Shown: piece after piece, positions 1 through 64,000 of the stretch
Layout: the number at the start of each line of letters is the position of its first letter
Position numbering within the stretch: the stretch's first letter is position 1
Assembly (NCBI GenBank): GCA_964419675.1
Contig: CAYQPN010000001.1
Span: 100,480 to 164,479 of the forward strand
Direction: 5' to 3'
Source of the DNA: an uncultured Candidatus Saccharibacteria bacterium
GTDB taxonomy: Bacteria; Patescibacteriota; Saccharimonadia; Saccharimonadales; SZUA-47
DNA: 64,000 bases
Translations under genes and position numbers: made by a program
The notes under the pieces: model-generated
What the model saw: the letters and a program-made list of their open reading frames with translations, nothing else
What the model was told of the DNA's origin: nothing
The model's database searches: none

Positions 1-2
1 AT

Positions 3-134
3 ATAAAAAAAGGTCAAGTGTATATGCACGGTGATAACGCCGAAAGCTCTACAGACAGTAGAACCTTAGGGCCGATTCCAGACACAAAAGTCGAGGGAAT
101 TGTTATTTGGCCCAATACCCAGCTCAAGAGATAG
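3..134 (+). CDS. Signal peptidase I, C-terminal fragment (5' end outside window)
   Basis: The in-frame translation is ...IKKGQVYMHGDNAESSTDSRTLGPIPDTKVEGIVIWPNTQLKR*. It carries the SPase I C-terminal motifs (GDN..S.DSR, GP(I/V)P). The stop TAG is at 132-134. Confidence 0.55.
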   Translation: MKKGQVYMHGDNAESSTDSRTLGPIPDTKVEGIVIWPNTQLKR

Positions 135-151
135 TATTTAGTTGCTTCCCC

Positions 152-185
152 ACATATTATACGCTATAGCGTATAATATGTGTAT
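152..185. repeat. Perfect 34-bp palindrome acacatattatacgcta|tagcgtataatatgtgt, copy 1; 37 nt are identical to 48545..48581
   Basis: Read directly from the sequence. It has 17-nt perfectly complementary arms and contains TATAAT on both strands. It lies between the convergent 3' ends of the SPase fragment and the 199..1158 gene. Confidence 0.8.
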
Positions 186-198
186 GTATGGTAATGAA

Positions 199-1158
199 TT
201 ATAGTTGTTTGTGTTTTTTTAGGTGGAAATACGCAATTGTGCCAGGGATTAGTGGTTGCCAGTAGGTAATGGCGCGAAACAGTATTGCCACGCTGGTGGC
301 CTCTGGAGCCCCATAGCCGAGCAAGAACAGCATTCCAGCAGTACCGGCCTCTACACCGCCCAAACCACCTGGGGTTGGCAATATGCCTCCCACTAACACT
401 CCACTGCTCAAGGCGATTAGTGCGTCTACGTAGCTTATCGATATCCCTATAGAGTGTGCACTAAGTAGTAAAATTGCAATATTAACGTTTAAAATAACCG
501 TTGCCACAAGCAACAAACCGACGAACCTGTACGGTTGGGAGGCCAGCAGTTTTATTTGTTGTTTCCACTGTTTGCTAAATTTTAGTAATTTGCCATTAAT
601 CTGGCGCACTTTAAGTAAATAGTTAATGAGTATGCCAATTAATATGATAGTCGCAAGTATTACAACTACTGCGTACCCAGAGACACTGTCGCCGAGAATT
701 GTTCTAGCACTAGAACTCAAGAAGAATAATGCAATTAAAAATAATACGTTTAAGAATATACCAATGATATTGTTTGTGGCGCTTACAATAATTGCTTGCT
801 GAGCTGATACACCAATTTTTATTAAGTGAAGTGCGGTGACTCCTAACCTTCCTAACCCACCAGGCACGATTCTGCCGGGCCCACTACCTGCAAGTTGAGC
901 TAGCGTCATGGGGATTGTCTTTACTTTGCGCTTCATAAGAAGTTTATAACTGAGAGAAGTTATGGGCAGAAGTAGCCAGTATAGTACAAGTGCACTTGAT
1001 AATATTGCCAGGTTGCTACCCGCTATGGTTGAAATTGACTCTTGAATGTTCTTCCACTGGCTAGCGCTAAATAAAACTAGTATAAGTAAACCTGCTAATT
1101 CAAGAATGGCCCGTTTTTTAACGCGCGGAAATTGTAATTTTTCGGTTATAGATAGCAT
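199..1158 (-). CDS. Integral membrane protein, UPF0104 / lysylphosphatidylglycerol-synthase-like flippase-type domain
   Basis: 319 aa and polytopic. It has the Gly-rich C-terminal segment GGLGGVEAGTAGMLFLLGYG typical of this family. Confidence 0.45.
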   Translation of the reverse strand: MLSITEKLQFPRVKKRAILELAGLLILVLFSASQWKNIQESISTIAGSNLAILSSALVLYWLLLPITSLSYKLLMKRKVKTIPMTLAQLAGSGPGRIVPGGLGRLGVTALHLIKIGVSAQQAIIVSATNNIIGIFLNVLFLIALFFLSSSARTILGDSVSGYAVVVILATIILIGILINYLLKVRQINGKLLKFSKQWKQQIKLLASQPYRFVGLLLVATVILNVNIAILLLSAHSIGISISYVDALIALSSGVLVGGILPTPGGLGGVEAGTAGMLFLLGYGAPEATSVAILFRAITYWQPLIPGTIAYFHLKKHKQL

Positions 1159-1245
1159 TTTTGTTGTTTAAATTAACAACTCAATTGTACCACCTAAAGT
1201 GAAATGTATATTTAATAGCACTTCAGTAAGTTTTTACTGGCTTTA

Positions 1246-1494
1246 CTAAAGGCCTAAAGCCATGTCGATTTTTTGACGGTCAAAGCCTAGTATTTTTTCT
1301 TCAGAACCATCGTCTTTAGTGATGACAGTGAAGGGAACTCCTAGCTGGCCACTTTTTTCATATAATTCTCGTGCCAAACTCTGGTCTTCATCAGCCATTT
1401 TTACATCATATTTTATACCCTTGTCATTTAAGTAGCTCTTGAGCATTTTGCAGAAACCGCATGTTGCCGTGCTGTAGATTGTTATGTTTTTCAT
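1246..1494 (-). CDS. Glutaredoxin-like (NrdH-type) small redoxin
   Basis: 82 aa with a CGFC active-site motif near the N-terminus and a thioredoxin fold pattern (…GVPFTVI…). It is a paralog of 45920..46165. Confidence 0.7.
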   Translation of the reverse strand: MKNITIYSTATCGFCKMLKSYLNDKGIKYDVKMADEDQSLARELYEKSGQLGVPFTVITKDDGSEEKILGFDRQKIDMALGL

Positions 1495-1504
1495 GTATTT
1501 ACTC

Positions 1505-1801
1505 CTATTTACTTAATTTTATTAATTCATCAACTAATTTGTCATCTTGTTTTAGAGCGTAACAGATTTTTTGACCTGTTCTTTCTTTCTCTACTAACCC
1601 TATCATTTCAAAGTTCCTGAAATGTTGAGATACAGCGGAAACAGATATATCTAGTTGATTAGCTATCTCACTAACGCAAAGCTCTTTGTCGGATGCAAGT
1701 AGTTTAAACATTTTAAAGCGTGTTTTATCACCAAGAATTTGCATAGCGTGAATTAGACGCTCTTCATTTCGGGATAGTTGTTGCATTGCATTTAAGTTCA
1801 T
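1505..1801 (-). CDS. ArsR/SmtB-family HTH transcriptional regulator
   Basis: 98 aa with the HTH ELCVSEIANQLDISVSAVSQHF…L and a wing (ERTGQKICYAL). Confidence 0.75.
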   Translation of the reverse strand: MNLNAMQQLSRNEERLIHAMQILGDKTRFKMFKLLASDKELCVSEIANQLDISVSAVSQHFRNFEMIGLVEKERTGQKICYALKQDDKLVDELIKLSK

Positions 1802-1868
1802 GTTAGTATTTTAGCAAACACTTAAACAAATGTCAAGTGGTGAGATGTGTAAGTTAAATTAACCGGAG

Positions 1869-2438
1869 ATGAAAAAAATGAAAGACGGAGCAATACATAT
1901 TGCAGTAATAGCAGGAACGACTAGAGTCCAAAGAAAGTCATTTGTAGCAGCACAGTTTGTTGCAAAAGTTGGGGAATCTATTCCTGGAGTCGAGATAAAA
2001 CTTGTAGACCCTGTGGATTATAAGTTTGAGGGCGACGGTAATGATCCGGAAGGCAAGAATTCTAAATATACTGAAATTACAGAAAAAGCGGATGCCTTTT
2101 TTATTGTTACGCCAGAGTACAACCACAGTTTTCCGGGTAGTTTGAAGCGAATGCTGGATAGCGAGTCAAAAAACTACATTCATAAGCCAGTAGCACTGGC
2201 CGGTGCAAGCTCTGGTTCTTGGGGCGGTGTTAGGGTAGTTGAGTCTTTGGTGCCCGTTGTAAGAGAACTTGGGCTGGCTGTAACATTTACAAGCGTTTAC
2301 TTTCCTAAAATTCAAGATTTGTTTGACGAGCAAGGCGAGCCGACAGATGAACACACTCTAATAGGCGTACAAAAAGCTTATGATGAACTTATTTGGATGG
2401 CCAAAACTCTAAAGTACGGTCGAGAAAATATTAAATAG
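1869..2438 (+). CDS. NADPH-dependent FMN reductase family oxidoreductase
   Basis: 189 aa with a flavodoxin-like pattern: IAVIAGTTR…FFIVTPEYNHSFPGSLK…LAGASSG. Confidence 0.65.
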   Translation: MKKMKDGAIHIAVIAGTTRVQRKSFVAAQFVAKVGESIPGVEIKLVDPVDYKFEGDGNDPEGKNSKYTEITEKADAFFIVTPEYNHSFPGSLKRMLDSESKNYIHKPVALAGASSGSWGGVRVVESLVPVVRELGLAVTFTSVYFPKIQDLFDEQGEPTDEHTLIGVQKAYDELIWMAKTLKYGRENIK

Positions 2439-2447
2439 ATACTAGAA

Positions 2448-3254
2448 TCACAGATATATAAAGGGAAGCGAACCGTCAGTTCTGATTCGGTCTCCTCCAT
2501 TGTTTCTGTCATGGTAAGAGTCGGTAAAGTGTGAAACAGTTTCAACTTGTTTTAAATGCCCACTTTTTTTTAGAGTTTTAATTACGTAATCGCGTTCGTT
2601 GTCTACGTCTTCATGAATAAAGTGGTCTAATTGTCCTGTCGCTAGCTTAATTCCCACATGAGTGTCGTGTGTTGCTGCAACTAGCCATTCAGCTTTATAG
2701 CCGCCAGGCAGAAACCAGTTCTTCGGTGTCTTCCAGACTCTGATGTGGTGTCTTTGGTTGGGTGATCCATTAATTTCTTGTTCGTATGCAAAATCATGTC
2801 GTCTATTAAACAAAAACATGTCGCCGACAGGGGCGCTTGGGTAACTTCTTCTGAAAATGGTGCAGAAGGCTGCTTTTAAAAAAGTTAAAGGAGAGAGTTT
2901 GTCTGCAAGTTGCCAGCCTGATTTTTGAAAAGCTTCGTGAATATCCTTTTCTCTACCAAAAAGCGCTAAATTAATCGGGTCACTTAAAAAACCGCTTGGG
3001 CTACGTATTCTGCCCACAAAGTAATTCGGGAGGTAGTATTTGCTCAGTATGCGGTGTATTCGTGGGATAACGATATAGGCCGTAAGTATCCATAGTAGAA
3101 ATGCAGGCAAAATTTGGTATGAACCGTCAAGAGTCTGCTCTAGTAGTAATTTATAAATTACATAAAAACCAAACAGTATTCCAAAAAAAATACTAAGCCT
3201 TAAGGCGTAACCGATAGCAGTCGCAGACACATTATAGATTTTTCGAAACGGCAT
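2448..3254 (-). CDS. Hypothetical membrane protein (N-terminal TM helices; possible LssY-C-like domain)
   Basis: 268 aa ORF with a hydrophobic N-terminus. No firm family assignment. Confidence 0.35.
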   Translation of the reverse strand: MPFRKIYNVSATAIGYALRLSIFFGILFGFYVIYKLLLEQTLDGSYQILPAFLLWILTAYIVIPRIHRILSKYYLPNYFVGRIRSPSGFLSDPINLALFGREKDIHEAFQKSGWQLADKLSPLTFLKAAFCTIFRRSYPSAPVGDMFLFNRRHDFAYEQEINGSPNQRHHIRVWKTPKNWFLPGGYKAEWLVAATHDTHVGIKLATGQLDHFIHEDVDNERDYVIKTLKKSGHLKQVETVSHFTDSYHDRNNGGDRIRTDGSLPFIYL

Positions 3255-3432
3255 AGAGGACCATAAAACTTTCTAAGTTCATTATATTCTATTTTTAATT
3301 AAAATGTTGCTTAATAATGTATAACATGGATGAGTATACTAGCAAATCAAGGTGTAATAAGCTATAATTCCCGAAGCTCACGGTTTATTATTTCGTACTT
3401 AGTATTTGAAGTTTATGAGCAAAGCGAAGTAG

Positions 3433-3507
3433 TGGGATGTCGCCAAGTGGTAAGGCACTGGTTTCTGGAACCAGCATTCGTAGGTTCGAATCCTACCATC
3501 CCAGCCA
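3433..3507 (+). tRNA. tRNA-Gln (anticodon CUG)
   Basis: It folds as a cloverleaf: acceptor TGGGATG/CATCCCA, D-arm GCCAAGTGGTAAGGC, anticodon stem CTGGT/ACCAG with loop TTCTGGA, T-arm GTAGGTTCGAATCCTAC, and discriminator G plus an encoded CCA. It closely resembles bacterial tRNA-Gln. Confidence 0.85.
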
Positions 3508-3512
3508 ACTAA

Positions 3513-3546
3513 AACCACCCCCGAAAATGGGGTGTTTTTAGTTGTT
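3513..3546. terminator. Rho-independent terminator hairpin after tRNA-Gln (possibly bidirectional)
   Basis: The sequence is aaaaCCACCCCcgaaaatGGGGTGttttt: a 6-7 bp GC stem, a 7-nt loop, a downstream T-run and an upstream A-run. Confidence 0.5.
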
Positions 3547-3654
3547 TGTGTCTGTAGGATTTGAACCGATAGGCGAAATATGTCAGTGACATATTGAGTT
3601 TTCCCTGCTTGGCTGAACGAGATGCGGTCCCGCTCTCGAGTGAGCAAATTTGGG

Positions 3655-3676
3655 CGAATCCTACCATCCCAGCCAA
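3655..3676 (+). repeat. 22-nt direct repeat identical to the tRNA-Gln 3' end (cgaatcctaccatcccagccaa = 3487..3508); attR-like
   Basis: Exact match seen in the sequence. It is preceded by a ~105-nt arm-like element (3548..3654) that is homologous to 11950..12052 and 16131..16225. Confidence 0.75.
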
Positions 3677-4114
3677 TTTTGAAATTTTTTGCAAAAGGTC
3701 GTTATTATTAACGTCTTTAATCTTTCACCGATGTTCCTAGTCTCCAAGACCCTGATTATAATGTATGTGTTTTGAATGACCGATTTGGATAAGTTTATTA
3801 ATGTGCTAAAGCTTGTTATAATTATATTTAAATATATGGGGTACAAAAGGCGAGAACTTTTTGACGTAATTCGAGGGTTGAGCCGGGGCGTTAATAAGCT
3901 CGTAACCAACTCCGCTATTGTAGTTCGAAATATTATCATAGTTACCAAAATCTACTTGATACCAATCATAGTAGTCGTACTTGTATGGTTACGCACCACT
4001 ACTGTTTATATTGATGAACACTACTGGAGTCCACAACGTAAAAGATTGATTTTGAAATTTAAACCCTTGCAGAGATGGGATGCATGGGCATACCGACCAC
4101 AGGCAAGAAAATCC

Positions 4115-7100
4115 ATGGAGTTAATGCTAGCAGTCCTATTTATCAGCTCGATATTTCAGGCAGCGCTCCAGGCAGCTCCCGATCTTAATGATGACTGGGA
4201 TTTGGCTAATGCGGTTGACTATACCTATGATTCAGGAATAGAGATGGTGTCTGGTGTTGCACGGCTTAAGACTCAAAATTATGAAAACGACGCCGATACA
4301 AGGGCGCTATACCACTTTGATGAATCCGGAGGTATCAACGCTTCTGATAGTTCGTCAAACAGCAATAATGCAACAATTTCAGGGGGCAGTTTTGTAGCAG
4401 GGAGCTTGAATAATGCAGTTTCGCTTGACGGCATTGACGACACAGTAACTGCACCTAACAGTGCAAGCCTGCAACTCGGTCAACAGCACACCATTGAGGC
4501 TTGGACTAAGTTTAATAATAATTTCGATAGCACCTCTCACGACCGAAGAAATGCAGTTGTAGATAAGGGAGATTACCAGCTTTACTATGACAATGAAACT
4601 GGTAAGTTAACATATGAAATTGCTAACTCTACGTCATCAAATTGGACACAAACAGCGGGTAGTAACATTGGTGGTAGTTGGGGGACGAACGGCAAGCGAA
4701 GCGTGACGTCCAGTATAGTGATGGGCTCTGATGTTTATGCTGGATTAGGAAATCAGCTTGCTGATGCTGAAGTATGGATGTGGAACGGCAGTGACTGGGA
4801 ACTTGTCGGCGGTGACGGGGTTAACGGTTCTTGGGACGATCAAACATTTGAAGATGTATATTCAATGACAACAGATGGCACTAATCTATATGCCGGACTA
4901 GGAACAACCGCAGGTGATGCCGAAGTATGGCGATGGGATGGAGCCACTTGGACAAAAATTGGGGGCGATGCGGTTAGCAGTAGTTGGCAAGTTAGTACCT
5001 TTGAAACAGTCGGTTCTCTTAACTACTTTGGTTCGAATCTGTACGCTGGTTTGGGCAGTAGCGCGAGCGACGCTGAAGTATGGCGCTGGAACGGCACAAC
5101 TTGGACAAAAATAGGCGGTGACAGCTTGAACAGTGGTTGGGTTGCTGGATATGAGATTGTCTCGGCTCTGGCTGACGACGGCACTAATTTATACGCCGGC
5201 CTAGGAACAACCGCCAACGACGCCGAAGTATGGATGTGGAATGGAACCGCTTGGTCGCAAATTGGCGGTGACAGTTTGAACAGTGGTTGGGCTGCTGGGT
5301 TTGAGGCTGTAAGAGCGATGCGATACATTGCAGGAATTTTATATGCAGGTCTGGGTGATACGGCAGGAGATGCAGATTTATGGTCATGGAACGGGGCTAC
5401 ATGGTCGCAAATTGGCGGTGACGGCCTAAACGGAAGCTGGAATACAAACTATGAAGGCATATATGCAATCGGTACTGACGGAACCGACATTTATGCAGGG
5501 CTGGGTACGGGGAATGGCGACGGAGAAGTGTGGCGACGTAGTGGAGGAAGTTGGTCGCAAATTGGTGGCGATGGCCTAAACGGAAGCTGGACCACAAACT
5601 TTGGGGACACGGTATATACGCTTCCTAATAATGGCACTACTGTTTATGCCGGAATTTACGACACGGCGGGAGGTGGCTACTTATACTCTTGGAACGGCAC
5701 AACTTGGACCACTCTCGGTGGACAATACATAAATAATAGTTGGGGTTATTACGGGCAAGGTTCTGTGGAAGTACTTCAAGTGTCTGGGGAGTATCTATAC
5801 GCCGGCCTTGGTTCAGCAAGTGGGTCAGCACAGATATGGCGTCTAAGCGGGAGTACCTGGAGTTTAGTTGGTGGTCAAGGAATAAACAATAGCTGGCCAG
5901 CGAATACATATGAGCAAGTTTCTAGTATGAGTAGCCACGAGGGTAACTTGTATGTCGGGCTGGGTACTACAGCCAACGACAGTGAAGTATGGATGTGGAA
6001 CGGCACCACGTGGTCGCAAATTGGTGGTGACAGCTTAAATAGCGGTTGGACTACCAATTTTGAAGAGGTAAACTCACTCGCTAGCTTTAATGGTGATTTG
6101 TACGCGGGCTTAGGTAATAGCAATAACGATGCTGAAGTATGGCGGTGGAACGGCGCAACCTGGACAAAAATAGGTGGCGACAGCCTGAACAGTGGTTGGA
6201 CTACCAACTATGACAGAGTAAGTTCATTGGCGGTTTATAAAGGTAATTTAATTGCTGGTCTCGGAGCAGGAGCCGGAGAGGCTGAACTGTGGCAGTGGAA
6301 CGGCGCAGCTTGGTCAAAAATAGGTGGCGATAGCCTGAACAGTAGCTGGGATAGTACTTTTGAGCAGATAGAAGCACTGATTCAATTTAACAATAAGCTG
6401 TATATAGGTCTTGGAAACACTGCGGGTGACGGCGAAGTGTGGGAACTTGATGATACAACGTGGACCAAGATTGGAGGCGACGACTTAAATAATAGTTGGG
6501 CAGACGGTACTTATGAAAGGGTACGCACCCTAGCTACTTACAACGGTGATTTATTTGCAGGCCTTGGTAGCGGAACTGGCGAAGGAGAAGTCTGGAGATA
6601 CTCGGCCGGAAGTTGGACTAAAGTGGGTGGTAATAGCGTCAATACTTCTTGGGGTAACACCATGGAAGAGGTTGAATCTTTTAGTACTTACCAAGGTAAG
6701 CTTTACGCTGGGACTGGCAACACCGCCAATGCGGATGCAACCGTGTGGTCGCTTGGTGATAATGGTTACCTGCAATCAACAACCAGTAGTTTCAACACAG
6801 ACTGGCGTCACGTGGCTGCTTCGTACAACGGCAGTACGATGAGAATTTATATTAACGGCACACTCGAAAATTCACTGTCAAAAACGTTTAGTGTAGCAAC
6901 TAGTAATCGTGACTTACTCATTAGTACAGGATATGGTGGTCGTGAATACGGTAAACCACAGGCAAGATTTCAGGGACTTATTGATGAGGTGCGTCTAAGC
7001 AGTGTTAGCCGGTCGTCGTTTACTACCAGCCCATATGCGAGTTCACCGCAGTCCCTAAGGCCACAAGACAGTGTGAGAAAAAATGGCGTATGGCACTGGG

Positions 7101-9940
7101 ACACATTTAGCCATAATGAAACCCCTAACGGCGGATCGGTTAACTATAGGCTATCGTCCGACGAAGGCACCACATGGCTATTCTGGGACGGCTTAGCATG
7201 GTCGCAATCAAATAGCCTTACCGAGGCAAATACAGTCGCTGTTATAACTGCTAACTTTGACGAGTTCCCTGTGACATTTGACGGAATGCTCTGGCAGGCA
7301 GTTCTTAGTGGCAATGGGTCACAGCAAGTTATTCTTGACGGTGTAAACGCTGATGCAACTTCTGACACCATCGACCCAACTTCCAACCCGTCGAACATAG
7401 TCGCCTACAAGGCAAACGGGGGTACTGTACTTGCTCAAGACGATTGGACAAATGGCGGGTCACCCTACTTTACCTGGGATGTCGGTGATGACGCCGAATC
7501 AGAAGTGAAGGGTTATTGTGCGTATCTAGGAACTGATGAGCTAGCGGATCCAGTGACAACCAAAGGGCTACTGGGTAATAGCCCAGCTCCAACAGGTGAT
7601 AACTGTCAGTTTATGGTGACTGGAACTTCACTTGACCTAGCAACTCCAGGACTCTTATCAACACCACTCTCAACAACAAACGACACCTACTATCTAAACT
7701 TGCGGACAATTGATAATGCCGGCAATGTCACCAACACCTCTTCTCAATTTTCATTTAGGTTTGATAATACGATGCCAACGAATCCCGGCTACATTACCGC
7801 ACCTTCGGGCTTTATAAACACAAAAGACGTCTCAATGTCATGGCCAACTATAGGCGGTAGTGCACCAAGTGACAGCAATTCAGGATTAGTCGGGCTTCAG
7901 TATCGAATCGGCGCGGGCGGTACATGGTACGGGGATGGTCATACGGGGCTTGGCGACATGGCTGATTTGCTGAACAATGACGGAGAATACAATACTCTAG
8001 AAACTCCCGACTATGCCTCACTCATTGAAGGAATTAACACAGTCTACTTTAGAACGTGGGATTTGGCTGGTAACGTATCTACAACATATGTAACAGCAAC
8101 TCTCAAAATTAACACCAGTGGTGCACCGAGTGTACCGAACAACCTAGTTGCAACACCGACGACAAACACTGCTAACTCCTTTGGATTTAATTGGGATGCT
8201 CCGACGACGTTTATTGGTGACGAGAATAACATTACTTACTGCTACACAATCAATACACTTCCTTCACCGTCATCTTGTGCGTATACAGGCCCCGGCTCAA
8301 CAGAGCTAACCGTAGGCGCATATGCAACACAACCCGGATTAAACACCATGTACATAGCTGCTCGAGATGAGTCTAGCAACATCAACTACGATAATTATGC
8401 TTCCACAGGATTTACAGCTGACACCCCGTCTCCGGGAGTGCCATTAAATACTGACCTTGTAGACGTATCAATAAAAAATACCAGCAACTGGAGGCTAGCG
8501 CTCACATGGGATGTGCCTACATACACCGGTGGTGGTATCAATAATTACCGAATCTTTAGGTCTACAGACAACATTACATTTAATCAAGTCGGAACGAGTT
8601 CAAGCACTACATACATTGACGCCGGTCTAAGCCAGCAAACCTATTACTACAATATTTCAGCTTGTGACAATACAAATAACTGTGGCGCATCTGGTACAAC
8701 GGTGAGTGGCTTTCCTACCGGTAAATTCACAAGCCCTGCCACGCTTATCGACGGACCAGCTACTAGCGACATTACAACTAAACGAGCAAAAGTCAGCTGG
8801 ACAACTGACCGAGCAAGCGATTCGAAAGTACAAATTGGTACACAAAGTGGCGAATATAGCCCATCCGAGGTTGGTAATTCAGATCAAACATCGGTTCATG
8901 AAATTTCTCTGGACAATTTGTCGCCAGGAACAACCTACTACTTAAAAGTAAAATGGACAGACGAGGACGGAAACACAGGCACTAGCTCAGAGCAGACATT
9001 CACGACCGCCCCAGCACCTTCAATTATAGAGCTAGAAGTAACCGGAGTCGGTCTTGGCAGTGCGGGACTTGCCTTTACAACTCGGGGTGCCACAAAGGCT
9101 ACTGTCTACTACGGTACTAGCGAATCGTTTGGCGGGCTAAAAACGGTGAATACTGCAACTGTAGAGTCGCGCTATCAGGTAGAATTAGACGATTTGACCG
9201 ACGGCACAAAATACTACTACATGGTAAGTACCTACGACCAAGAAGGCGCAGAATACAGAGGCAATGTCGGCTCGTTCTCCACGCCACCTCGACCAAGAAT
9301 AACTAATCTTAGGTTCCAACCTGTTGCAGGAGAGCCAACAAGTACCCAGCAGGTAACATGGGACACAAACGTTCCAAGTAGTAGTCAGGTTACCTACAAT
9401 ATTGTTAACGGAACCCCAATTGAAGTACAGGACTCTAGCCTAGTAACTTCTCATGAAATTGTCATACGTAATCTAAGTGATGACAGTGAATATGTTCTTA
9501 CGGCCCTAAGCCGTGATGCGTCAGGAAATTCTACAACTTCAGATAGGCAAGTTTTCCGAACAGCACTTGATACCAGACCTCCAAAAGCCACAGATGTTGT
9601 CGTTGAATCTTCTATTAGGGGTTCCGGTTCAGAGGCTCGTGGCCAAATAGTAGTCTCGTGGCGCACGGACGAACCATCGACAAGCCAAGTTGCGTATGCT
9701 GAAGGTTCAGACGCTGTAACCTTTAACAGCAAGACGGTTGAGGACACGATACTTACGACCGAGCACCTAGTCATTATTTCTGATTTGCCAACTTCTCGAG
9801 TCTTTAGTGTCCAGCCCCTTTCAAAAGACTCTGCAGGCAATGAAGGTCAAGGAGAAACTCAGACCGCCATTATTGGACGGGCATCAGACAGTGCTATTAC
9901 CGTCGTATTCAATACACTTAAAGCGATATTTGGATTATAA
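4115..9940 (+). CDS. Giant secreted repeat protein: about 20 tandem ~45-50-aa beta-propeller-like repeats, a LamG/concanavalin-like domain and multiple Fn3-like domains
   Basis: The ORF is open from 3776 (2054 aa). The likely start is the ATG at 4115 (MELMLAVLFISSIFQAALQAAP, signal-peptide-like). The upstream 113 codons are AT-rich and non-protein-like. The repeat consensus is …NLYAGLGTTANDAEVWRWNGTTWTKIGGDSLNSGW…. The LamG motif is DWRHVAASYNGSTMRIYINGTLENS. Fn3-like signatures include TTYYLKVKWTDEDGNTG and TKYYYMVSTYDQEG. Confidence 0.8.
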   Translation: MELMLAVLFISSIFQAALQAAPDLNDDWDLANAVDYTYDSGIEMVSGVARLKTQNYENDADTRALYHFDESGGINASDSSSNSNNATISGGSFVAGSLNNAVSLDGIDDTVTAPNSASLQLGQQHTIEAWTKFNNNFDSTSHDRRNAVVDKGDYQLYYDNETGKLTYEIANSTSSNWTQTAGSNIGGSWGTNGKRSVTSSIVMGSDVYAGLGNQLADAEVWMWNGSDWELVGGDGVNGSWDDQTFEDVYSMTTDGTNLYAGLGTTAGDAEVWRWDGATWTKIGGDAVSSSWQVSTFETVGSLNYFGSNLYAGLGSSASDAEVWRWNGTTWTKIGGDSLNSGWVAGYEIVSALADDGTNLYAGLGTTANDAEVWMWNGTAWSQIGGDSLNSGWAAGFEAVRAMRYIAGILYAGLGDTAGDADLWSWNGATWSQIGGDGLNGSWNTNYEGIYAIGTDGTDIYAGLGTGNGDGEVWRRSGGSWSQIGGDGLNGSWTTNFGDTVYTLPNNGTTVYAGIYDTAGGGYLYSWNGTTWTTLGGQYINNSWGYYGQGSVEVLQVSGEYLYAGLGSASGSAQIWRLSGSTWSLVGGQGINNSWPANTYEQVSSMSSHEGNLYVGLGTTANDSEVWMWNGTTWSQIGGDSLNSGWTTNFEEVNSLASFNGDLYAGLGNSNNDAEVWRWNGATWTKIGGDSLNSGWTTNYDRVSSLAVYKGNLIAGLGAGAGEAELWQWNGAAWSKIGGDSLNSSWDSTFEQIEALIQFNNKLYIGLGNTAGDGEVWELDDTTWTKIGGDDLNNSWADGTYERVRTLATYNGDLFAGLGSGTGEGEVWRYSAGSWTKVGGNSVNTSWGNTMEEVESFSTYQGKLYAGTGNTANADATVWSLGDNGYLQSTTSSFNTDWRHVAASYNGSTMRIYINGTLENSLSKTFSVATSNRDLLISTGYGGREYGKPQARFQGLIDEVRLSSVSRSSFTTSPYASSPQSLRPQDSVRKNGVWHWDTFSHNETPNGGSVNYRLSSDEGTTWLFWDGLAWSQSNSLTEANTVAVITANFDEFPVTFDGMLWQAVLSGNGSQQVILDGVNADATSDTIDPTSNPSNIVAYKANGGTVLAQDDWTNGGSPYFTWDVGDDAESEVKGYCAYLGTDELADPVTTKGLLGNSPAPTGDNCQFMVTGTSLDLATPGLLSTPLSTTNDTYYLNLRTIDNAGNVTNTSSQFSFRFDNTMPTNPGYITAPSGFINTKDVSMSWPTIGGSAPSDSNSGLVGLQYRIGAGGTWYGDGHTGLGDMADLLNNDGEYNTLETPDYASLIEGINTVYFRTWDLAGNVSTTYVTATLKINTSGAPSVPNNLVATPTTNTANSFGFNWDAPTTFIGDENNITYCYTINTLPSPSSCAYTGPGSTELTVGAYATQPGLNTMYIAARDESSNINYDNYASTGFTADTPSPGVPLNTDLVDVSIKNTSNWRLALTWDVPTYTGGGINNYRIFRSTDNITFNQVGTSSSTTYIDAGLSQQTYYYNISACDNTNNCGASGTTVSGFPTGKFTSPATLIDGPATSDITTKRAKVSWTTDRASDSKVQIGTQSGEYSPSEVGNSDQTSVHEISLDNLSPGTTYYLKVKWTDEDGNTGTSSEQTFTTAPAPSIIELEVTGVGLGSAGLAFTTRGATKATVYYGTSESFGGLKTVNTATVESRYQVELDDLTDGTKYYYMVSTYDQEGAEYRGNVGSFSTPPRPRITNLRFQPVAGEPTSTQQVTWDTNVPSSSQVTYNIVNGTPIEVQDSSLVTSHEIVIRNLSDDSEYVLTALSRDASGNSTTSDRQVFRTALDTRPPKATDVVVESSIRGSGSEARGQIVVSWRTDEPSTSQVAYAEGSDAVTFNSKTVEDTILTTEHLVIISDLPTSRVFSVQPLSKDSAGNEGQGETQTAIIGRASDSAITVVFNTLKAIFGL

Positions 9941-10708
9941 ATGAAAGTTGAAAACCTTTTTTCTGTCAATAATTTAACACTCGAATTCGAGGTTGGAGAA
10001 CAGCACGTTATAGCGGTTAACAACGCCACTGTAAGCATCCCGGATAAAAAAATAACTATCATCTACGGTGCGTCAGGAAGTGGAAAATCCAGTTTGTTAA
10101 ACGTTATCTCGGGCCTGCAACCACCATCTAGGGGGAAGCTACTTTACCGTGGTAACAATATCTATAATCAGTCCGCAAACGAACTAGCATTCTTTCGTGC
10201 ACACGAACTGGGCATTGTTTATCAGACAAACTACTGGGTGAAAAGCCTAACTGTGCTCGAAAATGTGGCACTGCCACTATACTTTCTTGGATACACAAAG
10301 GCAGACGCGCATAAACACGCCAAAGATGCTTTAAGCAGAGTAGGAATGTCAAAATATATTAGTAAACTGCCAGTATTGTTATCGGGTGGTGAACAGCAAC
10401 GTATTGCAATGGCCCGCGCCATAGCCAGTAATCCACCGGTTATCATTGCTGATGAGCCGACCGGAAACCTAGACAGCATAAACGGTGACAAGATTATTGA
10501 TTTATTACGTCAGCTTAACAGGGATGAGGGCAAGACAGTTATTTTGGTCACACATAATATGGAATATATTTCCATGGCTCACCATTTGCTGGAAATAGAG
10601 GACGGGCAAGTAACCGAAATTGATAAAGAAAATATTGCAAAGACGGTCAAGGTGATGCTCGGTGATGCGCAAAAACGAATCACGAAACATATGGAGGCCT
10701 CACGATGA
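9941..10708 (+). CDS. ABC transporter ATP-binding protein, MacB/LolD-like
   Basis: It has Walker A GASGSGKSS, the signature LSGGEQQRIAMARA and Walker B IIADEPTGNLD. Its ATG directly abuts the TAA of the giant gene. Confidence 0.9.
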   Translation: MKVENLFSVNNLTLEFEVGEQHVIAVNNATVSIPDKKITIIYGASGSGKSSLLNVISGLQPPSRGKLLYRGNNIYNQSANELAFFRAHELGIVYQTNYWVKSLTVLENVALPLYFLGYTKADAHKHAKDALSRVGMSKYISKLPVLLSGGEQQRIAMARAIASNPPVIIADEPTGNLDSINGDKIIDLLRQLNRDEGKTVILVTHNMEYISMAHHLLEIEDGQVTEIDKENIAKTVKVMLGDAQKRITKHMEASR

Positions 10709-11931
10709 AAAGGCGCAAGGTCACGGATAAAGCCACAGTTCAGACGGGTATTCTTGCATCAATTGCTCTTAGTAACCTTACTCATAAAAAGCTACGAACA
10801 GGCTTAACTGTTTTTGGTATAGCCATAGGTATTGGTGCAATTTACTTTCTACTTTCTTTCGGCATTGGCCTGCAAAGACTTGTAACAAACGAAGTTATTG
10901 GCAACCAATCTATAAAGACTATAGACGTTGTAAGTTCAAACTCAAATATCGTCAAACTTGACGACACCGCAACCCAACGCGTTACACAAATACCTAACGT
11001 AATTGAGACGGGCAAGGCATACTATTTCCCTGGTAGCTTCAAAATTAGTGGTAGCGAGTCTGACAGCATTGTCTATGGGGTTGATACTGGCTATCAAAAT
11101 TTAACACACCTGAATTTAATTGAAGGCAAACTGCTTAAAGACACAGAAGAACAAAGCGGGGTAGTAATCAACAAAGCAGCGCTAGAAGCTATAGGCTTAG
11201 CGGGCAATCCAAGCGAAGTCATAAACAAGACGGTCAGTGTAATCGTGCCTCTTTCAAAAATTGATTCAGCTCTAGGTACATTTACTGAAGAATTTGTAAT
11301 TGTCGGAATCATAGATTCTGGAAGCGGTTCAGAAATTTTCATATCAAGTGCCATGTTTAAGGACAAAGGCGTGCCCTACCTTACTCAACTTAAGGTTGGC
11401 ACAAGGGAAGTTACAGACATACAAGTTATCCGTTCGCAAATTGAAAGCTTTGGATTTGAAACATCCTCGCCGGTAGATACCTTGGAGGAAATTAATAACG
11501 TATTCCGCTTTCTCAACTACATTTTGGTTGGGTTTGGAGGAATCGGAATGATTGTTGCTGTGCTTGGTATGTTTAACACGCTTACCATTTCACTTCTAGA
11601 GCGAACCAAAGAGATAGGACTTATGGTGGCGCTTGGTGCGCGGTCAATCGACATGAAGCGTCTCTTTATTTTTGAAGCCCTATTCTTGTCACTATTTGGT
11701 TCGGTGCTGGGAATCACTGGCGCTTTCATAATCGGCAGAGTCGTAAATACTGTTATGAACATTCTGGCATCCGGTAGGGGTGTGCAAGACAGTTTTGAAC
11801 TGTTTGCTAATCCGCCACTTCTTATCATAGGAATGCTAGCTTTTATGGTTGCTGTCGGGTTAGCGGTTGTATATTTGCCCGCAAGGCGCGCGCAAAGAAT
11901 TAACCCAATTGATGCACTTAGACGAGAGTAG
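10705..11931 (+). CDS. ABC transporter permease, FtsX/MacB-type (N-terminal TM, large extracytoplasmic domain, C-terminal 3-TM FtsX domain)
   Basis: 408 aa with an ATGA start/stop overlap with the ATPase gene. The C-terminal FtsX-like segment ends …YLPARRAQRINPIDALRRE. Confidence 0.85.
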   Translation: MKRRKVTDKATVQTGILASIALSNLTHKKLRTGLTVFGIAIGIGAIYFLLSFGIGLQRLVTNEVIGNQSIKTIDVVSSNSNIVKLDDTATQRVTQIPNVIETGKAYYFPGSFKISGSESDSIVYGVDTGYQNLTHLNLIEGKLLKDTEEQSGVVINKAALEAIGLAGNPSEVINKTVSVIVPLSKIDSALGTFTEEFVIVGIIDSGSGSEIFISSAMFKDKGVPYLTQLKVGTREVTDIQVIRSQIESFGFETSSPVDTLEEINNVFRFLNYILVGFGGIGMIVAVLGMFNTLTISLLERTKEIGLMVALGARSIDMKRLFIFEALFLSLFGSVLGITGAFIIGRVVNTVMNILASGRGVQDSFELFANPPLLIIGMLAFMVAVGLAVVYLPARRAQRINPIDALRRE

Positions 11932-12052
11932 TCGGTTCACAGTACAGTTTAGTGTTAGGTTAGAACCAGCGTTTTGTTATAAAATAGGCTCGTCTATCAG
12001 TCACAGTCCCTGCAAAGCGGGCGACTGGATTGAGATGGTAATTCATCCCACA

Positions 12053-12070
12053 ATCCCAGCCAATTAAAAC
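12053..12070 (+). repeat. Third partial copy of the tRNA-Gln 3' end plus downstream flank (atcccagccaaTtaaaac vs atcccagccaaCtaaaac at 3498..3515)
   Basis: 17 of 18 nt are identical and the match extends past the tRNA CCA end. The upstream ~100 nt (11950..12052) are homologous to the arm element 3548..3654. Confidence 0.55.
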
Positions 12071-12157
12071 AATCTTTACGAGTTACCCCATCTATGATAA
12101 TTTAGGTTTTTTATAGTATATCCATTCATACAATCAAGTCCTATAATTATAAATAAC

Positions 12158-12367
12158 ATGTATGTATTAGTTGATGAAACTGGTGAACTAGAGTCTACTA
12201 CTAAAGATGGGTTAGGAATTTGTACCCTAGTAATGATCAATGATAAAAGCTGGAATAAATTTAACAAATTTTTATTAAAAAACGAAATAGACCCTAAATT
12301 TCAAAAATCCAGTAACCTAAAGTTTGATAAAAGAAAAATAATTACAAATTATATCTCTAGTAATTGA
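12158..12367 (+). CDS. Hypothetical protein (69 aa) in a very AT-rich block; N-terminal VLVDETGE resembles the DUF3800-type N-terminal motif
   Basis: ORF only. It is in the same frame as 12512..13108 and separated from it by stops, so it may be a decayed single gene. Confidence 0.3.
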   Translation: MYVLVDETGELESTTKDGLGICTLVMINDKSWNKFNKFLLKNEIDPKFQKSSNLKFDKRKIITNYISSN

Positions 12368-12511
12368 GGTATATACTATTATGCTATTTGCCACGACCCT
12401 GTTTACTATGATTTAGAATCTATAAAGAATCACAAAATAGAACAAGCTAGCAGAGTTGATAAGTTTATAAAATCAGACACAGACACTAAAAAAGAAATTA
12501 GAGCGAAAAAC

Positions 12512-13108
12512 TTGCTAATATTTCGAAACCAATATCGCAACTTAACGAATCCAGACTTTATAAAACTCACAATGATTACTGAAGCTTTTATGAAATGGTT
12601 TGAATATTTTCAGTTTGACATAGACAATTTTCCAAACAATGATGATAACTGGCATTTTTTTCATAGAATTGATACGCAAAACAAGCCTGAGAAATTCAAG
12701 CGATTATTGACTGGTTACATTAAAATGACCATTCATCCAGCTGCAAATAATGGGATATCAATAAAGTATAACAGCGACATTTCTTTGAGACACCCGTTTC
12801 ACAAAAATAATGCAGGAAAAGATGGTTATGCTGACCCAAATATATTTCTTGAAGATATAAAAATTACTACTGAAACAGTAACTCCCCAGTTATTTTTACC
12901 AGATTTCTTTGGCAACACTTTTTTTCGAGCTTTCAAAACAAATGAAGAAAAATATTTAAGTTTAGCAAAAAACTTAGGTCAAAGAAGAATGAAAGCAATG
13001 AAGTTTAGGCCAAATAATAAGTATATTCTAAAAGTAATTAGTTTTGATGATAAAAAAGTGCGTGTAAATAAAAAACTTGAAGATTTTTTAATATCTACGA
13101 AGCAATGA
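12512..13108 (+). CDS. Hypothetical protein (198 aa), AT-rich accessory block
   Basis: Long ORF in an AT-rich region (~25-30% GC by eye). No recognisable motifs. Confidence 0.4.
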   Translation: MLIFRNQYRNLTNPDFIKLTMITEAFMKWFEYFQFDIDNFPNNDDNWHFFHRIDTQNKPEKFKRLLTGYIKMTIHPAANNGISIKYNSDISLRHPFHKNNAGKDGYADPNIFLEDIKITTETVTPQLFLPDFFGNTFFRAFKTNEEKYLSLAKNLGQRRMKAMKFRPNNKYILKVISFDDKKVRVNKKLEDFLISTKQ

Positions 13109-13249
13109 TCGACCGGCGCAATATAGCACGCGTCTAAGGCCGCGTGTGATCACGCTGTTTAATCAGTTGTTGCCGAAAATGTGTTAGTGCTAAATTATAT
13201 ATCATAAGTTACGGTATATAATGTAACCTATAAATAGGAGTAAACCGTT

Positions 13250-14125
13250 TTGCAGTCAAATCAATGTGTATCTTGTATTGCAAACTCAATTACTGATTCT
13301 TGGTACATTCTGCTCAATAACTTATATGAAATTGCTCAAAACTATGATAATGCCAATCAAGAAAATACTTCGACTGTAGATAATTACGCGACCAGGATTA
13401 CTATAGGAATTATAAATTCATCTTTCATGAACCTTTGTACAGGTGTTCACGAAAACGGAAAAAATAATTTTGAGTCGTTTATGTGCATTTCACGAAATGT
13501 TCTTGAAAGGCTTTCGAATATAAACTATCTCAACTCTAAACCGGAAAATAGAATTAAATACTCAAAAATATTAAAAAATAATGAACGTGATATTTGTGAA
13601 CTTTACTTGCCTGCGGACCCGATTAAAAAATCAACAGAATGGAAATCTCAAAAGTGGACTAATATAAGCCAGGAAAAACGTATAAATGCTTTATCTAGTA
13701 AACAACATATTCTTCTATATGGATATTATTCGAGGGTACTACACACATTAAATATTGATATTTTACTTAAAGATGAAATGAATATGACTTTTATAAAGAT
13801 CTACACACTTCTAGAATTAGTTATATCATATAACACTGTACTTTCTGTTTATCACGAAAATTCCGATGAGTATAATGCCATAAAAACTAAACACAAAGAA
13901 TTTAACAATTTACTAAATTTTACATGGATGAACAAGAATTTATCTCTCAACTCAATTATTTTGTTGACAACTTTTTACGATGATAAAAGAGACAAAAGAA
14001 ACTCTAAAGTTCTCAAATTATACTTAAAAGCTTTAAAAGGGTCTCAAAAAAGTATGACATTTCCAGAATTTGTATATGTTAAACATGATTTATCTTTTAA
14101 ACATAATAATGAGACAATACACTAA
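13250..14125 (+). CDS. Hypothetical protein (291 aa), AT-rich accessory block
   Basis: Long ORF with a TTG start, preceded by AGGAG 11 nt upstream. No recognisable family. Confidence 0.45.
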   Translation: MQSNQCVSCIANSITDSWYILLNNLYEIAQNYDNANQENTSTVDNYATRITIGIINSSFMNLCTGVHENGKNNFESFMCISRNVLERLSNINYLNSKPENRIKYSKILKNNERDICELYLPADPIKKSTEWKSQKWTNISQEKRINALSSKQHILLYGYYSRVLHTLNIDILLKDEMNMTFIKIYTLLELVISYNTVLSVYHENSDEYNAIKTKHKEFNNLLNFTWMNKNLSLNSIILLTTFYDDKRDKRNSKVLKLYLKALKGSQKSMTFPEFVYVKHDLSFKHNNETIH

Positions 14126-14196
14126 TATTATAATGTTAGAAAATATATTACCAAAGAAATGCCTTCAAAAACAGATAAAGTGTAGTAGATTTTATA

Positions 14197-14424
14197 TTAG
14201 TAGTATTCTTGTATAACAGCAATAAAAGCTAATATTAGCAACAGAAATAAAACCAGGTACATAAAGTACGCTTGCCCTTTTTCTCCCTTTTCATAATATT
14301 CATTCGCTTGTATTATTGCGCCAAAATACACGATGAGTAGCACTACTGCTACAAACCAACCTTTGAAATCTATCCCTGCCGGGCCAAAACAGTTTCCATA
14401 ACAAGAAGCAAATATTGCTAACAT
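14197..14424 (-). CDS. Small membrane protein (2 predicted TM helices)
   Basis: 75 aa, strongly hydrophobic. Confidence 0.3.
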   Translation of the reverse strand: MLAIFASCYGNCFGPAGIDFKGWFVAVVLLIVYFGAIIQANEYYEKGEKGQAYFMYLVLFLLLILAFIAVIQEYY

Positions 14425-14558
14425 ACTTATATCGTATCATTCAATTGACCCAATCAAGCTCAATTCTCTACATAAATTATAGGTTCGAAGCTCATCCATT
14501 AGAGGTAGTCAATACAATATGAAAACCCCTTTGGAAGAATTTTTGCTAAACTTAAACT

Positions 14559-15089
14559 ATGAAAGAACAGTTTGAGGAAATATTTTTGGTTGGGGGTAAG
14601 GCTAATTCTTTGGGGAGGTCTGCGGAAGTTCTTGAATTGGTTGTATCAAACAAGCGCTACCTTCCAGAACTATACGAATGCATATCGCATGAAGATGCGT
14701 GGGTACGGATGCGCGCAATCGATACACTGGAAAAAGTCTGCCGAGTCCACCCAGACTGGCTAGAGCCGTACACCGACCACATGCTAAAAGTGCTATCCAA
14801 AAGCAACCAACCATCAATTCAATGGCACCTAGCACAAATTTTTAAACAAATTAAACTCACAGATGCGCAAAGGGAATCAGCGCTACGATGGCTTTCTAAA
14901 CTACTTAAAGACAAAAATGTTGACTGGATTGTATCCGCAAATGCGATGGACACCCTAGCTCAATTTACAAATGAAGGCCTGTTCCCAAAAGACCAACTGG
15001 TTAAATTATTGAAAATTCAACTTAACCACAAATCAAAAGCCGTAGCTAAGCGCGCCACCAAAATCTTAAGCCAAATCGAACCCAACTAA
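14559..15089 (+). CDS. HEAT-repeat protein, DNA alkylation repair (AlkC/AlkD)-like
   Basis: 176 aa, all-helical repeat pattern (…EDAWVRMRAIDTLEKV…VDWIVSANAMDTLAQF…). Confidence 0.45.
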   Translation: MKEQFEEIFLVGGKANSLGRSAEVLELVVSNKRYLPELYECISHEDAWVRMRAIDTLEKVCRVHPDWLEPYTDHMLKVLSKSNQPSIQWHLAQIFKQIKLTDAQRESALRWLSKLLKDKNVDWIVSANAMDTLAQFTNEGLFPKDQLVKLLKIQLNHKSKAVAKRATKILSQIEPN

Positions 15090-15106
15090 ACCCCCAAACT
15101 TGAAAG

Positions 15107-15685
15107 ATGGAGCATGAGCATAGTAAGGACTTATCCTACAGCGACTATTTCTTTGCTATAATTCAAAACATGAAGGTCACAATGCTACCCGGAATTAGTC
15201 TAGATGGTTTTATTGCTCTACCTAACGGCGACAGTTATAGTTGGGTTAATCAAGCTGATGAAGCACGCTACAGCGCGTCAGTTGAACGAGCCGGGTGTAT
15301 TCTGGTTGGGAATACAACTTTCCAACAATACCGAGAAGATTTTAATAGTCGTAAGAACGTTATCAACTTTGTTTGCACAAATGGCGATAAGCCTGAAGAT
15401 ACAGATACAGTTAAATATATGAGCGGAACGCCCAAAGAAATATTGGACAAAATAAAAGCCTATAACTTCGATGAACTTATTGTGTGCGGTGGTGGCGAAA
15501 TAAATGGTATGTTTGCGAGTGCTGGTTTAGTAGATGAAATTGTTGTTGGTATTCAGCCTGTAGTTCTCGGCGAGGGGATACCACTATTTGGATCATACAA
15601 GCCACGTCTAAATTTAGAGCTAGTTTCAGTAAACCAAGATGTTGAAGGTGTAGTTCAGAATCACTATAGAGTCATACATAGCTAA
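15107..15685 (+). CDS. Dihydrofolate reductase-like / RibD C-terminal domain family reductase
   Basis: 192 aa: ISLDGFIALPNGD…LIVCGGGEINGMFASAGLVDEIVVGIQPVVLGEGIPLFG. Confidence 0.65.
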   Translation: MEHEHSKDLSYSDYFFAIIQNMKVTMLPGISLDGFIALPNGDSYSWVNQADEARYSASVERAGCILVGNTTFQQYREDFNSRKNVINFVCTNGDKPEDTDTVKYMSGTPKEILDKIKAYNFDELIVCGGGEINGMFASAGLVDEIVVGIQPVVLGEGIPLFGSYKPRLNLELVSVNQDVEGVVQNHYRVIHS

Positions 15686-15851
15686 ATTATTCATTAGAAA
15701 TATCTGAAGACCATCCATTAATACAAAAACAAAAAATTATACACAGTGTGCGAAAGAATTGCCGAACATTTTTTAATAGCAAGTCATCTGTTAGTTTAGT
15801 TCGTTCTTGCGCTAGGAGCGTATAATATAGATGTAAGTAGGAGATACCATC

Positions 15852-16022
15852 ATGGCTATAAATGGACCAAAAGGGCACGGGCGCATTGGACGGATTAAAA
15901 ATCGTACCCAGACCTTTAACGATAAAACTAAAAGATACATTGAACGCGACGTAGTGACCGGAAGATTTATTAATGTAAAATCCGACAGAGCACCCTTTAA
16001 AGACGTCATTGTAGAAAAGTAG
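15852..16022 (+). CDS. Small basic hypothetical protein (56 aa), not in the ORF track (<60 aa)
   Basis: AGGAGA lies 9 nt upstream of the ATG. Translation: MAINGPKGHGRIGRIKNRTQTFNDKTKRYIERDVVTGRFINVKSDRAPFKDVIVEK. The two antisense track ORFs here look spurious. Confidence 0.4.
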   Translation: MAINGPKGHGRIGRIKNRTQTFNDKTKRYIERDVVTGRFINVKSDRAPFKDVIVEK

Positions 16023-16284
16023 TGCTTCTGAATATCAACTAGTTTGAGTTAAAACCAAAGTCCTAATCTCGTTCACTTGTTACAGCCATCTTCTGTCGCA
16101 GGTCAGCTACGGAGGATTTTTGTGTTGTAGGGCTCGAACCGATAAGTGAAATATGCCTCAAGACATATTGAGTTTTCAATGCTTGGCTTAAGCGAGCTTG
16201 CTACCTAGTAATTTTAGAGGTTATGCTTAGTTAGAGTACAATGTTAGTGGTGACAGTTAAATATTTAATCTTAAGAGGTATGAT

Positions 16285-16965
16285 ATGAAGTTGATAAAAG
16301 AACAAGGTTTTGCGTCAGTAATTATTATAGGAGCCATCGTAACAACGTTTGTAGCTGGTACGGGTACAGTAGTTGCATCAAACAGTAGTAAGCCGGGAGA
16401 TTCGTTATATAGTATTGATCGTGGTGCTGAGAGAGTACAGTTAGCGTTTGCATTGACCGAAGGGAGCAAAAAAGACTTACACGCCACACTTGCAAGTGAG
16501 AGGCTCGTAGAACTGGAAGCTCTACTAGCTGAGGACGAGCTAGATGAATCTGGGATTTCTGATGCTAGAAGCAATTTTGAAGATCACAGAGCTAAGCTTG
16601 CTGATCTTTCAGATAATGACGGAAATATTGACGAACATGAGCTAGAACTTGAACTCGAAATAGAAGATAAGAAATCTAGCATTGATAAAATAGCTGAAAC
16701 TGAGCAGAAATCCCTAGAGACGCAACGAGAAGACCTAAAAAAGCAATATGAACAAGCATTGAAAGATGGCGACACCGCAAAGGCAGCAACTTTAATGGCG
16801 CAGATAGAAAGTTTCGAGGGCCAGCTAAAAGCAGTCGAAGTCCAGCGTGAATTACAAAAACAAGAGACAGAAGAACAAAGCGAATCTGAGAAAAAAGAAG
16901 CAGAACAAGAGAAAAAAGCCGCTGAAGAACAAGCTGAAGCCGAGAAGAAAGAAGAAGAACGGTAA
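16285..16965 (+). CDS. Membrane-anchored, E/K-rich coiled-coil protein
   Basis: It has an N-terminal TM segment (FASVIIIGAIVTTFVAGTGTVVAS) and a low-complexity, acidic/basic helical C-terminus. Confidence 0.5.
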   Translation: MKLIKEQGFASVIIIGAIVTTFVAGTGTVVASNSSKPGDSLYSIDRGAERVQLAFALTEGSKKDLHATLASERLVELEALLAEDELDESGISDARSNFEDHRAKLADLSDNDGNIDEHELELELEIEDKKSSIDKIAETEQKSLETQREDLKKQYEQALKDGDTAKAATLMAQIESFEGQLKAVEVQRELQKQETEEQSESEKKEAEQEKKAAEEQAEAEKKEEER

Positions 16966-17047
16966 AACTTTATAATTAATTAATTGAACCCAGGCCAGAA
17001 TTTAATCTAGTAAATTAAAGAGAGCTTTGAAATGCTAAACTATACTA

Positions 17048-18652
17048 ATGAGGAGTAGCTACAATGTTTCCTACAGTGGAAACTACAGACGGAAGAAAAG
17101 CGGGGTACGTAAGCTAGTCGTATTTTTGGCACTTCTTGTCATATTTTTATCTGTCGGGGTTATTGGATACAAATTATTGAATCCTCCTAGTATTGAAGAA
17201 AAAATCGTAAATCAAATTACATTTGACGAAAGTTTTTCTGAGGGCGAAATACAAACTGTCTCGGATGCAATTAAAAACCAAAAAATGGACATAAGAGGTA
17301 AAATAACCGCTCATATTGATACGGTGGACGACGGAACTAAAATAAACTCTGTTCTTGATGCGTACGTGGCGGTGACAAGCGTTAAGTCTCCTAAGCAACA
17401 AATTACCAAAGCTGTGCTTGCTCTGCAACCTCCAAAGATTTGGGAAGGCCTAGACAAAACAGTGCGTTACGGAGTAGCTAGTACTTTAGGTGTCAGTGGT
17501 GATAGCCTATCAACGACCAGCTCTCTAGAAGACTTGAGCAGTACAGACGTAGTTTTTATACCCGTTAGCGAGCTTAGCTTTAAAGTAAAATTATTGGCTC
17601 TAGACGGCTCTTATTATCTTGACAGTTTTACAAAAGGGGCAATATTTAGAACTGTCAGCTTTTCTGGCGAATTCGTGTCTAACTTGGACGGTTTGGTGTT
17701 GAATAATCTACCGACTAAAGAAAGTGTAGCCAAAGTTAACCAAACAGGAGTTACTGCTTTGACGAGAGTGATGATGAAAAAACTGGATACAGTTGGCGAC
17801 CCTTTATACTTCAGCAAAAATATTGGAAAGTTTTTGGCTGACGCGGATTTAACTCATGTATCCAATGAAGTTTCGTTCAAACCAGATTGCGGTTATTCAA
17901 ATGCTTTGTTTTGCTCTGATCCACGATTCATCGAAACGTTGAAAGATAGTGGTGTGGATTTAGTGGAGCTGACTGGAAATCATAATAATGATTTAGGGAG
18001 TAATTTTAATACTGATACTATTAATCAATACCATAGTCTGGGAATTGCTACTTTTGGTGGTGGGCTAAATACTGAAGAGGCAGGCAAGTTCCACGTTGCA
18101 GACAAAAAAGGTTCAAAAATTGCTTTCCTGGGCTATAACTATCCAGATTCCCCAGGAGGTGGAGCAATAGCAAAAGCAACAACCGCTGGGGCAAACAGTT
18201 TTGACTTTGATCGTATTAAGACCGATATAGAGAACGCTAAACAACAAGCCCAATTTATAATTGTGGATGTGCAGTATTGGGAATGTTATGCCTATCCTGA
18301 CGGCTACATAGAGTTTCCGACTTGTGATAAGCCAATAGGAGAGCAAGAAGCAGTATTTAAACGGCTGATTGACCTTGGTGCTGATATGGTGGTTGGCTCC
18401 TCAGCTCACCAACCACAAACGTACGAGCTGTATAAAGAAAAGCCAATATATTATGGTTTAGGTAATTTGTACTTCGATCAAACAAGCTGGCCCGGAACGG
18501 AGCGGGGAATAGTCCTTACTCATTATTTTGATAGAGGAAGACTACTGCAGACAAAGCTAACACCTACTTTCTATGACACCGCTTTGCAGACATCGATAAT
18601 GGACGATTCGGATGCAGTTAGCCTACTGCGACGGTTACAAGAAGCTCGCTAA
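17048..18652 (+). CDS. CapA/PGA_cap-family protein (poly-gamma-glutamate capsule synthesis-like metallophosphatase fold) with N-terminal TM anchor
   Basis: Motifs: VELTGNHNNDLG…GGGLN…IAFLGYNYP…MVVGSSAHQPQ…YYGLGNLYFDQ. Confidence 0.7.
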   Translation: MRSSYNVSYSGNYRRKKSGVRKLVVFLALLVIFLSVGVIGYKLLNPPSIEEKIVNQITFDESFSEGEIQTVSDAIKNQKMDIRGKITAHIDTVDDGTKINSVLDAYVAVTSVKSPKQQITKAVLALQPPKIWEGLDKTVRYGVASTLGVSGDSLSTTSSLEDLSSTDVVFIPVSELSFKVKLLALDGSYYLDSFTKGAIFRTVSFSGEFVSNLDGLVLNNLPTKESVAKVNQTGVTALTRVMMKKLDTVGDPLYFSKNIGKFLADADLTHVSNEVSFKPDCGYSNALFCSDPRFIETLKDSGVDLVELTGNHNNDLGSNFNTDTINQYHSLGIATFGGGLNTEEAGKFHVADKKGSKIAFLGYNYPDSPGGGAIAKATTAGANSFDFDRIKTDIENAKQQAQFIIVDVQYWECYAYPDGYIEFPTCDKPIGEQEAVFKRLIDLGADMVVGSSAHQPQTYELYKEKPIYYGLGNLYFDQTSWPGTERGIVLTHYFDRGRLLQTKLTPTFYDTALQTSIMDDSDAVSLLRRLQEAR

Positions 18653-18655
18653 AAA

Positions 18656-19333
18656 TTATTCTGCAACAGTAAAGAAACCCGTAACTTCTGGCTCAAAGTG
18701 GTCATGATATTGGAATGTTCCGGTTTCAGAGAGAGTAATTGTTTTGTTTTTCCCTTTTTTGATAAACAAATCGGTTTCTCCTGCATATGCACCGTGTTTA
18801 GGGTGAGTCCCAAATGTAATTTCTCGAGCATCATCTTTGTTTATAAATGTTAGTGTGTCACACTTCTCCGCAAAGACGTAGGTAGGGTCAACCCGGTCGT
18901 CCTTTATTGTTATCTGGTGGTTCGGGTGCTGGCCTTTGCATGCGCCTGTCTCTTCGCCACTGATTTGATAAATACCCTCTTTATCCACTAGCTTTTTAGC
19001 TTGTTCTACAGGTGACATGTTGTAATGGAGGTTATTTATTATAAGTATTGAGCCACCAACAACCATCACGATCATTCCTGCTGTTGCAACAAAAAAGTAC
19101 AGATTCCATTTCGGTTTAGGACCTCGACCTAGATGCAAAAAGTAAAATATCTGTACTAATAATTGAGCAAAGGCCAGCCCCAAGATACTAACCAACAGTA
19201 AATTACTTGATAGAGTCTGATTGACTACAATGTGGTAGGCAACATATGTCAATATTAGTGATAAAACAAAACCAACTGTGTAGTTAATTACGTTACCGTG
19301 TTCGGCGTTAGTTCTGCTAGTGTTATGACTCAT
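18656..19333 (-). CDS. cyoD: Quinol oxidase subunit IV (CyoD-like) fused to a ~125-aa C-terminal extracytoplasmic beta-sandwich (cupredoxin-like?) domain
   Basis: The track ORF runs to 19375. The likely start is the internal ATG (MSHNTS…), which overlaps the cyoC stop (ATGA). The N-terminal ~110 aa has 3 TM helices typical of CyoD. The C-terminal segment (…HPKHGAYAG…YHDHFEPEVTGFF…) has no obvious CyoD counterpart. Confidence 0.6.
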   Translation of the reverse strand: MSHNTSRTNAEHGNVINYTVGFVLSLILTYVAYHIVVNQTLSSNLLLVSILGLAFAQLLVQIFYFLHLGRGPKPKWNLYFFVATAGMIVMVVGGSILIINNLHYNMSPVEQAKKLVDKEGIYQISGEETGACKGQHPNHQITIKDDRVDPTYVFAEKCDTLTFINKDDAREITFGTHPKHGAYAGETDLFIKKGKNKTITLSETGTFQYHDHFEPEVTGFFTVAE

Positions 19334-19923
19334 ATGAATGCCCTCAGATATACTAATGTGAATATAAAGATCCAAACTATATCTAAGAAGTGCCAGTACA
19401 GACTTAACATTGCTAGTTTACGTAGTAAGTGTTTGTCTAGTCCTCTTTTGATGACAAAAATAAGTGTGATTCCCATCCATAACAAACCAAAGGTTATGTG
19501 TAACCCGTGGGTTCCGACAAGAACAAAAAAGGAAGACAAAAATGCATTGACCGTAAGGGTATGTCCCTCATGTGCAAGCTCGATAAATTCAAAAAGCTCT
19601 AGGCCCAAGAAAGCCAGCCCGAGTATAAAGGTAATTAAAAACCAGAGGAGGGTTTGGGACTTCTTGCCCCCGCGCGCTGCAAGCATAGCTATACCAGCGG
19701 TAAAGCTACTCGTAAGTAGTAATAGTGTGCCAGTTAATGCGATTGGAAGGCTGAATAACTCTTTTCCTGATTCTCCTCCATTCGTATTGTTATGAAGCAC
19801 AGAATAGACCGCAAACAATATTCCGAACATTAGAAGGTCAGTCATTAGATACACCCAGAATCCAAACATTGCTCTGTCGTTTGCTGCTTCTTCGTGGTGG
19901 TTTAACTCATTATTTTCTACCAT
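19330..19923 (-). CDS. cyoC: Heme-copper quinol oxidase subunit III
   Basis: 197 aa with 5 TM helices and CyoC/COX3-like conservation (…HLVDIVWIF-like C-terminus). Confidence 0.85.
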   Translation of the reverse strand: MVENNELNHHEEAANDRAMFGFWVYLMTDLLMFGILFAVYSVLHNNTNGGESGKELFSLPIALTGTLLLLTSSFTAGIAMLAARGGKKSQTLLWFLITFILGLAFLGLELFEFIELAHEGHTLTVNAFLSSFFVLVGTHGLHITFGLLWMGITLIFVIKRGLDKHLLRKLAMLSLYWHFLDIVWIFIFTLVYLRAFI

Positions 19924-22019
19924 TTACGCCATCCTTTTGTTCTAAGCACCTTCCAAAAGAACGACAACACAGTTATGACTAATTGCCAAACACCCATTTC
20001 TTCTGATTCTTCAAATGATTCAATAGATTTTGCTTGCAACTTTTTAGCTCTTGATTCTTCATGCTTTTGTACCTCTGCGGCACTTAGTTCATATTCAACG
20101 TTGTCATCAAATGTACGTCTAACAAATACTACAATTATGCCTATTAAGGATACGGCCGCCAGCCAATTTATATGCCAAACAAAAGCTAAGCCTAAGAAAA
20201 ATGCCCATATTGAAATGTAAATTCCGGCTGCCGTATTTTTGGGCATATGAATGTCTTCATAAACTGGCTTATCTAAACTTTTTTGCTTCATATTCCAATA
20301 AGCATCTCTAGTACTAATTTGTGGGACAACCGCAAAATTGTAAAACGGTGGTACTGGTGGGGTGGACCATTCCAGAGTTCGGCCATTCCAAGGGTCACCA
20401 CTCATATCCCGATATCGATTCTTCTGAATAAGCGTTGCTACAATTTGTGCTAACTGCATTGCAACAGCAATCATGATGATCACTCCGCCTATGAACATTA
20501 ATACAAAAAGCGGTTGCCAACCTGTGGATGCGTCGTAGTGATCCATTCTTCTTGTTGCACCCATGAAGCCTAAAATAAACATTGGGATAAACGACAAACT
20601 AAAACCAGTAATCCATAGCCAGAAAGCGTTTCTTCCGATACGTTCGTTTAACTTGTAGCCACTAAATTTAGGAAACCAGTAATTAATACCAGCAAAAATT
20701 CCGAATAACACGCCACCAATTACAGTGCTATGGAAGTGTGCTACCAAAAACAGGCTATTGTGTAGCTGAAAATCGACGGGTGGCACTGCTAGCAAAACTC
20801 CGGTCAAGCCGCCTATTGTAAATATACCCGCAAAGCCTAAGAACCAAAGCATCGGTGTTTTGAAGCTTATCCGACCTTTGTACATAGTTGCCATCCATGA
20901 AAAAACTAGAATAGTTGTAGGGATTGCAATTAAGATAGTCATTGTCCCGAAAAAAGCATTAACGTTTGCTCCCGCTCCCATAGTGAAAAAGTGATGAAGC
21001 CAAACAGATAAAGCAAGTGCTGCTACCCCAATCAATCCAACTACGTTTGATTTGTACATCGCGACTGCTTTACGACTAAAGGTTGACACAATTTCAGAAA
21101 ATGCTCCGTAAGCAGGCAAAATTAATATGTAAACCTCTGGGTGCCCCCACATCCAAATCAAGTTGGTGTACATCATTGGGTCACCTCCACCCATTGTCGT
21201 GAAGAAATGGGTTCCCAAATATCGATCAAAAAACATCAAGAACAGAGTCATGGTTAGAAGAGGGAAGACTGTAGCTGCCATAATCATGCTGCACAGAGAA
21301 CCCCATGTAAATAATGGCATTTTAAGTAGGCTCATACCAGGTGCGCGCATCTTAAGTATCGTCATTATGAAGTTAATTGCTCCAAGGGTAGTACCGATAC
21401 CCGAAATTTGCAGACTCCAAATCCAATAATCAACCCCAACTCCCGGGCTAAACTCCGTCCCAGATAATGGGGCAACAGCAAGCCAACCTGTTGCTGCGTA
21501 TTCTCCCCCAAGAAAGAAGAACATGTTGACCATGATTACACCTGCTACGTAGAGCCAAAATCCCAAGGTGTTGAGGAAAGGTGATGCCAAATCACGAGCC
21601 CCTATTTGAAGCGGAACAATATAATTAATTAGTCCAAATATAAAAGCCATAGCCACAAAGAAAACCATTATGTTGCCATGAGCTGTAAAGATTTGCTGAA
21701 AGTGGTCTGCTGTCAAGTAGCCTGTGGCAGATTCTCCAATTCCGACAGTTGGTGCAAGGGCTTGTTGAAGCCAAAGCATTATGGCGTCGAGGCCTCCACG
21801 AATAAGCATGAATCCACCAACGACAAAATACATAATTCCAATTTTTTTGGGATCAACAGATGTCAACCATTCGTCCCATAGCCATCTCCAGCGTTTCTTT
21901 TTGGTTATGACAAGTACTATTAGTAGCAGCAGCGCTATGAATGCAACCGAACCACCAATTGTGAACCATTCATGTGGCAGAGATTTTAGGTCTAGTTTGC
22001 CTAGAAAGAATTCTCTCAT
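19917..22019 (-). CDS. cyoB: Heme-copper quinol oxidase subunit I
   Basis: 700 aa with classic COX1/CyoB motifs (…WFFGHPEVYIL…, HHMF…). Confidence 0.9.
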   Translation of the reverse strand: MREFFLGKLDLKSLPHEWFTIGGSVAFIALLLLIVLVITKKKRWRWLWDEWLTSVDPKKIGIMYFVVGGFMLIRGGLDAIMLWLQQALAPTVGIGESATGYLTADHFQQIFTAHGNIMVFFVAMAFIFGLINYIVPLQIGARDLASPFLNTLGFWLYVAGVIMVNMFFFLGGEYAATGWLAVAPLSGTEFSPGVGVDYWIWSLQISGIGTTLGAINFIMTILKMRAPGMSLLKMPLFTWGSLCSMIMAATVFPLLTMTLFLMFFDRYLGTHFFTTMGGGDPMMYTNLIWMWGHPEVYILILPAYGAFSEIVSTFSRKAVAMYKSNVVGLIGVAALALSVWLHHFFTMGAGANVNAFFGTMTILIAIPTTILVFSWMATMYKGRISFKTPMLWFLGFAGIFTIGGLTGVLLAVPPVDFQLHNSLFLVAHFHSTVIGGVLFGIFAGINYWFPKFSGYKLNERIGRNAFWLWITGFSLSFIPMFILGFMGATRRMDHYDASTGWQPLFVLMFIGGVIIMIAVAMQLAQIVATLIQKNRYRDMSGDPWNGRTLEWSTPPVPPFYNFAVVPQISTRDAYWNMKQKSLDKPVYEDIHMPKNTAAGIYISIWAFFLGLAFVWHINWLAAVSLIGIIVVFVRRTFDDNVEYELSAAEVQKHEESRAKKLQAKSIESFEESEEMGVWQLVITVLSFFWKVLRTKGWRKW

Positions 22020-22022
22020 ATC

Positions 22023-22946
22023 TTAATGCTCCTCACCCGTATGCTCATTTTCATGTCCATGATCATCGGAAGCACTGTTGTATTTATCAAGTACGTTATT
22101 GTACACATCATAGTCTGTAGTTGAGAATAGTGCCACTTTATCGGACTCACTTGGTTCAAGAAGCTTTTCATACATATCTGAGTCTAGCATTTCTGAGCCA
22201 TTTCGTACTTCTTCGACCCACTTGTCAAAGTCTTGTTGACTGCTTGCTTTTGCAGTAAAGGTCATCCCTGCAAATCCAGCACCATTGATTTCTGCAGAAC
22301 GTCCGGTGTATTCACCAATTTCTTCTGCCATTAGATTAATTCCATTTCTATGACCCGTCATAGCGTATAGTTGGCCGCCAATATGTGGAATCCAGAATGA
22401 ACTCATTGGCGTTTCGTCGGCGGTCAGTACGAAGTTAACAGGTGTATCTTCCGGAATTTGTACAAAATTTAACGAAGCTATTCTTTGTTCGGGATAGATA
22501 AACAACCACTTCCATCGCAGTGCTACAACTTGAATGTTGAGTGTCTCGGTAGCTGACTCTAAAGGTTTATTTGGTGCCAATCTATGGGTTGCCGGCCACA
22601 TGGCGATTATTAAAACCGCTACAGTAATTGAAGGTATTGCCCACATTTTAAAAACAAAGAATTTGCTATGACGAATATTTGGACTATAGACTGCTTTATC
22701 GCTTGTATCTCTAAATTTCCAAGCAAACCAATAAAAAAGTATTAACGCAGGTATTGCTACAATAGCCATAATAATTATGTTAAAAATCATCAGATCATAT
22801 TGTGCTTCAGCAACTTGACCCTTAGGGTTTAGTAGAGTAAATTCGATATTTTGAGAGACGAAAATAAGAATAGAAATGACAGTTGTAGCCCCGAGCAATG
22901 ATTTAACAAGTGTTTTTCTTGCGCTTTTTGCGCGAGTTTTTTTCAA
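22023..22946 (-). CDS. cyoA: Quinol oxidase subunit II (no CuA Cys ligands, so quinol-oxidase type)
   Basis: 307 aa with 2 N-terminal TM helices and a cupredoxin domain lacking the C..C CuA motif (…SAEINGAGFAGM…). Confidence 0.85.
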   Translation of the reverse strand: MKKTRAKSARKTLVKSLLGATTVISILIFVSQNIEFTLLNPKGQVAEAQYDLMIFNIIIMAIVAIPALILFYWFAWKFRDTSDKAVYSPNIRHSKFFVFKMWAIPSITVAVLIIAMWPATHRLAPNKPLESATETLNIQVVALRWKWLFIYPEQRIASLNFVQIPEDTPVNFVLTADETPMSSFWIPHIGGQLYAMTGHRNGINLMAEEIGEYTGRSAEINGAGFAGMTFTAKASSQQDFDKWVEEVRNGSEMLDSDMYEKLLEPSESDKVALFSTTDYDVYNNVLDKYNSASDDHGHENEHTGEEH

Positions 22947-23085
22947 TTAAATGCCCCTGCTATCACATTAAATAATCCTTAAGCTAACTATAACATAACA
23001 GTTTTAAAAATTAATATCTTTAGTCAACGGAATAAGATTCAGCTGGTATAGTAAACGTAGTTCTGGATAAACAAAGGAATACAAT

Positions 23086-23943
23086 TTGAAGCTTAAAGAA
23101 TATTATGCATTAACTAAGCCAGGAATAATTTACGGCAACGCGATGACGACAGTTGCCGGATTTTTGTTTGCCTCTCAAGGAAACGTTGAACTAGATTTGC
23201 TCATATATACAAGCCTAGGAGTGGGTTTTGTGATTGCTTCAGGGTGTGTTTTTAATAACTATCTTGACCGTGAAATTGATAAGAAAATGACTAGAACTAA
23301 AAATCGGGCGCTTGTTACCGGCAAGATATCTGTGCTAAATGCTCTCGTGTTCGCAACAATTTTGGGTTTGTCAGGCTTTTTAATACTGGCTACAAAAACA
23401 AATGTTCATACTGTTATATTAGGCTTTATAGCTATATTCTCATACGTTGTAGTGTACGGATTTGCTAAACGACGAAGCGTGCATGGGACTTTGGTCGGAA
23501 GTATTCCGGGGTCTATGTCGTTAGTTGCTGGGTACGTCGCTGTTTCTGGAAAAATAGACGAAGCTGCAATACTACTGTTTATGATAATGGCTATTTGGCA
23601 GATGCCTCACTTTTACGCTATTTCAATTTTCAGAAAAAGTGATTACGTGCGGGCAAAATTACCAGTTAGCTCTGTGGTTAGAGGTGTGATGGCGACCAAA
23701 AAACAGATACTCATATATATTGTGTTATTTATGTTTACGAGTTTGCTGTTGAGCATCAGAGGGTTTAGTGGCCTGACGTACTTAGTAGTCATGATGGCAG
23801 TAAGCTTAAGATGGTTACAGCTGGCGCTGAGTGGTTTTGCGGAGGGCGAGGATAATAAATGGGCAAGATCACTCTTTGGGTTTTCTTTAGTTGTATTACT
23901 TGTATTCAGTTTTATGATTTCAGTTGATAGTTGGATTTGGTAG
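23086..23943 (+). CDS. cyoE: Protoheme IX farnesyltransferase (heme O synthase)
   Basis: UbiA-family polytopic protein with a TTG start: …YYALTKPGIIYGN…NNYLDREIDKKMTRTKNRALVTG…. Confidence 0.85.
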   Translation: MKLKEYYALTKPGIIYGNAMTTVAGFLFASQGNVELDLLIYTSLGVGFVIASGCVFNNYLDREIDKKMTRTKNRALVTGKISVLNALVFATILGLSGFLILATKTNVHTVILGFIAIFSYVVVYGFAKRRSVHGTLVGSIPGSMSLVAGYVAVSGKIDEAAILLFMIMAIWQMPHFYAISIFRKSDYVRAKLPVSSVVRGVMATKKQILIYIVLFMFTSLLLSIRGFSGLTYLVVMMAVSLRWLQLALSGFAEGEDNKWARSLFGFSLVVLLVFSFMISVDSWIW

Positions 23944-24209
23944 TGTATAATTTGCTTATGGCTTTAGTGATACACATTATAATTGCACTTTCGAGTTTAG
24001 GTTTTTCAATTTATCTTTTATCTTCACCTTCGTCGAACAAAATAAAAGTCTCATACGGATTAATAGCATCAACAATAGCTAGCGGAACGTACTTGGCAGT
24101 TCTTGATTCATCTCAAATTTTAAGAGTATGTGCAACTGGTTTGTTGTTCAGTGGTGTATCCGTATTTTTCGTTGTTCTATCCCGCAAAAAATTGGCAATT
24201 CAAGATTAA
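23931..24209 (+). CDS. Small hypothetical membrane protein
   Basis: 92 aa, hydrophobic, overlaps the cyoE end. Confidence 0.3.
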   Translation: MDLVVYNLLMALVIHIIIALSSLGFSIYLLSSPSSNKIKVSYGLIASTIASGTYLAVLDSSQILRVCATGLLFSGVSVFFVVLSRKKLAIQD

Positions 24210-25228
24210 GCTGAGTCTATTTCAAAAGTAGTAGTGGCTCGTGAGCTTATCAAAACTCTCGACAAACCAAGCTCTACTATATTTATTATCATTTCAGGGT
24301 AGTCTATGCGCTCATTTAGTAGGCAGGCTTTAGGGAACGATCCATAATTTTCTATTAGGCTTGGTAATAAATTTGCTTCTAGAAACTGGGGCGTACCATT
24401 TTCGTCCAGTCTGATATCTATCCGCCCATAGTCACGAGCGCCTAGCGCATGAAATACAGCTAAGGCTAGCGTATTAATTACATTTTTTAGTGCACCTTCT
24501 TTTATTGTAAATACTTCTTCTGAATCAGCACTTTTGACTTTAGAGCTTAGTAATCGAGTGCCAAACGTATTCTTTGGTGCAGTAATCTCTATAGGCATTA
24601 CCAAATAACTATTAGTGTTAAGTTTTCTCATTATTGCAACACTAAACTCTCTCCCAGACAAGTATTGTTCCACTAAAGAATCTGAGTCGTGTAGCGTAGA
24701 TATAGAATGCACTTTGGAATCAAGTTGCGAGATGTTATGAACCACAGAGTAGCGATCGATACCAAGCCCACCACCTCTATCAGTGGGTTTTATAAACAGT
24801 GGATAGGTAAGCGTGTTGGTAACTATTTCTGATGGATTGTTTTGATATACGACATAAAACGGGGAGGTATTTAGCCCGACGTCCAGCACACGTTGTTTGG
24901 CAAGAGATTTGTTTAATTCAAGTTTGTGAGCATTTGATCCTGAGCCCGTACATGAAACGCCTAGGTTCATTAGGTATTCCTCAATCCAAATATAGAATCC
25001 TAAACCGTTTTCGGCACCTGGCATTTTTTTCGTACCTAAAAATACTAGGTCGGGTTTTCGCGCTGCGATATCATCCAGATCTTGGGGTGTAGTCACTAAT
25101 GTAATTACAACGCTTTCATATTTGCTTTTAAGTACTTTTAATAAAGCCAGTCTAGAAAGATTGCTCATAGAGCTTAATTTAGCTATTGGTGAGCAAACTA
25201 TCTCAATGCTCATATTTATTTTTGACAC
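24206..25228 (-). CDS. ATP-grasp enzyme, D-alanine--D-alanine ligase family
   Basis: Motifs: …YPLFIKPTDRGGGLGIDRYSVVHN…LVEQYLSGREFSVAIM…. Confidence 0.6.
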   Translation of the reverse strand: MSKINMSIEIVCSPIAKLSSMSNLSRLALLKVLKSKYESVVITLVTTPQDLDDIAARKPDLVFLGTKKMPGAENGLGFYIWIEEYLMNLGVSCTGSGSNAHKLELNKSLAKQRVLDVGLNTSPFYVVYQNNPSEIVTNTLTYPLFIKPTDRGGGLGIDRYSVVHNISQLDSKVHSISTLHDSDSLVEQYLSGREFSVAIMRKLNTNSYLVMPIEITAPKNTFGTRLLSSKVKSADSEEVFTIKEGALKNVINTLALAVFHALGARDYGRIDIRLDENGTPQFLEANLLPSLIENYGSFPKACLLNERIDYPEMIINIVELGLSRVLISSRATTTFEIDSA

Positions 25229-25290
25229 TAGAATAGAACCTTTCTACTATTTTCTTGGGGTTTAACTAAATTATTTTAGTTATATAACTC

Positions 25291-25596
25291 TTAGTAAGAC
25301 TTGCGGAAACTGCCGCCACCGCCACCATTACTGCGAGGTGCACGATCTTCTTGAGGGCGAGCTTGGTTAACTGTTATTGCGCGGCCACTTACTTCTTTGC
25401 CGTTCAAGTTTGCAATTGCAGCTTGACCTTCTTTTAGATCTGACATTTCAACGAATCCGAAGCCTTTTGACTGACCTGTGTCTCGGTCTTTAATGACAGC
25501 TGCACTAGTAACTGTTCCTTGCTCTGCAAAAAGCTCTTCAAGTTCTTTTTCTGTGATTGAGTAGGCAAGTCCGCCTACATAAAGTTTCATTGACAT
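25291..25596 (-). CDS. RRM-domain RNA-binding protein with Gly-rich tail
   Basis: RNP motifs: KLYVGGLAY (RNP2) and KGFGFVEM (RNP1), with a GGGGGSFRKSY tail. Confidence 0.8.
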   Translation of the reverse strand: MSMKLYVGGLAYSITEKELEELFAEQGTVTSAAVIKDRDTGQSKGFGFVEMSDLKEGQAAIANLNGKEVSGRAITVNQARPQEDRAPRSNGGGGGSFRKSY

Positions 25597-25877
25597 AATA
25601 ATTTGTTCCTTCTTTTTAACTTATATTTTTACGGCGTTTATTATCTTCTGACCGCGATGATAGTAAGTCTTCTATTAGAACGAACCTAAAACTACGGAGA
25701 GGCTATATTAACCACTTGCTAAATAAACTATAGCACAAATAATGTTAATTTCATAATACTAATTAAAATAATGCAAACATAAGTACTATAGTTTCTGGCA
25801 ATAACTTAACTTTTATAAAAAAACTGCACCTGAACTTTAGCAGTATTTACTTCGTAGGATTAGCTGAATACCCTGTT

Positions 25878-26408
25878 TTGGCGTATACTAAATATCAAGA
25901 AACAAAATTTATGTATAGATATGTGATTTCAGATACGCCGGGTAGCTACGAGGTTTATGTAAACCTTATTACTTCGTCTGCCGGGCACTATCTAAGTAGG
26001 CAGCCGTATGTACTTGGACTAATCAAAGAAGTATTAGACTCAGTAAAACTTAAAGACTCCAACGTAACTATAGAGCGTGATATGGGAAGAGTTATAGGTA
26101 ATACGGATATAATTGAGACAACAGAAAAAGATACAATTTACTACGCTAAAGCTAATAAGAAACTAGTGTTTTCAAAATTTGCAAAGAATAGATTTCCAGC
26201 GCCTAGCCAGCAACTAACTATATGTTTAGTAAAAGATTTAGACGGTAATTATGATGTGCTAGATACTTGGATAGGACCTAGTACCCCTCCGTTTCCCGGC
26301 GATGTTAACGAAACCTCCGGAAGCAAATTATATTGGGATACTCACGCCCTAGTTCAGGACGCGCAATCAGTACAGTCAAAGACTATTACTAAAGAGTGTC
26401 CATACTAA
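25878..26408 (+). CDS. Hypothetical protein (176 aa)
   Basis: ORF flanked by long AT-rich intergenic regions. No recognisable motifs. Confidence 0.4.
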   Translation: MAYTKYQETKFMYRYVISDTPGSYEVYVNLITSSAGHYLSRQPYVLGLIKEVLDSVKLKDSNVTIERDMGRVIGNTDIIETTEKDTIYYAKANKKLVFSKFAKNRFPAPSQQLTICLVKDLDGNYDVLDTWIGPSTPPFPGDVNETSGSKLYWDTHALVQDAQSVQSKTITKECPY

Positions 26409-26690
26409 GCTTTCGCTAATATTTCAGAATTCAGGATTACACTTGGTGTATAATTATGCTTATCTTTAAATGAGAGGAAGCAAAAAATGTCTAAAGATAG
26501 ACCAAAGCGTGAAGTAAAAAAGCCTAAAAAACAGAAGTAGTATTCAGTAAATAATTATAAGTTGCATATTTATAATAATTATGCTAAAATTATTGTATTG
26601 TTTTAATGAATCCGACAAGTAGCAAATATTGACTCGATTTCATTTCAGACAATCGATTAATATTTTCTAAATAACAAGGATTCATTTTTT

Positions 26691-27884
26691 ATGTCTTATT
26701 ATCAAAGTAAGCGTGCGCCTACATATGGCCGCGCAAAATTTTCAAGTAAACCTCGTTCAGCCGGACGCGGTCCTAAAAAGGCCTATATTAACCCTTCGAG
26801 ATTCGTGCAGAGCGCACGGAGCTCAGAAGCTCCAGAGTATATCACTAAGAATGCCTTTGCTGACTTTGACGTCAACCCACTTATTCATAAGAACTTAGAG
26901 ACTAAAGGCTATACACAACCTTCTCCGATCCAAGATCAGACTATTCCTGTTGGCTTGAGCGGAAAGGATGTAGTTGGTATCGCTAATACAGGCACTGGTA
27001 AAACAGCGGCTTTTGCAATACCGGTCATACATCAACTTATGACCCACAGAGACAAGTATGCACTGATACTAGCGCCTACCAGGGAGCTAGCTATTCAGAT
27101 AGAAGACCAAATTAAGAAAATCGCCAAAGGCAGTGGTTTGCACGGTGCAGTTCTTATAGGCGGTACAGCGATGGGTCCACAACTGCGTGATTTACGTGAC
27201 AATCCAAGGATTGTTATTGGCACACCGGGACGAGTCAAAGACCATTTAGAGCGAAAAACACTACGCTTGTCTCAATTCAATATTGTTGTACTAGATGAAG
27301 TAGACCGTATGCTAGATATGGGATTCATTAATGACATTAGGCATATTCTTGGCCGAATGGCTGAAAAGCGTCAGTCGTTCTTTTTCTCAGCCACACTAGA
27401 TTCCAGGGTCAAGACTATTATTGACAGTTTTTCTCATGACCCAGTTCATATTGAAATTAAAACAGGGGATACTAGCGATAACGTAGAGCAGAATGTCGTA
27501 ACTTATGTAAGTAAAGAAGAAAAGATTGATAAACTTCATAATCTGCTTATAAGCGAAGCAGTTGGTAAAACATTAGTATTTGACGATACACAGCGAAGCG
27601 TTGAGAGATTAAGCAAAGAACTAGAAGCTAGAGGGTTTCAAGTTGATGCTATTCATGGTGGAAAATCTCAAAATCAACGCCAAAGAGCCCTATCAAAATT
27701 TAGAGAAAACAAGGTGAACGTTTTGGTGGCTACTGATGTTGCTGCCCGCGGAATTGATGTTGCTGACATAACTCATGTCATTAACTATTCAACACCAGGT
27801 TCTTACAGTGACTATGTTCATAGAATCGGACGTGCCGGACGTGCCGGACGTCTTGGCTACGCGCTTACTTTTATTGAAAAATAG
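26691..27884 (+). CDS. DEAD-box ATP-dependent RNA helicase with basic N-terminal extension
   Basis: Q-motif (F..F…TQPSPIQ), GTGKT, DEVD, SAT, and HRIGRAGRAGR. Confidence 0.9.
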   Translation: MSYYQSKRAPTYGRAKFSSKPRSAGRGPKKAYINPSRFVQSARSSEAPEYITKNAFADFDVNPLIHKNLETKGYTQPSPIQDQTIPVGLSGKDVVGIANTGTGKTAAFAIPVIHQLMTHRDKYALILAPTRELAIQIEDQIKKIAKGSGLHGAVLIGGTAMGPQLRDLRDNPRIVIGTPGRVKDHLERKTLRLSQFNIVVLDEVDRMLDMGFINDIRHILGRMAEKRQSFFFSATLDSRVKTIIDSFSHDPVHIEIKTGDTSDNVEQNVVTYVSKEEKIDKLHNLLISEAVGKTLVFDDTQRSVERLSKELEARGFQVDAIHGGKSQNQRQRALSKFRENKVNVLVATDVAARGIDVADITHVINYSTPGSYSDYVHRIGRAGRAGRLGYALTFIEK

Positions 27885-27945
27885 ATATTGCTCAACGCAA
27901 GAGTGAAATTGTTCAATTTCTTGCTTTCTCAGTTACAATAGAAGC

Positions 27946-29007
27946 ATGAACAATATTGTGGTGGCTTTACTTTTAGCAAATCTGGCCTTGGTATTATTTG
28001 TAATTTACCGTCCTCAAAAAGAAAAAGAGCAGGGTGAGTCTAAACTAATTCAACAGAATCTTAATCACCTGTCTGATAATATTGGCAAGCTTAAAGAACA
28101 ACTTAAAGATCAAATAGATTATAAGTTAGATAAAAATCAAGAAAGTATGACTCGTCAATTAGCTGCAAGCGCTAAGTTAGTTAAAGACGTAACAGAAAGC
28201 TTGACTAAGCTAGATGACACAAACAAACGGGTTGTTAATGTGGCGGATGAGCTTAAGCAGTTACAAAATGTATTACAAAATCCAAAACAACGCGGAGTAT
28301 TGGGTGAGTTCTATTTAGAGCAAATCCTGCAAAATTTGCTTCCACCTTCCGCGTATTCTTTGCAATATAAATTAAGCGAAGGGAATATCGTTGATGCCGT
28401 TATACATCTTGATGGCAAATTTCTGGCTATTGATAGTAAGTTTTCTTTAGAGAATTACAACCGTCTGGTAGAGGCAAAAGGAAGTGACAGAGCAGTTCAT
28501 GAAAAAGCGTTTAAAGAAGATTTAAAGCGGCGAATTGACGAAACAGCAAAATACATCCAACCCAAAAATAACACCTTAGAACAAGCGCTGATGTTTATAC
28601 CGTCCGAAGCTATCTATTATGATTTACTAGCGAATAAAGTTGGAGATAGCGGAGTAAACGGGCGAGATTTAATGCAATATGCGGCAGTTGAAAAACGAGT
28701 TGTAATTGTCGGACCAAGTACTTTGTCGGCAATGCTTCAAGTAATCGTGCAAGGCTTAAAAAGTCTTGAGATTCAGAAAGATACAGAAGTAATTCGTAAA
28801 AACATTGAACAATTGCAACGTCATTTACTTGCTTACAATACATATTTTGGAAAAGTCGGAAGCTCGCTTGGAGCAACGGTTGGACATTTCAACAGCGCCT
28901 CTAAGGAACTGGGAAAGATAGACAAAGATATAGTAAAAATAGGCGGTGGCGACACGGTGCTAGAACTCGAAGAGATTGATAAGCCAAAAAATGATAGCAC
29001 TAGTTAG
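27946..29007 (+). CDS. rmuC: DNA recombination protein RmuC
   Basis: N-terminal TM and coiled coil plus a C-terminal RmuC nuclease-like region. Confidence 0.8.
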   Translation: MNNIVVALLLANLALVLFVIYRPQKEKEQGESKLIQQNLNHLSDNIGKLKEQLKDQIDYKLDKNQESMTRQLAASAKLVKDVTESLTKLDDTNKRVVNVADELKQLQNVLQNPKQRGVLGEFYLEQILQNLLPPSAYSLQYKLSEGNIVDAVIHLDGKFLAIDSKFSLENYNRLVEAKGSDRAVHEKAFKEDLKRRIDETAKYIQPKNNTLEQALMFIPSEAIYYDLLANKVGDSGVNGRDLMQYAAVEKRVVIVGPSTLSAMLQVIVQGLKSLEIQKDTEVIRKNIEQLQRHLLAYNTYFGKVGSSLGATVGHFNSASKELGKIDKDIVKIGGGDTVLELEEIDKPKNDSTS

Positions 29008-29387
29008 GAAGTAGTTAACAAAAGTTGTTGATCAAGAAACTTTGCAATACAAGCATCGCTAAAAACTCCAAAATCTGACCAATTCCCGTCAAAGAACCCG
29101 TATCGATAATTCTTACTATCTACGGCAAAATTTTCGCTATCTACTCGGGTATTTATAACATGTTGAACACCGTCCAAACATATTCTTGATGAGACAAAAG
29201 TTAGGCCACTAGCTGTATCAACGACGCTACCTTCAATTCTTGTCTCTGCTTTAACGAATTTTGTAACGTCAGGCTTATATAGAAAAGCTAGAGTGTCACC
29301 AATTCTTACATCAGCAATACTTAAACGTAAGGGCAATCTATCTAAGTACTCCCTAGGAGTAATATATTCAGCGTCTCTGACATGCAT
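29004..29387 (-). CDS. Hypothetical protein (127 aa)
   Basis: ORF only. Confidence 0.35.
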   Translation of the reverse strand: MHVRDAEYITPREYLDRLPLRLSIADVRIGDTLAFLYKPDVTKFVKAETRIEGSVVDTASGLTFVSSRICLDGVQHVINTRVDSENFAVDSKNYRYGFFDGNWSDFGVFSDACIAKFLDQQLLLTTS

Positions 29388-29399
29388 CGTTTTATTATA

Positions 29400-30734
29400 T
29401 CACATAGTTCTGTAAAGTTCAATAGTTAGAGCGGCAGTCCAAGAGAAGTTTTTAGCTCCGGCTGGCTTTCCGGTTTTGGCAGAAAAATACTCATATGGTC
29501 CATTTTTATCTACCATCGCTATACTCTGAGACCTAATATGTTCTGCCTCATCGGTGAAGCCGTAACGATTAAGCCCGTCTATTATTAGCCAGTTAGTATT
29601 AAGCCAAGCAGGACCTTGCCAATAGCCAAGTTCTTTATACCAATCACTATCTAGCGGGACACTGGCAATTGGAAATTTACTCTTAAACTTGCCGGTTTCA
29701 TGTAACATCGCCACTAGTTGTTCGGCTCGTTCCTTAGTAATACTCCCGGCGTATAAAGGCAGAAGTGAAGCAATGCTTGGTTCTTTAATTGGCTTGTGGG
29801 TTATAAAGTTTCTAGAAAAGTATTGCTTGTAGTAGCCATCCCACAACTGTTCAAGGGTTTCCTCGGATTTTTTCATAGAGACCTCAAGCTCTTCTGGTAG
29901 TTTGTGACCAGTCGTTTTTGCAATTGTTTTTATGTGTGAGTTAGCTCTAATAAGTATGCAGTTAAATGCCAGGTCCTGGACGGCAAAGTGTGAACGACCA
30001 AGAATTCCATCTATGTCCCAGTTTTTACGTCGCAAACGTTGTAATACTGAATAATAAAGTAGAGCATCAATGTTGTTTAACCTTTGACCGGGAGGGACGT
30101 GGTGTGTGTCTCTTCTGAATAATAGAACTACTTTATCTAATCTAGTTTTTTCGACAAAACTAATCCAAAACGGTTTTCCGTGCAAATGCAATTGATTTAT
30201 CCAATGAGGAGAATTGTCTAATCCGCTTTCCCAAGGATGTACTAGTAGTGCTAGTCCCTCATTGTGAGGATCACGTTCAGAATAGATCCACTTATGATAT
30301 GCAACTAGGGCTGGGAACATATCCTGGTACCAGCTACGTCGTTCTGTAATTTTCATTTTCTCGCCTATTCTTACAACTGCCTCTGCTAGCATTGGAGGTT
30401 GGGTCAGGCCACTGGTGTTTAAATTATCCGGTGCGTTAGGGTTGCGCCAAGATTGCCAAATCTGCCTATCTCGGCTATGTATATCTTCGTCTGCAAAAAT
30501 CATGTGCGGTAACATACCGTTTGACCATTGTCCGCGGAGCAAACTTCTTAGTTCTGTCTGAGCTTTTTTCAAGTCGTAGTTTGCCAGTCCAATAGAAATG
30601 AAACAACTATCCCAAAGCCATTGATGAGGATATAAACCTCCAGCCGGTATTGTGTAATTACCATACCAATTGTTCTCAAGCACCTCTTTACATATCTCTT
30701 CGCTAGATTTTATTGCTGCGCCTGACTCATCCAT
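29400..30734 (-). CDS. Six-hairpin (alpha/alpha)6 glycoside hydrolase, GH63/GDE_C-like
   Basis: 444 aa: …YPHQWLWDSCFISIGL…GQWSNGMLPHMIF… is typical of the GH63/glycogen-debranching C-domain fold. Confidence 0.55.
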   Translation of the reverse strand: MDESGAAIKSSEEICKEVLENNWYGNYTIPAGGLYPHQWLWDSCFISIGLANYDLKKAQTELRSLLRGQWSNGMLPHMIFADEDIHSRDRQIWQSWRNPNAPDNLNTSGLTQPPMLAEAVVRIGEKMKITERRSWYQDMFPALVAYHKWIYSERDPHNEGLALLVHPWESGLDNSPHWINQLHLHGKPFWISFVEKTRLDKVVLLFRRDTHHVPPGQRLNNIDALLYYSVLQRLRRKNWDIDGILGRSHFAVQDLAFNCILIRANSHIKTIAKTTGHKLPEELEVSMKKSEETLEQLWDGYYKQYFSRNFITHKPIKEPSIASLLPLYAGSITKERAEQLVAMLHETGKFKSKFPIASVPLDSDWYKELGYWQGPAWLNTNWLIIDGLNRYGFTDEAEHIRSQSIAMVDKNGPYEYFSAKTGKPAGAKNFSWTAALTIELYRTM

Positions 30735-30752
30735 TAAGCTTAAGTATAACGC

Positions 30753-31241
30753 TTATCGGAAGTTTGTGAAGATTATTGGAAAATCGAAGTCTTTAGATTT
30801 TATTAACTGCATGGCAGTTTGAAGCTCGTCTTTTTTTGGGCTCATAACTCTGATTGCCTCACCTTGAATTTGAGTTTTTACTTTTGGCAAATCGTCGCGC
30901 AAAAGTTTTGTAATCTTCTTGGCGTCTTCTTGGTTCAGACCGTTTTTGAACGGGACTTCCCAAATCATTCTTAAATTTGTAGTTTCTGGTTCATATGACA
31001 CATCAAAAGTTTTTTGACTAACACCGCGAGCTGCTGCTTTTTTACGGAGTAAATCAATAACTGCGTCTAGGTGAAACTGCATATCACCGCAGATTTTTAC
31101 ACCTTTCTTATCCTCTAACCATTCAAGTGAAGTTTGGGTACCTTTAAGGTCATATCTTGCGCCAAGTTCTTTTTGTGTTTGGTCATAAACATTGTTCATC
31201 TCTCCCAAATCGTATGTTGATTCAACGTCAAAGCTAAACAT
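30753..31241 (-). CDS. yajQ: YajQ/UPF0234-family nucleotide-binding protein
   Basis: The start is taken at MFSFDVESTYDL… (the track ORF extends 7 codons further upstream). The layout is YajQ-like: …ARYDLKGT…KTQIQGEAIRV…. Confidence 0.75.
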   Translation of the reverse strand: MFSFDVESTYDLGEMNNVYDQTQKELGARYDLKGTQTSLEWLEDKKGVKICGDMQFHLDAVIDLLRKKAAARGVSQKTFDVSYEPETTNLRMIWEVPFKNGLNQEDAKKITKLLRDDLPKVKTQIQGEAIRVMSPKKDELQTAMQLIKSKDFDFPIIFTNFR

Positions 31242-31310
31242 TCCCATAGCTCTATTATACAAGTATCGGAGATAAGTGAAATTTTAATTCTTTAATGATA
31301 TGCTAATACC

Positions 31311-32264
31311 ATGAGCTTTATGGCGTCGTTAGGTGTTTACGACAGGAGTGTAGATTGGCGATTTATTTCAATATCGTTATTTTTAATATTTATATTTTAT
31401 TATCCTATCTATCTTTGGGTTGTAAGGATATATAAGACGCAAAGAATCAGAAGCCAATTAATAACGACTCTATACAAACCTCCGCTAGATATGTCACCGG
31501 TTGACCTATCTTATATCTTTTCCAAAAAAGTAGATTCAAGACATCTATATGCAACGATTTTACATCTCACTAATAGGGGTGTCTTACATATGTCTCATAA
31601 AAATGGAGTTACTTATACAGAAATAGGTCCAAAACTAGATGATAATCTTGAGCTTTACGAAAAAATGTTAGTCGGCATTGTGCATTCACATAAAGAAGCT
31701 GTACCAATTGATAAAATTATCGAAGGCAACATAACATATCGCTTAAGTAGTGGTTCTGAAATTAAGGGTAGTAAACGATATGTTTTTTGGTGGCTTTTGA
31801 AACAATCCTTAAGAGACAGAGGCTTAATAGAAAAACTGATGACTTCTTATTACGCAAAATTGGTGATTCTTTTTGGGGCTGGAGGGGGTCTTATTGTAGC
31901 GTTTTTCCCACTGTTCTTTTGGAGGCTAGCTCAAATGAATTCGGACGGCAAACTTGACGCTTCACGAATGAATCAAACTTTCATGTCCGCAGTTAGTTTT
32001 TGGGCTATATCCTTACCACTCATACTGGTTATAAGTTTCATACTATTGCTTTTTCGGGGGAGAATGCTTGGCAGGCGCTGGATACTTACCAAAAAATCCC
32101 TAAGGTACTTAGGTCAGTTTGGAGTATTTAGAGAATTTACTTGGCTAGCTCAGCGCAAAAAACTACATTTTGATTCAACAACTTTAGCAAAAGAATCAGC
32201 TCTTGAAACTCGACCTTTTGCAATTGCTTTTGGATATATTAAGAAATTTCGAGCTTATAAGTAG
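31311..32264 (+). CDS. Hypothetical polytopic membrane protein (DUF2207-like C-terminal architecture)
   Basis: 317 aa with several TM segments. Its central region resembles that of 35833..37578. Confidence 0.4.
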   Translation: MSFMASLGVYDRSVDWRFISISLFLIFIFYYPIYLWVVRIYKTQRIRSQLITTLYKPPLDMSPVDLSYIFSKKVDSRHLYATILHLTNRGVLHMSHKNGVTYTEIGPKLDDNLELYEKMLVGIVHSHKEAVPIDKIIEGNITYRLSSGSEIKGSKRYVFWWLLKQSLRDRGLIEKLMTSYYAKLVILFGAGGGLIVAFFPLFFWRLAQMNSDGKLDASRMNQTFMSAVSFWAISLPLILVISFILLLFRGRMLGRRWILTKKSLRYLGQFGVFREFTWLAQRKKLHFDSTTLAKESALETRPFAIAFGYIKKFRAYK

Positions 32265-32298
32265 CGAAATATTACTCAAGTGTATACAATATAATTAG

Positions 32299-33324
32299 AT
32301 GGAACAGATAGATAAAGCTCGCAGAGAGCTAAAAAAAATATTTGGAGGGGCTGATGACAAAAAGTCTATATTACGTGCGCCTGAGCTTAAAGCGCTTCTT
32401 GATGGAATTAGAGAAGTAGAGCCGAGTAAGCGAGGAGAATATGGTAAAGCAGTCAATGAATTGAAAGCTGAGGTACAATCCTGGATAGACGAAGCTGTAC
32501 TCAAAACTCAAAACTCAAAACTGGAAACTATTGATGTTACTGCACCCTGGGATGTAAATACCCCTGCCGATAAACGCCCCAGCTTTTTCCCGGCTGAACA
32601 AGGCAGTGTCCATCCCTTAATCTCAGAAATTGAGCATATTTGCGATATCTATCAGCGCATGGGGTTTGTTGTTGAGGAATCTCGCGAGATTGACGATGAC
32701 TACCACATGTTTGAAAGCTTGAACTTCCCAGAAGGGCATCCTGCTCGGGACGATTATGATACTTTCATGACAGATGAAGGACTAGTGGCGCCAGCGCATA
32801 CCAGTACAATGCAAAATCGGGTGTTAAAAAAGTATAAAGAAAATTTAGATAATGATGAGCCAATTGCGGTTGTAATCCCTGACCGAGTATTTCGGAATGA
32901 AGATTTAGACGCTACGCACGAACATACCTTTTATCAGATAGAGGGTGTTTATGTTGGCAAAAATGTAACTGTTGGAAATTTGATAGCCACTCTGTCGGCT
33001 TTTATGAACGAATATTTTGGGCAGAAGTTAAAAACCAAGCTTCAACCTTTTTACTTTCCGTTCACCGAACCAAGTTTTGAGTTTGCGATAGAACGTCCGG
33101 ACGTTCTAAAAAAAGATAACTCCGAAGAACAAAAGTGGTTAGAGTTACTCGGTTGTGGGATGATTCACCCAAATGTTTTGGAAATGGCCGGGATTGACCC
33201 CACAGTTTACACCGGATTTGCCTGGGGTAATGGTATTGAGCGCATGGTAATGATGAAAAATGGCATAGAAGATATCCGCCATTTCGAATCCGCAAACCTA
33301 AAATTCTTGAGGCAGTTTAAATGA
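32299..33324 (+). CDS. pheS: Phenylalanine--tRNA ligase alpha subunit
   Basis: Class II aaRS motifs (…FRNEDLDATHEHTFYQIEG…, GWAFGNGIERMVM). Confidence 0.9.
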   Translation: MEQIDKARRELKKIFGGADDKKSILRAPELKALLDGIREVEPSKRGEYGKAVNELKAEVQSWIDEAVLKTQNSKLETIDVTAPWDVNTPADKRPSFFPAEQGSVHPLISEIEHICDIYQRMGFVVEESREIDDDYHMFESLNFPEGHPARDDYDTFMTDEGLVAPAHTSTMQNRVLKKYKENLDNDEPIAVVIPDRVFRNEDLDATHEHTFYQIEGVYVGKNVTVGNLIATLSAFMNEYFGQKLKTKLQPFYFPFTEPSFEFAIERPDVLKKDNSEEQKWLELLGCGMIHPNVLEMAGIDPTVYTGFAWGNGIERMVMMKNGIEDIRHFESANLKFLRQFK

Positions 33325-35861
33325 AAGTTAGTTTAAATTTAGCTCAATATTATAGCAATGTAGATTTGAAGAATTTGCCACATGGTGAATTGGTTCAAAA
33401 GATTGGAGCACAGTTAGGAGCAGTTGAAGAAGTTGTTGACTGGTCGCCAATCTACGAAGGAGTTCTTGTAGTTAAAGTAGTTTCTTGCGTCAAGCATCCT
33501 GATGCCGACAAACTTAGCTTATGTCGTATTGATGATGGGGGAGTTTTGCAAGATGTTGAACGAGGCGATGACGGGTTCGTCCAAGTTGTATGTGGTGCTC
33601 CTAATGTTTCAGAAGGACAGTTTGTTGCCTGGATTCCACCTGGTGCGGTTGTTCCATCAACACGAAATACCGCAGAGCCGTTTACACTTGAGGCACGTGA
33701 AATACGCGGAAAAATTAGCAATGGAATGATTGGTAGCCCTAAAGAATTGGCTATAAGTGATGAGCATGAAGGTATTTTAGTAATTAACCAGGATGAAGTT
33801 AATCATGAGTTGCAACCTGGTGAGCCACTACTTGGCTTGTTTAATCTTGATGACTTTGTTGTGACTTGCGAAAACAAGATGTTTACGCATCGTCCTGATT
33901 GTTTTGGTAACTTGGGTGTAGCACGAGAATTAGCTGGGATTAATGGGCTTAAATTTGAAAGCCCTGAATGGTATCTCGCGCAACAGGCGCATGGGTACGA
34001 GGTACTAGGTACTAGGTACGAGGTTGATGTCAGAAATGAAATCAAAGATAAAGTGCCAAGATTTGTTGCGGTTGTTATGAATAATGTGGCTATTGCAAAA
34101 AGTCCTATCTGGATGCAGTCCGCTTTGACACGAGTAGGTATCAAGCCAAAAAATAACGTGGTTGATGTTACTAACTACATCATGCACCTTACCGGGCAAC
34201 CTTTGCATGCTTTTGACTTCGACAAGTTACTTAGTGGCGATAAATCTTTAACATTTGAGCCAAGAATGGCTAAGTCGGGAGAAGAAATTACTTTACTGGG
34301 GAACAAGCAGATTAAATTGACAGACCAAGACATGGTTATATCTGCAAACGGCAAGGCGGTAGCGCTCGCTGGTGTAATGGGTGGTGCTGAAACTGAGGTT
34401 GATGAAAACACTAAAACAATACTTATAGAATGTGCTAATTTTGACATGTACACCGTAAGACGAACAAGTATGCGATATGGATTGTTCACAGATGCTGTTA
34501 CGAGGTTCAATAAAGGACAGAGCCCGCTTCAAAATGATGTTGTTTTGGGTTACGCAATGAAATTGATGAATGAATATGCAAGTGCAGAAACAGCTAGCCA
34601 AGTATATGACTTGGCGTCTTTTGATACCAGCGCAGATAACCTAAATAGAGTCAAGGTCTCAACAGAATTTATAAATTCAAGGCTTGGTTCGGGCTTGTCG
34701 GCTGAAGATATAAAAACTTTGCTTGAGAATGTTGAGTTTAAGGTTAGCCTTCAAGATCAAGATTTAGAAATTACGGTGCCTTTTTGGCGCATGGATATTG
34801 TAATTAGTGAAGATATAGTAGAAGAAGTTGGTAGACTATATGGTTATGCTAAATTGCCAGTTGCACTGCCAGCACGAAGCTCAAAACCAACTACAAGAAA
34901 CGCTACTAGGGAATTCAAAAAATCTTTGCGAAAACAGTTAAAACAAGCAGGAGCAAATGAGGTATTAACCTATAGTTTTGTACACGGCGATTTACTTAAA
35001 AAAACTGGCACCGATCCGGAAAAATGGGCATACCATCTCCGGAATGCGCTTAGCCCAGACTTACAGTATTACCGTACTAGTCTAATACCAAGTTTACTCG
35101 CAAAAGTTCACGGTAATATCAAATCTCAAGCTGGAACTGCTGATAATGAATTCGCGCTCTATGAAATTGGTAAAGCACACGTTAAAGGTCATTTTGAGGA
35201 TGAAGAGCAAGACCTTCCAAAACAATTGAACAGGCTAGCATTGGTTACTGCTAGTGACGAAAAATCATCCGGCTTAAGAAGCGGCTCAGCTTATTATCAG
35301 GCTAGGTTGTACGTAGACCTGCTGACAAATGGCCAAGCGAAATATGAAGCACTTGACACTAACGAATACCCAATAACTTCGCCGTACCTAATTGGCAGGA
35401 GTGCAGTAATTAAGCTGGGCGACAACCAGCGCCCAGTAGGAGTAGTTGGGGAATTTATAAGTTCTGCAAAACAGGCACTTAAATTACCAGAATATTGTGC
35501 CGGGTTTGAAATTGATACAGATTTACTTAGAGAGCTAATCAAGCCAAAAAAGTATGAACCGTTATCTACTTTTCCGGGTACCCAACAAGATATAACCTTT
35601 GAAGTTGACGGGAAGACTTCGTGGTCTCAGCTAAACAACTTGCTCCAGGCAGAAATGTCGGTGGCGAAGGCCGAGAGTGGATACCAATATTCGGTTGAAC
35701 CTCTTGATATTTATCAAGCCGAAGGTAGTGATAAAAAGCGACTAAGTTTAAGGATTAACTTATCTCACCCAAATAAAACAATGAAGACAGAGGAAGTTAA
35801 TTTAATACTAGATCAAATTTCTAAGGTGGCTCATGAAACACTTCAAGCTACTCGTATTTAG
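33321..35861 (+). CDS. pheT: Phenylalanine--tRNA ligase beta subunit
   Basis: 846 aa with tRNA-binding, B3/4, B5 and FDX-ACB domain order. It overlaps pheS by 4 nt. Confidence 0.9.
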   Translation: MKVSLNLAQYYSNVDLKNLPHGELVQKIGAQLGAVEEVVDWSPIYEGVLVVKVVSCVKHPDADKLSLCRIDDGGVLQDVERGDDGFVQVVCGAPNVSEGQFVAWIPPGAVVPSTRNTAEPFTLEAREIRGKISNGMIGSPKELAISDEHEGILVINQDEVNHELQPGEPLLGLFNLDDFVVTCENKMFTHRPDCFGNLGVARELAGINGLKFESPEWYLAQQAHGYEVLGTRYEVDVRNEIKDKVPRFVAVVMNNVAIAKSPIWMQSALTRVGIKPKNNVVDVTNYIMHLTGQPLHAFDFDKLLSGDKSLTFEPRMAKSGEEITLLGNKQIKLTDQDMVISANGKAVALAGVMGGAETEVDENTKTILIECANFDMYTVRRTSMRYGLFTDAVTRFNKGQSPLQNDVVLGYAMKLMNEYASAETASQVYDLASFDTSADNLNRVKVSTEFINSRLGSGLSAEDIKTLLENVEFKVSLQDQDLEITVPFWRMDIVISEDIVEEVGRLYGYAKLPVALPARSSKPTTRNATREFKKSLRKQLKQAGANEVLTYSFVHGDLLKKTGTDPEKWAYHLRNALSPDLQYYRTSLIPSLLAKVHGNIKSQAGTADNEFALYEIGKAHVKGHFEDEEQDLPKQLNRLALVTASDEKSSGLRSGSAYYQARLYVDLLTNGQAKYEALDTNEYPITSPYLIGRSAVIKLGDNQRPVGVVGEFISSAKQALKLPEYCAGFEIDTDLLRELIKPKKYEPLSTFPGTQQDITFEVDGKTSWSQLNNLLQAEMSVAKAESGYQYSVEPLDIYQAEGSDKKRLSLRINLSHPNKTMKTEEVNLILDQISKVAHETLQATRI

Positions 35862-37578
35862 TCTATTATTTGCTGGTGTCTCGTTAGCTTTTCCTGTAGG
35901 AGCATTAGCGCAAGGCGTAAATGACTTTGTGATTGAAGATTTTAAAGCAGTTTATGAGCTTTCGAACAAAGACCCACAAGGATTACTGTCAACGGTTGAA
36001 ACGATAAAAGTCAATTTTAGCGGTCAAAACCATGGAATTCTCAGAGCTATCCCTAGTATATATGATGACCAAAAAACACATCCAGAAATCTCAGAAGTTC
36101 TAAGAGACGGGAACGTAGAACCGTATATTACATACGAAGAAAATGGTAATACTGTAGCAAAAATAGGCAGTGGTTCAGTATTTATTACTGGTGAGCATGT
36201 ATATCAGATTACCTATCAAGTTGAGAATGTAATTAAATTCTACGACGATCACGACGAATTATATTGGGATATCAACGGTGATCAGTGGCTTCAGCCATTC
36301 TTAAAAGTATCGAGCGAGTTCAATACTGGTGCAGTGGTGCACCGTAGCTTAGAACCAAAGTGCTACACGGGCGCCTATCTAAGCACTAATCAAGACTGTG
36401 AGGTTTTATTCGACGGTTCTAATGTCGATGTTATGACCACGAAAACGTTAGAAGCCGGAGAAACACTAACCACAATTACTGCTTTTGAAAAAGGCTACTT
36501 TAGCCCTCCGAGTTTTCTAGATAAATACTGGCGGTTGTTGGCAATTAGCCCAATTATATTTTTACAATTTGCGGTCTTAGTCAGTGCTCATAAAAAATGG
36601 AAACTTTATGGCAAAGATTTTAAGAAAAGAGGTGTAGTAGCTCCTTATTTTGAAAGGCCTAAAGGTTTGAGCGTAATGCAAGCAAGTTATATCACAGAAA
36701 ATAAATTAACTTCTAAACATGTAAGCGCGGCGATTGTAGATCTTGCTATAAGAGGCTTTTTGAAGATAACTGAGAAAAAAGAAAGATTCAAGACAAAGCA
36801 TGAGTTAACTCTTATTAAAGCATCGGATGTTTCTCTGACTACTGACGAAAATAAGCTACTGGAAGGATTATTTGATAATTTAGTTGTGGGTGAGGTAATA
36901 GAGTTAGAAGATAAGAAAAATAAACTTTTCAAAACTATGGAATATCTAAATAAAATAGTTGATGAAAAAACTAATGATAAAGGATTTTATGAAATTTCAC
37001 CACGGAAAGCAGTAGGTAAAATGATGCCTCAAATTGTGTTAGCATGTGTTGGTTTCGTGGCTGGAATTATTCTAGCTTCGATTAGCAGTGGAATAACGAC
37101 GGTTAGTGGAGTAGTGGTTCTTCTGGGAGTAATTTTTTACGCAGTGCTTATGACTAAGAGAAGCCAAGCAGGGGATATGATGGTTGAGCACATGAAGGGC
37201 TTAAAATTGTATTTATCTTTCTCTGAAAAAGACAGATTAAAAATGCAAGATGCTGTTGCTGCGCCCTTGTCGCCACACTCAGGTGAACCCGTGCGTGATG
37301 TTAGGTTTTTTGAAAAACTTCTCCCATTTGCAGTCGCAATGGGGGTAGAAAAGACCTGGGCAAAAGCATTTGAGGGAATTTATAAGCAACCACCTGAATG
37401 GTATGGTGGAAATTGGAGTACATTCTCAACAATTGCCTTGGCGAATAGTCTTTCTAGCACCTCTGCGGTTACGGCAACTGCCTTCTCAGCTCCAAGCTCA
37501 TCCGGGAGTTCAGGTTTTTCAGGTGGCGGTGGCTTCTCCGGCGGCGGTGGAGGTGGCGGCGGCGGCGGCGGTTGGTAG
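35833..37578 (+). CDS. DUF2207-family membrane protein with signal peptide and poly-Gly C-terminus
   Basis: Signal peptide MKHFKLLVFSLLFAGVSLAFPVGALAQG, central TM helices, and a terminal …SGFSGGGGFSGGGGGGGGGGGW. Confidence 0.6.
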   Translation: MKHFKLLVFSLLFAGVSLAFPVGALAQGVNDFVIEDFKAVYELSNKDPQGLLSTVETIKVNFSGQNHGILRAIPSIYDDQKTHPEISEVLRDGNVEPYITYEENGNTVAKIGSGSVFITGEHVYQITYQVENVIKFYDDHDELYWDINGDQWLQPFLKVSSEFNTGAVVHRSLEPKCYTGAYLSTNQDCEVLFDGSNVDVMTTKTLEAGETLTTITAFEKGYFSPPSFLDKYWRLLAISPIIFLQFAVLVSAHKKWKLYGKDFKKRGVVAPYFERPKGLSVMQASYITENKLTSKHVSAAIVDLAIRGFLKITEKKERFKTKHELTLIKASDVSLTTDENKLLEGLFDNLVVGEVIELEDKKNKLFKTMEYLNKIVDEKTNDKGFYEISPRKAVGKMMPQIVLACVGFVAGIILASISSGITTVSGVVVLLGVIFYAVLMTKRSQAGDMMVEHMKGLKLYLSFSEKDRLKMQDAVAAPLSPHSGEPVRDVRFFEKLLPFAVAMGVEKTWAKAFEGIYKQPPEWYGGNWSTFSTIALANSLSSTSAVTATAFSAPSSSGSSGFSGGGGFSGGGGGGGGGGGW

Positions 37579-37622
37579 AATTAAAGAGTACGAAGTATGA
37601 AGTAAGTAGAAAGGTACAGATA

Positions 37623-38357
37623 ATGACAAATAAAAAGAAAACAATATTAATAACCGGCTCCTCAAGAGGTATTGGACGTGCGATTGCTTTAAAAGCTGCG
37701 AGTAATGGTTGGAACGTAATAATACACGGTAAAACAGATTCCTCAACGCTAAGAAAAACTAGGAGTGAGGTGCAGGGATCGACATCTGTTTTTTTTGATG
37801 TGTCAGATAGGGAAGAAGTAAAAAAAGTTATTTCAGAACTAGGTCATATTGACGTTTTAGTTAATAACGCAGGTGTAGCAAAGAATTTTCTGTCAGAACT
37901 GTCTGACATGAGGGAAGAATCAGCGATTGAAGAGTTTAAAACAAATGTTTTGGGCACTCTCTATTGCGCAGAAGCTGTCATCGAAAAAATGAGCAAGAAG
38001 AAAGCAGGTAAAATAATCAACATTGCTTCTATAAAAGGTCACCACAATCTTGCAACTATGAGCACATTGACATATGCTGCCACAAAATCGGGAGTTATAT
38101 CGATTACAAAAGCATTGGCTAAATCTTATCCTAATTTAAACATATGTTCGGTTTCCCCAGGATACGTAGAAACAGATCAGGTAAAAGATTGGAATTCTCA
38201 AACATTTGAAAGAATAAATAAGGGCACAATTTTAGGAAGAATAGGCAAGCCAAATGAAGTGGCAGGACTAGTCATGTTTCTTGCAGGGGATGAATCTACG
38301 TACATAACAGGGACAGACTATCTAGTTGATGGAGGTTATGAAATCTCAGGTAAGTGA
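37623..38357 (+). CDS. SDR-family oxidoreductase (FabG-like)
   Basis: Start taken at MTNKKKTILITGSSRGIGRAIA. It has the catalytic Y-x3-K region (…YAATKSGV…). Confidence 0.8.
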   Translation: MTNKKKTILITGSSRGIGRAIALKAASNGWNVIIHGKTDSSTLRKTRSEVQGSTSVFFDVSDREEVKKVISELGHIDVLVNNAGVAKNFLSELSDMREESAIEEFKTNVLGTLYCAEAVIEKMSKKKAGKIINIASIKGHHNLATMSTLTYAATKSGVISITKALAKSYPNLNICSVSPGYVETDQVKDWNSQTFERINKGTILGRIGKPNEVAGLVMFLAGDESTYITGTDYLVDGGYEISGK

Positions 38358-38569
38358 ACTTTTAATTAACCATCGTAGACTGCTATAATTAGCAATATTA
38401 ACAATTAAACATATAAAGAGTGTGGAGTAGGGATCTAGCCCGCAAATACCACCAGCAACCGGCAATTATGCAAAGGTGCTAAATCTAGCCCGACTTGGTT
38501 GGGGAAGATATTTGCTACACATTAGTAAGCCTTTCTTGACCATCGGTGGCCATAAGAAAGGTTTTTTTG

Positions 38570-39676
38570 ATGTCATACAAATTATTTACAAGTGAGTCAG
38601 TAGCTGCCGGGCACCCAGATAAAATTGCAGACGCAATTAGTGATGCTATTTTAGATGCAATTCTAGAGCAAGACCCTCATGCACGGGCCGGACTCGAAAC
38701 TATTGTTGGTGCTAATAAAGTTGGGCTGTTTGGCGAAATTAAGACTAGCGCAAAAGTTAACTTTAAAGAAGTAACCAAAAAAGAGATTAGAAGATTAGGT
38801 TATACAAACACTGATTGGAACTTTTCAGACAAATCTCCGATTGAAGTAAATATTCACCAACAATCACCAGAAATAGCCATGGGAGTTGACCTAGATGGTG
38901 CTGGCGATCAAGGTATGATGTTTGGCTTTGCGTGTAACGAAACTCCAGAGCTGATGCCTCTTCCGATTACACTTGCCCACGCTCTTACAAGAGCCCTAGA
39001 CGAGTCCCGAGAAAGTGGGGCTATTTCTTTTGTAAGACCTGATGGTAAGAGTCAAGTAACGGTTGCGTATGAAGACGGCAAACCTGTTGCTGTTGAAAAG
39101 GTTGTAATGGCTTTGGCGCACGATGAAAAAACTTCTCCTGATGAAGTTCATAAAGTAATTAAAGAGAAAATCATAGACGAAGTTATGAAAAAATATGGCT
39201 ATAGCGTGTCGGACAAACAGGTTGTGATAAACGGCACTGGGCTGTGGCACATTCCTGGTCCTGATACTGACGCCGGCTTAACGGGTAGAAAAATTGTTGT
39301 TGACGGATACGGTGGCTACGCAAGAGTTGGTGGTGGGGCGTTTTCAGGCAAAGACCCAAGTAAGGTTGACCGCTCTGGAGCGTACGCAGCCCGCTACATT
39401 GCTAAAAACGTAGTAGCAGCAGGTCTAGCCGAAAAATGCGAAGTAGCACTAGCCTACGTAATCGGTAGGGCAGACCCAATGATGAAGGCCTTTGATACTT
39501 TTGGCACTGAAACAGATTCAATAGAAAACATCCAAAAATTCATTGATAGGTTGCTTGATACGTCGGTGAAGGGAATTGTAGATGGCTTAAACCTTCGAAG
39601 GCCAATATACAGTTCCACAACGGCCTACGGCCACTTCGGCAAAAAAGATTTGCCATGGGAACAAATATCTAAATAG
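38570..39676 (+). CDS. metK: S-adenosylmethionine synthetase
   Basis: …LFTSESVAAGHPDKIADAISDAILDAILEQDP…, GGGAFSGKDPSKVDRSGAY. Confidence 0.9.
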   Translation: MSYKLFTSESVAAGHPDKIADAISDAILDAILEQDPHARAGLETIVGANKVGLFGEIKTSAKVNFKEVTKKEIRRLGYTNTDWNFSDKSPIEVNIHQQSPEIAMGVDLDGAGDQGMMFGFACNETPELMPLPITLAHALTRALDESRESGAISFVRPDGKSQVTVAYEDGKPVAVEKVVMALAHDEKTSPDEVHKVIKEKIIDEVMKKYGYSVSDKQVVINGTGLWHIPGPDTDAGLTGRKIVVDGYGGYARVGGGAFSGKDPSKVDRSGAYAARYIAKNVVAAGLAEKCEVALAYVIGRADPMMKAFDTFGTETDSIENIQKFIDRLLDTSVKGIVDGLNLRRPIYSSTTAYGHFGKKDLPWEQISK

Positions 39677-39773
39677 TCTGTAGCTGTGAGTAAAATCACA
39701 TACATTGATCTTAGTGCTTAAGCTACAATAGAATCTGGAAGTGTGATGGTGGAAACATCGCTACGTCTTCCGT

Positions 39774-39802
39774 AAACCGGGCCAAAAAAGCCCGGTTTTT
39801 TT
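39774..39802. terminator. Bidirectional rho-independent terminator (CCGGGCcaaaaaaGCCCGG + T7)
   Basis: A perfect 6-bp GC stem flanked by an A-run and a T-run, between convergent metK and 39801..40538. Confidence 0.65.
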
Positions 39803-40538
39803 AAGTGGCTAGCGCAAACTGTACTAGTTCGGCACGCCCGTGTTTAAGTTTGTCTTGCAGGATATCTCTATTTTCTAGCGTATGAGGTAGAATTAGACCC
39901 GATTCTGCCCTATGCCATCTGTGGCTTTCAAGTATCTTCACATTGCTTTCAAAGAACTTTATACACTCTTCAATTCTTTCCTCAGGATCATCAACTAACT
40001 CTATAGTCTCTAATAAATATCTGATTGCTCTATCTAAATAAATTGGAAATTCTCTACCGAACGAGCTTAAGTCTGCGTCATCTATTGCTTCTGAAATATA
40101 GTCACCCTCTTTTACTTGTTGAATAATTCTTCCATCGTCTATAACAACGGACGTACAAATAATCAGCTCCCCCACATATGAAGCTCGGTCACCGTTGAAC
40201 TTATTGTATTCAGTCCTATTTAACATATCTATATTGTCTTTTGCGCTACGAGCTTCATTGTTACCGAAGTCTCCTGTTGTGTAATCTCTGTCATGACCTG
40301 AAATTGCAATTCGTCCCTCGTGCTTTTCTTCCGGATATATTAATCCTTCTTGTATGCCGTAATCTGTGATTACTTCATACACAGGCATTACGTCCTCAAA
40401 TGTATGGGTAACGTTATGGTATCTAAACGGTCTTCCAGTATTTGGGTCTATAAGTCTTTGAACCGCTTGCCGATTTTCAGCAATAGCTGCTAAGCCTTGG
40501 TGAAAAAAATCTGAATCAATAAACTGCACTTTTGACAT
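39801..40538 (-). CDS. HD-domain-like metal-dependent phosphohydrolase (putative)
   Basis: Start taken at MSKVQFIDSDFF. It has a His/Asp-rich motif layout, but the family assignment is uncertain. Confidence 0.4.
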   Translation of the reverse strand: MSKVQFIDSDFFHQGLAAIAENRQAVQRLIDPNTGRPFRYHNVTHTFEDVMPVYEVITDYGIQEGLIYPEEKHEGRIAISGHDRDYTTGDFGNNEARSAKDNIDMLNRTEYNKFNGDRASYVGELIICTSVVIDDGRIIQQVKEGDYISEAIDDADLSSFGREFPIYLDRAIRYLLETIELVDDPEERIEECIKFFESNVKILESHRWHRAESGLILPHTLENRDILQDKLKHGRAELVQFALAT

Positions 40539-40598
40539 TAGTGTAATTATAAAATAATAGAATACATAAATCAACTATGATGTAGAATTGGTTAAGAC

Positions 40599-42374
40599 AT
40601 GAAAGAGATATATCGGATATTAAGAGTTGGGCGAGAGCTGTGGCGAAGCTACATATGGATTGGAGTTTTTACTTCAGCATTATCTCTGTTTACGATAATT
40701 ATCCCGCTGTTGTCTGGTTGGGCAATTGACGAAATTGGTAAAGGAACCGGAGCTAATTGGCGATATATTGTAGTATTGGCAACTGGAATATTTGCACTAG
40801 ATTTAGCGCAAACCATCTTGAGTAACATTAATGGCTATATAGGCGATCAGGTCCAAGCTAAGTTACAAAAACTTTTAAGCAAAAAATATTACGAGCATCT
40901 TATGACTTTGCCTCAGAGTTATTTTGACACAGAGCTAACCGGCAAAATTATAAATCGGCTTAACCGTTCTATTGCGCAAATTACAAGCTTTATCCAATCA
41001 ATGAGCAACGGTTTTTTGCAGTTTATATTCAGCACGCTTTTAAGCCTTATTGCAGTTGCTATTTATAGTTGGCAAGTAGCGCTTCTATTGTTTACGCTTT
41101 ACCCAATCTTTATCTGGCTTACAGTAAAGAGTAGCGGTAAGTGGCAAGCATACCAGAAAACAAAAAATGAGAACATTGACATAGCCAGCGGTAGATTCGC
41201 TGAATCTATTGGTCAAATCAAGGTAGTAAAAAGCTATATTCAGGAAAAAAGAGAACTAGGATTTTTTAACAAACACTTTTCAATTGTAGTAAATACCAAT
41301 AAACCACAATCGAAACACTGGCACAAACAAGACGTCAAAAGAAGACTAATACTGAACGTTATATTCTACGGTGTCTACCTCATGATTTTCTATCAAGCAA
41401 CACAAGGTACTTTGAGCCCTGGGCAAGCAGTAACTTTGATTTTGTACGCGATGAACATTCGTATACCAATATTTACTATAAGTTGGCTCGTCGAGCAGAC
41501 TCAACGCGCAGTTGCTGACAGTAGAGATTATTTTGAAGTGATGGAGCTAAAAGCGGAGATTGAGGATAAAAAAGGAGCCAAGAATTTAGTAATAAAAAGT
41601 CCAGAGGTAATTTTTAATGATGTACATTTTGGTTACGAAAAAGGTCAAGACGTCATAAAAGGCATGAGTTTTAAGCTTAAATCAAACTCCAAGGTCGCGT
41701 TAGTTGGAGAAAGTGGGGAAGGAAAGACTACTCTTACCAATCTGCTTCTAAGACTTTACGAGCCAACGTCAGGGACAATTACAATTGACGGTCAAAATGT
41801 CGTTGATGTTACTCAAGAGAGTTTAAGGCATAATATTGGCGTCGTATTTCAGGACCCGAGTTTGTTTAGTGGAACAATAAAAGAGAATATTAGCTATGCT
41901 AAGCCTGATGCTAGCGATGAAGATATTGAAAAAGCTTCACGCGCCGCTAATGCTCATGAATTTGTAGAAAAATTAGAGAATGGTTACGACACTCAAATTG
42001 GTGAACGCGGTTTGAAATTATCTGGTGGGCAAAAACAGCGCCTAGCAATTGCTAGGGCGATACTTAAGGACGCGCCTATCTTGATACTTGACGAGGCAAC
42101 AAGTAGCCTAGATAGCAGAAGCGAGCTTCTGGTTCATGATGCACTAGAAAGATTAATGAAAAATCGAACAACGATAATTATTGCCCATAGGTTAAGCACT
42201 ATTCAAAACGTTGATAATATTATTGCGCTGAAAGACGGAAAAGTTTCAGAGTCTGGGTCACCAAAAGAGTTATCAAAATCAAACGGTATATATGCACGGC
42301 TTTTGGAGGTCCAGACGGCAAGGTCGGCTGAAGAACGTCAAAAAGCTTTAGCAAAATTTGGTATCGTCTCATAG
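40599..42374 (+). CDS. ABC exporter, fused permease-ATPase (MsbA-like)
   Basis: 6 TM segments plus an NBD with GESGEGKTT, LSGGQKQRLAIARA and ILILDEATSSLD. Confidence 0.85.
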   Translation: MKEIYRILRVGRELWRSYIWIGVFTSALSLFTIIIPLLSGWAIDEIGKGTGANWRYIVVLATGIFALDLAQTILSNINGYIGDQVQAKLQKLLSKKYYEHLMTLPQSYFDTELTGKIINRLNRSIAQITSFIQSMSNGFLQFIFSTLLSLIAVAIYSWQVALLLFTLYPIFIWLTVKSSGKWQAYQKTKNENIDIASGRFAESIGQIKVVKSYIQEKRELGFFNKHFSIVVNTNKPQSKHWHKQDVKRRLILNVIFYGVYLMIFYQATQGTLSPGQAVTLILYAMNIRIPIFTISWLVEQTQRAVADSRDYFEVMELKAEIEDKKGAKNLVIKSPEVIFNDVHFGYEKGQDVIKGMSFKLKSNSKVALVGESGEGKTTLTNLLLRLYEPTSGTITIDGQNVVDVTQESLRHNIGVVFQDPSLFSGTIKENISYAKPDASDEDIEKASRAANAHEFVEKLENGYDTQIGERGLKLSGGQKQRLAIARAILKDAPILILDEATSSLDSRSELLVHDALERLMKNRTTIIIAHRLSTIQNVDNIIALKDGKVSESGSPKELSKSNGIYARLLEVQTARSAEERQKALAKFGIVS

Positions 42375-42421
42375 AGTAGCAGTAGGCTATAATTGGAGAT
42401 AAATAAGAGGGATAAAGAATA

Positions 42422-45100
42422 ATGAAAAATAGTTCTAATAAGAGTTTCTGGCAGAGTTTTGGGTTGTTCTTTTACAAACGAAGCACTTTAGCGATGTTTT
42501 TATGGTTAGCTGTAGTAGTTTTTGGGTCGCTTAGCTATAGCGTTTGGATGAGAAGAGAAGGTTTTCCTAGTGTAAATGTTCCCCTTGGCGCGGTTCAGAT
42601 AATAAGTTTTGAACAGACCGCAGAACAAGTTGACAAAAACTTCGTGCAGCCGCTACTTGAACAGGCTAAGAAGGACAAGAGTGTCAAGGATGCAGTAAGT
42701 AGCTCTTCTGATATCGGTGCATCGATACAAATCAGTTTTAATGAGGGTTCTGATGTTCAGAAATCTCTCGATTTATTAAAATCTGGCGTTGAAGGAAGGT
42801 TGCCTAAAAATGCAGAAGTATTCTACATCAAGATAAACGCAAGCAAGCTAACTCCTGAGGGAGATGATGTGTTAATAAGCGTTCACGGAGCTGGTTTGAG
42901 CCCAGCCCAACTTGATGAATCTGCAAAAAAACTGTTGCCAATTTTAGAGCAAAGATTGAAACTTGCTGAAAAAGTCCATGTTTACAATCTGGTCGAGTCA
43001 GTAGTTGACGACAATACAGGCGAGACAACGTCTGCTCAAGTTCGTTTTGATAGGTTTTTGAATAGTGATACTAACGGTAGCCAGCCTTCGGTTATCGTAG
43101 GAGTTGGCGGCAAGTCTGGTGTAGACCAGCTGAAGTTGTTTGACGAGATTGAAGCCACGCTCAACAGCGATGAGGCAAAATCTATTGGTGCTTCATCGGC
43201 TATATCGTCAGATTACGCCGAGAGCATTCGCGAACAAGTGTCCGGTCTGCAATCTAACTTACTTGAAGGACTACTAGTAGTGCTTATAGTTAGCTTTATT
43301 TTGATTTCACTGCGCGGATCGGTTGTTACAGCATTAGCTATGTCAACGACTGTAATCGGTACTATAGCTATCCTAAAATTAATTGGCTTCTCAATAAACA
43401 CAATCACATTATTTTCATTAGTGCTCTGCTTAGCGCTAATTGTTGATGACACAACTATAGTAGTGGAAGCAATCGATGCGGGGCTAAAAAAGAAAAAGAA
43501 TTATCTAGAAGTTGTATCGGATGCATTAAGAAAAGTTGCCCGTGCTTCTTCTACAGGAACGTTAGTTACGATACTTGCATTTGCCCCAATGTTATTCATT
43601 GGCGGTGTATTGGGTGAGTTTATTAGAGCAATTCCTATTACAATAATTATCAGCTTGATAGTTAGCTTGTTGGTTTCTTTCATGTTTATACCAGCATTAA
43701 TGACGCTAACTTTTGGACGTAGAAATGCACACAAACCACGAAGTATAAAGGTTGTTGCACGTGCTGAAGAGACATTAAGTGTTATGCTTTCCAGTGCTTT
43801 AAGATGGTCGGTCAAAACTACTAAACGGAGCGTTGCAACAAAACTAGGAGCAGTGCTTGTCAGCTTACTATTTATAGCTGTAGGTGGTATGTTTTTTAGA
43901 CAAGTTGAATTTAACATATTTCCGGCTCCTAAAGACGGCATAAATATTATTTTTTCTGCAGAGGTAAAGAATAAGGAAACAGCGGTAATTTCCGAAACCG
44001 AAAAATATACAGATAAGCTGTTGGCTAAAACAAAAGAAGTCGTTGGCAAAGATTTGAAGCGGCTAAGCCTGAGCGGGCTAGGAGCAGCCGATAGGGACGG
44101 TTTTAATGCTTCAATACTGCTCAGTTCTCTAGACGATAGAGAAAAGACTTCAGTGCAGATTGCTGAAGAATTGCAGGCTTCGCTTGAAAATCTCGTTCCA
44201 GAAATGCGTGTAAATGTTGAATCGGCAGGTGTAGGGCCACCTGAAGGTAACTTTACGGTACAGATTAGGGGCGAAGATGCAGACAAATCGTTAGTACTTG
44301 CAAACGAGGTGTCAAAATTTCTGAGTTCGGCGGTTCTTACACGTCCTGATAAAACTACTTCAAGGCTGACTAATGTGCAGACAACACCTAGAAATTTAGT
44401 ATTGAGAGATAACAACGAAAGAGTGGTAAACGTAACGGCGGGCTTTGAGGGTAAGGATGTCTCGGCACTTGTCGAGCTAGCTGAAAACGCAGTAAAAAAT
44501 GAATTTACGCCTGAGCTTGTTTCTAGCTTTGGACTTCCTGAAAATGCACTAGGCTTTGATTTCGGCCAAGAAGAGGAAAATCAGAAATCGTTTGAATCAA
44601 TGGGTAAGGCTGCAGGGCCGCTGTTTCTTGCGATGTTTATTGTAATGGCTATTTTGTTTAAGAGCCTAACTCAACCCTTGCTAATACTCACAGCGCTACC
44701 CTTTGCTCTGTTTGGGGTAGCGACTGGTTTACTGCTTACTGACAATCCGCTAAGCTTCTTTTCAATGCTCGGAGTGTTCGCTCTCATAGGTATTAGTCTA
44801 AATAATACGATTTTACTTACAGACTACGCGAATCAAGGCCAAAAAGAAGGACAAAGCCCGGTTAATGCAATGTCTGGAGCACTTAAAAACAGACTACGGC
44901 CGCTCCTCACAACTAGTGTTACGAGCGTTTTAGCTCTGCTACCCTTGGCACTAAATGACCCATTCTGGGAAGGTCTTGCCTATACATTAATATTCGGCTT
45001 ACTTTCTAGTACTGTGTTAGTTCTGTTGGTATTCCCGTACTTCTACCTCATTGAGGAAACTTTAAGATCAAAGTTTTTGTCTATATTCCGCCGACAATAA
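42422..45100 (+). CDS. RND-superfamily transporter (AcrB/MMPL-like; 12 TM with two large extracytoplasmic loops)
   Basis: 892 aa with a duplicated 6-TM-plus-loop topology. Confidence 0.65.
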   Translation: MKNSSNKSFWQSFGLFFYKRSTLAMFLWLAVVVFGSLSYSVWMRREGFPSVNVPLGAVQIISFEQTAEQVDKNFVQPLLEQAKKDKSVKDAVSSSSDIGASIQISFNEGSDVQKSLDLLKSGVEGRLPKNAEVFYIKINASKLTPEGDDVLISVHGAGLSPAQLDESAKKLLPILEQRLKLAEKVHVYNLVESVVDDNTGETTSAQVRFDRFLNSDTNGSQPSVIVGVGGKSGVDQLKLFDEIEATLNSDEAKSIGASSAISSDYAESIREQVSGLQSNLLEGLLVVLIVSFILISLRGSVVTALAMSTTVIGTIAILKLIGFSINTITLFSLVLCLALIVDDTTIVVEAIDAGLKKKKNYLEVVSDALRKVARASSTGTLVTILAFAPMLFIGGVLGEFIRAIPITIIISLIVSLLVSFMFIPALMTLTFGRRNAHKPRSIKVVARAEETLSVMLSSALRWSVKTTKRSVATKLGAVLVSLLFIAVGGMFFRQVEFNIFPAPKDGINIIFSAEVKNKETAVISETEKYTDKLLAKTKEVVGKDLKRLSLSGLGAADRDGFNASILLSSLDDREKTSVQIAEELQASLENLVPEMRVNVESAGVGPPEGNFTVQIRGEDADKSLVLANEVSKFLSSAVLTRPDKTTSRLTNVQTTPRNLVLRDNNERVVNVTAGFEGKDVSALVELAENAVKNEFTPELVSSFGLPENALGFDFGQEEENQKSFESMGKAAGPLFLAMFIVMAILFKSLTQPLLILTALPFALFGVATGLLLTDNPLSFFSMLGVFALIGISLNNTILLTDYANQGQKEGQSPVNAMSGALKNRLRPLLTTSVTSVLALLPLALNDPFWEGLAYTLIFGLLSSTVLVLLVFPYFYLIEETLRSKFLSIFRRQ

Positions 45101-45188
45101 CACAACAATAACGGTCTTGGCAGTGTGGGACTTTTGGGGCTATACTAGAACTAATCGCGGGCAAGAACTAAGTTCAAAATAAACACGC

Positions 45189-45752
45189 GTGGAGGGTAAC
45201 AATAATATGGCAACAAGCAGTGGCCAAAGGGTGGCTACGTTCCTACTGGCGTTGATGTTTTTATTAACAAGCATCGGGGCAGCAGGATACGTAATATGGC
45301 AATTAAATCATGACTCTGAAGGGGGACTAGTGCAGGACGACAAACCAACACCAGCTACTGATAAACCGCAAACAGCATCATTGGAAGGACAACAACTCGG
45401 TGACTTTACCGGACCAGTATCGGTACCCACACTTAAATTTGAAGATTCTGTTGAAGGCACGGGTGACGTAGTGCAGCCGGGTGACGCGGTCACTATTCAC
45501 TACACCGGAGCTCTAGCTACCACAGGGGTAATATTTGATTCTTCAGTAGACGGAGAAGGCACTCCAGCCACATTTTCGTTGAATAGCTTGATACCGGGCT
45601 GGCAACAAGGCATTCCTGGCATGAAAGTTGGAGGCAAAAGACGTTTATTCATACCTTCAGCTCTTGGTTATGGTGAAGCGGGTGCGGGCGAAAATATCCC
45701 GCCAAATTCCGATTTAGTTTTTGACATTGAGCTTTTTGCTACTGAGAGATAG
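45189..45752 (+). CDS. FKBP-type peptidyl-prolyl cis-trans isomerase with N-terminal TM anchor
   Basis: …GDAVTIHYTGALATTGVIFDSS…FSLNSLIPGWQQGIPGMKVGGKRRLFIPSALGYG…FDIELF. Confidence 0.8.
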   Translation: MEGNNNMATSSGQRVATFLLALMFLLTSIGAAGYVIWQLNHDSEGGLVQDDKPTPATDKPQTASLEGQQLGDFTGPVSVPTLKFEDSVEGTGDVVQPGDAVTIHYTGALATTGVIFDSSVDGEGTPATFSLNSLIPGWQQGIPGMKVGGKRRLFIPSALGYGEAGAGENIPPNSDLVFDIELFATER

Positions 45753-45919
45753 TAAAAACAGCTCAGAGTAGAGAATATAAACATAAGGGGGAAAAATAAA
45801 GACAAAAACACAACATATAGCGTACTTGCAAAAAAAGTAAACACTAGCTACAATGATAAACATAAGCTAAAAACTTTCACAAAAAATCAACATAATAACC
45901 CTAAGAGGAATCTTATAAA

Positions 45920-46165
45920 ATGACTAAAAAAATAACAATCTTCACCACTAACACTTGCGCCTACTGCGCTATGGTTAAGAAATACCTTGACGGAAAAGGT
46001 GTTAAATACGACGTAGTAAACCTGGATGAACAACCTGAACGTCAAGCTGAAATTTATGCAAAAAGCGGAGCCCTAACAGTCCCTGTAACAGTAATTGAAA
46101 GAGAAGATGATACTGAAGAAGTCGTGATTGGCTTCAATCTACCACGCCTAGCTGCAGCAGTTTAG
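45920..46165 (+). CDS. Glutaredoxin-like (NrdH-type) redoxin, CAYC active site
   Basis: 81 aa, paralog of 1246..1494 (CGFC), immediately upstream of trxB. Confidence 0.7.
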   Translation: MTKKITIFTTNTCAYCAMVKKYLDGKGVKYDVVNLDEQPERQAEIYAKSGALTVPVTVIEREDDTEEVVIGFNLPRLAAAV

Positions 46166-46251
46166 ATAATAAAAAGTGCACAAGTGATTTCTCTAGACCT
46201 GTTTGGTGTGGGATAATGTAGTTAAATCATTCATAAGTAAAGGAAGTTGAG

Positions 46252-47235
46252 ATGCCAGAAGCTAATGCCAAGTCTTTAACATCGGTTCACGATGTAATTA
46301 TGATTGGTGCTGGGCCAACAAGCTTGGCTGCAGCAATTTATACTTCGAGAGAAGATATAGAGACGCTTATCTTTGAAAAGGGCGTTATTGGTGGTTTAGC
46401 TGCTATAACCGACATGATTGACAACTATCCAGGCTTTGAAGAAGGCGTAGAGGGTTTAGCCTTGGCCGATAAGCTTCAGAAACAAGCCGAACGCTTTGGT
46501 GCTGTCATTGAACTTGGAGAGGTGCAATCAGTAAGCAAAAAGGGTGAACTTTTCAGCCTACTAACAACAAGCGGAGAAATGAAGGCCAAAACGGTGCTCA
46601 TTGGTACTGGCTCTGAATGGAAAAAGATTGGTGTACCAGGAGAAGATGAATTTTATGGGCGCGGAGTGCATAACTGTGCAACCTGTGATGGAGCATTTTA
46701 TAGAGATAAAAAGTTAGTAGTTGTCGGTGGCGGTAATTCCAGCGCGCAAGAAGCTTTATTTTTAACAAAATTTGCAAGCCATATCGACATATTGATACGA
46801 GGGGACAAATGGAAAGCTAGTGAAGTGTTAATCCATGAGATTGAAAAGAATGACAAAATAACAGTTCATTTTAAAACAACTACTGATGAGATTGTAGGAA
46901 GTGAAGTTGATGGGATAAAAAAGGTCACCAAAGTTATTGGGACAAAAGACGGGGTTAAAACAGATTTTATCACGGATGGGGTATTTGTATTTATTGGTCT
47001 GCGACCAGTTACTGGATTTTTGAAAGATACAGGAGTTGAGTTTGATGATTTTGGTTTTGTTAGGACAGACAATAAATTAATGACGAACATCCCTGGGCTA
47101 TTCTGTGCTGGAGATGTACGTTCTGGGGCTACAATGCAGATTGCTAGTGCAGTTGGAGAAGGTGCATCTGCAGCATTATCGATAAGAGAATATCTAGAAA
47201 ACTACGACCGCAAAAACATGCCTAACGGGAACTAG
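46252..47235 (+). CDS. trxB: Thioredoxin-disulfide reductase
   Basis: FAD GxGxxA motif, redox-active CATC (…HNCATCDGAF…), and NADPH-binding VVGGGNSS. Confidence 0.85.
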   Translation: MPEANAKSLTSVHDVIMIGAGPTSLAAAIYTSREDIETLIFEKGVIGGLAAITDMIDNYPGFEEGVEGLALADKLQKQAERFGAVIELGEVQSVSKKGELFSLLTTSGEMKAKTVLIGTGSEWKKIGVPGEDEFYGRGVHNCATCDGAFYRDKKLVVVGGGNSSAQEALFLTKFASHIDILIRGDKWKASEVLIHEIEKNDKITVHFKTTTDEIVGSEVDGIKKVTKVIGTKDGVKTDFITDGVFVFIGLRPVTGFLKDTGVEFDDFGFVRTDNKLMTNIPGLFCAGDVRSGATMQIASAVGEGASAALSIREYLENYDRKNMPNGN

Positions 47236-47274
47236 TATTGACAATCTAATAAAAACGTGATATCATAACTTAAT

Positions 47275-47910
47275 ATGTTAGATGTAGTTCAAAATGTGGG
47301 GGCTGGTTTGCAAACACTTCATACGCCTTCACGCCCTTACACTGATGAAGAATATAATAGAAGTACCGGAGAAAGCCTTGTTGACAGAGACGCCTCCACA
47401 TTAATAGAAGTGTATAAAAGTCTAGGAGAGGGCTGTGTTGGGCTAGCATTACCTCAAATTGGCATACATCGTCAAATGTTTGTTGCTTTGTTTGGTTCCC
47501 CAGACTATGAAAGCGAAAATTTAGTTATAGTTACTAACCCTCAAATAACGGTTACGAGCAATGTTTTCTTAAAACTTTATGAAGCTTGCGCGTCTGTTAA
47601 TCATGGAAACTTACACAATGAGGTTGAATCTCCTATAGAGCTAGTTCTTAGTGGAAGGGACGTTTCTGGTGCTCCATACCAGGCTCAACTGGGTGTTTAT
47701 AATGCAAAAATTGCGATGCATGAATTTAATCATTTAGACGGGGGAATAATTTCAGATGATATAAATTTTGTAGGTTTGACGACCGAAGAAGTGGAAGCAG
47801 AATATAGTAGTAGAGTATCAGCAGACGAGGAATGGTATAAAAAAGAACCTTATCGAACAACATCTTCAGGGCTTGCTGTACCTTATACTTTGCTTTTAAG
47901 TACGGTTTAA
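47275..47910 (+). CDS. def: Peptide deformylase (divergent, N-terminally extended)
   Basis: Motif 1 GCVGLALPQIG, motif 2 YEACASV (EGCLS-like), motif 3 AMHEFNHLDGG (HEhDHlnG). Confidence 0.6.
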   Translation: MLDVVQNVGAGLQTLHTPSRPYTDEEYNRSTGESLVDRDASTLIEVYKSLGEGCVGLALPQIGIHRQMFVALFGSPDYESENLVIVTNPQITVTSNVFLKLYEACASVNHGNLHNEVESPIELVLSGRDVSGAPYQAQLGVYNAKIAMHEFNHLDGGIISDDINFVGLTTEEVEAEYSSRVSADEEWYKKEPYRTTSSGLAVPYTLLLSTV

Positions 47911-48506
47911 ACTCTATCCCGAAAAAGATTGGGGTAGTCGGTGAAAATGCCGTCAACACCCCAAGCTTCTAATTCTTCGGCTCGGTCACGGCTATTGACA
48001 GTGTATGCGTAAAGTTCATAACCGCGGTGCTTCATTGATTTTACAAACCCTGACCATAGCCACTGTTGATTAATATGAACTCTTCTTGTACCTAGCAGAG
48101 AGGCTTCAGCTACTGCTCTAACTCCAGACCATTTTTCCAAAACAGCAATCTTTGCTTTTGGCATCAATTTTTTTACAGCATTAAGAATTGCGTACTCTTG
48201 GCTTGAAAATAGAATCTTGCCACTATAGCCCTCAATTTCAGTTGGCAGATGCTTTACAACGGCTAGCTCTTTTATCTCTAAGTTTAATGGTATATTTTTG
48301 TCCATTGCTTCAAGCCCCTCTTGAAGAGTTGTATATATTTCGGTTTTAAGTGTTTGGTCATGAGCCAGCACTACTTTTTTATTGTGCATACGAACGTCCA
48401 GCTCAATCATGTCGGCACTACTGGCAAGCCCACGCTTGATAGCCTTGACGGTGTTTTCTGGCGCCAGTCCTCTTGCTCCGCGGTGTCCTATGATCTCCAT
48501 ATTCAT
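47907..48506 (-). CDS. Glycerophosphodiester phosphodiesterase
   Basis: …MEIIGHRGARGLAPENTVKAIKRGLASSADMIELDVRMHNKKVVLAHD…. Confidence 0.8.
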   Translation of the reverse strand: MNMEIIGHRGARGLAPENTVKAIKRGLASSADMIELDVRMHNKKVVLAHDQTLKTEIYTTLQEGLEAMDKNIPLNLEIKELAVVKHLPTEIEGYSGKILFSSQEYAILNAVKKLMPKAKIAVLEKWSGVRAVAEASLLGTRRVHINQQWLWSGFVKSMKHRGYELYAYTVNSRDRAEELEAWGVDGIFTDYPNLFRDRV

Positions 48507-48545
48507 TAGTATACAGCTAAAGCAAAGTACTTAATACGATTCTAC

Positions 48546-48579
48546 ACATATTATACGCTATAGCGTATAATATGTGTAT
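48546..48579. promoter_or_regulatory. Perfect 34-bp palindrome, copy 2 (37 nt identical to 151..187), in the divergent intergenic region between the GDPD gene and ppa; putative operator or bidirectional -10 region
   Basis: Exact duplicate seen in the sequence. TATAAT is present on both strands of the palindrome. The downstream gene starts are 48506 (-) and 48649 (+). Confidence 0.6.
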
Positions 48580-48648
48580 GTGATGACAGTGGATTACGCT
48601 TGAGTATTTGGTGTACAATTGTAGTAAATTCAAATAAAGGAGTAATTA

Positions 48649-49173
48649 GTGGACTATAATGCAATCTTAAAACCATATTCAGATGGCAAAACAATCAACA
48701 CGGTAATAGAAATTCCTAAAGGCACAACAAACAAAATTGAGTACGATAGGAAGCGTAAAATTATGGTTGTAGACAGAGTAGAACCAGCAATTTTTGCAAA
48801 GCCTGTTAATTACGGTTTTATTCCAGGAACATTAGACGAAGACGGTGATGAGCTTGATACCTTAGTTGTTACGGAAGAGCCGTTGCCAACAGGTGTGACG
48901 CTAGAAGCAACTGTCATTGGTGTATTGAATTTTGAAGACGACGGGGAAATGGACCATAAAGTTATATGCGTGCCAGCTGATGATCGTCACACGGGTAACA
49001 GAGTTAAAGCACTTGACGATTTGGGTGATCAATGGAAAAAACAGATAGAACATCATTTTAGTCATTACAAAGATTTAAAAAAACCGGGTAGCACCAAAGT
49101 TTTGGGTTTTGGGGACGCAAATAATGCACATGAAGTAATCGCCGAATGCATCAAACGCTGGAGCAATGAGTAA
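48649..49173 (+). CDS. ppa: Inorganic pyrophosphatase
   Basis: …IEIPKGTTNKIEYD…VDRV…YGFIPGTLDEDGDELDTLVV…. Confidence 0.9.
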   Translation: MDYNAILKPYSDGKTINTVIEIPKGTTNKIEYDRKRKIMVVDRVEPAIFAKPVNYGFIPGTLDEDGDELDTLVVTEEPLPTGVTLEATVIGVLNFEDDGEMDHKVICVPADDRHTGNRVKALDDLGDQWKKQIEHHFSHYKDLKKPGSTKVLGFGDANNAHEVIAECIKRWSNE

Positions 49174-49600
49174 TATCTTTTATTCGTCGGGCGGGGTAGT
49201 TATTGGTCCTGGGAATAAGATTTTAGTTGTAAATCAACATGGTAATTCCTGGTCTCTGCCTAAAGGACATTTAGAAAATGGTGAAGACGAAGAACAGGCT
49301 GCTCAACGCGAGATTTTTGAAGAAAGTGGCATTCAAGAGGTAAGAATAATTGAAAAGCTTGGCGAATACGAACGTGGACGCATTGGGCCTGACGCCAAAG
49401 GTGAAGATTTGACCCACATGAAACACATCACAATTTTTTTATGTATTACGAACCAGACTGAGCTGAGCCCGATTGACCCAGAAAACCCCGAAGCCGAATG
49501 GTTGCCAATCCAGGATGTTGCAGACAGGTTGACGAATCAAAAGGACAAAGAGTTTTTCAACTCTGTTTTACCGAAGATATTAAAATACCTTGCTAGTTAA
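49166..49600 (+). CDS. NUDIX hydrolase
   Basis: Nudix box: GHLENGEDEEQAAQREIFEESGI. Confidence 0.8.
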   Translation: MSNIFYSSGGVVIGPGNKILVVNQHGNSWSLPKGHLENGEDEEQAAQREIFEESGIQEVRIIEKLGEYERGRIGPDAKGEDLTHMKHITIFLCITNQTELSPIDPENPEAEWLPIQDVADRLTNQKDKEFFNSVLPKILKYLAS

Positions 49601-49648
49601 ACCATTTGCGCGATACAATGTAGCTAAAGATTGGGAGGGATTTAATAT

Positions 49649-50659
49649 ATGAAAACTAGAGTAGCGATAAACGGATTTGGACGAATTGGACGAATGAGTT
49701 TCCGAATAATGGCGGAGCGAAAAGATATTGAAGTTGTTGGTATTAACGATTTAACAGATACAAAAACTCTTGCACATCTTCTCAGACATGATACAAATTA
49801 TGGAAATTTTACGCACAAAGTAGATTCAAAAGAAGGTTTTATTGTTGTTGACGGGGTAAGTATTCCGGTAAGTGCCGAAAAAGACCCTGCAATGCTACCT
49901 TGGGGGAAGTTAAACGTTGATGTGGTAGTAGAATCTACTGGGCGTTTTGTAACTACAGAAGCTGCCAGCGCGCATTTGAAGGCTGGTGCAAAAAAAGTCG
50001 TGCTGTCCGCTCCGGCTAAAGATGACGAAACAAAAACGCTGGTAATAGGTGCAAATGAAGACGAGCTTGAAAATGCAGGTGACGTCATAAGCAATGCAAG
50101 CTGTACAACCAACAGTATTGCTGCAGTGATGGATATTATGGAGATGGAGTATGGCATCGAAAAAGCAATGCTAACGACAGTGCATAGCTATACTGCTTCT
50201 CAAGATTTGCAAGATGGACCTGGTAAAGATTTACGAGAGGCTCGTGCGGCAGCTGAGAACATAGTTCCAACTACCACCGGTGCCGCTAAAGCTGTTGGCT
50301 TGACTGTACCGAGTCTTAAAGGAAAGTTTGATGGACTAAGTGTGCGTGTGCCGACGAGTGTCGTATCGCTGTCCGACGTAACAATGCTTTTGAAAAAAGA
50401 TGTTACAAAAGAAGAAATCAATGAAATGTTCACAAAAAAAGTAGCAGAACCTTACTATCAAGGAATTTTGGCAGTAAGCGATGAACCGTTAGTCAGTTCC
50501 GACTATATTGGTAATAGTAATTCGGGCACAATAGACTTGCTTTTGACAAATGTTGTAGGCGGAAATATGGCAAAAGTTGTTGTTTGGTATGACAATGAAT
50601 GGGGATATTCCAACAGGTTAGTTGAGATGGTTGCAGACGTTGGTAAAACTCTTGCTTAG
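49649..50659 (+). CDS. gap: Glyceraldehyde-3-phosphate dehydrogenase
   Basis: INGFGRIGR; catalytic SNASCTTN. Confidence 0.9.
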   Translation: MKTRVAINGFGRIGRMSFRIMAERKDIEVVGINDLTDTKTLAHLLRHDTNYGNFTHKVDSKEGFIVVDGVSIPVSAEKDPAMLPWGKLNVDVVVESTGRFVTTEAASAHLKAGAKKVVLSAPAKDDETKTLVIGANEDELENAGDVISNASCTTNSIAAVMDIMEMEYGIEKAMLTTVHSYTASQDLQDGPGKDLREARAAAENIVPTTTGAAKAVGLTVPSLKGKFDGLSVRVPTSVVSLSDVTMLLKKDVTKEEINEMFTKKVAEPYYQGILAVSDEPLVSSDYIGNSNSGTIDLLLTNVVGGNMAKVVVWYDNEWGYSNRLVEMVADVGKTLA

Positions 50660-50703
50660 ACTTTATGCTAAGATAAAAATAACTAAGCAGGAATTCTAAA
50701 AAA

Positions 50704-51153
50704 TTGAAAGTCTATATTACATCAGATCACGGGGGATTCGAGTTAAAATCGAGCTTATATCATGCTTTAATTGAGCACGGATATGAAGTCGAAGACCTTG
50801 GTCCTTATGAAGTTAGCCCTGATGATGACTATCCAGTATTTGCAAAACGACTAGCCGTAAAGCTTATCGAAGCAGGTCTTGAAGAAAACAGAGGGATTAT
50901 AGCATGTCGAAGTGCCGAGGGCGTTTCAATTACAGCTAATAGATTTAACGGCATAAGAGCGGCTGTTGTATGGAATGAAACTGTTGCAAAGCACTCCAGA
51001 GAGCACAATAATAGCAATGTACTCTGTTTGTCCGGGGATTATGTAGACACAGACGAAAACTTAAAAATAGCTCTTGCTTGGCTTAATGAACCGTTTAGTA
51101 ACGAGCAAAGGCACAAGCGCAGGATAGACATGATAGATGAGGATATATTGTAG
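50704..51153 (+). CDS. rpiB: Ribose-5-phosphate isomerase B (RpiB/LacAB family)
   Basis: TTG start: (M)KVYITSDHGGFELK…GIIACRSAEGVSITANR…. Confidence 0.85.
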   Translation: MKVYITSDHGGFELKSSLYHALIEHGYEVEDLGPYEVSPDDDYPVFAKRLAVKLIEAGLEENRGIIACRSAEGVSITANRFNGIRAAVVWNETVAKHSREHNNSNVLCLSGDYVDTDENLKIALAWLNEPFSNEQRHKRRIDMIDEDIL

Positions 51154-51788
51154 TGGTAGTAGCGATAGCACCGACGATTACTACAGATGATCCACATGAA
51201 TACAGAGAACAGATGGAGTTGATTGCTTCGTATGCTGAAGGAGTCCATTTAGATTTTTCAGACGGTGAATTCTCACAAGCAAAATTATTGCCCCTAGACC
51301 AAGCCTGGAGAAGTGATGATTTAATTACGCATGCCCATATCATGTATCAACAACCACTTGAGTTCATAGACGATATTGTTCACTTGGAAGCGGATTTAGT
51401 TATTTTGCATGCTGAATCAGATGATTTAAAGGAATGCTTAGAAATGTTGCAGAATATCGGTGTTAGAACGGGAATAGCAATATTGCCAGAAACTAGTGTA
51501 GCTGATTTGAAGGCCCTTGACATTGATGAATTATTTGACCATGTATTAGTGTTTGGTGGGCATCTGGGTTATCAGGACGGCAAGGCAGATTTATCACTGT
51601 TAAAGAAGGTACAAAAAATTCGAGATGAATATCCAGATGTTGAAATATCTTGGGACGGTGGCGTGAATGATAAAAATGCAAAAGAAATAGTATCTGCAGG
51701 AGTTTCGGTTCTAAACGTAGGCGGGTATTTTAAAAATTCAGAAGAGCCTAAAAAAGCTTACGCTACTCTCACTTCTCTGGTATCATAA
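51153..51788 (+). CDS. TIM-barrel sugar-phosphate enzyme, ribulose-phosphate 3-epimerase-like (divergent)
   Basis: 211 aa: …VHLDFSDGEF…VFGGHLGYQDG…ISWDGGVN…VLNVGGYF. Its position between rpiB and tkt supports Rpe, but the motifs are atypical. Confidence 0.5.
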   Translation: MVVAIAPTITTDDPHEYREQMELIASYAEGVHLDFSDGEFSQAKLLPLDQAWRSDDLITHAHIMYQQPLEFIDDIVHLEADLVILHAESDDLKECLEMLQNIGVRTGIAILPETSVADLKALDIDELFDHVLVFGGHLGYQDGKADLSLLKKVQKIRDEYPDVEISWDGGVNDKNAKEIVSAGVSVLNVGGYFKNSEEPKKAYATLTSLVS

Positions 51789-51793
51789 GCTTA

Positions 51794-52696
51794 ATGGCTA
51801 ATTATACCGCTAAGAAAAAAAATCTTGTTGAACTTGAGCTAATTGCTAATGATATTCGCCAAGACATTATAAAAAGTTTGGAGCAAGCCGGTAGTGGGCA
51901 CAGCGCGGGGCCTTTGGGGCTAGCTGATATATTTACAGCACTATATTTTGATATTTTAAAGCATGATCCATCAGATCCTGACTGGGATCAACGCGATATA
52001 TTACTCTTAAGTAACGGTCACTGCGTACCGGTTCAGTACGCAGCCATGGCCAGCGCAGGATATTTTGACAGAAAAGAACTGTTGACGCTCAGAAAATTCG
52101 GCAGTCGTCTGCAAGGACACCCAGAAAGAGATATGCTTCCAGGCCTAGAAAATACTAGCGGTCCCCTAGGAAGCGGGCTAAGTCAGGGCGCGGGAATTGC
52201 GCTTGCTATGCAAATGGACAAAATATCTCACAGATGGGTTTACGTTGTTACCGGAGACGGTGAGTTAAATGAAGGTAATAACTGGGAGGCAATCATGTTT
52301 GCTGCAAAGTATAGGTTGCATAACATGATAGCAATTGTCGACAGGAATAATATTCAAATAGACGGAACCACTGAACACGTGATGCCTTTAGAGGATTTAA
52401 GGGCTAAGTGGGAGTCTTTTGGATGGCACGTTATAGAAATTGACGGCAACGATATCGAAGCTGTTATAGATGCCTGTGCAATGGCTAGGGCTATTGTTGA
52501 AAAGCCAATTGTGATTATTGCTCATACAATTCCAGGTAAAGACGTAGATTATATGGAATATGATTATCATTGGCACGGTATCCCCGTTGGGCTAGCTGAC
52601 GTAGCAGGAGCACCGCCTAAAAACGAACAAGCCGAGGTAGCACTTAAAGAGTTGCGCACATTACGGGGCAAGATTAAGAATGAAGGAGGTCATTAA
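51794..52696 (+). CDS. Transketolase, N-terminal (TPP-binding) subunit of a split enzyme
   Basis: …GSGHSAGPLGLADIFTALYF…VTGDGELNEGNNWEA…. Confidence 0.85.
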   Translation: MANYTAKKKNLVELELIANDIRQDIIKSLEQAGSGHSAGPLGLADIFTALYFDILKHDPSDPDWDQRDILLLSNGHCVPVQYAAMASAGYFDRKELLTLRKFGSRLQGHPERDMLPGLENTSGPLGSGLSQGAGIALAMQMDKISHRWVYVVTGDGELNEGNNWEAIMFAAKYRLHNMIAIVDRNNIQIDGTTEHVMPLEDLRAKWESFGWHVIEIDGNDIEAVIDACAMARAIVEKPIVIIAHTIPGKDVDYMEYDYHWHGIPVGLADVAGAPPKNEQAEVALKELRTLRGKIKNEGGH

Positions 52697-53666
52697 AATG
52701 CAGACCCTTCATTTACTAGACATGAAAAATTGGGGGAGTGAGCCGATTCGCAAAGGGTTTGGTAAGGGGCTTGTTATGGCAGGAGAACTAAATGATAAAG
52801 TTGTTGCTCTGTGCGCAGATTTGACTGGATCTACGCAGATAGAGCCATTCGCCGTAGCGTTTCCTGAAAGATTTGTTGAAGTTGGCGTTGCTGAACAAAA
52901 CTTGGTAACTGTTGCTAGCGGGATGGCTAAGATGGGTAAAATTCCTTTTACAGCAAGTTACGCGGCATTTAGCCCCGGAAGAAATTGGGAACAAATTAGA
53001 ACCACAATCTGTCTAAATAACCAGAATGTGAAGATCGTCGGTGCCCACGCGGGCTTATACACCGGTGCAGATGGAGCCACTCATCAGGCCCTAGAGGATG
53101 TTGCTTTAATGCGAGTCTTGCCTAATATGGTAGTTATTGTGCCCGGAGATTCTCTTGAAGCTGAAAAGGCAACAATTGCGATATCTCAAGACACCAGACC
53201 AACATACATCAGGTTAGCCAGAGAGAATACTCCGATAATGACTACAGATAAGACTCCATTTGAAATTGGGAAAGCTTATGTGTTTGAAGAGGGCCGTGAT
53301 ATCACAATTATTTCGAATGGTACAATGACCTGTCTTGCTCTTGAGGCTGCGGAAAAGCTTTTTACAGATGGGATTGACGTTGAAGTGGTTCACTGCCCGT
53401 CAGTAAAGCCTCTAGATAACGCAACAATACTGACTAGTGCAAAAAAAACTAAACACGTTATTACAATTGAAGAAGGTCAAATTAACGGCGGGCTAGGCGG
53501 AGCCGTCGCCGAACTATTAGGCGAGAACTTACCTACTCCTATGATTAGAATGGGTGTCAATGATCAGTTCGGTCAAAGTGGTACCCCCGAAGAGCTGTTA
53601 AACCACTACGGTCTAACTGTGAAACATATTATGATGAACGCTCATAAGATTATTGAAGGCAAATAG
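52680..53666 (+). CDS. Transketolase, C-terminal (pyrimidine-binding) subunit
   Basis: …VEVGVAEQNLVTVASGMA…GADGATHQALEDVALMR…. It overlaps the N-terminal subunit gene by 17 nt. Confidence 0.85.
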   Translation: MKEVIKMQTLHLLDMKNWGSEPIRKGFGKGLVMAGELNDKVVALCADLTGSTQIEPFAVAFPERFVEVGVAEQNLVTVASGMAKMGKIPFTASYAAFSPGRNWEQIRTTICLNNQNVKIVGAHAGLYTGADGATHQALEDVALMRVLPNMVVIVPGDSLEAEKATIAISQDTRPTYIRLARENTPIMTTDKTPFEIGKAYVFEEGRDITIISNGTMTCLALEAAEKLFTDGIDVEVVHCPSVKPLDNATILTSAKKTKHVITIEEGQINGGLGGAVAELLGENLPTPMIRMGVNDQFGQSGTPEELLNHYGLTVKHIMMNAHKIIEGK

Positions 53667-53726
53667 TGTTTGCGGTCTTTAGCATAAGTAGTTACAATAT
53701 AACTTAATGAATGGTGGAAGTAATTA

Positions 53727-54665
53727 ATGCCTTTAACTTTAAGGCAAATTAGACAGAACTGTGTTGACGCTCGGGAGTTGATGGACAGAGCCCGTAATGA
53801 GAAATTTGCAGTTGGCGCATTTAATCTTGATAACCAAGAAACACTAATTGCAGTTTCTAAAGCTGCAAAAACCAAGAATTCACCGGTTCTGGTTGAAGTT
53901 AGCAAGGGCGAAGTTGACGCCATTGGCTTAGACAACTTGCGCGACATGGTAGAGAACTATAAACAAGAGTACGGTATTGAGATGTACATTAATCTAGACC
54001 ATTGCCCTAGCGTAGACGAGGCTCTGGCAGGGATAGAAGCAGGTTTTGAATTCATACATATAGATGTGTCCCAAGCTAATCATGAAGCCTCTGATGATGA
54101 AATCGCCGATGCCACCAGGCAAGTGGTTGAAGCAGCAAAGCTTACCGGTGCGCTGGTTGAGAGCGAACCTCATTATTTTGGTGGGGGGAGCAACGTTTTT
54201 GACAAAGCTTATGACCTTGAAGAAATTAAAAAAACTTTTAGCACACCAGATGGAGCAAGAGATTTTGTTGAAAAGACGGGCATAGATACCTTCGCAGCAG
54301 CCATCGGCAATTTGCACGGAAGCTATCCGATACCTAAGGTCCTTGATTTAGGCTTACTACAAGAGGTTCGGAACGCAATTAGTTGCAACATCAGTCTGCA
54401 CGGCGGTAGCGGAACACCCGGGCACTATTTTGAAGAAGCAGTGAAGATTGGGGTCCAAAAGATTAATATCAACAGTGACATGCGGCGAGCTTACAGGGAC
54501 ACACTAGAAAGAGTGTTGGCTGAAAATAAGACAGAATACGCCGTGGTTAAACTCATGAACGAAGTAATAGAGGCTGTTCAAACAGTAGTTGAAGCAAAGA
54601 TTGATTTATTTAATAGTGCCGGTAAGGCAAGAGTAGAAAGCCAAAAAGGAAGATATTATGAGTAA
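53727..54665 (+). CDS. fba: Class II fructose/ketose-bisphosphate aldolase
   Basis: …VGAFNLDNQE…INLDHCPS…IHIDVS…LHGGSGTP…. Confidence 0.8.
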   Translation: MPLTLRQIRQNCVDARELMDRARNEKFAVGAFNLDNQETLIAVSKAAKTKNSPVLVEVSKGEVDAIGLDNLRDMVENYKQEYGIEMYINLDHCPSVDEALAGIEAGFEFIHIDVSQANHEASDDEIADATRQVVEAAKLTGALVESEPHYFGGGSNVFDKAYDLEEIKKTFSTPDGARDFVEKTGIDTFAAAIGNLHGSYPIPKVLDLGLLQEVRNAISCNISLHGGSGTPGHYFEEAVKIGVQKININSDMRRAYRDTLERVLAENKTEYAVVKLMNEVIEAVQTVVEAKIDLFNSAGKARVESQKGRYYE

Positions 54666-55668
54666 CCACCCAAAATTAGACGTGTTAGCCATCGGAGATG
54701 TAGTCACAGACGCATTTATTAAACTTATAGATAAATATGAGTACATTGAGAAAACCGATAAAGGTCTTATTTTGAACGTACCGTTTGGTACTAAAATTCC
54801 ATATGATCATGCGCAGATTATCGAAGGAGTTGGGAATGCAGCAAATGCAGCAGTAGCCTTTGAAAGGTTGGGTTTGCAAAGTGGTTTAGTAAGTAACATA
54901 GGATCAGACCAGTGGGGCAGAGATATGGTGGCTGCGCTTCAAAAGAATGGTGTTGATACGCGTTTTGTACACGTAAACAAAGCTAAACAGAGCAACTACC
55001 ACTATGTACTTTGGTATAAAGAAGAACGAACAATCTTAATTAAGCACGAAGATTATGATTATGAATGGCCACGTTTTAGGCCTACAGATATACCAAAATG
55101 GGTATACTTTAGTTCTATATCTGAAAAGGCGCTTGATCATTATCATGACGAAGTGGCTGACTGGCTTGATGAGAATCCAGAAGTTAAACTAGCTTTTAAC
55201 CCCGGAACATTCCAAATGGAAGCAGGTTTAGAGAGGCTTCGTAAACTTTACGCCCGCAGTGAAGTTGTGGGCTTAAACAGGGAAGAAGCAGTGATGGTGT
55301 TCGGCGGAGAACTAGAAAATATAAATGACCTATTAGATAGAATGCATACAGCTGGAGTCAAGATTGCGCTTATCACTGATGGACCGGGTGGAGCATATGC
55401 ATCTGACGGTATTAAACGCTGGAGGATGCCGTTATATCCGGACCCAGCACCGCCTGTTGACCGTACGGGGGCTGGTGATAGCTTTGCTTCTACTTTTGTT
55501 GCGGCGCTAATGCACGGGGCCGATGTGCCTAGTGCGTTACTTTGGGCACCTATAAACTCAATGAACGTTGTTCAGCATGTTGGGGCGCAAGAAGGACTTC
55601 TAACACAAAATCAAATCGATTACTATTTGAGAAATGCACCTAGGGACTACCACCCGTCGGAGCTGTGA
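54658..55668 (+). CDS. PfkB-family carbohydrate kinase
   Basis: C-terminal DRTGAGDSFASTFVAAL signature, plus a GG dipeptide region near the N-terminus. Confidence 0.75.
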   Translation: MSNHPKLDVLAIGDVVTDAFIKLIDKYEYIEKTDKGLILNVPFGTKIPYDHAQIIEGVGNAANAAVAFERLGLQSGLVSNIGSDQWGRDMVAALQKNGVDTRFVHVNKAKQSNYHYVLWYKEERTILIKHEDYDYEWPRFRPTDIPKWVYFSSISEKALDHYHDEVADWLDENPEVKLAFNPGTFQMEAGLERLRKLYARSEVVGLNREEAVMVFGGELENINDLLDRMHTAGVKIALITDGPGGAYASDGIKRWRMPLYPDPAPPVDRTGAGDSFASTFVAALMHGADVPSALLWAPINSMNVVQHVGAQEGLLTQNQIDYYLRNAPRDYHPSEL

Positions 55669-55796
55669 AACTGGGTTACAGATTAGCACCTAGTACCTAA
55701 ATAAACATATCGAGAAATAATTTTTTAATAAAAGCAAGTGTTAATTGATTAAAATGTCTTGAATATGTTAATGTTAGGAAAGAGAAAAGGTGGGGA

Positions 55797-57005
55797 ATGT
55801 CTAAATTAATTGGTCGTTTGCTAGGGGTTGATACGCAAGTTGCTTCCCGCATGATTACTAGATTAGAGTCTATTTGTTTGCAACCAGGAGTAGATACTAA
55901 ATTAACAGCAGAAATTATAACTAAGTCTAGAGAGAAAACCAGGGCTCTTGGATTGGACCCAGCCGACACTACAGTAAAGGAGCTTTACCATTCTCTTATT
56001 TCAAAGGCGGAGTCAGACGATAAGGGGTTAAGATTAATCTTAGGAATACGGTCAGCAACCGCTCCTGAGAATGCTGTCGAAATAATAGCCCAGAAAGCTA
56101 ATAGACTTTTGAAAAAAGATACCGCCGTAAGGATGCAACCGACTGCAGTAAAGCAACTTCTCCATGCAGTACCTCCTAAAAAAACAATGAGAGCTTTAAA
56201 ATTTCGCTCGATAGATTCTGTGCTAAAACGGCAAGATCCTTTATTAATCTATGCTATTGCAAATAAGTTAGAAGATAAGTCTTGGCATTCGCAAATTCAT
56301 GCCAGGATGAGAAGGCTTCACTCTAAGGATATTTTGGAAGGTCCTGTTGAAGTTATAACGCTCACGAAGGAGCTTAGCAAAAAACTTGCCCATATAGACT
56401 TTGATAATTTAGTCATTACGGTGCCTGAAATTGGCATGGTGCTAATAACGCCCAATATTCCGCTTGAGTCACCTGGTTCTGTGCTGCTAACCATGTGTTT
56501 GGTTCTTCAAGCAGCTCAAAAGCTTGCTATAGAATCTCTACCGCACAGAGCAGAGGCTCTAAATGTTGGTTATGAAAACTTACTGCCCGAGATTGCGTCA
56601 GGTACTATCAAGCCTTTCGAAGCCATACACGGTTTAACTCCGACGTGGGATGCGGTTTATCGACTTCTGGCTGAACACAGCAAGCAGAGAATGCCAGATT
56701 TTGAATTTTTACTTAACGATTTAGATTGGGTTTTTACTGAATCAAAACTTGCTTCAATACATCCAAAATTAGACTTCTGGGTTGATACCCATTATTTAGG
56801 GTATGATCAAGCTCAAAGACCTGTTTCTATGCACGTGGTTGATGTTACTGCTAGCTTGGTTTTGAAAAGAGAGTACGGAGAACAGATTATCTCTCATTTG
56901 CAGGCCAGTTTATGGAACGAACTTCAAGTAAGATATTTGAAGCAAGAAACGATGGAACGATTAGTGCTAGATCAGCTTAGTTTTAATCAAAGTATGGTAC
57001 TATAA
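55797..57005 (+). CDS. Hypothetical protein (402 aa)
   Basis: Long ORF with no recognisable domain. Confidence 0.45.
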   Translation: MSKLIGRLLGVDTQVASRMITRLESICLQPGVDTKLTAEIITKSREKTRALGLDPADTTVKELYHSLISKAESDDKGLRLILGIRSATAPENAVEIIAQKANRLLKKDTAVRMQPTAVKQLLHAVPPKKTMRALKFRSIDSVLKRQDPLLIYAIANKLEDKSWHSQIHARMRRLHSKDILEGPVEVITLTKELSKKLAHIDFDNLVITVPEIGMVLITPNIPLESPGSVLLTMCLVLQAAQKLAIESLPHRAEALNVGYENLLPEIASGTIKPFEAIHGLTPTWDAVYRLLAEHSKQRMPDFEFLLNDLDWVFTESKLASIHPKLDFWVDTHYLGYDQAQRPVSMHVVDVTASLVLKREYGEQIISHLQASLWNELQVRYLKQETMERLVLDQLSFNQSMVL

Positions 57006-57033
57006 TGCTAATGATTATCGGTAAAATATCGGG

Positions 57034-57690
57034 ATGAATTATTCAATTTGCATATCCGGAGCTGCAGCGGGAAACTCGGTTGATGTATCTTGTGGTTTAG
57101 CCTATGAACTAGGAGTAGCGATAGCCAAAAGTGGTCACGTTCTAACTACCGGCGCAACAGTAGGTTTACCTTTGTATGCCGCAAAAGGCGCATCTGACGC
57201 AGGTGGAAAAAGTATTGGTTTTAGTCCCGCCTCAAGTTTGCGAGAGCATGTACGAAAATACCGACTGCCCATTGGCTTTTATGATTATATAAATTTTACT
57301 GGAATGCATTATATCGGTCGTGACGTTCATCTTGTACAAAGCAGTGATGCAGTTATTACTGTTGGTGGAAGAATGGGGAGCTTACACGAATTTACAACTG
57401 CTCTCGAAGCCCATATGCCATGTGGAGTGTTGTTAGGGAGCGGTGGTTTGGCCGATAAGATTCCGGAGCTAATGGAACAGCTTGAAGAACCAGCAGGTAC
57501 CCTCGTTGTATTTGATACAGATCCGGATAAGTTAGTTAAGAAAATAGTCGCAATTCTAGATATTGTAAATAAAGACATAAGAACAGACGAGCTTAAAGAA
57601 GCTTGGATGGTTAAGGCGAGCATCTGCGAACCCCTAGCTGGGAAATATGGTTTTCTTAACGGAGAGCTAAAATCTAACCGAGCCGGGTAA
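57034..57690 (+). CDS. SLOG/LOG-like Rossmann-fold nucleotide-binding protein (TIGR00725-like)
   Basis: …ICISGAAAGNSVDVSCGLAYELGVAIAKSGHVLTTGATVGLP…VITVGGRMGSLHEFTTALE…. Confidence 0.55.
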   Translation: MNYSICISGAAAGNSVDVSCGLAYELGVAIAKSGHVLTTGATVGLPLYAAKGASDAGGKSIGFSPASSLREHVRKYRLPIGFYDYINFTGMHYIGRDVHLVQSSDAVITVGGRMGSLHEFTTALEAHMPCGVLLGSGGLADKIPELMEQLEEPAGTLVVFDTDPDKLVKKIVAILDIVNKDIRTDELKEAWMVKASICEPLAGKYGFLNGELKSNRAG

Positions 57691-57720
57691 TAACTCCATA
57701 CTTTCTAGTACAATATAGAG

Positions 57721-59682
57721 ATGAAGTTTAGGTTAACGAGCGACTACAAACCTACTGGTGATCAGCCAACGGCAATAAAGCAGTTGGTTAACGGAGTAAA
57801 TAGCGGAGTAAAAGAGCAGACGCTTCTGGGTGTTACGGGGTCAGGCAAGACCTTTACTATGGCGAATGTTATCGAGGCTACTCAGAAACCCACATTAGTT
57901 ATATGCCACAATAAGACTCTAGCAGCTCAACTGTTTGAAGAGTTTAAAAACTTTTTCCCAGATAACGCGGTACATTATTTTGTTAGCTACTTTGATTATT
58001 ATCAACCGGAGGCATATGTTGCCAGATCTGACACATTTATAGAAAAAGATAGTGCAGTCAACGAAGAAATTGACCGTATGCGTCATGCGGCAACTGACTC
58101 ACTACTGTCTAGACGAGATGTAATTATCGTTGCGAGCGTTAGTTGTATTTATGGCATCGGTAGCCCAAGTAGTTATGAGCAAATGGCGATAACTACAAAA
58201 GTTGGGGAACGGATGGTAAGAGATAAATTTATTCGTCGCCTAACAGATATCCAATATGAACGTAATGATATAGATTTTCACCGTGGAACATTCAGAGTTA
58301 GGGGTGAAGTTGTAGACGTTTTTCCGGCAGCTGAGGAAGTAGCCTTTCGGATAGAATTTTTTGGGGATGTGGTAGATAGCATTACTAAAATGGATGCCTT
58401 GACTGGTGAGATATTAAGCAAACCAGACAGATTTACAATATATCCAAGTTCACACTACGTAACTCCACAGGAAAAGGTTAAACAATCTATCCAGAAGATT
58501 GAGAATGAACTTGAGGCTAGGGTCAAAGAGTTTAAGGAAGAAGGAAAACTTCTTGAAGCACAAAGAATAGCACAAAGAACTCGATTTGATATTGAGATGC
58601 TACAGGAAACAGGCTTTGTTAAAGGGATTGAAAACTACAGCCGATATTTAACAGACAGAGAAGAAGGCGAACAGCCTGCAACGCTAATGGATTATTACCC
58701 TGATGACTTTTTAATGTTGGTTGACGAATCTCACATGACGATGCCTCAGGTAAGGGGGATGTATAACGGCGATAGAGCTAGAAAAGAAGTGTTAGTTGAG
58801 CACGGCTTTAGGTTGCCAAGTGCACTGGATAATCGACCTTTAAAATTCACAGAATTTGAAAGACACATTAATCAAGCAATATACGTTAGTGCTACACCTG
58901 CTGAATATGAACTTTCACGGTCGCCGGCACCAGCAGAACAAGTAATCAGGCCAACTGGTTTAATAGACCCAAAGATAGAAATTAGACCGATAGAGCACCA
59001 AGTTGATGATTTAATTGCTGAAATTAGACTAACAATTGATAAACACCAAAGAGTGCTTGTGACAACTCTTACAAAACGAATGTCTGAGGATTTAACAGAT
59101 TACCTTAAAGAGTTAGGGATAAAAGTAGCATATTTACACAGTGACGTCGACACTCTAGATAGAACAGATATTTTGCGCGATTTGCGTATGGGGGTATATG
59201 ACGTGATAGTCGGGATTAATTTGCTGAGAGAGGGGTTAGACCTTCCAGAAGTTAGCTTGGTAGCAATATTAGATGCCGATAAAGAAGGTTTCCTAAGAAG
59301 TGAGCAAGCTCTGGTGCAGACAATTGGTAGAGCGGCCAGGCACGTAGAAGGCAGAGTAATAATGTACGCAGACATTATGACAAAGAGTATCAATGCTGCG
59401 GTTAGTGAAACGAACAGACGTAGAGCTATACAAGAAGCCCACAATGATAAGAACGGAATAACGCCTGCAGGCATTCAAAAGTTAATAGCAGACCGTATGA
59501 GCCACGAAGAATCAGCAACAGATAAGAAAAAACATCTTAACTTGAAGAAGATTCCTAAAGAGGAATATGGGCATCTAATAAAAGACTTAACAGGACAGAT
59601 GGAGCTTGCAAGTGCCAACCTAGAATTCGAAAAAGCTGCGGAGCTAAGAGACACTATCCAAGAGGTAAAAGATAAACTTTAG
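57721..59682 (+). CDS. uvrB: Excinuclease ABC subunit B
   Basis: …[15 protein letters not shown]…, helicase motifs, and a C-terminal UVR domain (…[17 protein letters not shown]…). Confidence 0.9.
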
Positions 59683-60368
59683 TCTATTTTCTCTGAGACT
59701 ACAATGACTCTAGATTCGAATGTTTCAGTACTTTTGTTATACTTACCCCCACAGGTTATTAAATTAAGTTGGGCTGGGATTTTTTGCTTTTTTTCAAACA
59801 GGTATTCTGCTGAACTGCCCACAGGTGCAGTTATTACTTCTATAACTTCAAAATTAACTATACTTTTGTCACCGTACTCAATATCAAACCTATCACCGCT
59901 TCTAAGATTCTTTAAGTTTTTAAAAATTCCGTCACTGTACTTTCCTGAAACATGGCCGTCTATAATACTCAAACCGACCTCACCGGGCTTAACACTTCCT
60001 GTATACCAACCGGCAAAGTTTATGTTTGAAGGCGCCGTTATCGCGTTACTAGAGTTTACTCCAACTTTTTGAATTAGACCAAAAGCACTGATGGACTGTA
60101 TGTTGATACTCCGAGGTTGGTCCGCTTCAACTATATAATCCGAACTGGTTGGTTTTGTCTCTTCAGGAGAAGAATCTTCCTGAGTTAGTTCAACGCTTTG
60201 ATCGGGCAATGTTGCTGGACCATTATTATATTGTTCTCTGTTTGAAAGTTGAAAAATACTGAGACAAAGAATTACTACAGCAACTATATTCAACAGCTCA
60301 GGCCCAAACTTTTGACTCGCCTGAGCTGCTTTTGCTTTAGCGTTTTTTGTTTGTTTGGCTTTTGCCAT
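59679..60368 (-). CDS. Sortase-family transpeptidase (class D/E-like) with N-terminal TM anchor
   Basis: His region IIDGHVSG…, catalytic LITCGG (TLxTC motif), and an N-terminal basic region plus TM. Confidence 0.65.
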
Positions 60369-62337
60369 AGCGATTTGAAACTAAGATTAATCCTAATGCA
60401 AAAGTTATTAGTGCTATAGGTGTAGAGTTGCTTTGTTTTTGAACTCCAGTATTCGGAACTGTAACTGCAGTTTTAACCGCTGGAGTAGTTGTTACGGCAG
60501 ACAATACAGCAGGTACGGATGCTCGTATTGCAGGACCTGCTGGGTCAACAATAGTTCCGTTTACTAGGCCGTCTTGGTCTAGTAAGCTACCGTCGGTAAC
60601 CTCGTAAACGATCTTTAGTGCTGGTAGTCCACCTATTGTGACGTTTGTAATGACAGCTCCAGGTATTGTTGTGTAGGTGTGCGTGGTTGGGTTATATTTT
60701 CGTGCGGTTACAGTTGAAGCATCAAACGTACCATAGAAGTACTGTGTGATTGTGGCTGTTACAGGCCCTTCATTGTCTCCTTCGCAAGTTAAAGTAAAGT
60801 TCATTATTCCGAATGGGTAATTAAAGCTAGGGTCCGCAAATAATGAGGACTCAGGTGCGACACTGACAGCTTGGTTTAGTGAACAAGGCGAAGATTCAAG
60901 AACGGCATATGAGCCAGCAACTGAGTTGAAGAAGCTTGTTACGTTAGCTTGATTTTTATCAAGTGTTTCGTCGTTATTAGCGTCGCCTGAATTTGGCGCC
61001 CCATCCTCTATACCGTTAGTATGTCCATCGCCGTCATTGTCATTAGCGCTTGTGTCCCACACAAGAGTAAACTTATCGTTCCTATGATTTCCGGCATTGT
61101 CTGTAGCTACTAGTTTAAGTACGTAAGTTCCATCAACATCAGCAGATACTGTAGTTATATCAGAAGTATCGTCACCAAAAGTTATTGTCCCTGGACCACT
61201 GAACATTGACCAAGCTCGGCTTGCAACTCCACTACCGGAATCACTAGATGAACCAACTTGAGTGAATTCTGTACCTTCAGTCCTGTCAGGTCCGGCATCT
61301 ACGGTTGGTTTAGTTGTGTCCCACACAAGAGTAAACTTATCGTTCCTATGATTTCCGGCATTGTCTGTAGCTACTAGTTTAAGTACGTAAGTTCCATCAA
61401 CATCAGCAGATACTGTAGTTATATCAGAAGTATCGTCACCAAAAGTTATTGTCCCTGGACCACTGAACATTGACCAAGCTCGGCTTGCAACTCCACTACC
61501 GGAATCACTAGATGAACCAACTTGAGTGAATTCTGTACCTTCAGTCCTGTCAGGTCCGGCATCTACGGTTGGTTTAGTTGTATCTATAACGATGGCTTTG
61601 TTAGTGGCAAGGTTAGTCGTCGGAACAAAGTTTGTCATAGGATTTAATGCTGCGTCTTTGATAATCCCAGAAACAGAAATTGACGAAACATCAAGGTCGC
61701 TAGAGTCTTCTGAATCAGCAACTGTGTAGTTACATGTTCCTGATGTAGAGCTTGTAACAGTAAAAACACAATTTCCGCCAGTATCTAGTGTGACTAAAAC
61801 ATTCCCAGTTGAAGTAACAGCTTCGGAAAAAGTAACATCAATATCTATGACTTCACCGACTGCATATGTACCGTTGGCTTTGTCAGATGATACGCTAGTA
61901 ATTGTTGGAGCCGTAGTGTCTATTACGTAAGCAAAGCTCGCGGTACTCGACCCGAATAAAAGCGTGCATCCTCGTACGTACAAAGTCTGAGACGAAGCAA
62001 CAGATATTGCGCCGGTGTAGGTAGTTCCAGAAAAGCAGCCCGGTGTTGCAGAGGTTGAATATTGAATCCAGGTGCTACCAGCCGACGTTAAGCTTACTGA
62101 CTGAGCTGAATTGTATGTGCCTGCAACTGGAGAAGCAACAGGCGTTGATGGAGCTGCTGAAGCACTCGGGACAAATAATTGTAAGGGCATTGCCCCGACT
62201 AAGATTATATAAGCCAATGCTAAATTTAGTTTTGATTTTGTAATTTGGCGTAGTTTAATACCCATTTTGGTGCACTCCTTTGTAAGACTTATTATAAAGC
62301 CCACCGTACCTGATATTATTATATCACCATCTGTCAA
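60337..62337 (-). CDS. Secreted cell-surface protein with two identical 88-aa tandem domains and a C-terminal sortase-type sorting signal (VPNTG + TM + basic tail)
   Basis: Signal peptide: …LALAYIILVGAMPLQLFVPSASA. C-terminus: …[41 protein letters not shown]. Confidence 0.6.
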   Translation of the reverse strand: MTDGDIIISGTVGFIISLTKECTKMGIKLRQITKSKLNLALAYIILVGAMPLQLFVPSASAAPSTPVASPVAGTYNSAQSVSLTSAGSTWIQYSTSATPGCFSGTTYTGAISVASSQTLYVRGCTLLFGSSTASFAYVIDTTAPTITSVSSDKANGTYAVGEVIDIDVTFSEAVTSTGNVLVTLDTGGNCVFTVTSSTSGTCNYTVADSEDSSDLDVSSISVSGIIKDAALNPMTNFVPTTNLATNKAIVIDTTKPTVDAGPDRTEGTEFTQVGSSSDSGSGVASRAWSMFSGPGTITFGDDTSDITTVSADVDGTYVLKLVATDNAGNHRNDKFTLVWDTTKPTVDAGPDRTEGTEFTQVGSSSDSGSGVASRAWSMFSGPGTITFGDDTSDITTVSADVDGTYVLKLVATDNAGNHRNDKFTLVWDTSANDNDGDGHTNGIEDGAPNSGDANNDETLDKNQANVTSFFNSVAGSYAVLESSPCSLNQAVSVAPESSLFADPSFNYPFGIMNFTLTCEGDNEGPVTATITQYFYGTFDASTVTARKYNPTTHTYTTIPGAVITNVTIGGLPALKIVYEVTDGSLLDQDGLVNGTIVDPAGPAIRASVPAVLSAVTTTPAVKTAVTVPNTGVQKQSNSTPIALITFALGLILVSNRYGKSQTNKKR
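61051..61578. repeat. Perfect 264-bp tandem duplication (2 copies) inside the surface-protein gene
   Basis: 61051..61314 equals 61315..61578 exactly. It encodes the duplicated 88-aa TKPTVDAGPDRTEGTEF…LVWDT unit. Confidence 0.85.
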
Positions 62338-62509
62338 GACCTACAAAAATGAGTTTCAATTTTAACTAAGTTAGTGTAATCAATTCATTATGTTCTCTGT
62401 TTTCAGTAAAGAAAAAAATGCTGCTATAGCATAAACTTGATGGAGTCCTGTATACTTAACTCATTAAGAAATTAATGGGTGGGCAGTTTTAAGAGAGGGT
62501 TCATCTATC

Positions 62510-62989
62510 ATGGATTTCATAAAAAATAACGCTAGAACAATTGTAATAGCACTTCTAGTCATAGGTGCAGTAAGTGCTTTAGGAAACAAAAAAGAAGAAA
62601 CAACGAGTACTGATCAAGGCCAACAGGTCACAACGACAAATGACACTGCGGTTACTAAGGAAGCCGAGGCTAGCCCTAGTAGCCCAGCAAAAGACACTCA
62701 AGTTATAGCTAAGGTCGACAACGAATACTCTGTAACAGCTCTTAAGGGCGACAACCAAACAAAATTGGTAAGACGGGTAATAGCTGAATACTTGGACTCA
62801 GTGAACGAGAAAATATCTGGCGAACAGAGACTGTTCGTCGAGACTAACTTAGTAGACGCTCTACCTAGAAATGATTTAATTTTTGTTGGTGATACTGTTA
62901 AGGTTCAAGAAACTGAACTGTCGCGTCTAGTCGCTGAAAGCAAGAACCTTACAGCTAATCAAATTTCAGCTTGGTCAAGATACCTATAA
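62510..62989 (+). CDS. Hypothetical membrane-anchored protein (159 aa)
   Basis: N-terminal TM segment followed by a Ser/Thr-rich linker. Confidence 0.4.
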   Translation: MDFIKNNARTIVIALLVIGAVSALGNKKEETTSTDQGQQVTTTNDTAVTKEAEASPSSPAKDTQVIAKVDNEYSVTALKGDNQTKLVRRVIAEYLDSVNEKISGEQRLFVETNLVDALPRNDLIFVGDTVKVQETELSRLVAESKNLTANQISAWSRYL

Positions 62990-63035
62990 AATTAATGACA
63001 ATTAGCTCGTTCTTCAGCTATACTAAATCCTAAGT

Positions 63036-63329
63036 ATGGCAAACCAATTGACTAAAGAAGACGTGCTTAAATTGGCTAACTTAGCCAAATTAAAGCTTAG
63101 CGAACAAGAAATTAAGCGCTATCAAGTCGAGCTTAGTAACATTCTTGAATATGTTGAACAATTAAGCACTGTAGATACTGAAGGGTTAAAGCCTACTTAC
63201 CAAGTGACGGGTTTGAAAAACGTATTTCGAGATGACGTTGTGCAGACTTTTACAGCTAGTGCTGAAGATCTAATGAAAATCGTGCCTAAATCAAAAGACG
63301 GCTTCATTGAAGTGAAGAGGATGATTTAG
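63036..63329 (+). CDS. gatC: Glu/Asp-tRNA amidotransferase subunit C
   Basis: …LTKEDVLKLANLAKLKLSEQEI…ILEYVEQL…. Confidence 0.8.
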   Translation: MANQLTKEDVLKLANLAKLKLSEQEIKRYQVELSNILEYVEQLSTVDTEGLKPTYQVTGLKNVFRDDVVQTFTASAEDLMKIVPKSKDGFIEVKRMI

Positions 63330-63332
63330 GAT

Positions 63333-64000
63333 ATGTCCAATATCAAAAGTCAAAAGTCAAACGTCTGGTTGCCGATATCAGATATAGCGCGTGATGTGAA
63401 ATCTGGTAAAACTACTGCAAACGATAACGTTACAAAATCGTTAAAGTTGATAGCAAAGTTAAACCCTGAATATAGCGCAATAATATCTACAATTGACGAG
63501 CGGGCATTAAGTAGAGCAAAAGAAATAGATAAAGCGGTAGCTGAGGGTAAGCCAACCGGCAGACTAGCTGGTGTGCCATTTATAGCAAAAGACAACTTTT
63601 TAGTATTTGGAGCCGAAACTACCGCAGCAAGCAACATGCTAAAAGGTTTTGTTGCACCTTACCAATCAACCGCCATTGATAAGCTCGAGGCAGAAGGCGC
63701 AATATGTGTTGCAAAGGCTAACTTAGACGCTTACGCTCATGGCGCTTCTACTGAGAATAGCGATTATTTCACTACTAAAAATCCGCATGACAAATCCAGA
63801 GTACCCGGCGGTAGTAGTGGGGGCTCGGCGGCAGCTGTGGCTCTTGGCATGGCGCCTTTTGCACTAGGCACAGACACAGGAGGCTCTATCAGGCAACCTG
63901 CCAGCTTCTGTGGTGTTGTGGGGTACAAGCCAACATACGGGCTGGTGTCACGGAGTGGAGTAGTAGCAATGGCAAGCAGTACCGACGTTATTGGGCCACT
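63333..64000 (+). CDS. gatA: Glu/Asp-tRNA amidotransferase subunit A (3' end outside window)
   Basis: Amidase signature: …GGSSGGSAAAVALGMAPFALGTDTGGSIRQPASFCGVVGYKPTYG…. Confidence 0.85.
   Translation, partial: MSNIKSQKSNVWLPISDIARDVKSGKTTANDNVTKSLKLIAKLNPEYSAIISTIDERALSRAKEIDKAVAEGKPTGRLAGVPFIAKDNFLVFGAETTAASNMLKGFVAPYQSTAIDKLEAEGAICVAKANLDAYAHGASTENSDYFTTKNPHDKSRVPGGSSGGSAAAVALGMAPFALGTDTGGSIRQPASFCGVVGYKPTYGLVSRSGVVAMASSTDVIGP

What the first reader, a model, noticed from the sequence alone, without database searches (positions are those of the whole stretch)
151..187. Identical 37-nt sequence containing a perfect 34-bp palindrome at two distant loci
acacatattatacgcta|tagcgtataatatgtgt (17-nt perfectly complementary arms) occurs at 152..185 and 48546..48579, with 37 nt identical including flanks. 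Each strand reads GTATAAT (a -10-like hexamer). Copy 2 sits in the divergent promoter region between the glycerophosphodiester phosphodiesterase gene and the ppa–NUDIX–gap–rpiB–tkt–fba operon. That makes it a strong candidate operator for a dimeric regulator or a bidirectional promoter core. Copy 1 lies between two convergent gene ends, where it could act as a hairpin terminator. Exact duplication of such a long palindrome is unlikely by chance.
Basis: seen in the sequence. Interest (0 to 1): 0.6.

Follow-up and report, generated by a model that had tools for sequence, protein, structure and literature searches.

The report
Conserved palindromic operator in CPR bacteria
The two near-identical palindromes are stray copies of a DNA site that, across the ultra-small 'candidate phyla radiation' bacteria, sits on the promoter of an uncharacterised PaaX-like repressor gene. 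They are therefore most likely binding sites for that repressor, but no such gene lies in this window, so the link is inferred.

Summary
The repeat is real. 37 nt are identical at 151..187 and 48545..48581, against 0 expected by chance. Copy 1 is a perfect 32-bp palindrome (151..182) and copy 2 a perfect 36-bp one (48543..48578), not 34/34.

The 20-nt core TTATACGCTATAGCGTATAA recurs in 15 reference-genome contigs, 13 of them Patescibacteria/CPR, and in 42 metagenome contigs. Everywhere the palindrome continues outward with different but mirrored sequence.

In 14 of about 33 distinct contexts, and in 4 of 4 loci picked by protein alone, such palindromes bracket a ~190-aa gene. That gene encodes a winged helix plus a Cas2-like PaaX_M domain, and its best structural match is E. 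coli PaaX. TATAAT inside the palindrome lies 6-8 nt before its start codon, which suggests a leaderless, self-repressed promoter.

The window's copies are 'orphans'. No such gene lies in the window. Three relatives keep the GDPD/ppa gene order but lack the palindrome. One copy lies between convergent gene ends.

Best reading (about 0.5): operator plus symmetric -10 core for a trans-encoded PaaX-like repressor, dispersed by duplication. The ArsR, terminator, REP/MITE and telomere-site readings are not supported. I found no paper describing it. Interest is moderate to high.

The parts
151..182 (.). Copy 1: perfect 32-bp palindrome (centre 166|167). It lies inside the 37-nt stretch identical to copy 2 (151..187) and the 42-nt 95% repeat (146..187).
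48543..48578 (.). Copy 2: perfect 36-bp palindrome (centre 48560|48561). The 37-nt identical stretch is 48545..48581 and the 42-nt repeat is 48540..48581.
157..176 (.). Core 20-mer TTATACGCTATAGCGTATAA of copy 1. Its centre ACGCTATAGCGT is the part conserved across CPR lineages.
48551..48570 (.). Core 20-mer TTATACGCTATAGCGTATAA of copy 2.
48543..48571 (+). Promoter-like TACACA-17 nt-TATAAT (10/12) reading rightwards towards ppa. TATAAT is at 48566..48571.
48550..48578 (-). Mirror promoter-like TACACA-17 nt-TATAAT (10/12) reading leftwards towards the GDPD gene. The -10 is at 48550..48555.
156..184 (-). Promoter-like TACACA-17-TATAAT (10/12) at copy 1, minus strand only. On the plus strand the -35 position reads CCCACA. 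It would read antisense into the signal-peptidase gene end.
48611..48619 (+). GTGTACAAT, shared with the short GDPD-ppa spacers of three relatives that lack the palindrome. Probably the ancestral compact promoter (inference). It shows the palindrome is an addition in this lineage.
47907..48506 (-). GDPD (glycerophosphodiester phosphodiesterase) gene, whose start faces copy 2. TATACT lies 7 nt before its ATG (read from the sequence).
48649..49173 (+). Inorganic pyrophosphatase, first gene of the ppa-NUDIX-gap-rpiB-rpe-tkt operon. Its start faces copy 2.
3..134 (+). 3' end of a signal peptidase S26 gene (stop at 132..134). It is convergent with the next gene across copy 1.
199..1158 (-). LPG_synthase_TM family membrane protein gene. 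Its 3' end faces copy 1.

Best explanation
The two palindromes are 'orphan' copies of a cis-element family found across Patescibacteria/CPR. The family's conserved centre (ACGCTATAGCGT, minimally GCTATAGC) is probably the recognition site of a small PaaX-like DNA-binding protein. This protein has an N-terminal winged helix, a Cas2-like PaaX_M dimerisation domain and no ligand-binding C-terminal domain.

In its home context one palindrome overlaps the regulator's own leaderless promoter, with TATAAT inside the palindrome and the start codon 6-8 nt downstream. A second palindrome follows the stop codon. This predicts auto-repression, possibly with looping between the two sites.

In this Saccharibacteria window the element has been duplicated (37-42 nt identical) into two intergenic sites. 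There it supplies two back-to-back -10 boxes, ATTATA-N10-TATAAT. If the genome encodes the regulator elsewhere, the protein would occupy both boxes and shut them.

Shown: the repeat, its phylogenetic spread, the physical linkage to the regulator gene, the promoter geometry, the mirror covariation, and the absence of the site in relatives.

Inferred: binding, repression, and the presence of the regulator in this genome. The perfect symmetry beyond the recognised centre is attributed either to a cruciform requirement or to quasipalindrome template-switch mutation, a known mutational bias. That point stays open.
For: 1. Spread. The core 20-mer has 15 hits in 596 Gb of reference genomes, 13 in CPR lineages (Paceibacterota, Saccharimonadales, Sungiibacteriota, Nomurabacteria, Parcubacteria), against about 0.5 expected from 4^20 (my own estimate). 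There are 42 more hits in metagenomes and 0 in viral contigs.
2. Gene linkage. A PF20803 PaaX_M protein (E 1e-19 to 1e-21) lies next to the site in 22 of 58 loci, which is 14 of about 33 distinct contexts. It is usually bracketed by two palindromes 617-703 bp apart.
3. Independent test. All 4 distinct loci fetched by protein alone carry GCTATAGC-centred palindromes next to the gene.
4. Promoter geometry. In 9 of 12 unique upstream sites TATAAT is followed by 6-8 nt and then the ATG/GTG of the regulator, with no Shine-Dalgarno. Where the palindrome lacks TATAAT (L073, L076) a separate -10 keeps the leaderless geometry and the palindrome still overlaps the promoter.
5. Protein identity. The best PDB match by sequence and by fold is E. 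coli PaaX 8a39.
6. Precedent. E. coli PaaX binds the 39-bp TGATTC-N27-GAATCA and represses its own promoter (PMC9493321).
7. Window promoters. 10/12 promoter matches on both strands at copy 2.
8. DNA-level symmetry. 75.5% of cells are paired against 56.8% in shuffles, and the covariation score is 0.495 against 0.167. Only 16 of 68 non-Watson-Crick cells in columns 11-24 are G-T, which argues for DNA symmetry rather than an RNA helix.
Against: - No homologue of the regulator lies in the 64-kb window (tblastn and HMM).
- I could not show that any Saccharimonadia genome encodes one. The two hits in a Saccharimonadales MAG are also orphans.
- About a third of orphan sites, including copy 1, lie between convergent gene ends, where an operator has no obvious target.
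- The site is missing at the orthologous GDPD-ppa spacer of three relatives. Both flanking genes appear to keep promoters of their own.
- The 37-42 nt identity of the two copies looks like recent duplication rather than selection on a binding consensus.
- Mirror changes occur between sites within one genome: 36 compensated against 47 single and 11 uncompensated double differences. The palindromes reach 50-56 bp. Simple dimer binding does not explain either fact.
Confidence: 0.5

Rival explanations
1. A selfish or neutral dispersed palindromic repeat (REP/MITE-like, or spread by recombination). The orphan copies have no regulatory role. They persist because long near-perfect palindromes are self-correcting through template switching.
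For: - The two copies share 37-42 nt, including non-palindromic flanks.
- Positions are not conserved between related genomes.
- The mix of tandem, convergent and divergent contexts (10/5/3) is what random intergenic placement gives.
- One metagenomic lineage has at least 4 contexts with a ~60-nt identical unit. In it, near-identical right flanks (>800 nt) join unrelated left flanks exactly at the palindrome.
- Within-genome mirror changes are common.
Against: - Copy number is low: 2 per 64 kb and at most 3 exact cores per reference genome.
- No target-site duplication is visible.
- There is no association with Y1/RAYT transposases. Only one context has an IS200-like TnpA, and there is none in the window.
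- The 12-nt centre is conserved across lineages whose regulator proteins are only 27-35% identical. It stays tied to a vertically inherited gene: glyS-regulator-M16 peptidase and secA-regulator-NUDIX synteny persist across 60-66% identical orthologues. Both facts imply sequence-specific function.
Confidence: 0.2
2. The palindromes act as extruded cruciforms or hairpin DNA. A protein recognises the GCTATAGC apex and uses its Cas2-like domain as a nuclease or synapsis module. The sites would then be recombination or rearrangement sites, or chromosome-organisation sites, rather than classical operators.
For: - The pattern 'invariant apex, variable but always paired stem' is typical of hairpin recognition.
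- The centre is an AT-rich TATA flanked by GC clamps.
- The FD motif at the end of the first strand (F120, D121), together with E124, R130 and R134, is invariant in the family. That this aspartate is the position of Cas2's catalytic Asp is from my memory and was not tested here.
- The cas2 model TIGR01573 scores above its cut-off for two members.
- Synteny breaks exactly at the palindrome in related contigs.
Against: - No nuclease activity is known for PaaX-type Cas2-like domains (my knowledge).
- The regulator's orientation and neighbours are stable across orthologues, so its bracketed segment is neither inverting nor hopping.
- Homologous recombination between any 40-60 bp repeats could give the same breakpoints.
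- Some sites are clearly imperfect palindromes yet are retained (L009, L040, L068, L073).
Confidence: 0.1
3. An RNA-level element: a stable hairpin in read-through transcripts that acts as a terminator, 3'-end stabiliser or RNase III target.
For: - Both strands fold into 14-16-bp hairpins of -19.5 to -22.2 kcal/mol, z = -4.2 to -5.9.
- Copy 1 and several other sites lie just after stop codons.
- Regulator genes carry a second palindrome 30-60 nt past their stop.
Against: - There is no U-tract, and the terminator scan does not call either copy.
- G-U pairs are not enriched among non-Watson-Crick cells: 16 of 68.
- At the regulator's own promoter the transcript would start inside the right arm, so no hairpin could form there.
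- The loop is itself palindromic.
- Rfam has no match.
Confidence: 0.08
4. Operator of the ArsR-family repressor encoded at 1505..1801.
For: It is the nearest winged-helix repressor (HTH_5, E 5e-13), 1.3 kb from copy 1.
Against: - Its own divergent promoter region (1802..1868) has nothing resembling the palindrome. ArsR-family repressors normally auto-regulate (my knowledge).
- None of the 58 related loci links the palindrome to an ArsR gene. They link it to PF20803 proteins.
Confidence: 0.02
5. A telomere-resolvase (protelomerase) target, like phage N15 telRL.
For: The N15 telRL core is cccATTATACGCGCGTATAATggg (PMC12624138). It shares the half-site ATTATACGC with the window palindrome. Hairpin telomeres would automatically stay perfect palindromes.
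Against: - The shared part is just GCG plus TATAAT.
- The centre differs by 4 bp.
- Sites are internal to contigs, several per genome, among housekeeping genes.
- None of the neighbouring genes I examined is a protelomerase-sized recombinase, and viral contigs give 0 hits.
Confidence: 0.01

Closest known systems
E. coli PaaX repressor and its operator (TGATTC-N27-GAATCA)
   Same: - Same protein architecture: winged helix followed by a Cas2-like central domain. PaaX 8a39 is the top sequence and fold match.
- A long, 39-bp-scale symmetric operator that overlaps promoters.
- Auto-repression of its own gene (PMC9493321).
   Different: - The CPR proteins are ~190 aa and lack the phenylacetyl-CoA-binding C-terminal domain. 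They score far below the PaaX equivalog cut-off: 52 against 264 bits.
- The operator is continuous, its conserved part is the centre rather than the outer hexamers, and it embeds two -10 boxes.
- The gene is leaderless and bracketed by two sites.
- These organisms have no paa catabolic genes (my knowledge; not tested here).
HrcA-CIRCE (conserved inverted repeat operator of heat-shock operons)
   Same: - An inverted repeat conserved over very wide phylogenetic distance and present in a few copies per genome.
- One copy lies at the operon that encodes its own winged-helix repressor.
- In locus L053 the CPR regulator and palindrome sit directly upstream of grpE-dnaK-dnaJ, the place hrcA normally occupies.
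- Another site follows groEL in L006.
- The CIRCE facts are from my own knowledge.
   Different: - Different sequence: CIRCE is TTAGCACTC-N9-GAGTGCTAA.
- Different protein family.
- Most sites here are not at chaperone genes.
- The flanks are variable but mirrored, which CIRCE does not show.
REP elements / MITEs
   Same: Short intergenic palindromes dispersed at non-orthologous positions and found in all gene-orientation contexts.
   Different: - Very low copy number.
- No linkage to a RAYT/Y1 transposase.
- No terminal repeats or target duplications.
- The centre is conserved across a whole superphylum and tied to a regulator gene.
Phage N15 telRL / TelN
   Same: A long perfect palindrome with the half-site ATTATACGC and TATAAT on both strands.
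   Different: - None of the neighbouring genes I examined is a protelomerase-sized recombinase.
- Sites are chromosomal, internal and multiple.
- There are 4 extra central bases.

Membership tests
PaaX-type repressor/operator system | Binding protein with an N-terminal winged helix plus a central Cas2-like (PaaX_M) domain | tested here: met
   Proteins adjacent to the palindrome in related loci match PF20803 at E 1e-19 to 1e-21. The PDB profile hit is 8a39 PaaX. The AlphaFold model's top Foldseek hit is 8a39 (E 7e-5), followed by Rv0674, Cas2 and VapD. These proteins are not encoded in the window.
PaaX-type repressor/operator system | C-terminal effector (aryl-CoA) domain, and full-length match to the PaaX equivalog model | tested here: not met
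   The proteins are 166-199 aa and Pfam reports only the PaaX_M domain, with no C-terminal PaaX domain hit. TIGR02277 scores 23-52 bits against a cut-off of 264.
PaaX-type repressor/operator system | Symmetric operator overlapping the regulator's own promoter (auto-repression) | tested here: inconclusive
   The position is met: the palindrome overlaps the -10/+1 of the regulator gene in 9 of 12 unique sites and overlaps the promoter in the protein-selected loci. Binding and repression cannot be tested here.
PaaX-type repressor/operator system | Regulator encoded in the same genome as the window's two sites | not testable with these tools
   It is absent from the 64-kb window. The rest of the genome (Ppa P0121 is on a 252-kb NCBI contig) could not be fetched.
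REP / MITE-like repeats | Dozens to hundreds of copies per genome | tested here: not met
   There are 2 copies in 64 kb at up to 3 mismatches and 1-3 exact-core hits per reference genome. Whole-genome counts for this organism are not available.
REP / MITE-like repeats | Cognate Y1 (RAYT/IS200-like) transposase, or terminal inverted repeats with a target-site duplication | tested here: not met
   An IS200-like TnpA occurs in only one context (L040/L046) and not in the window. No duplicated flank is visible at either window copy.
Intrinsic (rho-independent) terminator | GC-rich hairpin followed by a U-tract | tested here: not met
   The terminator scan reports none at either copy. The hairpin is stable but AT-rich and followed by ATGTATGG / ATGTGATG.
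Protelomerase target (telRL) | Adjacent telomere-resolvase gene; a single site per replicon; phage or plasmid context | tested here: not met
   The neighbours are housekeeping genes. Several sites occur per genome. Viral contigs give 0 hits.
Known RNA families (Rfam) | Match to a curated covariance model | tested here: not met
   Only tRNA-Gln and a SAM riboswitch reach the gathering score in the window.

The most novel reading that the evidence does not exclude
The winged-helix/Cas2-like proteins and the GCTATAGC-centred perfect palindromes form an unrecognised, Patescibacteria-wide system. In it the DNA sites work as cruciforms or hairpins, with a conserved apex and a free but paired stem. 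A Cas2-fold module that keeps an invariant aspartate (D121) at the end of its first strand binds, bridges or nicks them. I recall this as the position of Cas2's catalytic Asp, but did not test it. This would make the palindromes recombination, dispersal or chromosome-organisation sites, and the 'regulator' an evolutionary link between Cas2/VapD nucleases and PaaX repressors.
Probability: 0.1. Interest if true: 0.85.

Novelty: new variant of a known kind. Interest (0 to 1): 0.6.

Why it matters
CPR/Patescibacteria have very few transcription factors and almost no experimentally defined cis-elements.

If the reading is right, there is a 12-nt centre conserved across several CPR lineages (Paceibacterota, Saccharimonadales, Sungiibacteriota, Nomurabacteria, Parcubacteria). 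It is tied to a large uncharacterised protein family: at least 2,283 clusters at 90% identity, and 483 clusters at 50% identity with E <= 1e-30. Public annotation often calls these proteins 'CRISPR-associated Cas2'.

Three things would follow:
- A directly testable regulator-operator pair for these uncultivated organisms.
- A way to read regulons from sequence alone.
- A correction to a recurrent misannotation that can inflate CRISPR counts in CPR genomes.

The self-maintaining perfect palindromy, with mirror changes even between sites of one genome, is also a clean natural case. It could be used to study cruciform selection against template-switch mutation.

Tried and rejected
- -35 reading of the outer arms. 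It fits the window (TACACA) but not most other lineages, where hand comparison of the sequences gives 1-3 of 6. The arms are therefore not a conserved -35.
- dif/Xer site. The GCGTATAA arms face the wrong way relative to dif, and the sites are multi-copy. This comparison is from memory only and is rejected.
- Hin/hix-type invertible cassette. The regulator keeps the same orientation relative to glyS/M16 and secA/NUDIX neighbours in diverged orthologues, and the protein has no recombinase domain.
- Prophage or island bounded by the two copies as att sites. The 48-kb interval holds housekeeping genes: thioredoxin reductase, peptide deformylase and a SAM riboswitch. The idea was not pursued further.
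- Walking to the rest of the genome. The first window gene is not on record, and edge genes returned only short contigs.
- Taxonomy of the 'MPRRT'-type regulator loci. I could not decide whether they are Saccharimonadia. Cluster look-up gave no taxonomic names, the homologue search named nothing more specific than Patescibacteria or Paceibacterota, and there are no shared genes with the Saccharibacteria loci.
- Literature. Searches for the motif, for PaaX plus CPR, for Cas2-like PaaX, for leaderless Patescibacteria promoters and for CPR operators returned nothing relevant.
- PADLOC. Only partial Cas2 model hits, and no defence-system context.

Full report
**1. The observation**

The window carries CACATATTATACGCTATAGCGTATAATATGTGTATGT at 151..187 and again at 48545..48581. 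The similarity extends to 42 nt at 95% identity (146..187 / 48540..48581, D9). With up to three mismatches these are the only two matches in 64 kb, and 100 dinucleotide-preserving shuffles gave none.

Copy 1 is a perfect palindrome over 32 bp (151..182; position 150 is C). Copy 2 is perfect over 36 bp (48543..48578).

The contexts are as described:
- Copy 1 lies in the 64-bp gap between the convergent 3' ends of a signal-peptidase S26 gene and an LPG_synthase_TM gene.
- Copy 2 lies in the 142-bp gap between divergent GDPD and pyrophosphatase genes.

Homologue names place the organism in Saccharibacteria.

**2. The element is not private to this genome**

An exact scan for the 20-nt core TTATACGCTATAGCGTATAA returned 15 contigs from one genome per species of bacteria and archaea. 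Thirteen are Patescibacteria/CPR of very different lineages. About 0.5 hits are expected by chance (my estimate from 4^20). The same scan gave 42 contigs in JGI metagenomes and none in viral contigs.

In every locus the palindrome continues beyond the core for 6-18 more bases on each side. The sequence differs between genomes but stays mirror-symmetric. Some sites are perfect palindromes of 50-56 bp (L010, L071).

I aligned 48 distinct sites and counted the mirror pairs:

| Measure | Observed | Control |
|---|---|---|
| Cells paired | 75.5% | 56.8% in shuffles |
| Covariation score | 0.495 | 0.167 in shuffles; 0.12-0.17 when the partner is slid |

Only GCTATAGC is invariant, and ACGCTATAGCGT nearly so. 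The invariance of the inner 8-10 bases is partly built in by how I collected sites. The protein-selected loci described in section 3 remove that bias.

**3. A gene travels with it**

Translating the neighbours showed the same ~190-aa protein beside the palindrome in 6 of the 13 CPR reference loci. Counting metagenome loci, it is there in 22 of 58 loci, about 14 of 33 distinct contexts.

What the protein is:
- Pfam sees a PaaX_M 'central Cas2-like' domain at E 1e-19 to 1e-21, preceded by weak winged-helix hits.
- A profile search of the PDB finds E. coli PaaX (8a39) first.
- An AlphaFold model (residues 60-193 at pLDDT about 85; the N-terminal 59 residues are poorly modelled) has 8a39 as its top Foldseek hit, then Rv0674, Cas2 and VapD.
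- The proteins lack PaaX's C-terminal domain and score far below the PaaX equivalog cut-off.
- Two of the four members tested exceed the cas2 TIGR01573 cut-off through a ~40-residue match. This would explain the 'CRISPR-associated endonuclease Cas2' name some sources give these proteins.

The family is large: 2,283 clusters at 90% identity from one query. With a profile it gives 483 clusters at 50% identity at E <= 1e-30 and 2,669 at E <= 1e-10.

As an independent test I fetched loci by protein identity only. All four distinct loci (L068, L071, L073, L076) have GCTATAGC-centred palindromes next to the gene. L071 has a 50-bp perfect palindrome in which the centre itself carries a mirrored change, TGCTATAGCA.

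The gene is inherited vertically. The orders glyS-regulator-M16 peptidase and secA-regulator-NUDIX are kept between orthologues that are only 60-66% identical.

**4. Anatomy in the home context**

The gene is usually bracketed by two palindromes 617-703 bp apart.

- **Upstream site.** In 9 of 12 unique cases the palindrome's TATAAT is followed by 6-8 nt and then the ATG/GTG of the regulator, with no Shine-Dalgarno. This is the geometry of a leaderless promoter. Where the palindrome has no TATAAT (L073, L076), a separate -10-like box keeps the same leaderless spacing and the palindrome still overlaps the promoter. So the conserved centre is not itself a promoter element. It is a site placed on a promoter, which is how an auto-repressor operator looks.
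- **Precedent.** E. coli PaaX binds a 39-bp symmetric site, TGATTC-N27-GAATCA, and represses its own promoter by occluding RNA polymerase (PMC9493321).
- **Downstream site.** It keeps the centre but often changes the TTAT/ATAA positions on both arms at once. Examples are TATTACGC...GCGTAATA in L010 and AAATACGC...GCGTATTT in L014.

**5. Why the symmetry is more than an operator needs**

Comparing sites within one genome gave 36 mirrored double differences, against 47 single and 11 uncompensated double differences. Independent change would give only a handful of mirrored ones (my estimate). At upstream sites only the gene-side TATAAT is needed, yet the far arm mirrors it. So palindromy itself is maintained.

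G-T 'pairs' are only 16 of the 68 non-Watson-Crick cells in columns 11-24. The regulator's transcript would start inside the right arm. Both facts point to DNA-level symmetry rather than an RNA helix.

Two explanations remain open:
- The site functions as a cruciform or hairpin, with a conserved apex and a free but paired stem.
- Quasipalindrome template-switch mutation perfects inverted repeats. This bias is documented in E. coli (my knowledge, not tested here).

**6. What the window's copies are**

No regulator homologue is present in the window, so both copies are orphans.

The palindrome matches TACACA-17-TATAAT at 10/12 on both strands at copy 2, and on the minus strand at copy 1. The two -10 boxes are back to back and 10 bp apart.

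Three related Saccharibacteria (Ppa 81-82% identical) keep the GDPD<->ppa-(NUDIX)-gap-rpiB-rpe-tkt gene order (L062 lacks NUDIX). Their spacer is only 42-75 bp and has no palindrome. They share AGTGTACAAT, which the window retains at 48611..48619. The GDPD gene in the window also has TATACT 7 nt before its ATG. The palindrome is therefore a lineage-specific addition, not the ancestral promoter or operator of this operon.

A Saccharimonadales MAG with the same CACATA arms has its two copies in yet other places, after ligA and between a Xer-like recombinase gene and ndk.

Across all sites, tandem, convergent and divergent contexts occur 10:5:3, roughly as for random intergenic placement.

One metagenomic lineage has at least four contexts sharing a ~60-nt unit. 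Two of its contigs are identical for more than 800 nt on one side and unrelated on the other, with the break at the palindrome. The element therefore moves or recombines. However, its copy number is low and no transposase accompanies it.

**7. Mechanism proposed, and rivals**

Most likely (about 0.5): the palindrome is the operator of a PaaX-like repressor encoded elsewhere in the genome. The orphan copies arose by duplication. They provide repressible, symmetric promoter cores, or simply repressor-binding sites.

Rivals:
- A functionless dispersed repeat: 0.2.
- A cruciform site for a Cas2-fold nuclease or synapsis protein: 0.1.
- An RNA hairpin: 0.08. It is stable at -19.5 to -22 kcal/mol, but it has no U-tract and no terminator call.
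- An ArsR operator: 0.02. Nothing similar lies in that gene's own promoter region.
- An N15-like telomere-resolution site: 0.01. It shares ATTATACGC, but none of the neighbouring genes I examined is a protelomerase-sized recombinase and the sites are internal.

**8. Novelty**

Searches of 8 million papers for the motif, for PaaX in CPR, for Cas2-like PaaX and for CPR operators or leaderless promoters found nothing. The kind of system is known: a winged-helix auto-repressor with a palindromic operator. The family, its conserved site across CPR lineages, the bracketed leaderless cassette and the enforced perfect palindromy appear undescribed. I rate it a new variant of a known kind, interest 0.6.

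The weakest link for this particular window is that the presence of the regulator in this genome is untested.

Noticed in passing
window 3433-3507, 3652-3683, 12040-12070: The 3' end of tRNA-Gln (GAATCCTACCATCCCAGCCAA) is repeated at about 3.66 kb and, at 88% identity, at about 12.05 kb. The repeats bracket the 2054-aa repeat-protein gene and two further ORFs. This may be an att-like signature of an integrated island.
   Followed up: partly
window 61050-61577: A perfect 264-nt tandem duplication (2 x 264 nt, 100% identical) lies inside the 666-aa ORF at 60337..62337 (minus strand). That ORF is a PKD/Big-like surface protein according to precomputed Pfam hits on L065.
   Followed up: no
window 3776-9940: A giant 2054-aa ORF with about 11-13 tandem ~150-nt (50-aa) repeats of the type '...AEVWxWNGxxWxxIGGDxLNxxW...'.
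   Followed up: no
window 38408-38514: A SAM riboswitch (RF00162, 50.2 bits) lies upstream of the 376-aa ORF at 38546..39676.
   Followed up: no
window 48611-48619; L059 3926-4000, L060 2976-3020, L062 3959-4000: Related Saccharibacteria share a compact AGTGTACAAT motif in the very short GDPD<->ppa spacer. It reads as overlapping divergent -10 boxes, TACAAT and TACACT. The GDPD start lies only 6-8 nt from the latter, so that gene is probably leaderless.
   Followed up: partly
L053 5346-5410 and neighbours: In one metagenomic CPR contig a short (166-aa) member of the regulator family and its palindrome sit directly upstream of grpE-dnaK-dnaJ, the position usually held by hrcA. TATAAG lies 9 nt before the grpE ATG. 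In L006 an orphan palindrome follows groEL.
   Followed up: partly
L012 4668-4741 (Woeseia sp., Gammaproteobacteria): The exact 20-mer plus two degenerate copies occur at 27-nt spacing next to an 84-aa ORF that looks like an XRE/HipB-type HTH protein by eye. This looks like an unrelated operator array, or a chance or horizontally acquired match outside CPR.
   Followed up: no
L019 / L049 / L025 around the palindrome: L019 and L049 are at least 94% identical per 50-nt bin for more than 800 nt to the right of the palindrome (pilin-like gene, then a TsaE-like gene) and unrelated to the left. L025 carries the palindrome plus about 105 nt of that right flank, including a truncated start of the pilin-like gene. 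Rearrangements or segmental duplications are anchored at the element.
   Followed up: partly
proteins P0094, P0399 (family of the regulator): They exceed the NCBIfam cas2 (TIGR01573) cut-off (27.5 and 26.5 bits against 24.5) through a ~40-residue match. Some sources name members of this family 'CRISPR-associated endonuclease Cas2', although they are winged-helix fusions and I saw no CRISPR genes among their neighbours. This is a probable systematic misannotation in CPR genomes.
   Followed up: partly
L071/L072 1924-5609: Here the regulator gene, with a 50-bp perfect palindrome after it, is inserted between the ATP-synthase gamma and beta subunit genes. PemK and HepT/MNT toxin-antitoxin genes are also nearby.
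   Followed up: no
L079 position 1 (Logan contig SRR7369912_500887): An independent short-read assembly of the same strain breaks exactly inside the right arm of copy 2: the contig starts at TATGTGTATGTGATG. This is as expected for a repeated palindrome and is a caution for copy counts taken from MAGs.
   Followed up: no

What the first reader, a model, noticed from the sequence alone, without database searches (positions are those of the whole stretch)
3433..16225. Candidate decayed tandem island array downstream of tRNA-Gln, bounded by copies of the tRNA 3' end
The intact tRNA-Gln 3' end (cgaatcctaccatcccagccaa, 3487..3508) recurs exactly at 3655..3676. It recurs again at 12053..12070 as atcccagccaaTtaaaac, 17 of 18 identical, and this copy includes the flank beyond the CCA end. 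Each partial copy is preceded by a related ~100-nt arm-like sequence (3548..3654, 11950..12052), and a third arm copy without a core sits at 16131..16225. This is the classic footprint of successive site-specific integrations into a tRNA 3' end (attL/attR duplication). The segments carry: (i) nothing (3508..3676), (ii) a giant surface protein plus its ABC transporter (3677..12052), and (iii) a very AT-rich block of unknown ORFs plus AlkD-like and RibD_C-like genes. No integrase or recombinase gene is present, so the elements appear domesticated or decayed. The giant-protein/ABC module therefore looks like horizontally acquired cargo.
Basis: partly seen in the sequence, partly recalled or inferred. 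Interest (0 to 1): 0.7.

Follow-up and report, generated by a model that had tools for sequence, protein, structure and literature searches.

The report
Pseudo-tRNA repeats flanking variable gene blocks
Downstream of a glutamine tRNA gene in a Saccharibacteria genome, partial copies of the tRNA carrying folded inserts separate blocks of variable genes; they look more like conserved junction modules than plain scars of three decayed islands.

Summary
The repeats are real. tRNA-Gln(CTG) lies at 3433-3507. Its last 22 nt recur exactly at 3655-3676, and 23 of 26 nt (including 9 nt of 3' flank) recur at 12045-12070. Arm1 and arm3 share about 75 nt. Arm2 is a different type, and arm3 has no core.

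The genome is a Saccharibacteria relative. A collinear relative (L006) carries the same two unit types, in the same order, directly behind its tRNA-Gln with no genes between them. In relatives these units are clearly tRNA-Gln-derived pseudo-tRNAs. Their T loop is split by a 50-90-nt insert whose hairpins covary: 17 of 31 pairs show double changes, and 0 of 500 shuffles reach that. There is no Rfam match.

The giant-protein/ABC block is a conserved Saccharibacteria module (permease 58-89% identical in hundreds of contigs) that sits elsewhere in two relatives, so it is not foreign cargo. Only 12.07-14.5 kb (27-29% GC) looks foreign.

No recombinase domain occurs in any ORF of the 64 kb. One relative has a large serine recombinase gene abutting tRNA-Gln.

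The variable zone probably extends to ddl at 24.2 kb.

Verdict: observation mostly confirmed, interpretation partly supported. The units are most likely miniaturised ends of tRNA-Gln-specific elements (0.45), or else a new structured RNA (0.3).

The parts
3433..3507 (+). intact tRNA-Gln (anticodon CTG), the source of the repeated 3' end
   Evidence: ARAGORN; Rfam tRNA 65.9 bits
3516..3534 (+). intrinsic terminator of tRNA-Gln; its extended stem starts at about 3508 (aactaaaac...)
   Evidence: sequence
3546..3676 (+). unit 1 (arm1 plus core2). It contains an anticodon-arm-like hairpin (3552-3572, loop ATTTGAA), hairpin P1 (3577-3595), a further hairpin region, and then the exact 22-nt tRNA 3' end (3655-3676).
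   Evidence: P1 and the borders match the X-module model R1 (3572-3661, 17.3 bits, E 0.0025). The 27-nt end TGGGCGAATCCTACCATCCCAGCCAAT is 96% identical to unit 1 of L006.
3679..3708 (+). promoter-like site (TTGAAA-18-TATTAT) directly after core2, facing the giant gene
   Evidence: consensus match only
3776..9940 (+). giant surface protein (Laminin_G_3, fn3 and Ig-like domains, 50-aa tandem repeats); likely true start about 3836
   Evidence: The C-terminal 1209 aa are 86-89% identical to the L028-L036 orthologues.
9941..10708 (+). ABC transporter ATPase
   Evidence: Pfam ABC_tran; 83% identical in L028
10705..11931 (+). MacB/FtsX-type ABC permease, a lineage-conserved gene
   Evidence: Pfam. 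More than 2000 homologues; the best 120 listed are 58-100% identical, about 400 aa long, and those that carry a name are Saccharibacteria.
11950..12070 (+). unit 2 (arm2 plus core3). It is a partial tRNA-Gln copy (GAACCAGC...TAGGCTCG) with a Y-type insert (11995-12044: TATCAGTC, bulged hairpin, GATTGAGATGGTAATTC) and a 23/26 copy of the tRNA 3' end plus flank (12045-12070). It starts about 20 nt after the permease stop codon.
   Evidence: It is homologous to unit 2 of L006, with a 21-nt identical stretch and compensatory hairpin changes.
12071..14500 (+). AT-rich block (27-31% GC) with ORFs 12512-13108 and 13250-14125 of unknown function; the best candidate for foreign DNA
   Evidence: No Pfam, PHROG or PADLOC family. 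The 291-aa protein has only 13 distant homologues among 1.84 billion representatives.
14559..15685 (+). HEAT-repeat protein (14559-15089) and RibD_C-domain protein (15107-15685)
15852..16022 (+). 56-aa protein (PADLOC candidate PDC-S38, phrog_12550). Its 80% identical homologue lies directly after tRNA-Gln in L005.
16118..16195 (+). unit 3 (arm3). It is a partial copy of arm1 (anticodon-arm-like hairpin, a P1-like hairpin with one mismatch and a larger loop, and about 30 nt more) without any tRNA 3'-end core.
16285..23943 (.). further variable block: DUF5667 protein, PGA_cap protein, a cytochrome oxidase operon (18656-22790, minus strand) and a UbiA-family prenyltransferase. None of these is found in the fetched stretches of L005 or L006.
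24206..25213 (-). D-Ala-D-Ala ligase gene, the probable conserved right flank of the variable zone. RmuC at 27946-29007 is a firmer anchor.
   Evidence: ddl 41-54% identical and RmuC 81% identical to the L005/L006 genes

Best explanation
Each 'arm plus core' is a unit of its own. It is a partial, tRNA-Gln-derived pseudo-tRNA, running from an anticodon-arm-like hairpin or the T arm through to the acceptor 3' strand. Its T loop is split by a 50-90-nt insert that folds into conserved hairpins on the tRNA-sense strand.

I read the units as the miniaturised ends of tRNA-Gln-specific integrative elements. These would cross over in the T loop, leave 18-22-nt direct repeats, and depend on a recombinase supplied in trans. 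The units survive as junction modules of a plasticity zone that runs from tRNA-Gln to about ddl (24.2 kb), not to 16.2 kb.

Gene blocks lie between the units. Block (ii), the giant protein plus its MacB-type ABC transporter, is a conserved Saccharibacteria module that was relocated here, not imported cargo. Only 12.07-14.5 kb looks foreign.

Shown:
- the repeats;
- their homology to units in relatives;
- covariation of the inserts;
- collinear flanks with a variable interval;
- conservation of the ABC module.

Inferred:
- that a recombinase created the partial copies;
- that the blocks entered or rearranged through them.
For: - The cores start inside the T loop: 22 nt for unit 1 and 18 nt (26 with the flank) for unit 2. 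The boundaries are the same in the window and in L006.
- Each core in L006 is followed by its own terminator, as expected if an element restores the tRNA end.
- Core3 keeps 9 nt of the terminator flank.
- L002 has a large serine recombinase C-terminus (Zn_ribbon_recom, 28.4 bits against a cutoff of 25.3) converging on the tRNA-Gln terminator. This matches dsiB at ssrA in Dehalococcoides, where tandem islands are bounded by 20-bp repeats, the crossover is in mid T loop, a conserved motif lies upstream of each repeat, and some islands lack integration genes (PMC3146451).
- The number of units varies between relatives: none in 18.8 kb of L011, one marginal unit in L009/L010, a remnant in L005, two in L006.
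- The flanks are collinear (LPG synthase, glutaredoxin, HTH, LssY_C, tRNA-Gln ... ddl ... RmuC), but the interval from tRNA-Gln to ddl is 0.77, 6.4 or 20.7 kb.
- Synteny with L028 and L037 ends at the permease stop codon, where unit 2 begins.
- The L005 pseudo-tRNA is a chimera of two tRNA-Gln types.
- Contigs of four relatives end inside or within 720 nt of tRNA-Gln.
Against: - No recombinase domain was found in any ORF of the 64 kb.
- No phage or element carrying arm plus core was found. Four viral-contig scans and two metagenome scans gave nothing.
- The window with cargo and L006 without cargo both have three cores, so integration at a core is not visible.
- Strong compensatory change in the inserts points to selection on a folded strand, which plain att arms do not need. 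For the X modules: 92.7% of cells paired, 17 pairs with double changes against 6.2 +/- 1.8, 0 of 500 shuffles. The Y module has z about -5 on the sense strand.
- In L002 the same insert type also sits in a D loop and nests inside itself, and in L002 and L005 the interrupted copy lies upstream of the intact tRNA. A simple attR model does not predict either.
- The terminator after tRNA-Gln is conserved in four relatives with different downstream content.
Confidence: 0.45

Rival explanations
1. The units are structured non-coding RNAs, or intron-like inserts in tRNA-Gln paralogues, and have nothing to do with integrative elements. A tRNA-Gln scaffold carries folded modules (X after T54, Y after G57). 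The modules are the selected part, and they may be mobile at the RNA or single-strand level, because they nest into each other.
For: - X-module covariation: 17 of 31 pairs with double changes, 0 of 500 shuffles, slid controls at most 4.
- An invariant G-U pair and lower folding energy on the sense strand in all seven modules.
- Conserved junction and loop sequences (GCAAGGAAA, AACTTGTT) that could form a pseudoknot.
- Nested and D-loop copies in L002.
- The tRNA-like scaffold decays while the modules stay intact.
- The Y module is conserved between the window and L006, with about five compensatory pairs.
- No Rfam family matches.
Against: - The units are absent or degenerate in several relatives.
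- The window's arm1 keeps only hairpin P1 of the X module (17.3 bits), and arm3 has lost its core.
- There is no room for a promoter between the tRNA terminator and arm1.
- Only 5 X and 2 Y sequences are in hand.
- The model found the module only next to tRNA-Gln in about 435 kb of Saccharibacteria sequence. That argues against a freely mobile element.
Confidence: 0.3
2. One reading: three successive islands each brought their present cargo into tRNA-Gln and then lost their integrases, and the arms are the decayed P arms.
For: - Direct repeats of the tRNA 3' end.
- Compositional shifts: giant gene GC3 0.41 and ABC ATPase 0.43 against a median of 0.34; AT-rich block GC3 0.245.
- The precedent of tandem ssrA islands, some without integration modules.
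Against: - The giant/ABC module is conserved across Saccharibacteria and occurs without tRNA-Gln or arms in L028-L036 and L037.
- The same arms occur in L006 without cargo, and the arm2-type insert covaries between the two genomes.
- Segment (i) holds only a terminator and an arm.
- Arm3 has no core.
- No integrase remnant was found in any ORF.
Confidence: 0.15
3. Local tandem duplications of the 3' part of tRNA-Gln with its terminator, followed by neutral decay and filler insertions. There is no function and no recombinase.
For: - Downstream partial copies keep 3' ends and upstream copies keep 5' ends, as partial tandem duplicates would.
- Core3 includes the flank beyond the tRNA.
- Each core in L006 has a terminator.
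Against: - Neutral sequence would not keep hairpins through double compensatory changes, or a 21-nt identical stretch, between genomes whose proteins are 68-81% identical.
- Units 2 and 3 are 8.5 and 12.7 kb away from the tRNA.
Confidence: 0.1

Closest known systems
Tandem ssrA-specific genomic islands of Dehalococcoides (McMurdie et al. 2011, PMC3146451)
   Same: - A series of variable gene blocks lies downstream of a small stable-RNA gene.
- The blocks are bounded by roughly 20-nt direct repeats of that gene's 3' end.
[quoted passage not shown]
- Conserved sequence lies just upstream of each repeat.
- Some blocks lack integration genes (accretion or cis-mobilisable remnants).
- The relative L002 has a serine recombinase gene converging on the RNA gene, as dsiB does.
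   Different: - The target is tRNA-Gln, not tmRNA.
- There is no recombinase in this window.
- The sequence upstream of each repeat is a 50-100-nt folded, tRNA-derived module rather than a 15-bp motif.
- The same modules occur without cargo in a relative.
- One block is a lineage-conserved gene module.
tRNA-gene-integrated islands and prophages with tyrosine (P4-type) integrases, and cis-mobilisable elements (CIMEs) left after deletion
   Same: - Partial tRNA copies start in the anticodon loop or T loop and run to the 3' end, in direct orientation.
- Elements can shrink to their two att ends.
   Different: - No tyrosine integrase is present.
- The partial copies are interrupted by structured inserts.
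- In relatives, interrupted full-length copies also lie upstream of the intact tRNA.
Introns in tRNA genes: group I introns of Patescibacteria (PMC13011429) and non-canonical T-loop and D-loop introns of archaea
   Same: - Folded inserts sit in loops of tRNA-like genes of a Patescibacteria lineage.
- D-loop and T-loop positions, and nesting, recall archaeal intron spread (the archaeal comparison is from my own knowledge).
   Different: - There is no Rfam group I match.
- The inserts are 50-95 nt, far below group I size.
- The position is the T loop, not the anticodon loop.
- The host copies have degenerate acceptor stems, and an intact intron-less tRNA-Gln lies beside them.
Integron cassette arrays and attC clusters without an integrase (CALINs)
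   Same: - Gene blocks are each followed by a site conserved in folded structure rather than in sequence, plus a short conserved core.
- No recombinase lies nearby.
   Different: - There are no R/L box inverted repeats and no GTTRRRY core.
- The core is the tRNA-Gln 3' end.
- The blocks are multi-gene and up to 8 kb.

Membership tests
tRNA-integrated genomic island (integrase-mediated) | direct repeats of the tRNA 3' part bounding the inserted DNA | tested here: met
   22/22 at 3655-3676 and 23/26 at 12045-12070; none expected in shuffles
tRNA-integrated genomic island (integrase-mediated) | integrase or recombinase gene inside the island, usually next to one att site | tested here: not met
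   No recombinase domain in any of the 51 ORFs of at least 120 aa in the 64 kb. Small ORFs and pseudogene fragments were not exhaustively tested.
tRNA-integrated genomic island (integrase-mediated) | empty site in related genomes (tRNA followed directly by the far flank, no repeat) | tested here: inconclusive
   L006 lacks all the cargo (0.77 kb from tRNA-Gln to ddl) but keeps both arm-plus-core units. L011 has no unit but different flanks. ddl is only 41-54% identical.
tRNA-integrated genomic island (integrase-mediated) | cargo of foreign origin (atypical composition, patchy distribution) | tested here: inconclusive
   Met for 12.07-14.5 kb (GC 0.27-0.29; 13 distant homologues). Not met for the giant/ABC module (conserved, 58-89% identity).
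Dehalococcoides-type tandem islands with a large serine recombinase | roughly 20-nt repeat starting in mid T loop | tested here: met
   The cores start at C56 (unit 1) and at about position 59 (unit 2) of the T loop.
Dehalococcoides-type tandem islands with a large serine recombinase | serine recombinase gene on the reverse strand abutting attL | tested here: not met
   Absent in the window. Present in the relative L002 only (Zn_ribbon_recom). The contig ends inside the gene, so the catalytic domain was not seen.
Group I intron in a tRNA gene | match to the group I catalytic core; anticodon-loop position; 200 nt or more | tested here: not met
   No Rfam match at E up to 10 in the window or up to 1 in L002, L005 and L006. 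The inserts are 50-95 nt and sit in the T loop.
Functional tRNA gene (second tRNA-Gln copy) | complete cloverleaf with a paired acceptor stem | tested here: not met
   ARAGORN and Rfam call only 3433-3507. The units lack a 5' acceptor strand and a D arm.
Any described RNA family (Rfam 15) | covariance-model match | tested here: not met
   Only tRNA and a SAM riboswitch reach threshold in the window. The E-value scans of 3380-3800 and of L002, L005 and L006 gave nothing credible for arm1 or for the X- and Y-type units of the relatives. The window's arm2 and arm3 were covered by the gathering-threshold scan only.
Integron attC site | R''/L''-L'/R' inverted repeats with a GTTRRRY core site | tested here: not met
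   By inspection of the three units. Only arm2 has a chance GTTAGGT, and the shared core is the tRNA end.
   No further copies in the window. In 38 loci of relatives, the motifs and model R1 hit only beside tRNA-Gln.

The most novel reading that the evidence does not exclude
The arms belong to an undescribed class of folded nucleic-acid modules built on a tRNA-Gln scaffold. These are about 85-nt X modules (three hairpins plus a possible pseudoknot) and about 50-nt Y modules, lodged in T loops (and in one case a D loop), able to nest into one another, and acting on the tRNA-sense strand. They would be either a new small mobile intron-like or ribozyme-like RNA of Saccharibacteria, or folded single-strand recombination sites that organise a tRNA-anchored, integron-like cassette array.
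Probability: 0.3. Interest if true: 0.8.

Novelty: new variant of a known kind. Interest (0 to 1): 0.55.

Why it matters
Saccharibacteria and other Patescibacteria have tiny genomes, and little is known about how they gain and shuffle genes. This locus suggests that tRNA-Gln anchors a plasticity zone. Surface-protein, oxidase and orphan genes sit there between conserved pseudo-tRNA modules.

If the modules are recombination sites, they point to a gene-capture system that can be tested with the serine recombinase seen in a relative. If they are RNAs, they are a new structured family with unusual tRNA-loop insertions.

For annotation, the result warns against calling the giant-adhesin/ABC module horizontally acquired merely because it is bracketed by tRNA-end repeats.

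Tried and rejected
1. Exact-pattern scans for the arm2 end and the arm1 end in metagenome contigs and viral contigs found nothing. The same was true of the X-module pattern and the L002 recombinase in viral contigs. The metagenome collection evidently lacks even the L006 contig, so these negatives are weak.

2. The 56-aa gene as an empty-site marker. It follows tRNA-Gln in L005, but in 11 other relatives it is not near any tRNA. Dropped.

3. Split-tRNA or second-isoacceptor idea. The arm1 hairpin loop ATTTGAA reads as a UUG anticodon loop, but the stem has a mismatch, arm3 and L009 do not keep it, and there is no 5' half in the window. Rejected.

4. Arms as a tRNA gene on the minus strand, or as an inverted T arm. 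This is explained better as an anticodon-arm-like hairpin. ARAGORN finds nothing.

5. Group I intron, known small ribozymes and riboswitches: no Rfam match.

6. Integron attC and IS200/IS605 miniature elements. There is no core site, no similar end hairpins, and the conserved P2 loop is unexplained. These remain analogies only.

7. Transposon ends around the AT-rich block: no convincing direct or inverted repeats.

8. Model R1 on the window. Only hairpin P1 of arm1 matches, so the window's arm1 is a divergent relative of the X module, not a member.

9. The solved-structure search for the L002 fragment returned nothing.
Full report
**What is in the window.**
ARAGORN finds one tRNA in 64 kb, tRNA-Gln(CTG) at 3433-3507 on the + strand (Rfam tRNA 65.9 bits). 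An intrinsic terminator follows at 3516-3534.

The last 22 nt of the tRNA plus one flanking A (CGAATCCTACCATCCCAGCCAA, 3487-3508) recur exactly at 3655-3676. No other site in the window matches with up to 3 mismatches, and none of 100 dinucleotide shuffles gives a match. A 26-mer running from the T stem to 9 nt past the tRNA end recurs at 12045-12070 with 3 mismatches, again with nothing in shuffles.

The sequence before the first copy (arm1) and a stretch at 16118-16195 (arm3) are homologous over about 75 nt. Arm3 has no tRNA-derived core; its alignment to the tRNA scores below the shuffle mean. Arm2 (11950-12044) shares only the core with arm1.

The observation therefore holds, with two corrections. 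There are two unit types rather than three related arms, and arm3 is a truncated copy of arm1.

**Gene content and composition.**
Pfam confirms:
- a 2054-aa surface protein (3776-9940);
- an ABC ATPase (9941-10708) and a MacB/FtsX permease (10705-11931);
- two ORFs without any family (12512-13108, 13250-14125);
- a HEAT-repeat protein (not demonstrably AlkD-like), a RibD_C protein and a 56-aa ORF;
- then DUF5667, PGA_cap, a cytochrome oxidase operon, UbiA and ddl.

None of the 51 ORFs of at least 120 aa in the window has an integrase, recombinase or transposase domain.

Median GC3 of the window's genes is 0.337 (sd 0.044). The giant gene (0.412) and the ABC ATPase (0.426) are about 2 sd high, and the permease (0.381) about 1 sd high. 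The two orphan ORFs are far lower (GC 0.27-0.29, GC3 0.245). The 291-aa orphan has only 13 distant homologues (24-30% identity) among 1.84 billion representatives. The 56-aa ORF matches PADLOC candidate PDC-S38 and phrog_12550.

**Whose genome.**
The LssY_C protein next to the tRNA finds only Candidatus Saccharibacteria/Saccharimonadales MAGs (57-66% identity). Its best database relatives are 64-71% identical.

tRNA-Gln lies next to LssY_C in L001, L002, L003, L005 and L009/L010, and one gene further away in L006. Several of these contigs end inside or within 720 nt of tRNA-Gln. That is what repeats or strain variation at this spot would cause.

**The arms in relatives.**
L006 (JGI contig, 211 kb) has, directly after its tRNA-Gln and terminator, a unit ending GGGCGAATCCTGCCATCCCAGCCAA with its own terminator. 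A second unit follows, ending GATTGAGATGGTAATTCATCCTGCCATCCCAGCCAG.

These correspond to the window's arm1 and arm2, in the same order and with the same core boundaries, but no gene lies between them. The cores carry L006's own T-stem variant (CCTGC; the window has CCTAC).

The arm2-type inserts of the two genomes fold alike:
- a stem TCAGTC/GATTGA encloses a bulged hairpin, followed by the hairpin GATGG-TAAT-TCATC;
- about five pairs changed on both sides;
- z is about -5 on the sense strand and weaker on the antisense strand.

L009/L010 have one short, degenerate unit of marginal significance. L005 has a remnant 12 nt after the tRNA. L011 has none in 18.8 kb.

**What the arms are made of.**
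In L005 and L002, a second tRNA-Gln-like gene lies upstream of the intact tRNA-Gln. It has an intact 5' acceptor strand, D arm and CTG anticodon arm. Its T loop is split after T54 by an 85-170-nt insert, and its 3' acceptor strand is degenerate (alignments).

L002 also has an insert of the same kind in the D loop, and one insert is nested inside another. L006's arm1 is GCATTCGCAGGT, then the same insert, then CGAATCC... to the tRNA end.

Five such X modules align to a three-hairpin fold:
- 31 pairs, 92.7% of cells paired;
- 17 pairs changed on both sides, against 6.2 +/- 1.8 in shuffles (0 of 500 reach the observed value);
- at most 4 such pairs when the partners are slid;
- one G-U pair is invariant, and all modules are more stable on the tRNA-sense strand.

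A covariance model of the module (R1) hits only beside tRNA-Gln in about 435 kb of Saccharibacteria sequence. In the window it matches only hairpin P1 and the borders of arm1 (3572-3661, 17.3 bits, E 0.0025), and arm3 more weakly. Rfam has no family for any of this.

The window's arm2 aligns to its own tRNA as GAACCAGC...TAGGCTCG, then the insert, then ATCCCACAATCCCAGCCAATTAAAAC.

The arms are thus partial tRNA-Gln copies with structured T-loop inserts: type X after position 54 and type Y after position 57. The inserts are better conserved than the tRNA-like scaffold.

**Is the cargo an island?**
The permease has more than 2000 homologues. The best 120 listed are 58-100% identical and about 400 aa long, and those that carry a name are all Saccharibacteria.

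The three-gene unit (giant protein, ATPase, permease) is present in two other lineages:
- In L028-L036 the giant protein is 86-89% identical, the ATPase 83% and the permease 82%. The unit is followed by a terminator and by NUDIX and thymidylate kinase genes.
- In L037 the permease is 76% identical, and the unit lies between a Na/H antiporter and DUF2202.

Neither place has a tRNA or an arm. Synteny with both relatives stops at the permease stop codon, about 20 nt before arm2. The module is a lineage gene set whose neighbourhood changes, not imported cargo.

The flanks of the locus are collinear with L006: LPG synthase, glutaredoxin, HTH and LssY_C on one side; ddl (antisense) and RmuC (81% identical) on the other.
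- Distance from tRNA-Gln to ddl: 0.77 kb in L006, 6.4 kb in L005, 20.7 kb here.
- Distance from tRNA-Gln to RmuC: 6.1 kb in L006, 24.4 kb here.
- Caveat: ddl is only 41-54% identical, so RmuC is the firmer anchor.

**Evidence for recombinases at this tRNA.**
In L002 the ORF that converges on the tRNA-Gln terminator is the C-terminal part of a large serine recombinase (Zn_ribbon_recom, 28.4 bits against a cutoff of 25.3). The contig ends inside the gene.

This is the layout of the Dehalococcoides ssrA islands (PMC3146451):
- tandem islands downstream of ssrA bounded by 20-bp repeats of its 3' end;
- a conserved motif upstream of each repeat;
- the serine recombinase gene dsiB abutting attL on the reverse strand;
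- some islands without integration genes, explained as cis-mobilisable remnants.

The L005 pseudo-tRNA is a chimera. Its first 23 nt are of L005's own tRNA type, while its anticodon arm and variable loop are of the L006/window type. That points to recombination between different tRNA-Gln sequences at this locus.

**Weighing the explanations.**
The element-remnant reading explains:
- the T-loop boundaries;
- the terminator after each core in L006;
- the retained terminator flank at core3;
- the patchy presence of units among relatives;
- the variable zone and the recombinase in L002.

It does not explain:
- the compensatory evolution of the inserts;
- their nesting and D-loop copy;
- the interrupted copies upstream of the intact gene;
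- why cargo did not add cores (three in both the window and L006).

No active element with arm plus core was found. The collections I could scan were poor for this clade, and the metagenome scan missed even L006.

The RNA reading explains the covariation and strand bias. It does not explain the patchy distribution, the decay of the window's own arm1 and arm3, or the lack of a promoter.

My weights:
- 0.45 - miniaturised ends of tRNA-Gln-specific integrative elements, kept as junction modules;
- 0.30 - a structured RNA or intron-like module unrelated to integration;
- 0.10 - neutral tandem duplication.

**Verdict.**

The unexpected part is the conserved, covarying, tRNA-derived modules with no Rfam family. 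They deserve a clade-wide survey and an expression test.

Noticed in passing
L002 about 850-1245 (-), L005 9735-9915 (-), L006 8165-8325 (-): tRNA-Gln-like genes in relatives carry an about 85-nt three-hairpin 'X module' in the T loop, once also in the D loop and once nested inside itself. Covariation is strong and there is no Rfam match. The conserved GCAAGG junction and ACTTG loop could form a pseudoknot.
   Followed up: partly
L006 8533-8560 (-) and the leader at 8570-8680; L008 50-140 (-); L001 260-345 (-): L006 has a 28-nt 5' fragment of tRNA-Gln about 95 nt upstream of the intact gene. Upstream of tRNA-Gln in L006, L008 and L001 (with the sequence motif also seen in L005 and L002), a conserved leader carries a hairpin whose loop, GAAACTTGTTTTC, resembles the P2 loop of the X module.
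   Followed up: no
L005 9735-9915 (-): The interrupted tRNA-Gln copy is chimeric. Its 5' 23 nt match L005's own tRNA-Gln, while the anticodon arm and variable loop match the L006/window type (22 of 23).
   Followed up: partly
window 18656-23943: A cytochrome oxidase operon (COX2-like, COX1, COX3 and a subunit IV/cupredoxin fusion) plus a UbiA-family prenyltransferase sits inside the variable zone of a Saccharibacteria genome. No counterpart was found in the fetched stretches of L005 or L006.
   Followed up: no
window 15852-16022: A 56-aa ORF matches the PADLOC defence candidate PDC-S38 and phrog_12550. It is highly conserved (70-88% identity) across Saccharibacteria but sits in varying neighbourhoods.
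   Followed up: partly
window 61050-61577: A perfect 264-nt tandem duplication lies inside the 642-aa PKD/Ig-like surface protein gene (60337-62265, minus strand), next to a sortase gene.
   Followed up: no
window 146-187 and 48540-48581: Two copies, 48 kb apart, of a 42-nt element containing a perfect 34-nt palindrome (CACATATTATACGCTATAGCGTATAATATGTGTA).
   Followed up: no
window 38408-38514: A SAM riboswitch (50.2 bits) lies upstream of the S-adenosylmethionine synthetase gene (38570-39676).
   Followed up: no
window 4763-6653: The giant gene contains about 11 tandem 150-153-nt (50-aa) repeats. Contigs of relatives break inside this region.
   Followed up: no
L001, L003, L008, L011 contig ends: Four independent assemblies end inside or within 200 nt of tRNA-Gln. 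This suggests repeats or strain-level variation at this locus in natural populations.
   Followed up: no

What the first reader, a model, noticed from the sequence alone, without database searches (positions are those of the whole stretch)
3776..11931. Giant repeat/LamG/Fn3 surface protein translationally coupled to a MacB/FtsX-type ABC transporter
A 1941-2054-aa secreted protein carries about 20 tandem ~45-50-aa repeats (consensus NLYAGLGTTANDAEVWRWNGTTWTKIGGDSLNSGW; a beta-propeller-blade-like Trp/Gly spacing that I cannot assign to a named repeat family). These are followed by a LamG_3-type lectin domain and several Fn3/PAPN-like domains. Its stop codon abuts the ATG of a MacB-like ATPase (TAAATG), and that gene overlaps an FtsX-domain permease (ATGA), so the three are one operon. 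MacB/FtsX transporters act by mechanotransmission on extracytoplasmic partners. Pairing one with a giant adhesin-like protein suggests a dedicated surface-display, remodelling or host-attachment system. That would be relevant if the organism is an epibiont.
Basis: partly seen in the sequence, partly recalled or inferred. Interest (0 to 1): 0.6.

Follow-up and report, generated by a model that had tools for sequence, protein, structure and literature searches.

The report
Giant stalked surface protein with ABC partner
A 2,054-residue surface protein of a Saccharibacteria-type ultra-small bacterium, built as a lectin domain with two propellers inserted in it on a long stalk, is almost always encoded next to its own MacB-type ABC motor, and relatives with other heads keep the same stalk, tail motif and ABC neighbour, which points to an undescribed way these bacteria handle large surface proteins.

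Summary
The three ORFs and their junctions (TAAATG, ATGA) are real. Some details need correcting. There are 14 Kelch-like blades of 50-51 aa, not about 20, and they most likely form two seven-bladed propellers. The propellers are inserted inside a split LamG domain rather than preceding it. Translation starts upstream of Met-4115: homologs share a leader of about 110 aa, then a hydrophobic segment and a conserved signal-peptidase-type site. About nine Ig/Fn3-like domains and a nearly invariant C-terminal helix follow.

The protein is a full-length, evenly conserved ortholog family in Saccharimonadia. In 72 of 73 evaluable species loci the ATPase and permease follow it directly, and flanking genes differ wherever I looked.

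A natural head swap (DUF2341 replacing LamG+propellers) keeps the stalk, tail and ABC. Paralogous and distant relatives keep a MacB-type ABC neighbour despite changed gene order or an ATPase-permease fusion. All share a C-terminal motif ending in FG[FL].

My best reading is that a type VII ABC transporter handles Sec-exported stalked lectin-like proteins through that tail. The physical contact, the mode of action and any role in host attachment are untested. I found no description of this module in the searched literature.

The parts
3679..3708 (+). Best sigma-70-like promoter match upstream of the operon (TTGAAA-18-TATTAT). A terminator-like hairpin at 3516-3534 follows tRNA-Gln.
   Evidence: 10 of 12 matches. 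This is a consensus match only; the number of sites in the region equals the shuffle expectation.
3776..9940 (+). Giant cargo gene (2054 aa from ATG 3776). ATG 3836 (MGYKRR...) is an alternative start that resembles the starts of homologs P0006 and P0020.
   Evidence: An identical 2054-aa protein exists in the public collection (P0001).
4025..4111 (+). Conserved basic, Trp-rich motif just before the hydrophobic segment (aa 84-112). In most homologs it is His-rich: RPH..L..R..WY.KWH.WKYH.HVH.
   Evidence: Column counts over 120 homologs. This shows that translation starts upstream of Met-4115.
4112..4180 (+). Hydrophobic segment (aa 113-135) ending in a signal-peptidase-I-type site LQA|APDL. 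Cleavage after Ala133 is predicted, not shown.
   Evidence: Hydropathy. Position -1 is Ala in 115 of 120 homologs, and -3 is V/T/A/L/I in 113 of 120.
4220..4657 (+). N-terminal half of a split LamG (Laminin_G_3) jelly-roll domain, aa ~149-294.
   Evidence: AF2 strands. The in-silico excision construct matches Laminin_G_3 positions 1-146 of 151 at 79.5 bits.
4700..6775 (+). Fourteen four-stranded Kelch-like blades (aa ~309-1000), most likely two seven-bladed propellers, inserted in the LamG domain.
   Evidence: Repeat register. AF2 pLDDT 91.3 with 14 x 4 strands. The best PDB matches are tandem seven-bladed propellers. Repeat relatives pass Kelch_4 and Kelch_6 thresholds in the same blades.
6776..7063 (+). 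C-terminal half of the split LamG domain (aa ~1001-1096).
   Evidence: Pfam Laminin_G_3 at aa 975-1080, profile positions 45-146.
7064..9874 (+). Stalk of about nine beta-sandwich (Ig/Fn3-like) domains, aa ~1097-2033. It includes the Fn3/Pur_ac_phosph_N hit at aa 1664-1745 (nt 8765-9010).
   Evidence: AF2 pLDDT 86.6 with pTM 0.42, i.e. beads on a string. Foldseek matches to titin/MyBP-C, contactin, gp130, fibronectin and the GhpA neck and base. Pfam.
9881..9937 (+). Conserved C-terminal tail ...IIGRASDSAITVVFNTLKAIFGL-COOH. AF2 predicts a terminal helix (aa 2039-2052) with low confidence.
   Evidence: Nearly invariant among orthologs. The motif regex hits 118 of 120 orthologs at the extreme C-terminus, against 3 internal hits in 407,721 aa. 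It is shared by head-swapped and distant cargos.
9941..10708 (+). ABC ATPase, 255 aa, with intact Walker A (GASGSGKS), signature (LSGGE), Walker B (IIADE) and H-loop (LVTH).
   Evidence: The nearest solved relatives are MJ0796, YtrE, YbbA and LolD.
10705..11931 (+). Type VII (MacB/FtsX-fold) permease, 408 aa: TM1, MacB_PCD extracytoplasmic domain, then TM2-4. A GGAGG Shine-Dalgarno sequence lies 8 nt upstream.
   Evidence: The best solved sequence relative is B. subtilis YtrF (9o9x, E=7e-27, full length).

Best explanation
This is a dedicated cargo-plus-transporter module of Saccharimonadia (Patescibacteria/CPR).

The cargo is a Sec-exported protein of about 210 kDa. It has a lectin-type head (a LamG jelly roll carrying two inserted Kelch-like propellers), a stalk of about nine Ig/Fn3-like domains, and a conserved hydrophobic C-terminal helix. 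The two downstream genes encode a type VII (MacB/FtsX-fold) ABC transporter.

I propose that the transporter acts on the cargo from the outer face of the membrane through the conserved stalk end and tail. The most likely mode is Lol-like: ATP-driven extraction or hand-over of the tail from the outer leaflet, so that the fibre is released to, or threaded through, the cell wall and displayed. Holding and actuating the cargo is the alternative mode.

Shown: the architecture, the conserved linkage, head swapping on a constant stalk+tail+ABC, the shared tail motif, and intact ATPase motifs.
Inferred: Sec export and cleavage, tail-transporter contact, the direction of action, and glycan binding by the head.
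For: 1. The giant gene is followed by ATPase and permease in 72 of 73 evaluable species loci. In the 73rd the ATPase has moved about 1 kb upstream. Flanking genes differ in every flank inspected.
2. Searching from the permease returns the cargo stalk upstream wherever sequence exists.
3. Locus L088 keeps the permease (67% identity), the ATPase (66%), the stalk (58%) and an almost identical tail, but its head is DUF2341 instead of LamG+propellers.
4. One genome carries two modules, each with its own ABC pair. The second pair is 43% identical to the window's and follows two cargo genes.
5. In distant relatives the linkage survives changes in layout: ATPase-permease-cargo (L100), cargo-permease-ATPase (L101), and a fused ATPase-permease (L098).
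6. All these cargos end in the same tail motif, which is essentially absent elsewhere in the proteins.
7. Identity of the stalk half to the window tracks that of the ATPase and permease (r = 0.92-0.97). The head half does not (r about 0.45).
8. The signal-peptidase-type site is conserved and the ATPase catalytic motifs are intact.
9. From established knowledge of the family (MacB, LolCDE, FtsEX): type VII ABC transporters act on partners or substrates on the outer face of the membrane (review text quoted).
Against: - No direct evidence of contact between tail and transporter. The tail helix has low pLDDT (about 50) and only moderate amphipathicity (muH 0.22-0.47; 5% of shuffles reach the window's value).
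- The correlation in point 7 is confounded by phylogeny and by a floor of about 47% identity among blades.
- One array of cargo genes (L102) shows no ABC gene within the 23.5 kb seen.
- The conserved N-terminal leader is an equally good candidate for the contact site, and its role is unexplained.
- No type VII transporter is known to recognise a C-terminal helix.
Confidence: 0.5

Rival explanations
1. FtsEX-like static complex. The giant protein stays bound to the transporter through its leader/TM or its tail. ATP cycles then change its conformation, so it works as an actuated surface fibre or sensor rather than a released substrate.
For: - Tight coupling of the three genes.
- One cargo gene per ABC pair in the Kelch-giant module.
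- A conserved cytoplasmic motif next to the membrane segment, which a cleaved and discarded signal peptide would not need.
- The gene order partner-ATPase-permease matches Gram-positive MacAB-like operons such as YknXYZ and Spr0693-0695 (my own knowledge; 5xu1 is among the permease's PDB relatives).
Against: - Two or more cargo genes per ABC pair occur in L097 and L102, which looks more like substrates than a fixed subunit.
- The signal-peptidase-type site is conserved in 115 of 120 homologs, so the leader is probably removed.
- The giant protein has no recognisable enzyme domain to regulate.
Confidence: 0.2
2. The transporter does not touch the protein. Instead it moves a lipid-linked or glycan component needed to attach or modify the stalked proteins, for example a wall polymer or glycolipid anchor. 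The conserved tail would then be the attachment site for another enzyme.
For: - MacB-type systems do export glycolipids and other small molecules (DevBCA, MacAB; my own knowledge).
- The head and stalk are rich in N-x-S/T and Ser/Thr.
- Glycosyltransferase genes lie near some loci.
Against: - No transferase or sortase-like gene is conserved next to the module, since flanks differ in the loci inspected.
- Each cargo class having its own diverged ABC pair in one genome is easier to explain by protein-specific recognition.
Confidence: 0.12
3. Coincidental or regulatory linkage. The ABC pair is an efflux or antimicrobial-peptide resistance pump (YknYZ/BceAB/YtrEF-like) that merely shares an operon with a structural surface or S-layer-like protein.
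For: - The nearest solved relative, YtrEF, belongs to a cell-envelope stress operon of unclear function.
- NCBIfam gives only sub-threshold generic hits.
Against: - The linkage persists down to 25-30% cargo identity, through gene-order changes, gene fusion and duplication.
- It holds in 72 of 73 loci, with unrelated flanks in those inspected.
- Permeases at 25-27% identity that lack the cargo are clearly different systems.
Confidence: 0.08

Closest known systems
Gram-positive MacAB-like type VII ABC systems (S. pneumoniae Spr0693-0694-0695, B. subtilis YknXYZ, YtrEF)
   Same: Separate ATPase plus a 4-TM FtsX-fold permease with a MacB_PCD extracytoplasmic domain. YtrF and YtrE are the best or near-best solved sequence relatives, and 5xu1 also matches. 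A partner gene sits directly upstream of ATPase-permease, and the organism has a monoderm-type envelope.
   Different: The upstream partner is not a HlyD-type membrane fusion protein. It is a 2054-aa lectin/propeller/Ig-stalk protein with a conserved C-terminal tail. No efflux substrate is indicated, and YtrEF itself has no known function.
LolCDE lipoprotein extraction
   Same: A type VII ABC transporter that removes a membrane-embedded anchor of a Sec-exported protein from the outer leaflet. This is the mechanistic analogy I favour. The ATPase scores highest against LolD models, though below their cutoffs.
   Different: No lipobox and no outer membrane. The lolCE model scores 40 bits against a cutoff of 362. 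The proposed handle is a C-terminal helix, not an N-terminal acyl group.
FtsEX with EnvC, PcsB, CwlO or RipC
   Same: A type VII ABC transporter that transmits ATP-driven movement to a dedicated extracytoplasmic protein without transporting anything.
   Different: FtsX models score 24-34 bits against cutoffs of 225-255. The extracytoplasmic domain is MacB_PCD type. The partner has no hydrolase or hydrolase-activator domain and is encoded in the same operon.
Type I secretion of giant adhesins (LapA/RTX with HlyB-type ABC)
   Same: A giant repetitive surface protein with an uncleaved C-terminal signal, encoded beside a dedicated ABC transporter.
   Different: The ABC here has the MacB/FtsX fold rather than the HlyB type. 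There is no membrane fusion protein or TolC and there are no RTX repeats. The cargo has an N-terminal Sec-type leader.
Tandem-propeller proteins and stalked fibres: PorZ (T9SS), BT4673 sensor domain, GH74 xyloglucanases, GhpA grappling hook
   Same: The head matches tandem seven-bladed propellers, including PorZ, BT4673 and GH74. The stalk matches the GhpA neck and base and other Ig/Fn3 strings.
   Different: These are fold-level resemblances only (8-18% identity across the listed matches, low TM-scores). The propellers here are Kelch-like and inserted into a LamG domain. There is no T9SS C-terminal domain and no catalytic residues were assessed.

Membership tests
Type VII (MacB/FtsX-fold) ABC transporter | Permease with four TM helices and a large extracytoplasmic domain between TM1 and TM2 | tested here: met
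   Pfam MacB_PCD at aa 32-247 (58 bits, cutoff 27) and FtsX at aa 277-401 (67 bits, cutoff 25.5). Hydrophobic segments at 32-57, 266-299, 319-347 and 364-394.
Type VII (MacB/FtsX-fold) ABC transporter | Cognate ABC ATPase with intact catalytic motifs | tested here: met
   ABC_tran 99.8 bits. Walker A, LSGGE, IIADE and LVTH are present.
Type VII (MacB/FtsX-fold) ABC transporter | Mechanotransmission to an extracytoplasmic partner or substrate rather than transmembrane transport | not testable with these tools
   Needs biochemistry or structure of the complex.
Tripartite MacAB-TolC / Gram-positive MacAB-like pump | HlyD-type membrane fusion protein encoded with the pump | tested here: not met
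   No such gene in the operon or its conserved neighbourhood. The upstream gene is the giant protein.
FtsEX | Match to FtsX and FtsE equivalog models at their cutoffs | tested here: not met
   FtsX models 24-34 bits against cutoffs of 225-255. FtsE 183 bits against 264.85.
LolCDE | Match to LolC/E and LolD equivalog models at their cutoffs | tested here: not met
   lolCE 40.4 bits against 362. LolD 196.6 bits against 307.75.
Kelch-repeat beta-propeller | Repeats of about 44-56 aa forming four-stranded blades and recognised by Kelch profiles | tested here: inconclusive
   Four strands per 50-aa unit in the AF2 model. No Kelch Pfam hit on this protein even at E<10. However, proteins matched by the blade profile at E=1e-114 to 1e-155 (P0250, P0257) pass Kelch_6, Kelch_4 and Kelch_3 thresholds, in P0250 in the very blades matched.
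LamG / Laminin_G_3 (concanavalin A-like lectin fold) | Full-length match to the domain profile | tested here: met
   C-half alone 46.4 bits (cutoff 27.6). The two halves joined in silico give 79.5 bits over profile positions 1-146 of 151.
Fn3 / purple-acid-phosphatase N-terminal-type beta sandwich | Profile match above threshold and beta-sandwich fold | tested here: met
   fn3 38.9 bits (cutoff 25) and Pur_ac_phosph_N 41.6 bits (cutoff 30). AF2 and Foldseek show strings of Ig/Fn3 domains.
Type I secretion substrate | HlyB-type ABC plus membrane fusion protein; RTX repeats; no N-terminal signal peptide | tested here: not met
   The ABC is MacB-type, no RTX hit was found, and an N-terminal hydrophobic leader with a peptidase-type site is present.
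Known C-terminal sorting signals (LPXTG/sortase, PEP-CTERM, GlyGly-CTERM, T9SS CTD) and SLH-anchored S-layer proteins | The corresponding motif or domain at the C-terminus, or SLH domains | tested here: not met
   The last 30 residues (QGETQTAIIGRASDSAITVVFNTLKAIFGL) contain no LPXTG and no TM-plus-basic tail. No such Pfam or NCBIfam model hits at E<=0.01.

The most novel reading that the evidence does not exclude
Patescibacteria may have a previously unrecognised surface-protein sorting pathway. In it, a type VII ABC transporter recognises a C-terminal helix signal (...S-x-Phi-x-Phi-Phi-x-x-x-L-x-x-x-F-G-F/L) on Sec-exported stalked proteins with interchangeable lectin-type heads (LamG+double Kelch propeller, or DUF2341). 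The transporter would use ATP to extract, thread or mount them on the cell surface. This would be a functional counterpart of Lol, sortase or T9SS-CTD sorting in bacteria that live attached to other cells.
Probability: 0.35. Interest if true: 0.85.

Novelty: new variant of a known kind. Interest (0 to 1): 0.66.

Why it matters
Saccharibacteria and other CPR bacteria depend on contact with host cells, yet little beyond type IV pili is understood about how their surface is built.

This module is present in at least 252 species-level genomes. It is conserved along its whole 2,000 residues and comes with its own ATP-driven machine.

If the tail is a sorting or anchoring signal read by a MacB-type transporter, two things follow:
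- It would add a new job to the type VII ABC family.
- It would give a sequence tag for finding the displayed surface proteins of CPR genomes. It would also give concrete targets (head, tail, ATPase) for experiments on attachment and envelope assembly.

If the system proves to be purely structural, it remains an unusually clear case of a propeller pair inserted into a lectin domain.

Tried and rejected
1. P0261 (760 aa, propeller blades fused to an FtsX C-terminus) at first looked like independent domain-fusion evidence. It starts mid-blade, has no TM1, and joins at LYAGLG|MFNT to a clade-B-type permease. It is best explained as a deletion or misassembly within the same locus, so I did not count it.
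2. SEML1_0890, the 'fibronectin III' essential gene of the Southlakia Tn-seq study, is only 588 bp and is not this protein.
3. Direct Pfam and PDB sequence searches of the repeat region gave nothing. Tandem Repeats Finder found no DNA repeats.
5. I could not confirm from coordinates that the 14 blades form two rings. That is inferred from the strand count and the top matches.
6. The correlation between stalk and ABC divergence is reported but not relied on. Blades share about 47% identity with each other, which compresses head-half identities.
7. Exact look-ups of the window's own protein gave no record name or organism. The taxonomic assignment rests on the names of homologs and the titles of loci.
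8. Literature searches for Saccharibacteria or Patescibacteria combined with propeller, FtsX, MacB, Kelch, LamG or S-layer found no description of this module.
9. The amphipathicity of the tail is only moderate, so I do not call it a membrane anchor.

Full report
**What is in the window.**
The + strand carries three tightly packed ORFs. A 2054-aa ORF runs from 3776 to 9940. A 255-aa ABC ATPase runs from 9941 to 10708, with its ATG directly after the TAA. A 408-aa permease runs from 10705 to 11931, overlapping as ATGA and preceded by a GGAGG Shine-Dalgarno sequence. Pfam places Laminin_G_3, fn3 and Pur_ac_phosph_N in the giant protein. It places ABC_tran in the second protein and MacB_PCD plus FtsX in the third, all above threshold. 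NCBIfam gives only sub-threshold hits to LolD, FtsE, MacB, LolC/E and FtsX models. The pair is therefore a generic type VII (MacB/FtsX-fold) ABC transporter, not FtsEX or LolCDE. The ATPase keeps Walker A, signature, Walker B and H-loop. The permease has the expected layout of TM1, large loop and TM2-4. Its best solved sequence relative is B. subtilis YtrF (9o9x, E=7e-27), whose function is unknown.

**The repeats.**
The repeat unit is 50-51 aa, with 13 clear copies at aa 320-975 and degenerate units on either side. There is no DNA-level tandem repeat. Pfam and PDB sequence searches do not recognise the region. An AlphaFold2 model of aa 130-1130, built from 65 sequences, is confident (pLDDT 91.3, pTM 0.88). 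It shows 14 consecutive four-stranded units. Its best PDB matches are proteins with two seven-bladed propellers: Elp2, PorZ, Aip1, GH74 xyloglucanases, Utp21 and the BT4673 sensor domain. I therefore read the region as two seven-bladed propellers, but I could not inspect coordinates.

A profile of the 13 blades, searched against 1.84 billion representative proteins, found 2848 proteins at E<=1e-3 and 104 at E<=1e-30. Some strong matches (P0250, P0257) pass Pfam Kelch_6, Kelch_4 or Kelch_3 thresholds, in P0250 in the same blades. The repeat is thus a divergent Kelch-type blade.

**The lectin domain is split.**
Pfam matches only profile positions 45-146 of Laminin_G_3, after the repeats. The model shows a beta-sandwich half before the repeats as well. 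Joining aa 171-288 to aa 994-1090 in silico gives a full-length Laminin_G_3 match (positions 1-146 of 151, 79.5 bits against 46.4). The propeller pair of about 700 residues is therefore an insertion inside the LamG domain.

**The rest of the protein.**
A model of aa 1085-2054 has pLDDT 86.6 and pTM 0.42. It shows about nine beta-sandwich domains in a row and a terminal helix at aa 2039-2052 with low confidence. It matches strings of Ig/Fn3 domains such as titin/MyBP-C, contactin, gp130, fibronectin and the neck and base of the Aureispira grappling-hook protein.

**The N-terminus.**
In 120 homologs the sequence before the hydrophobic segment is present (median about 110 residues). It carries a conserved basic, aromatic and often His-rich motif, so translation begins upstream, at ATG 3776 or 3836. 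After the hydrophobic segment (aa 113-135) there is a well-conserved signal-peptidase-I-type site. Position -1 is Ala in 115 of 120 homologs and -3 is V/T/A/L/I in 113 of 120, followed by (A/L)(P/S)DL..D.W. Cleavage is plausible but unproven. Why the long leader is conserved remains unexplained.

**Distribution and linkage.**
The giant protein has more than 120 full-length relatives at 57-76% identity, and every one that carries a source name belongs to Saccharibacteria or another Patescibacteria group. Conservation is even along the whole length, which is unlike a fast-evolving adhesin. A scan of one genome per species found 252 genomes with a relative. Of the 80 loci fetched plus three earlier ones, 73 had enough downstream sequence, and 72 show ATPase then permease directly after the giant gene. 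In the 73rd the permease follows directly and the ATPase lies about 1 kb upstream on the other strand. Wherever I looked at the flanks, the neighbouring genes were different. Starting instead from the permease leads back to the giant gene. Permeases at only 25-27% identity have no such neighbour. One subclade has a longer permease (678-713 aa) with an unassigned insertion of about 270 aa in the extracytoplasmic domain.

**Head swap and wider family.**
Locus L088 keeps a permease (67% identity), an ATPase (66%), the stalk (58%) and an almost identical tail (AIIGRASDSAITVIFNTLKSIFGL). Its cargo is 1372 aa and has a DUF2341 head instead of LamG+propellers. Searching with that protein revealed a family of DUF2341-headed proteins of about 1400 aa (some also with LamG_3) that share the same stalk. 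Their contexts are:
- In the genome that also has a Kelch-giant module (949,910-bp contig), two such genes are followed by a second ATPase-permease pair, 43% identical to the window's.
- In L098 the cargo is followed by a fused ATPase-MacB_PCD-FtsX protein.
- In L100 the order is ATPase, permease, cargo.
- In L101 the order is cargo, permease, ATPase.
- L102 is an array of at least six cargo genes or fragments. No ABC gene lies within the 23.5 kb seen.

All intact cargos end in the same motif: roughly [ST]-[DE]-S-x-Phi-x-Phi-Phi-x-x-x-[LF]-x-x-x-F-G-[FL], followed by zero to nine residues. A regular expression for it hits 118 of 120 Kelch-giants at the exact C-terminus. It hits only 3 internal positions in 407,721 residues.

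**Interpretation.**
The stalk, the tail and the ABC pair are inherited together, while the head is exchangeable. The linkage survives duplication, reordering and fusion. That is the pattern expected for a transporter that works on these proteins. Because type VII ABC transporters act from the outer face of the membrane, I propose the following sequence. The cargo is exported by Sec. Its hydrophobic C-terminal helix then serves as the handle. The transporter uses ATP to extract or hand over that handle so that the fibre is mounted in or beyond the wall. Holding and actuating the cargo is the main alternative.

The head is built from folds that commonly bind carbohydrates (LamG, Kelch, and double propellers like those of PorZ, GH74 and BT4673). 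Its ligand is unknown. The strong conservation suggests a conserved ligand, such as a wall polymer, rather than host-specific receptors.

**Caveats.**
- There is no evidence of physical contact.
- The tail helix is modelled with low confidence and is only moderately amphipathic.
- The stalk-ABC divergence correlation is confounded by phylogeny and by a floor of about 47% identity among blades.
- An apparent propeller-FtsX fusion protein (P0261) is most likely a deletion or assembly chimera and was discarded.
- The one genetically studied oral Saccharibacterium shows no such protein in its annotation tables. The module may therefore be absent from the reduced, animal-associated lineages, and its link to epibiosis is open.

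**Novelty.**
Type VII ABC transporters with dedicated partners are known. This partner class, the tail motif and the LamG-with-inserted-propellers head are not described in the literature I could search. I rate it a new variant of a known kind.

Noticed in passing
window 38408-38514 (+): A SAM (S-box) riboswitch aptamer (50.2 bits, gathering score 44.4) lies just upstream of the ORF at 38546-39676.
   Followed up: no
window 12001-14000: A stretch directly downstream of the operon is markedly AT-rich (GC 0.30, against about 0.40 elsewhere). It holds two ORFs (12512-13108 and 13250-14125) with no Pfam match. The giant gene itself is GC-richer (0.45-0.48) than its surroundings.
   Followed up: partly
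window 19917-22019 (-): A full-length cytochrome/quinol oxidase subunit I (COX1, E=2.8e-139) is present, suggesting an oxygen-using member of this otherwise metabolically reduced group. PGA_cap, DUF5667 and LssY_C genes lie nearby.
   Followed up: no
L084/L085 10402-18340: In a widely sampled relative, a type IV secretion gene set (TrbC-like pilin, TrbL, PrgI, TraC-like, VirB4-like, CHAP, coupling protein) lies immediately downstream of the trio. This was not seen in the other flanks inspected.
   Followed up: partly
L027 16500-18536; L039 15762-17903: A subclade has a permease of 678-713 aa with an insertion of about 270 aa in the MacB_PCD domain that matches no Pfam family. In L039 the ATPase has moved upstream onto the opposite strand. 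Many record titles for this subclade name Gammaproteobacteria, Bdellovibrionales or other CPR groups, which probably reflects labelling or binning rather than biology.
   Followed up: partly
L102 1434-23537 (CP060223.1): This is a tandem array of at least six stalked cargo genes, including a 2809-aa Kelch-type one. Two of them appear split by frameshifts (1178+524 aa and 1085+427 aa). No ABC gene is visible in the stretch fetched.
   Followed up: partly
P0261 (760 aa): This protein joins propeller blades directly to the last part of an FtsX permease at LYAGLG|MFNT. It is probably a deletion or assembly chimera spanning the cargo and permease genes.
   Followed up: yes
window 4025-4111 and homologs (alignment): The motif just before the hydrophobic segment is His-rich in most homologs (WY.KWH.WKYH.HVH). 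In the window's protein it reads LQRWDAWAYRPQARKS. A conserved cytoplasmic leader on a protein with a peptidase-type cleavage site is unexplained.
   Followed up: partly
L097 1912-10146: Two adjacent cargo genes in one genome have identical last 55 residues, which suggests recent duplication or gene conversion of the stalk end and tail.
   Followed up: no
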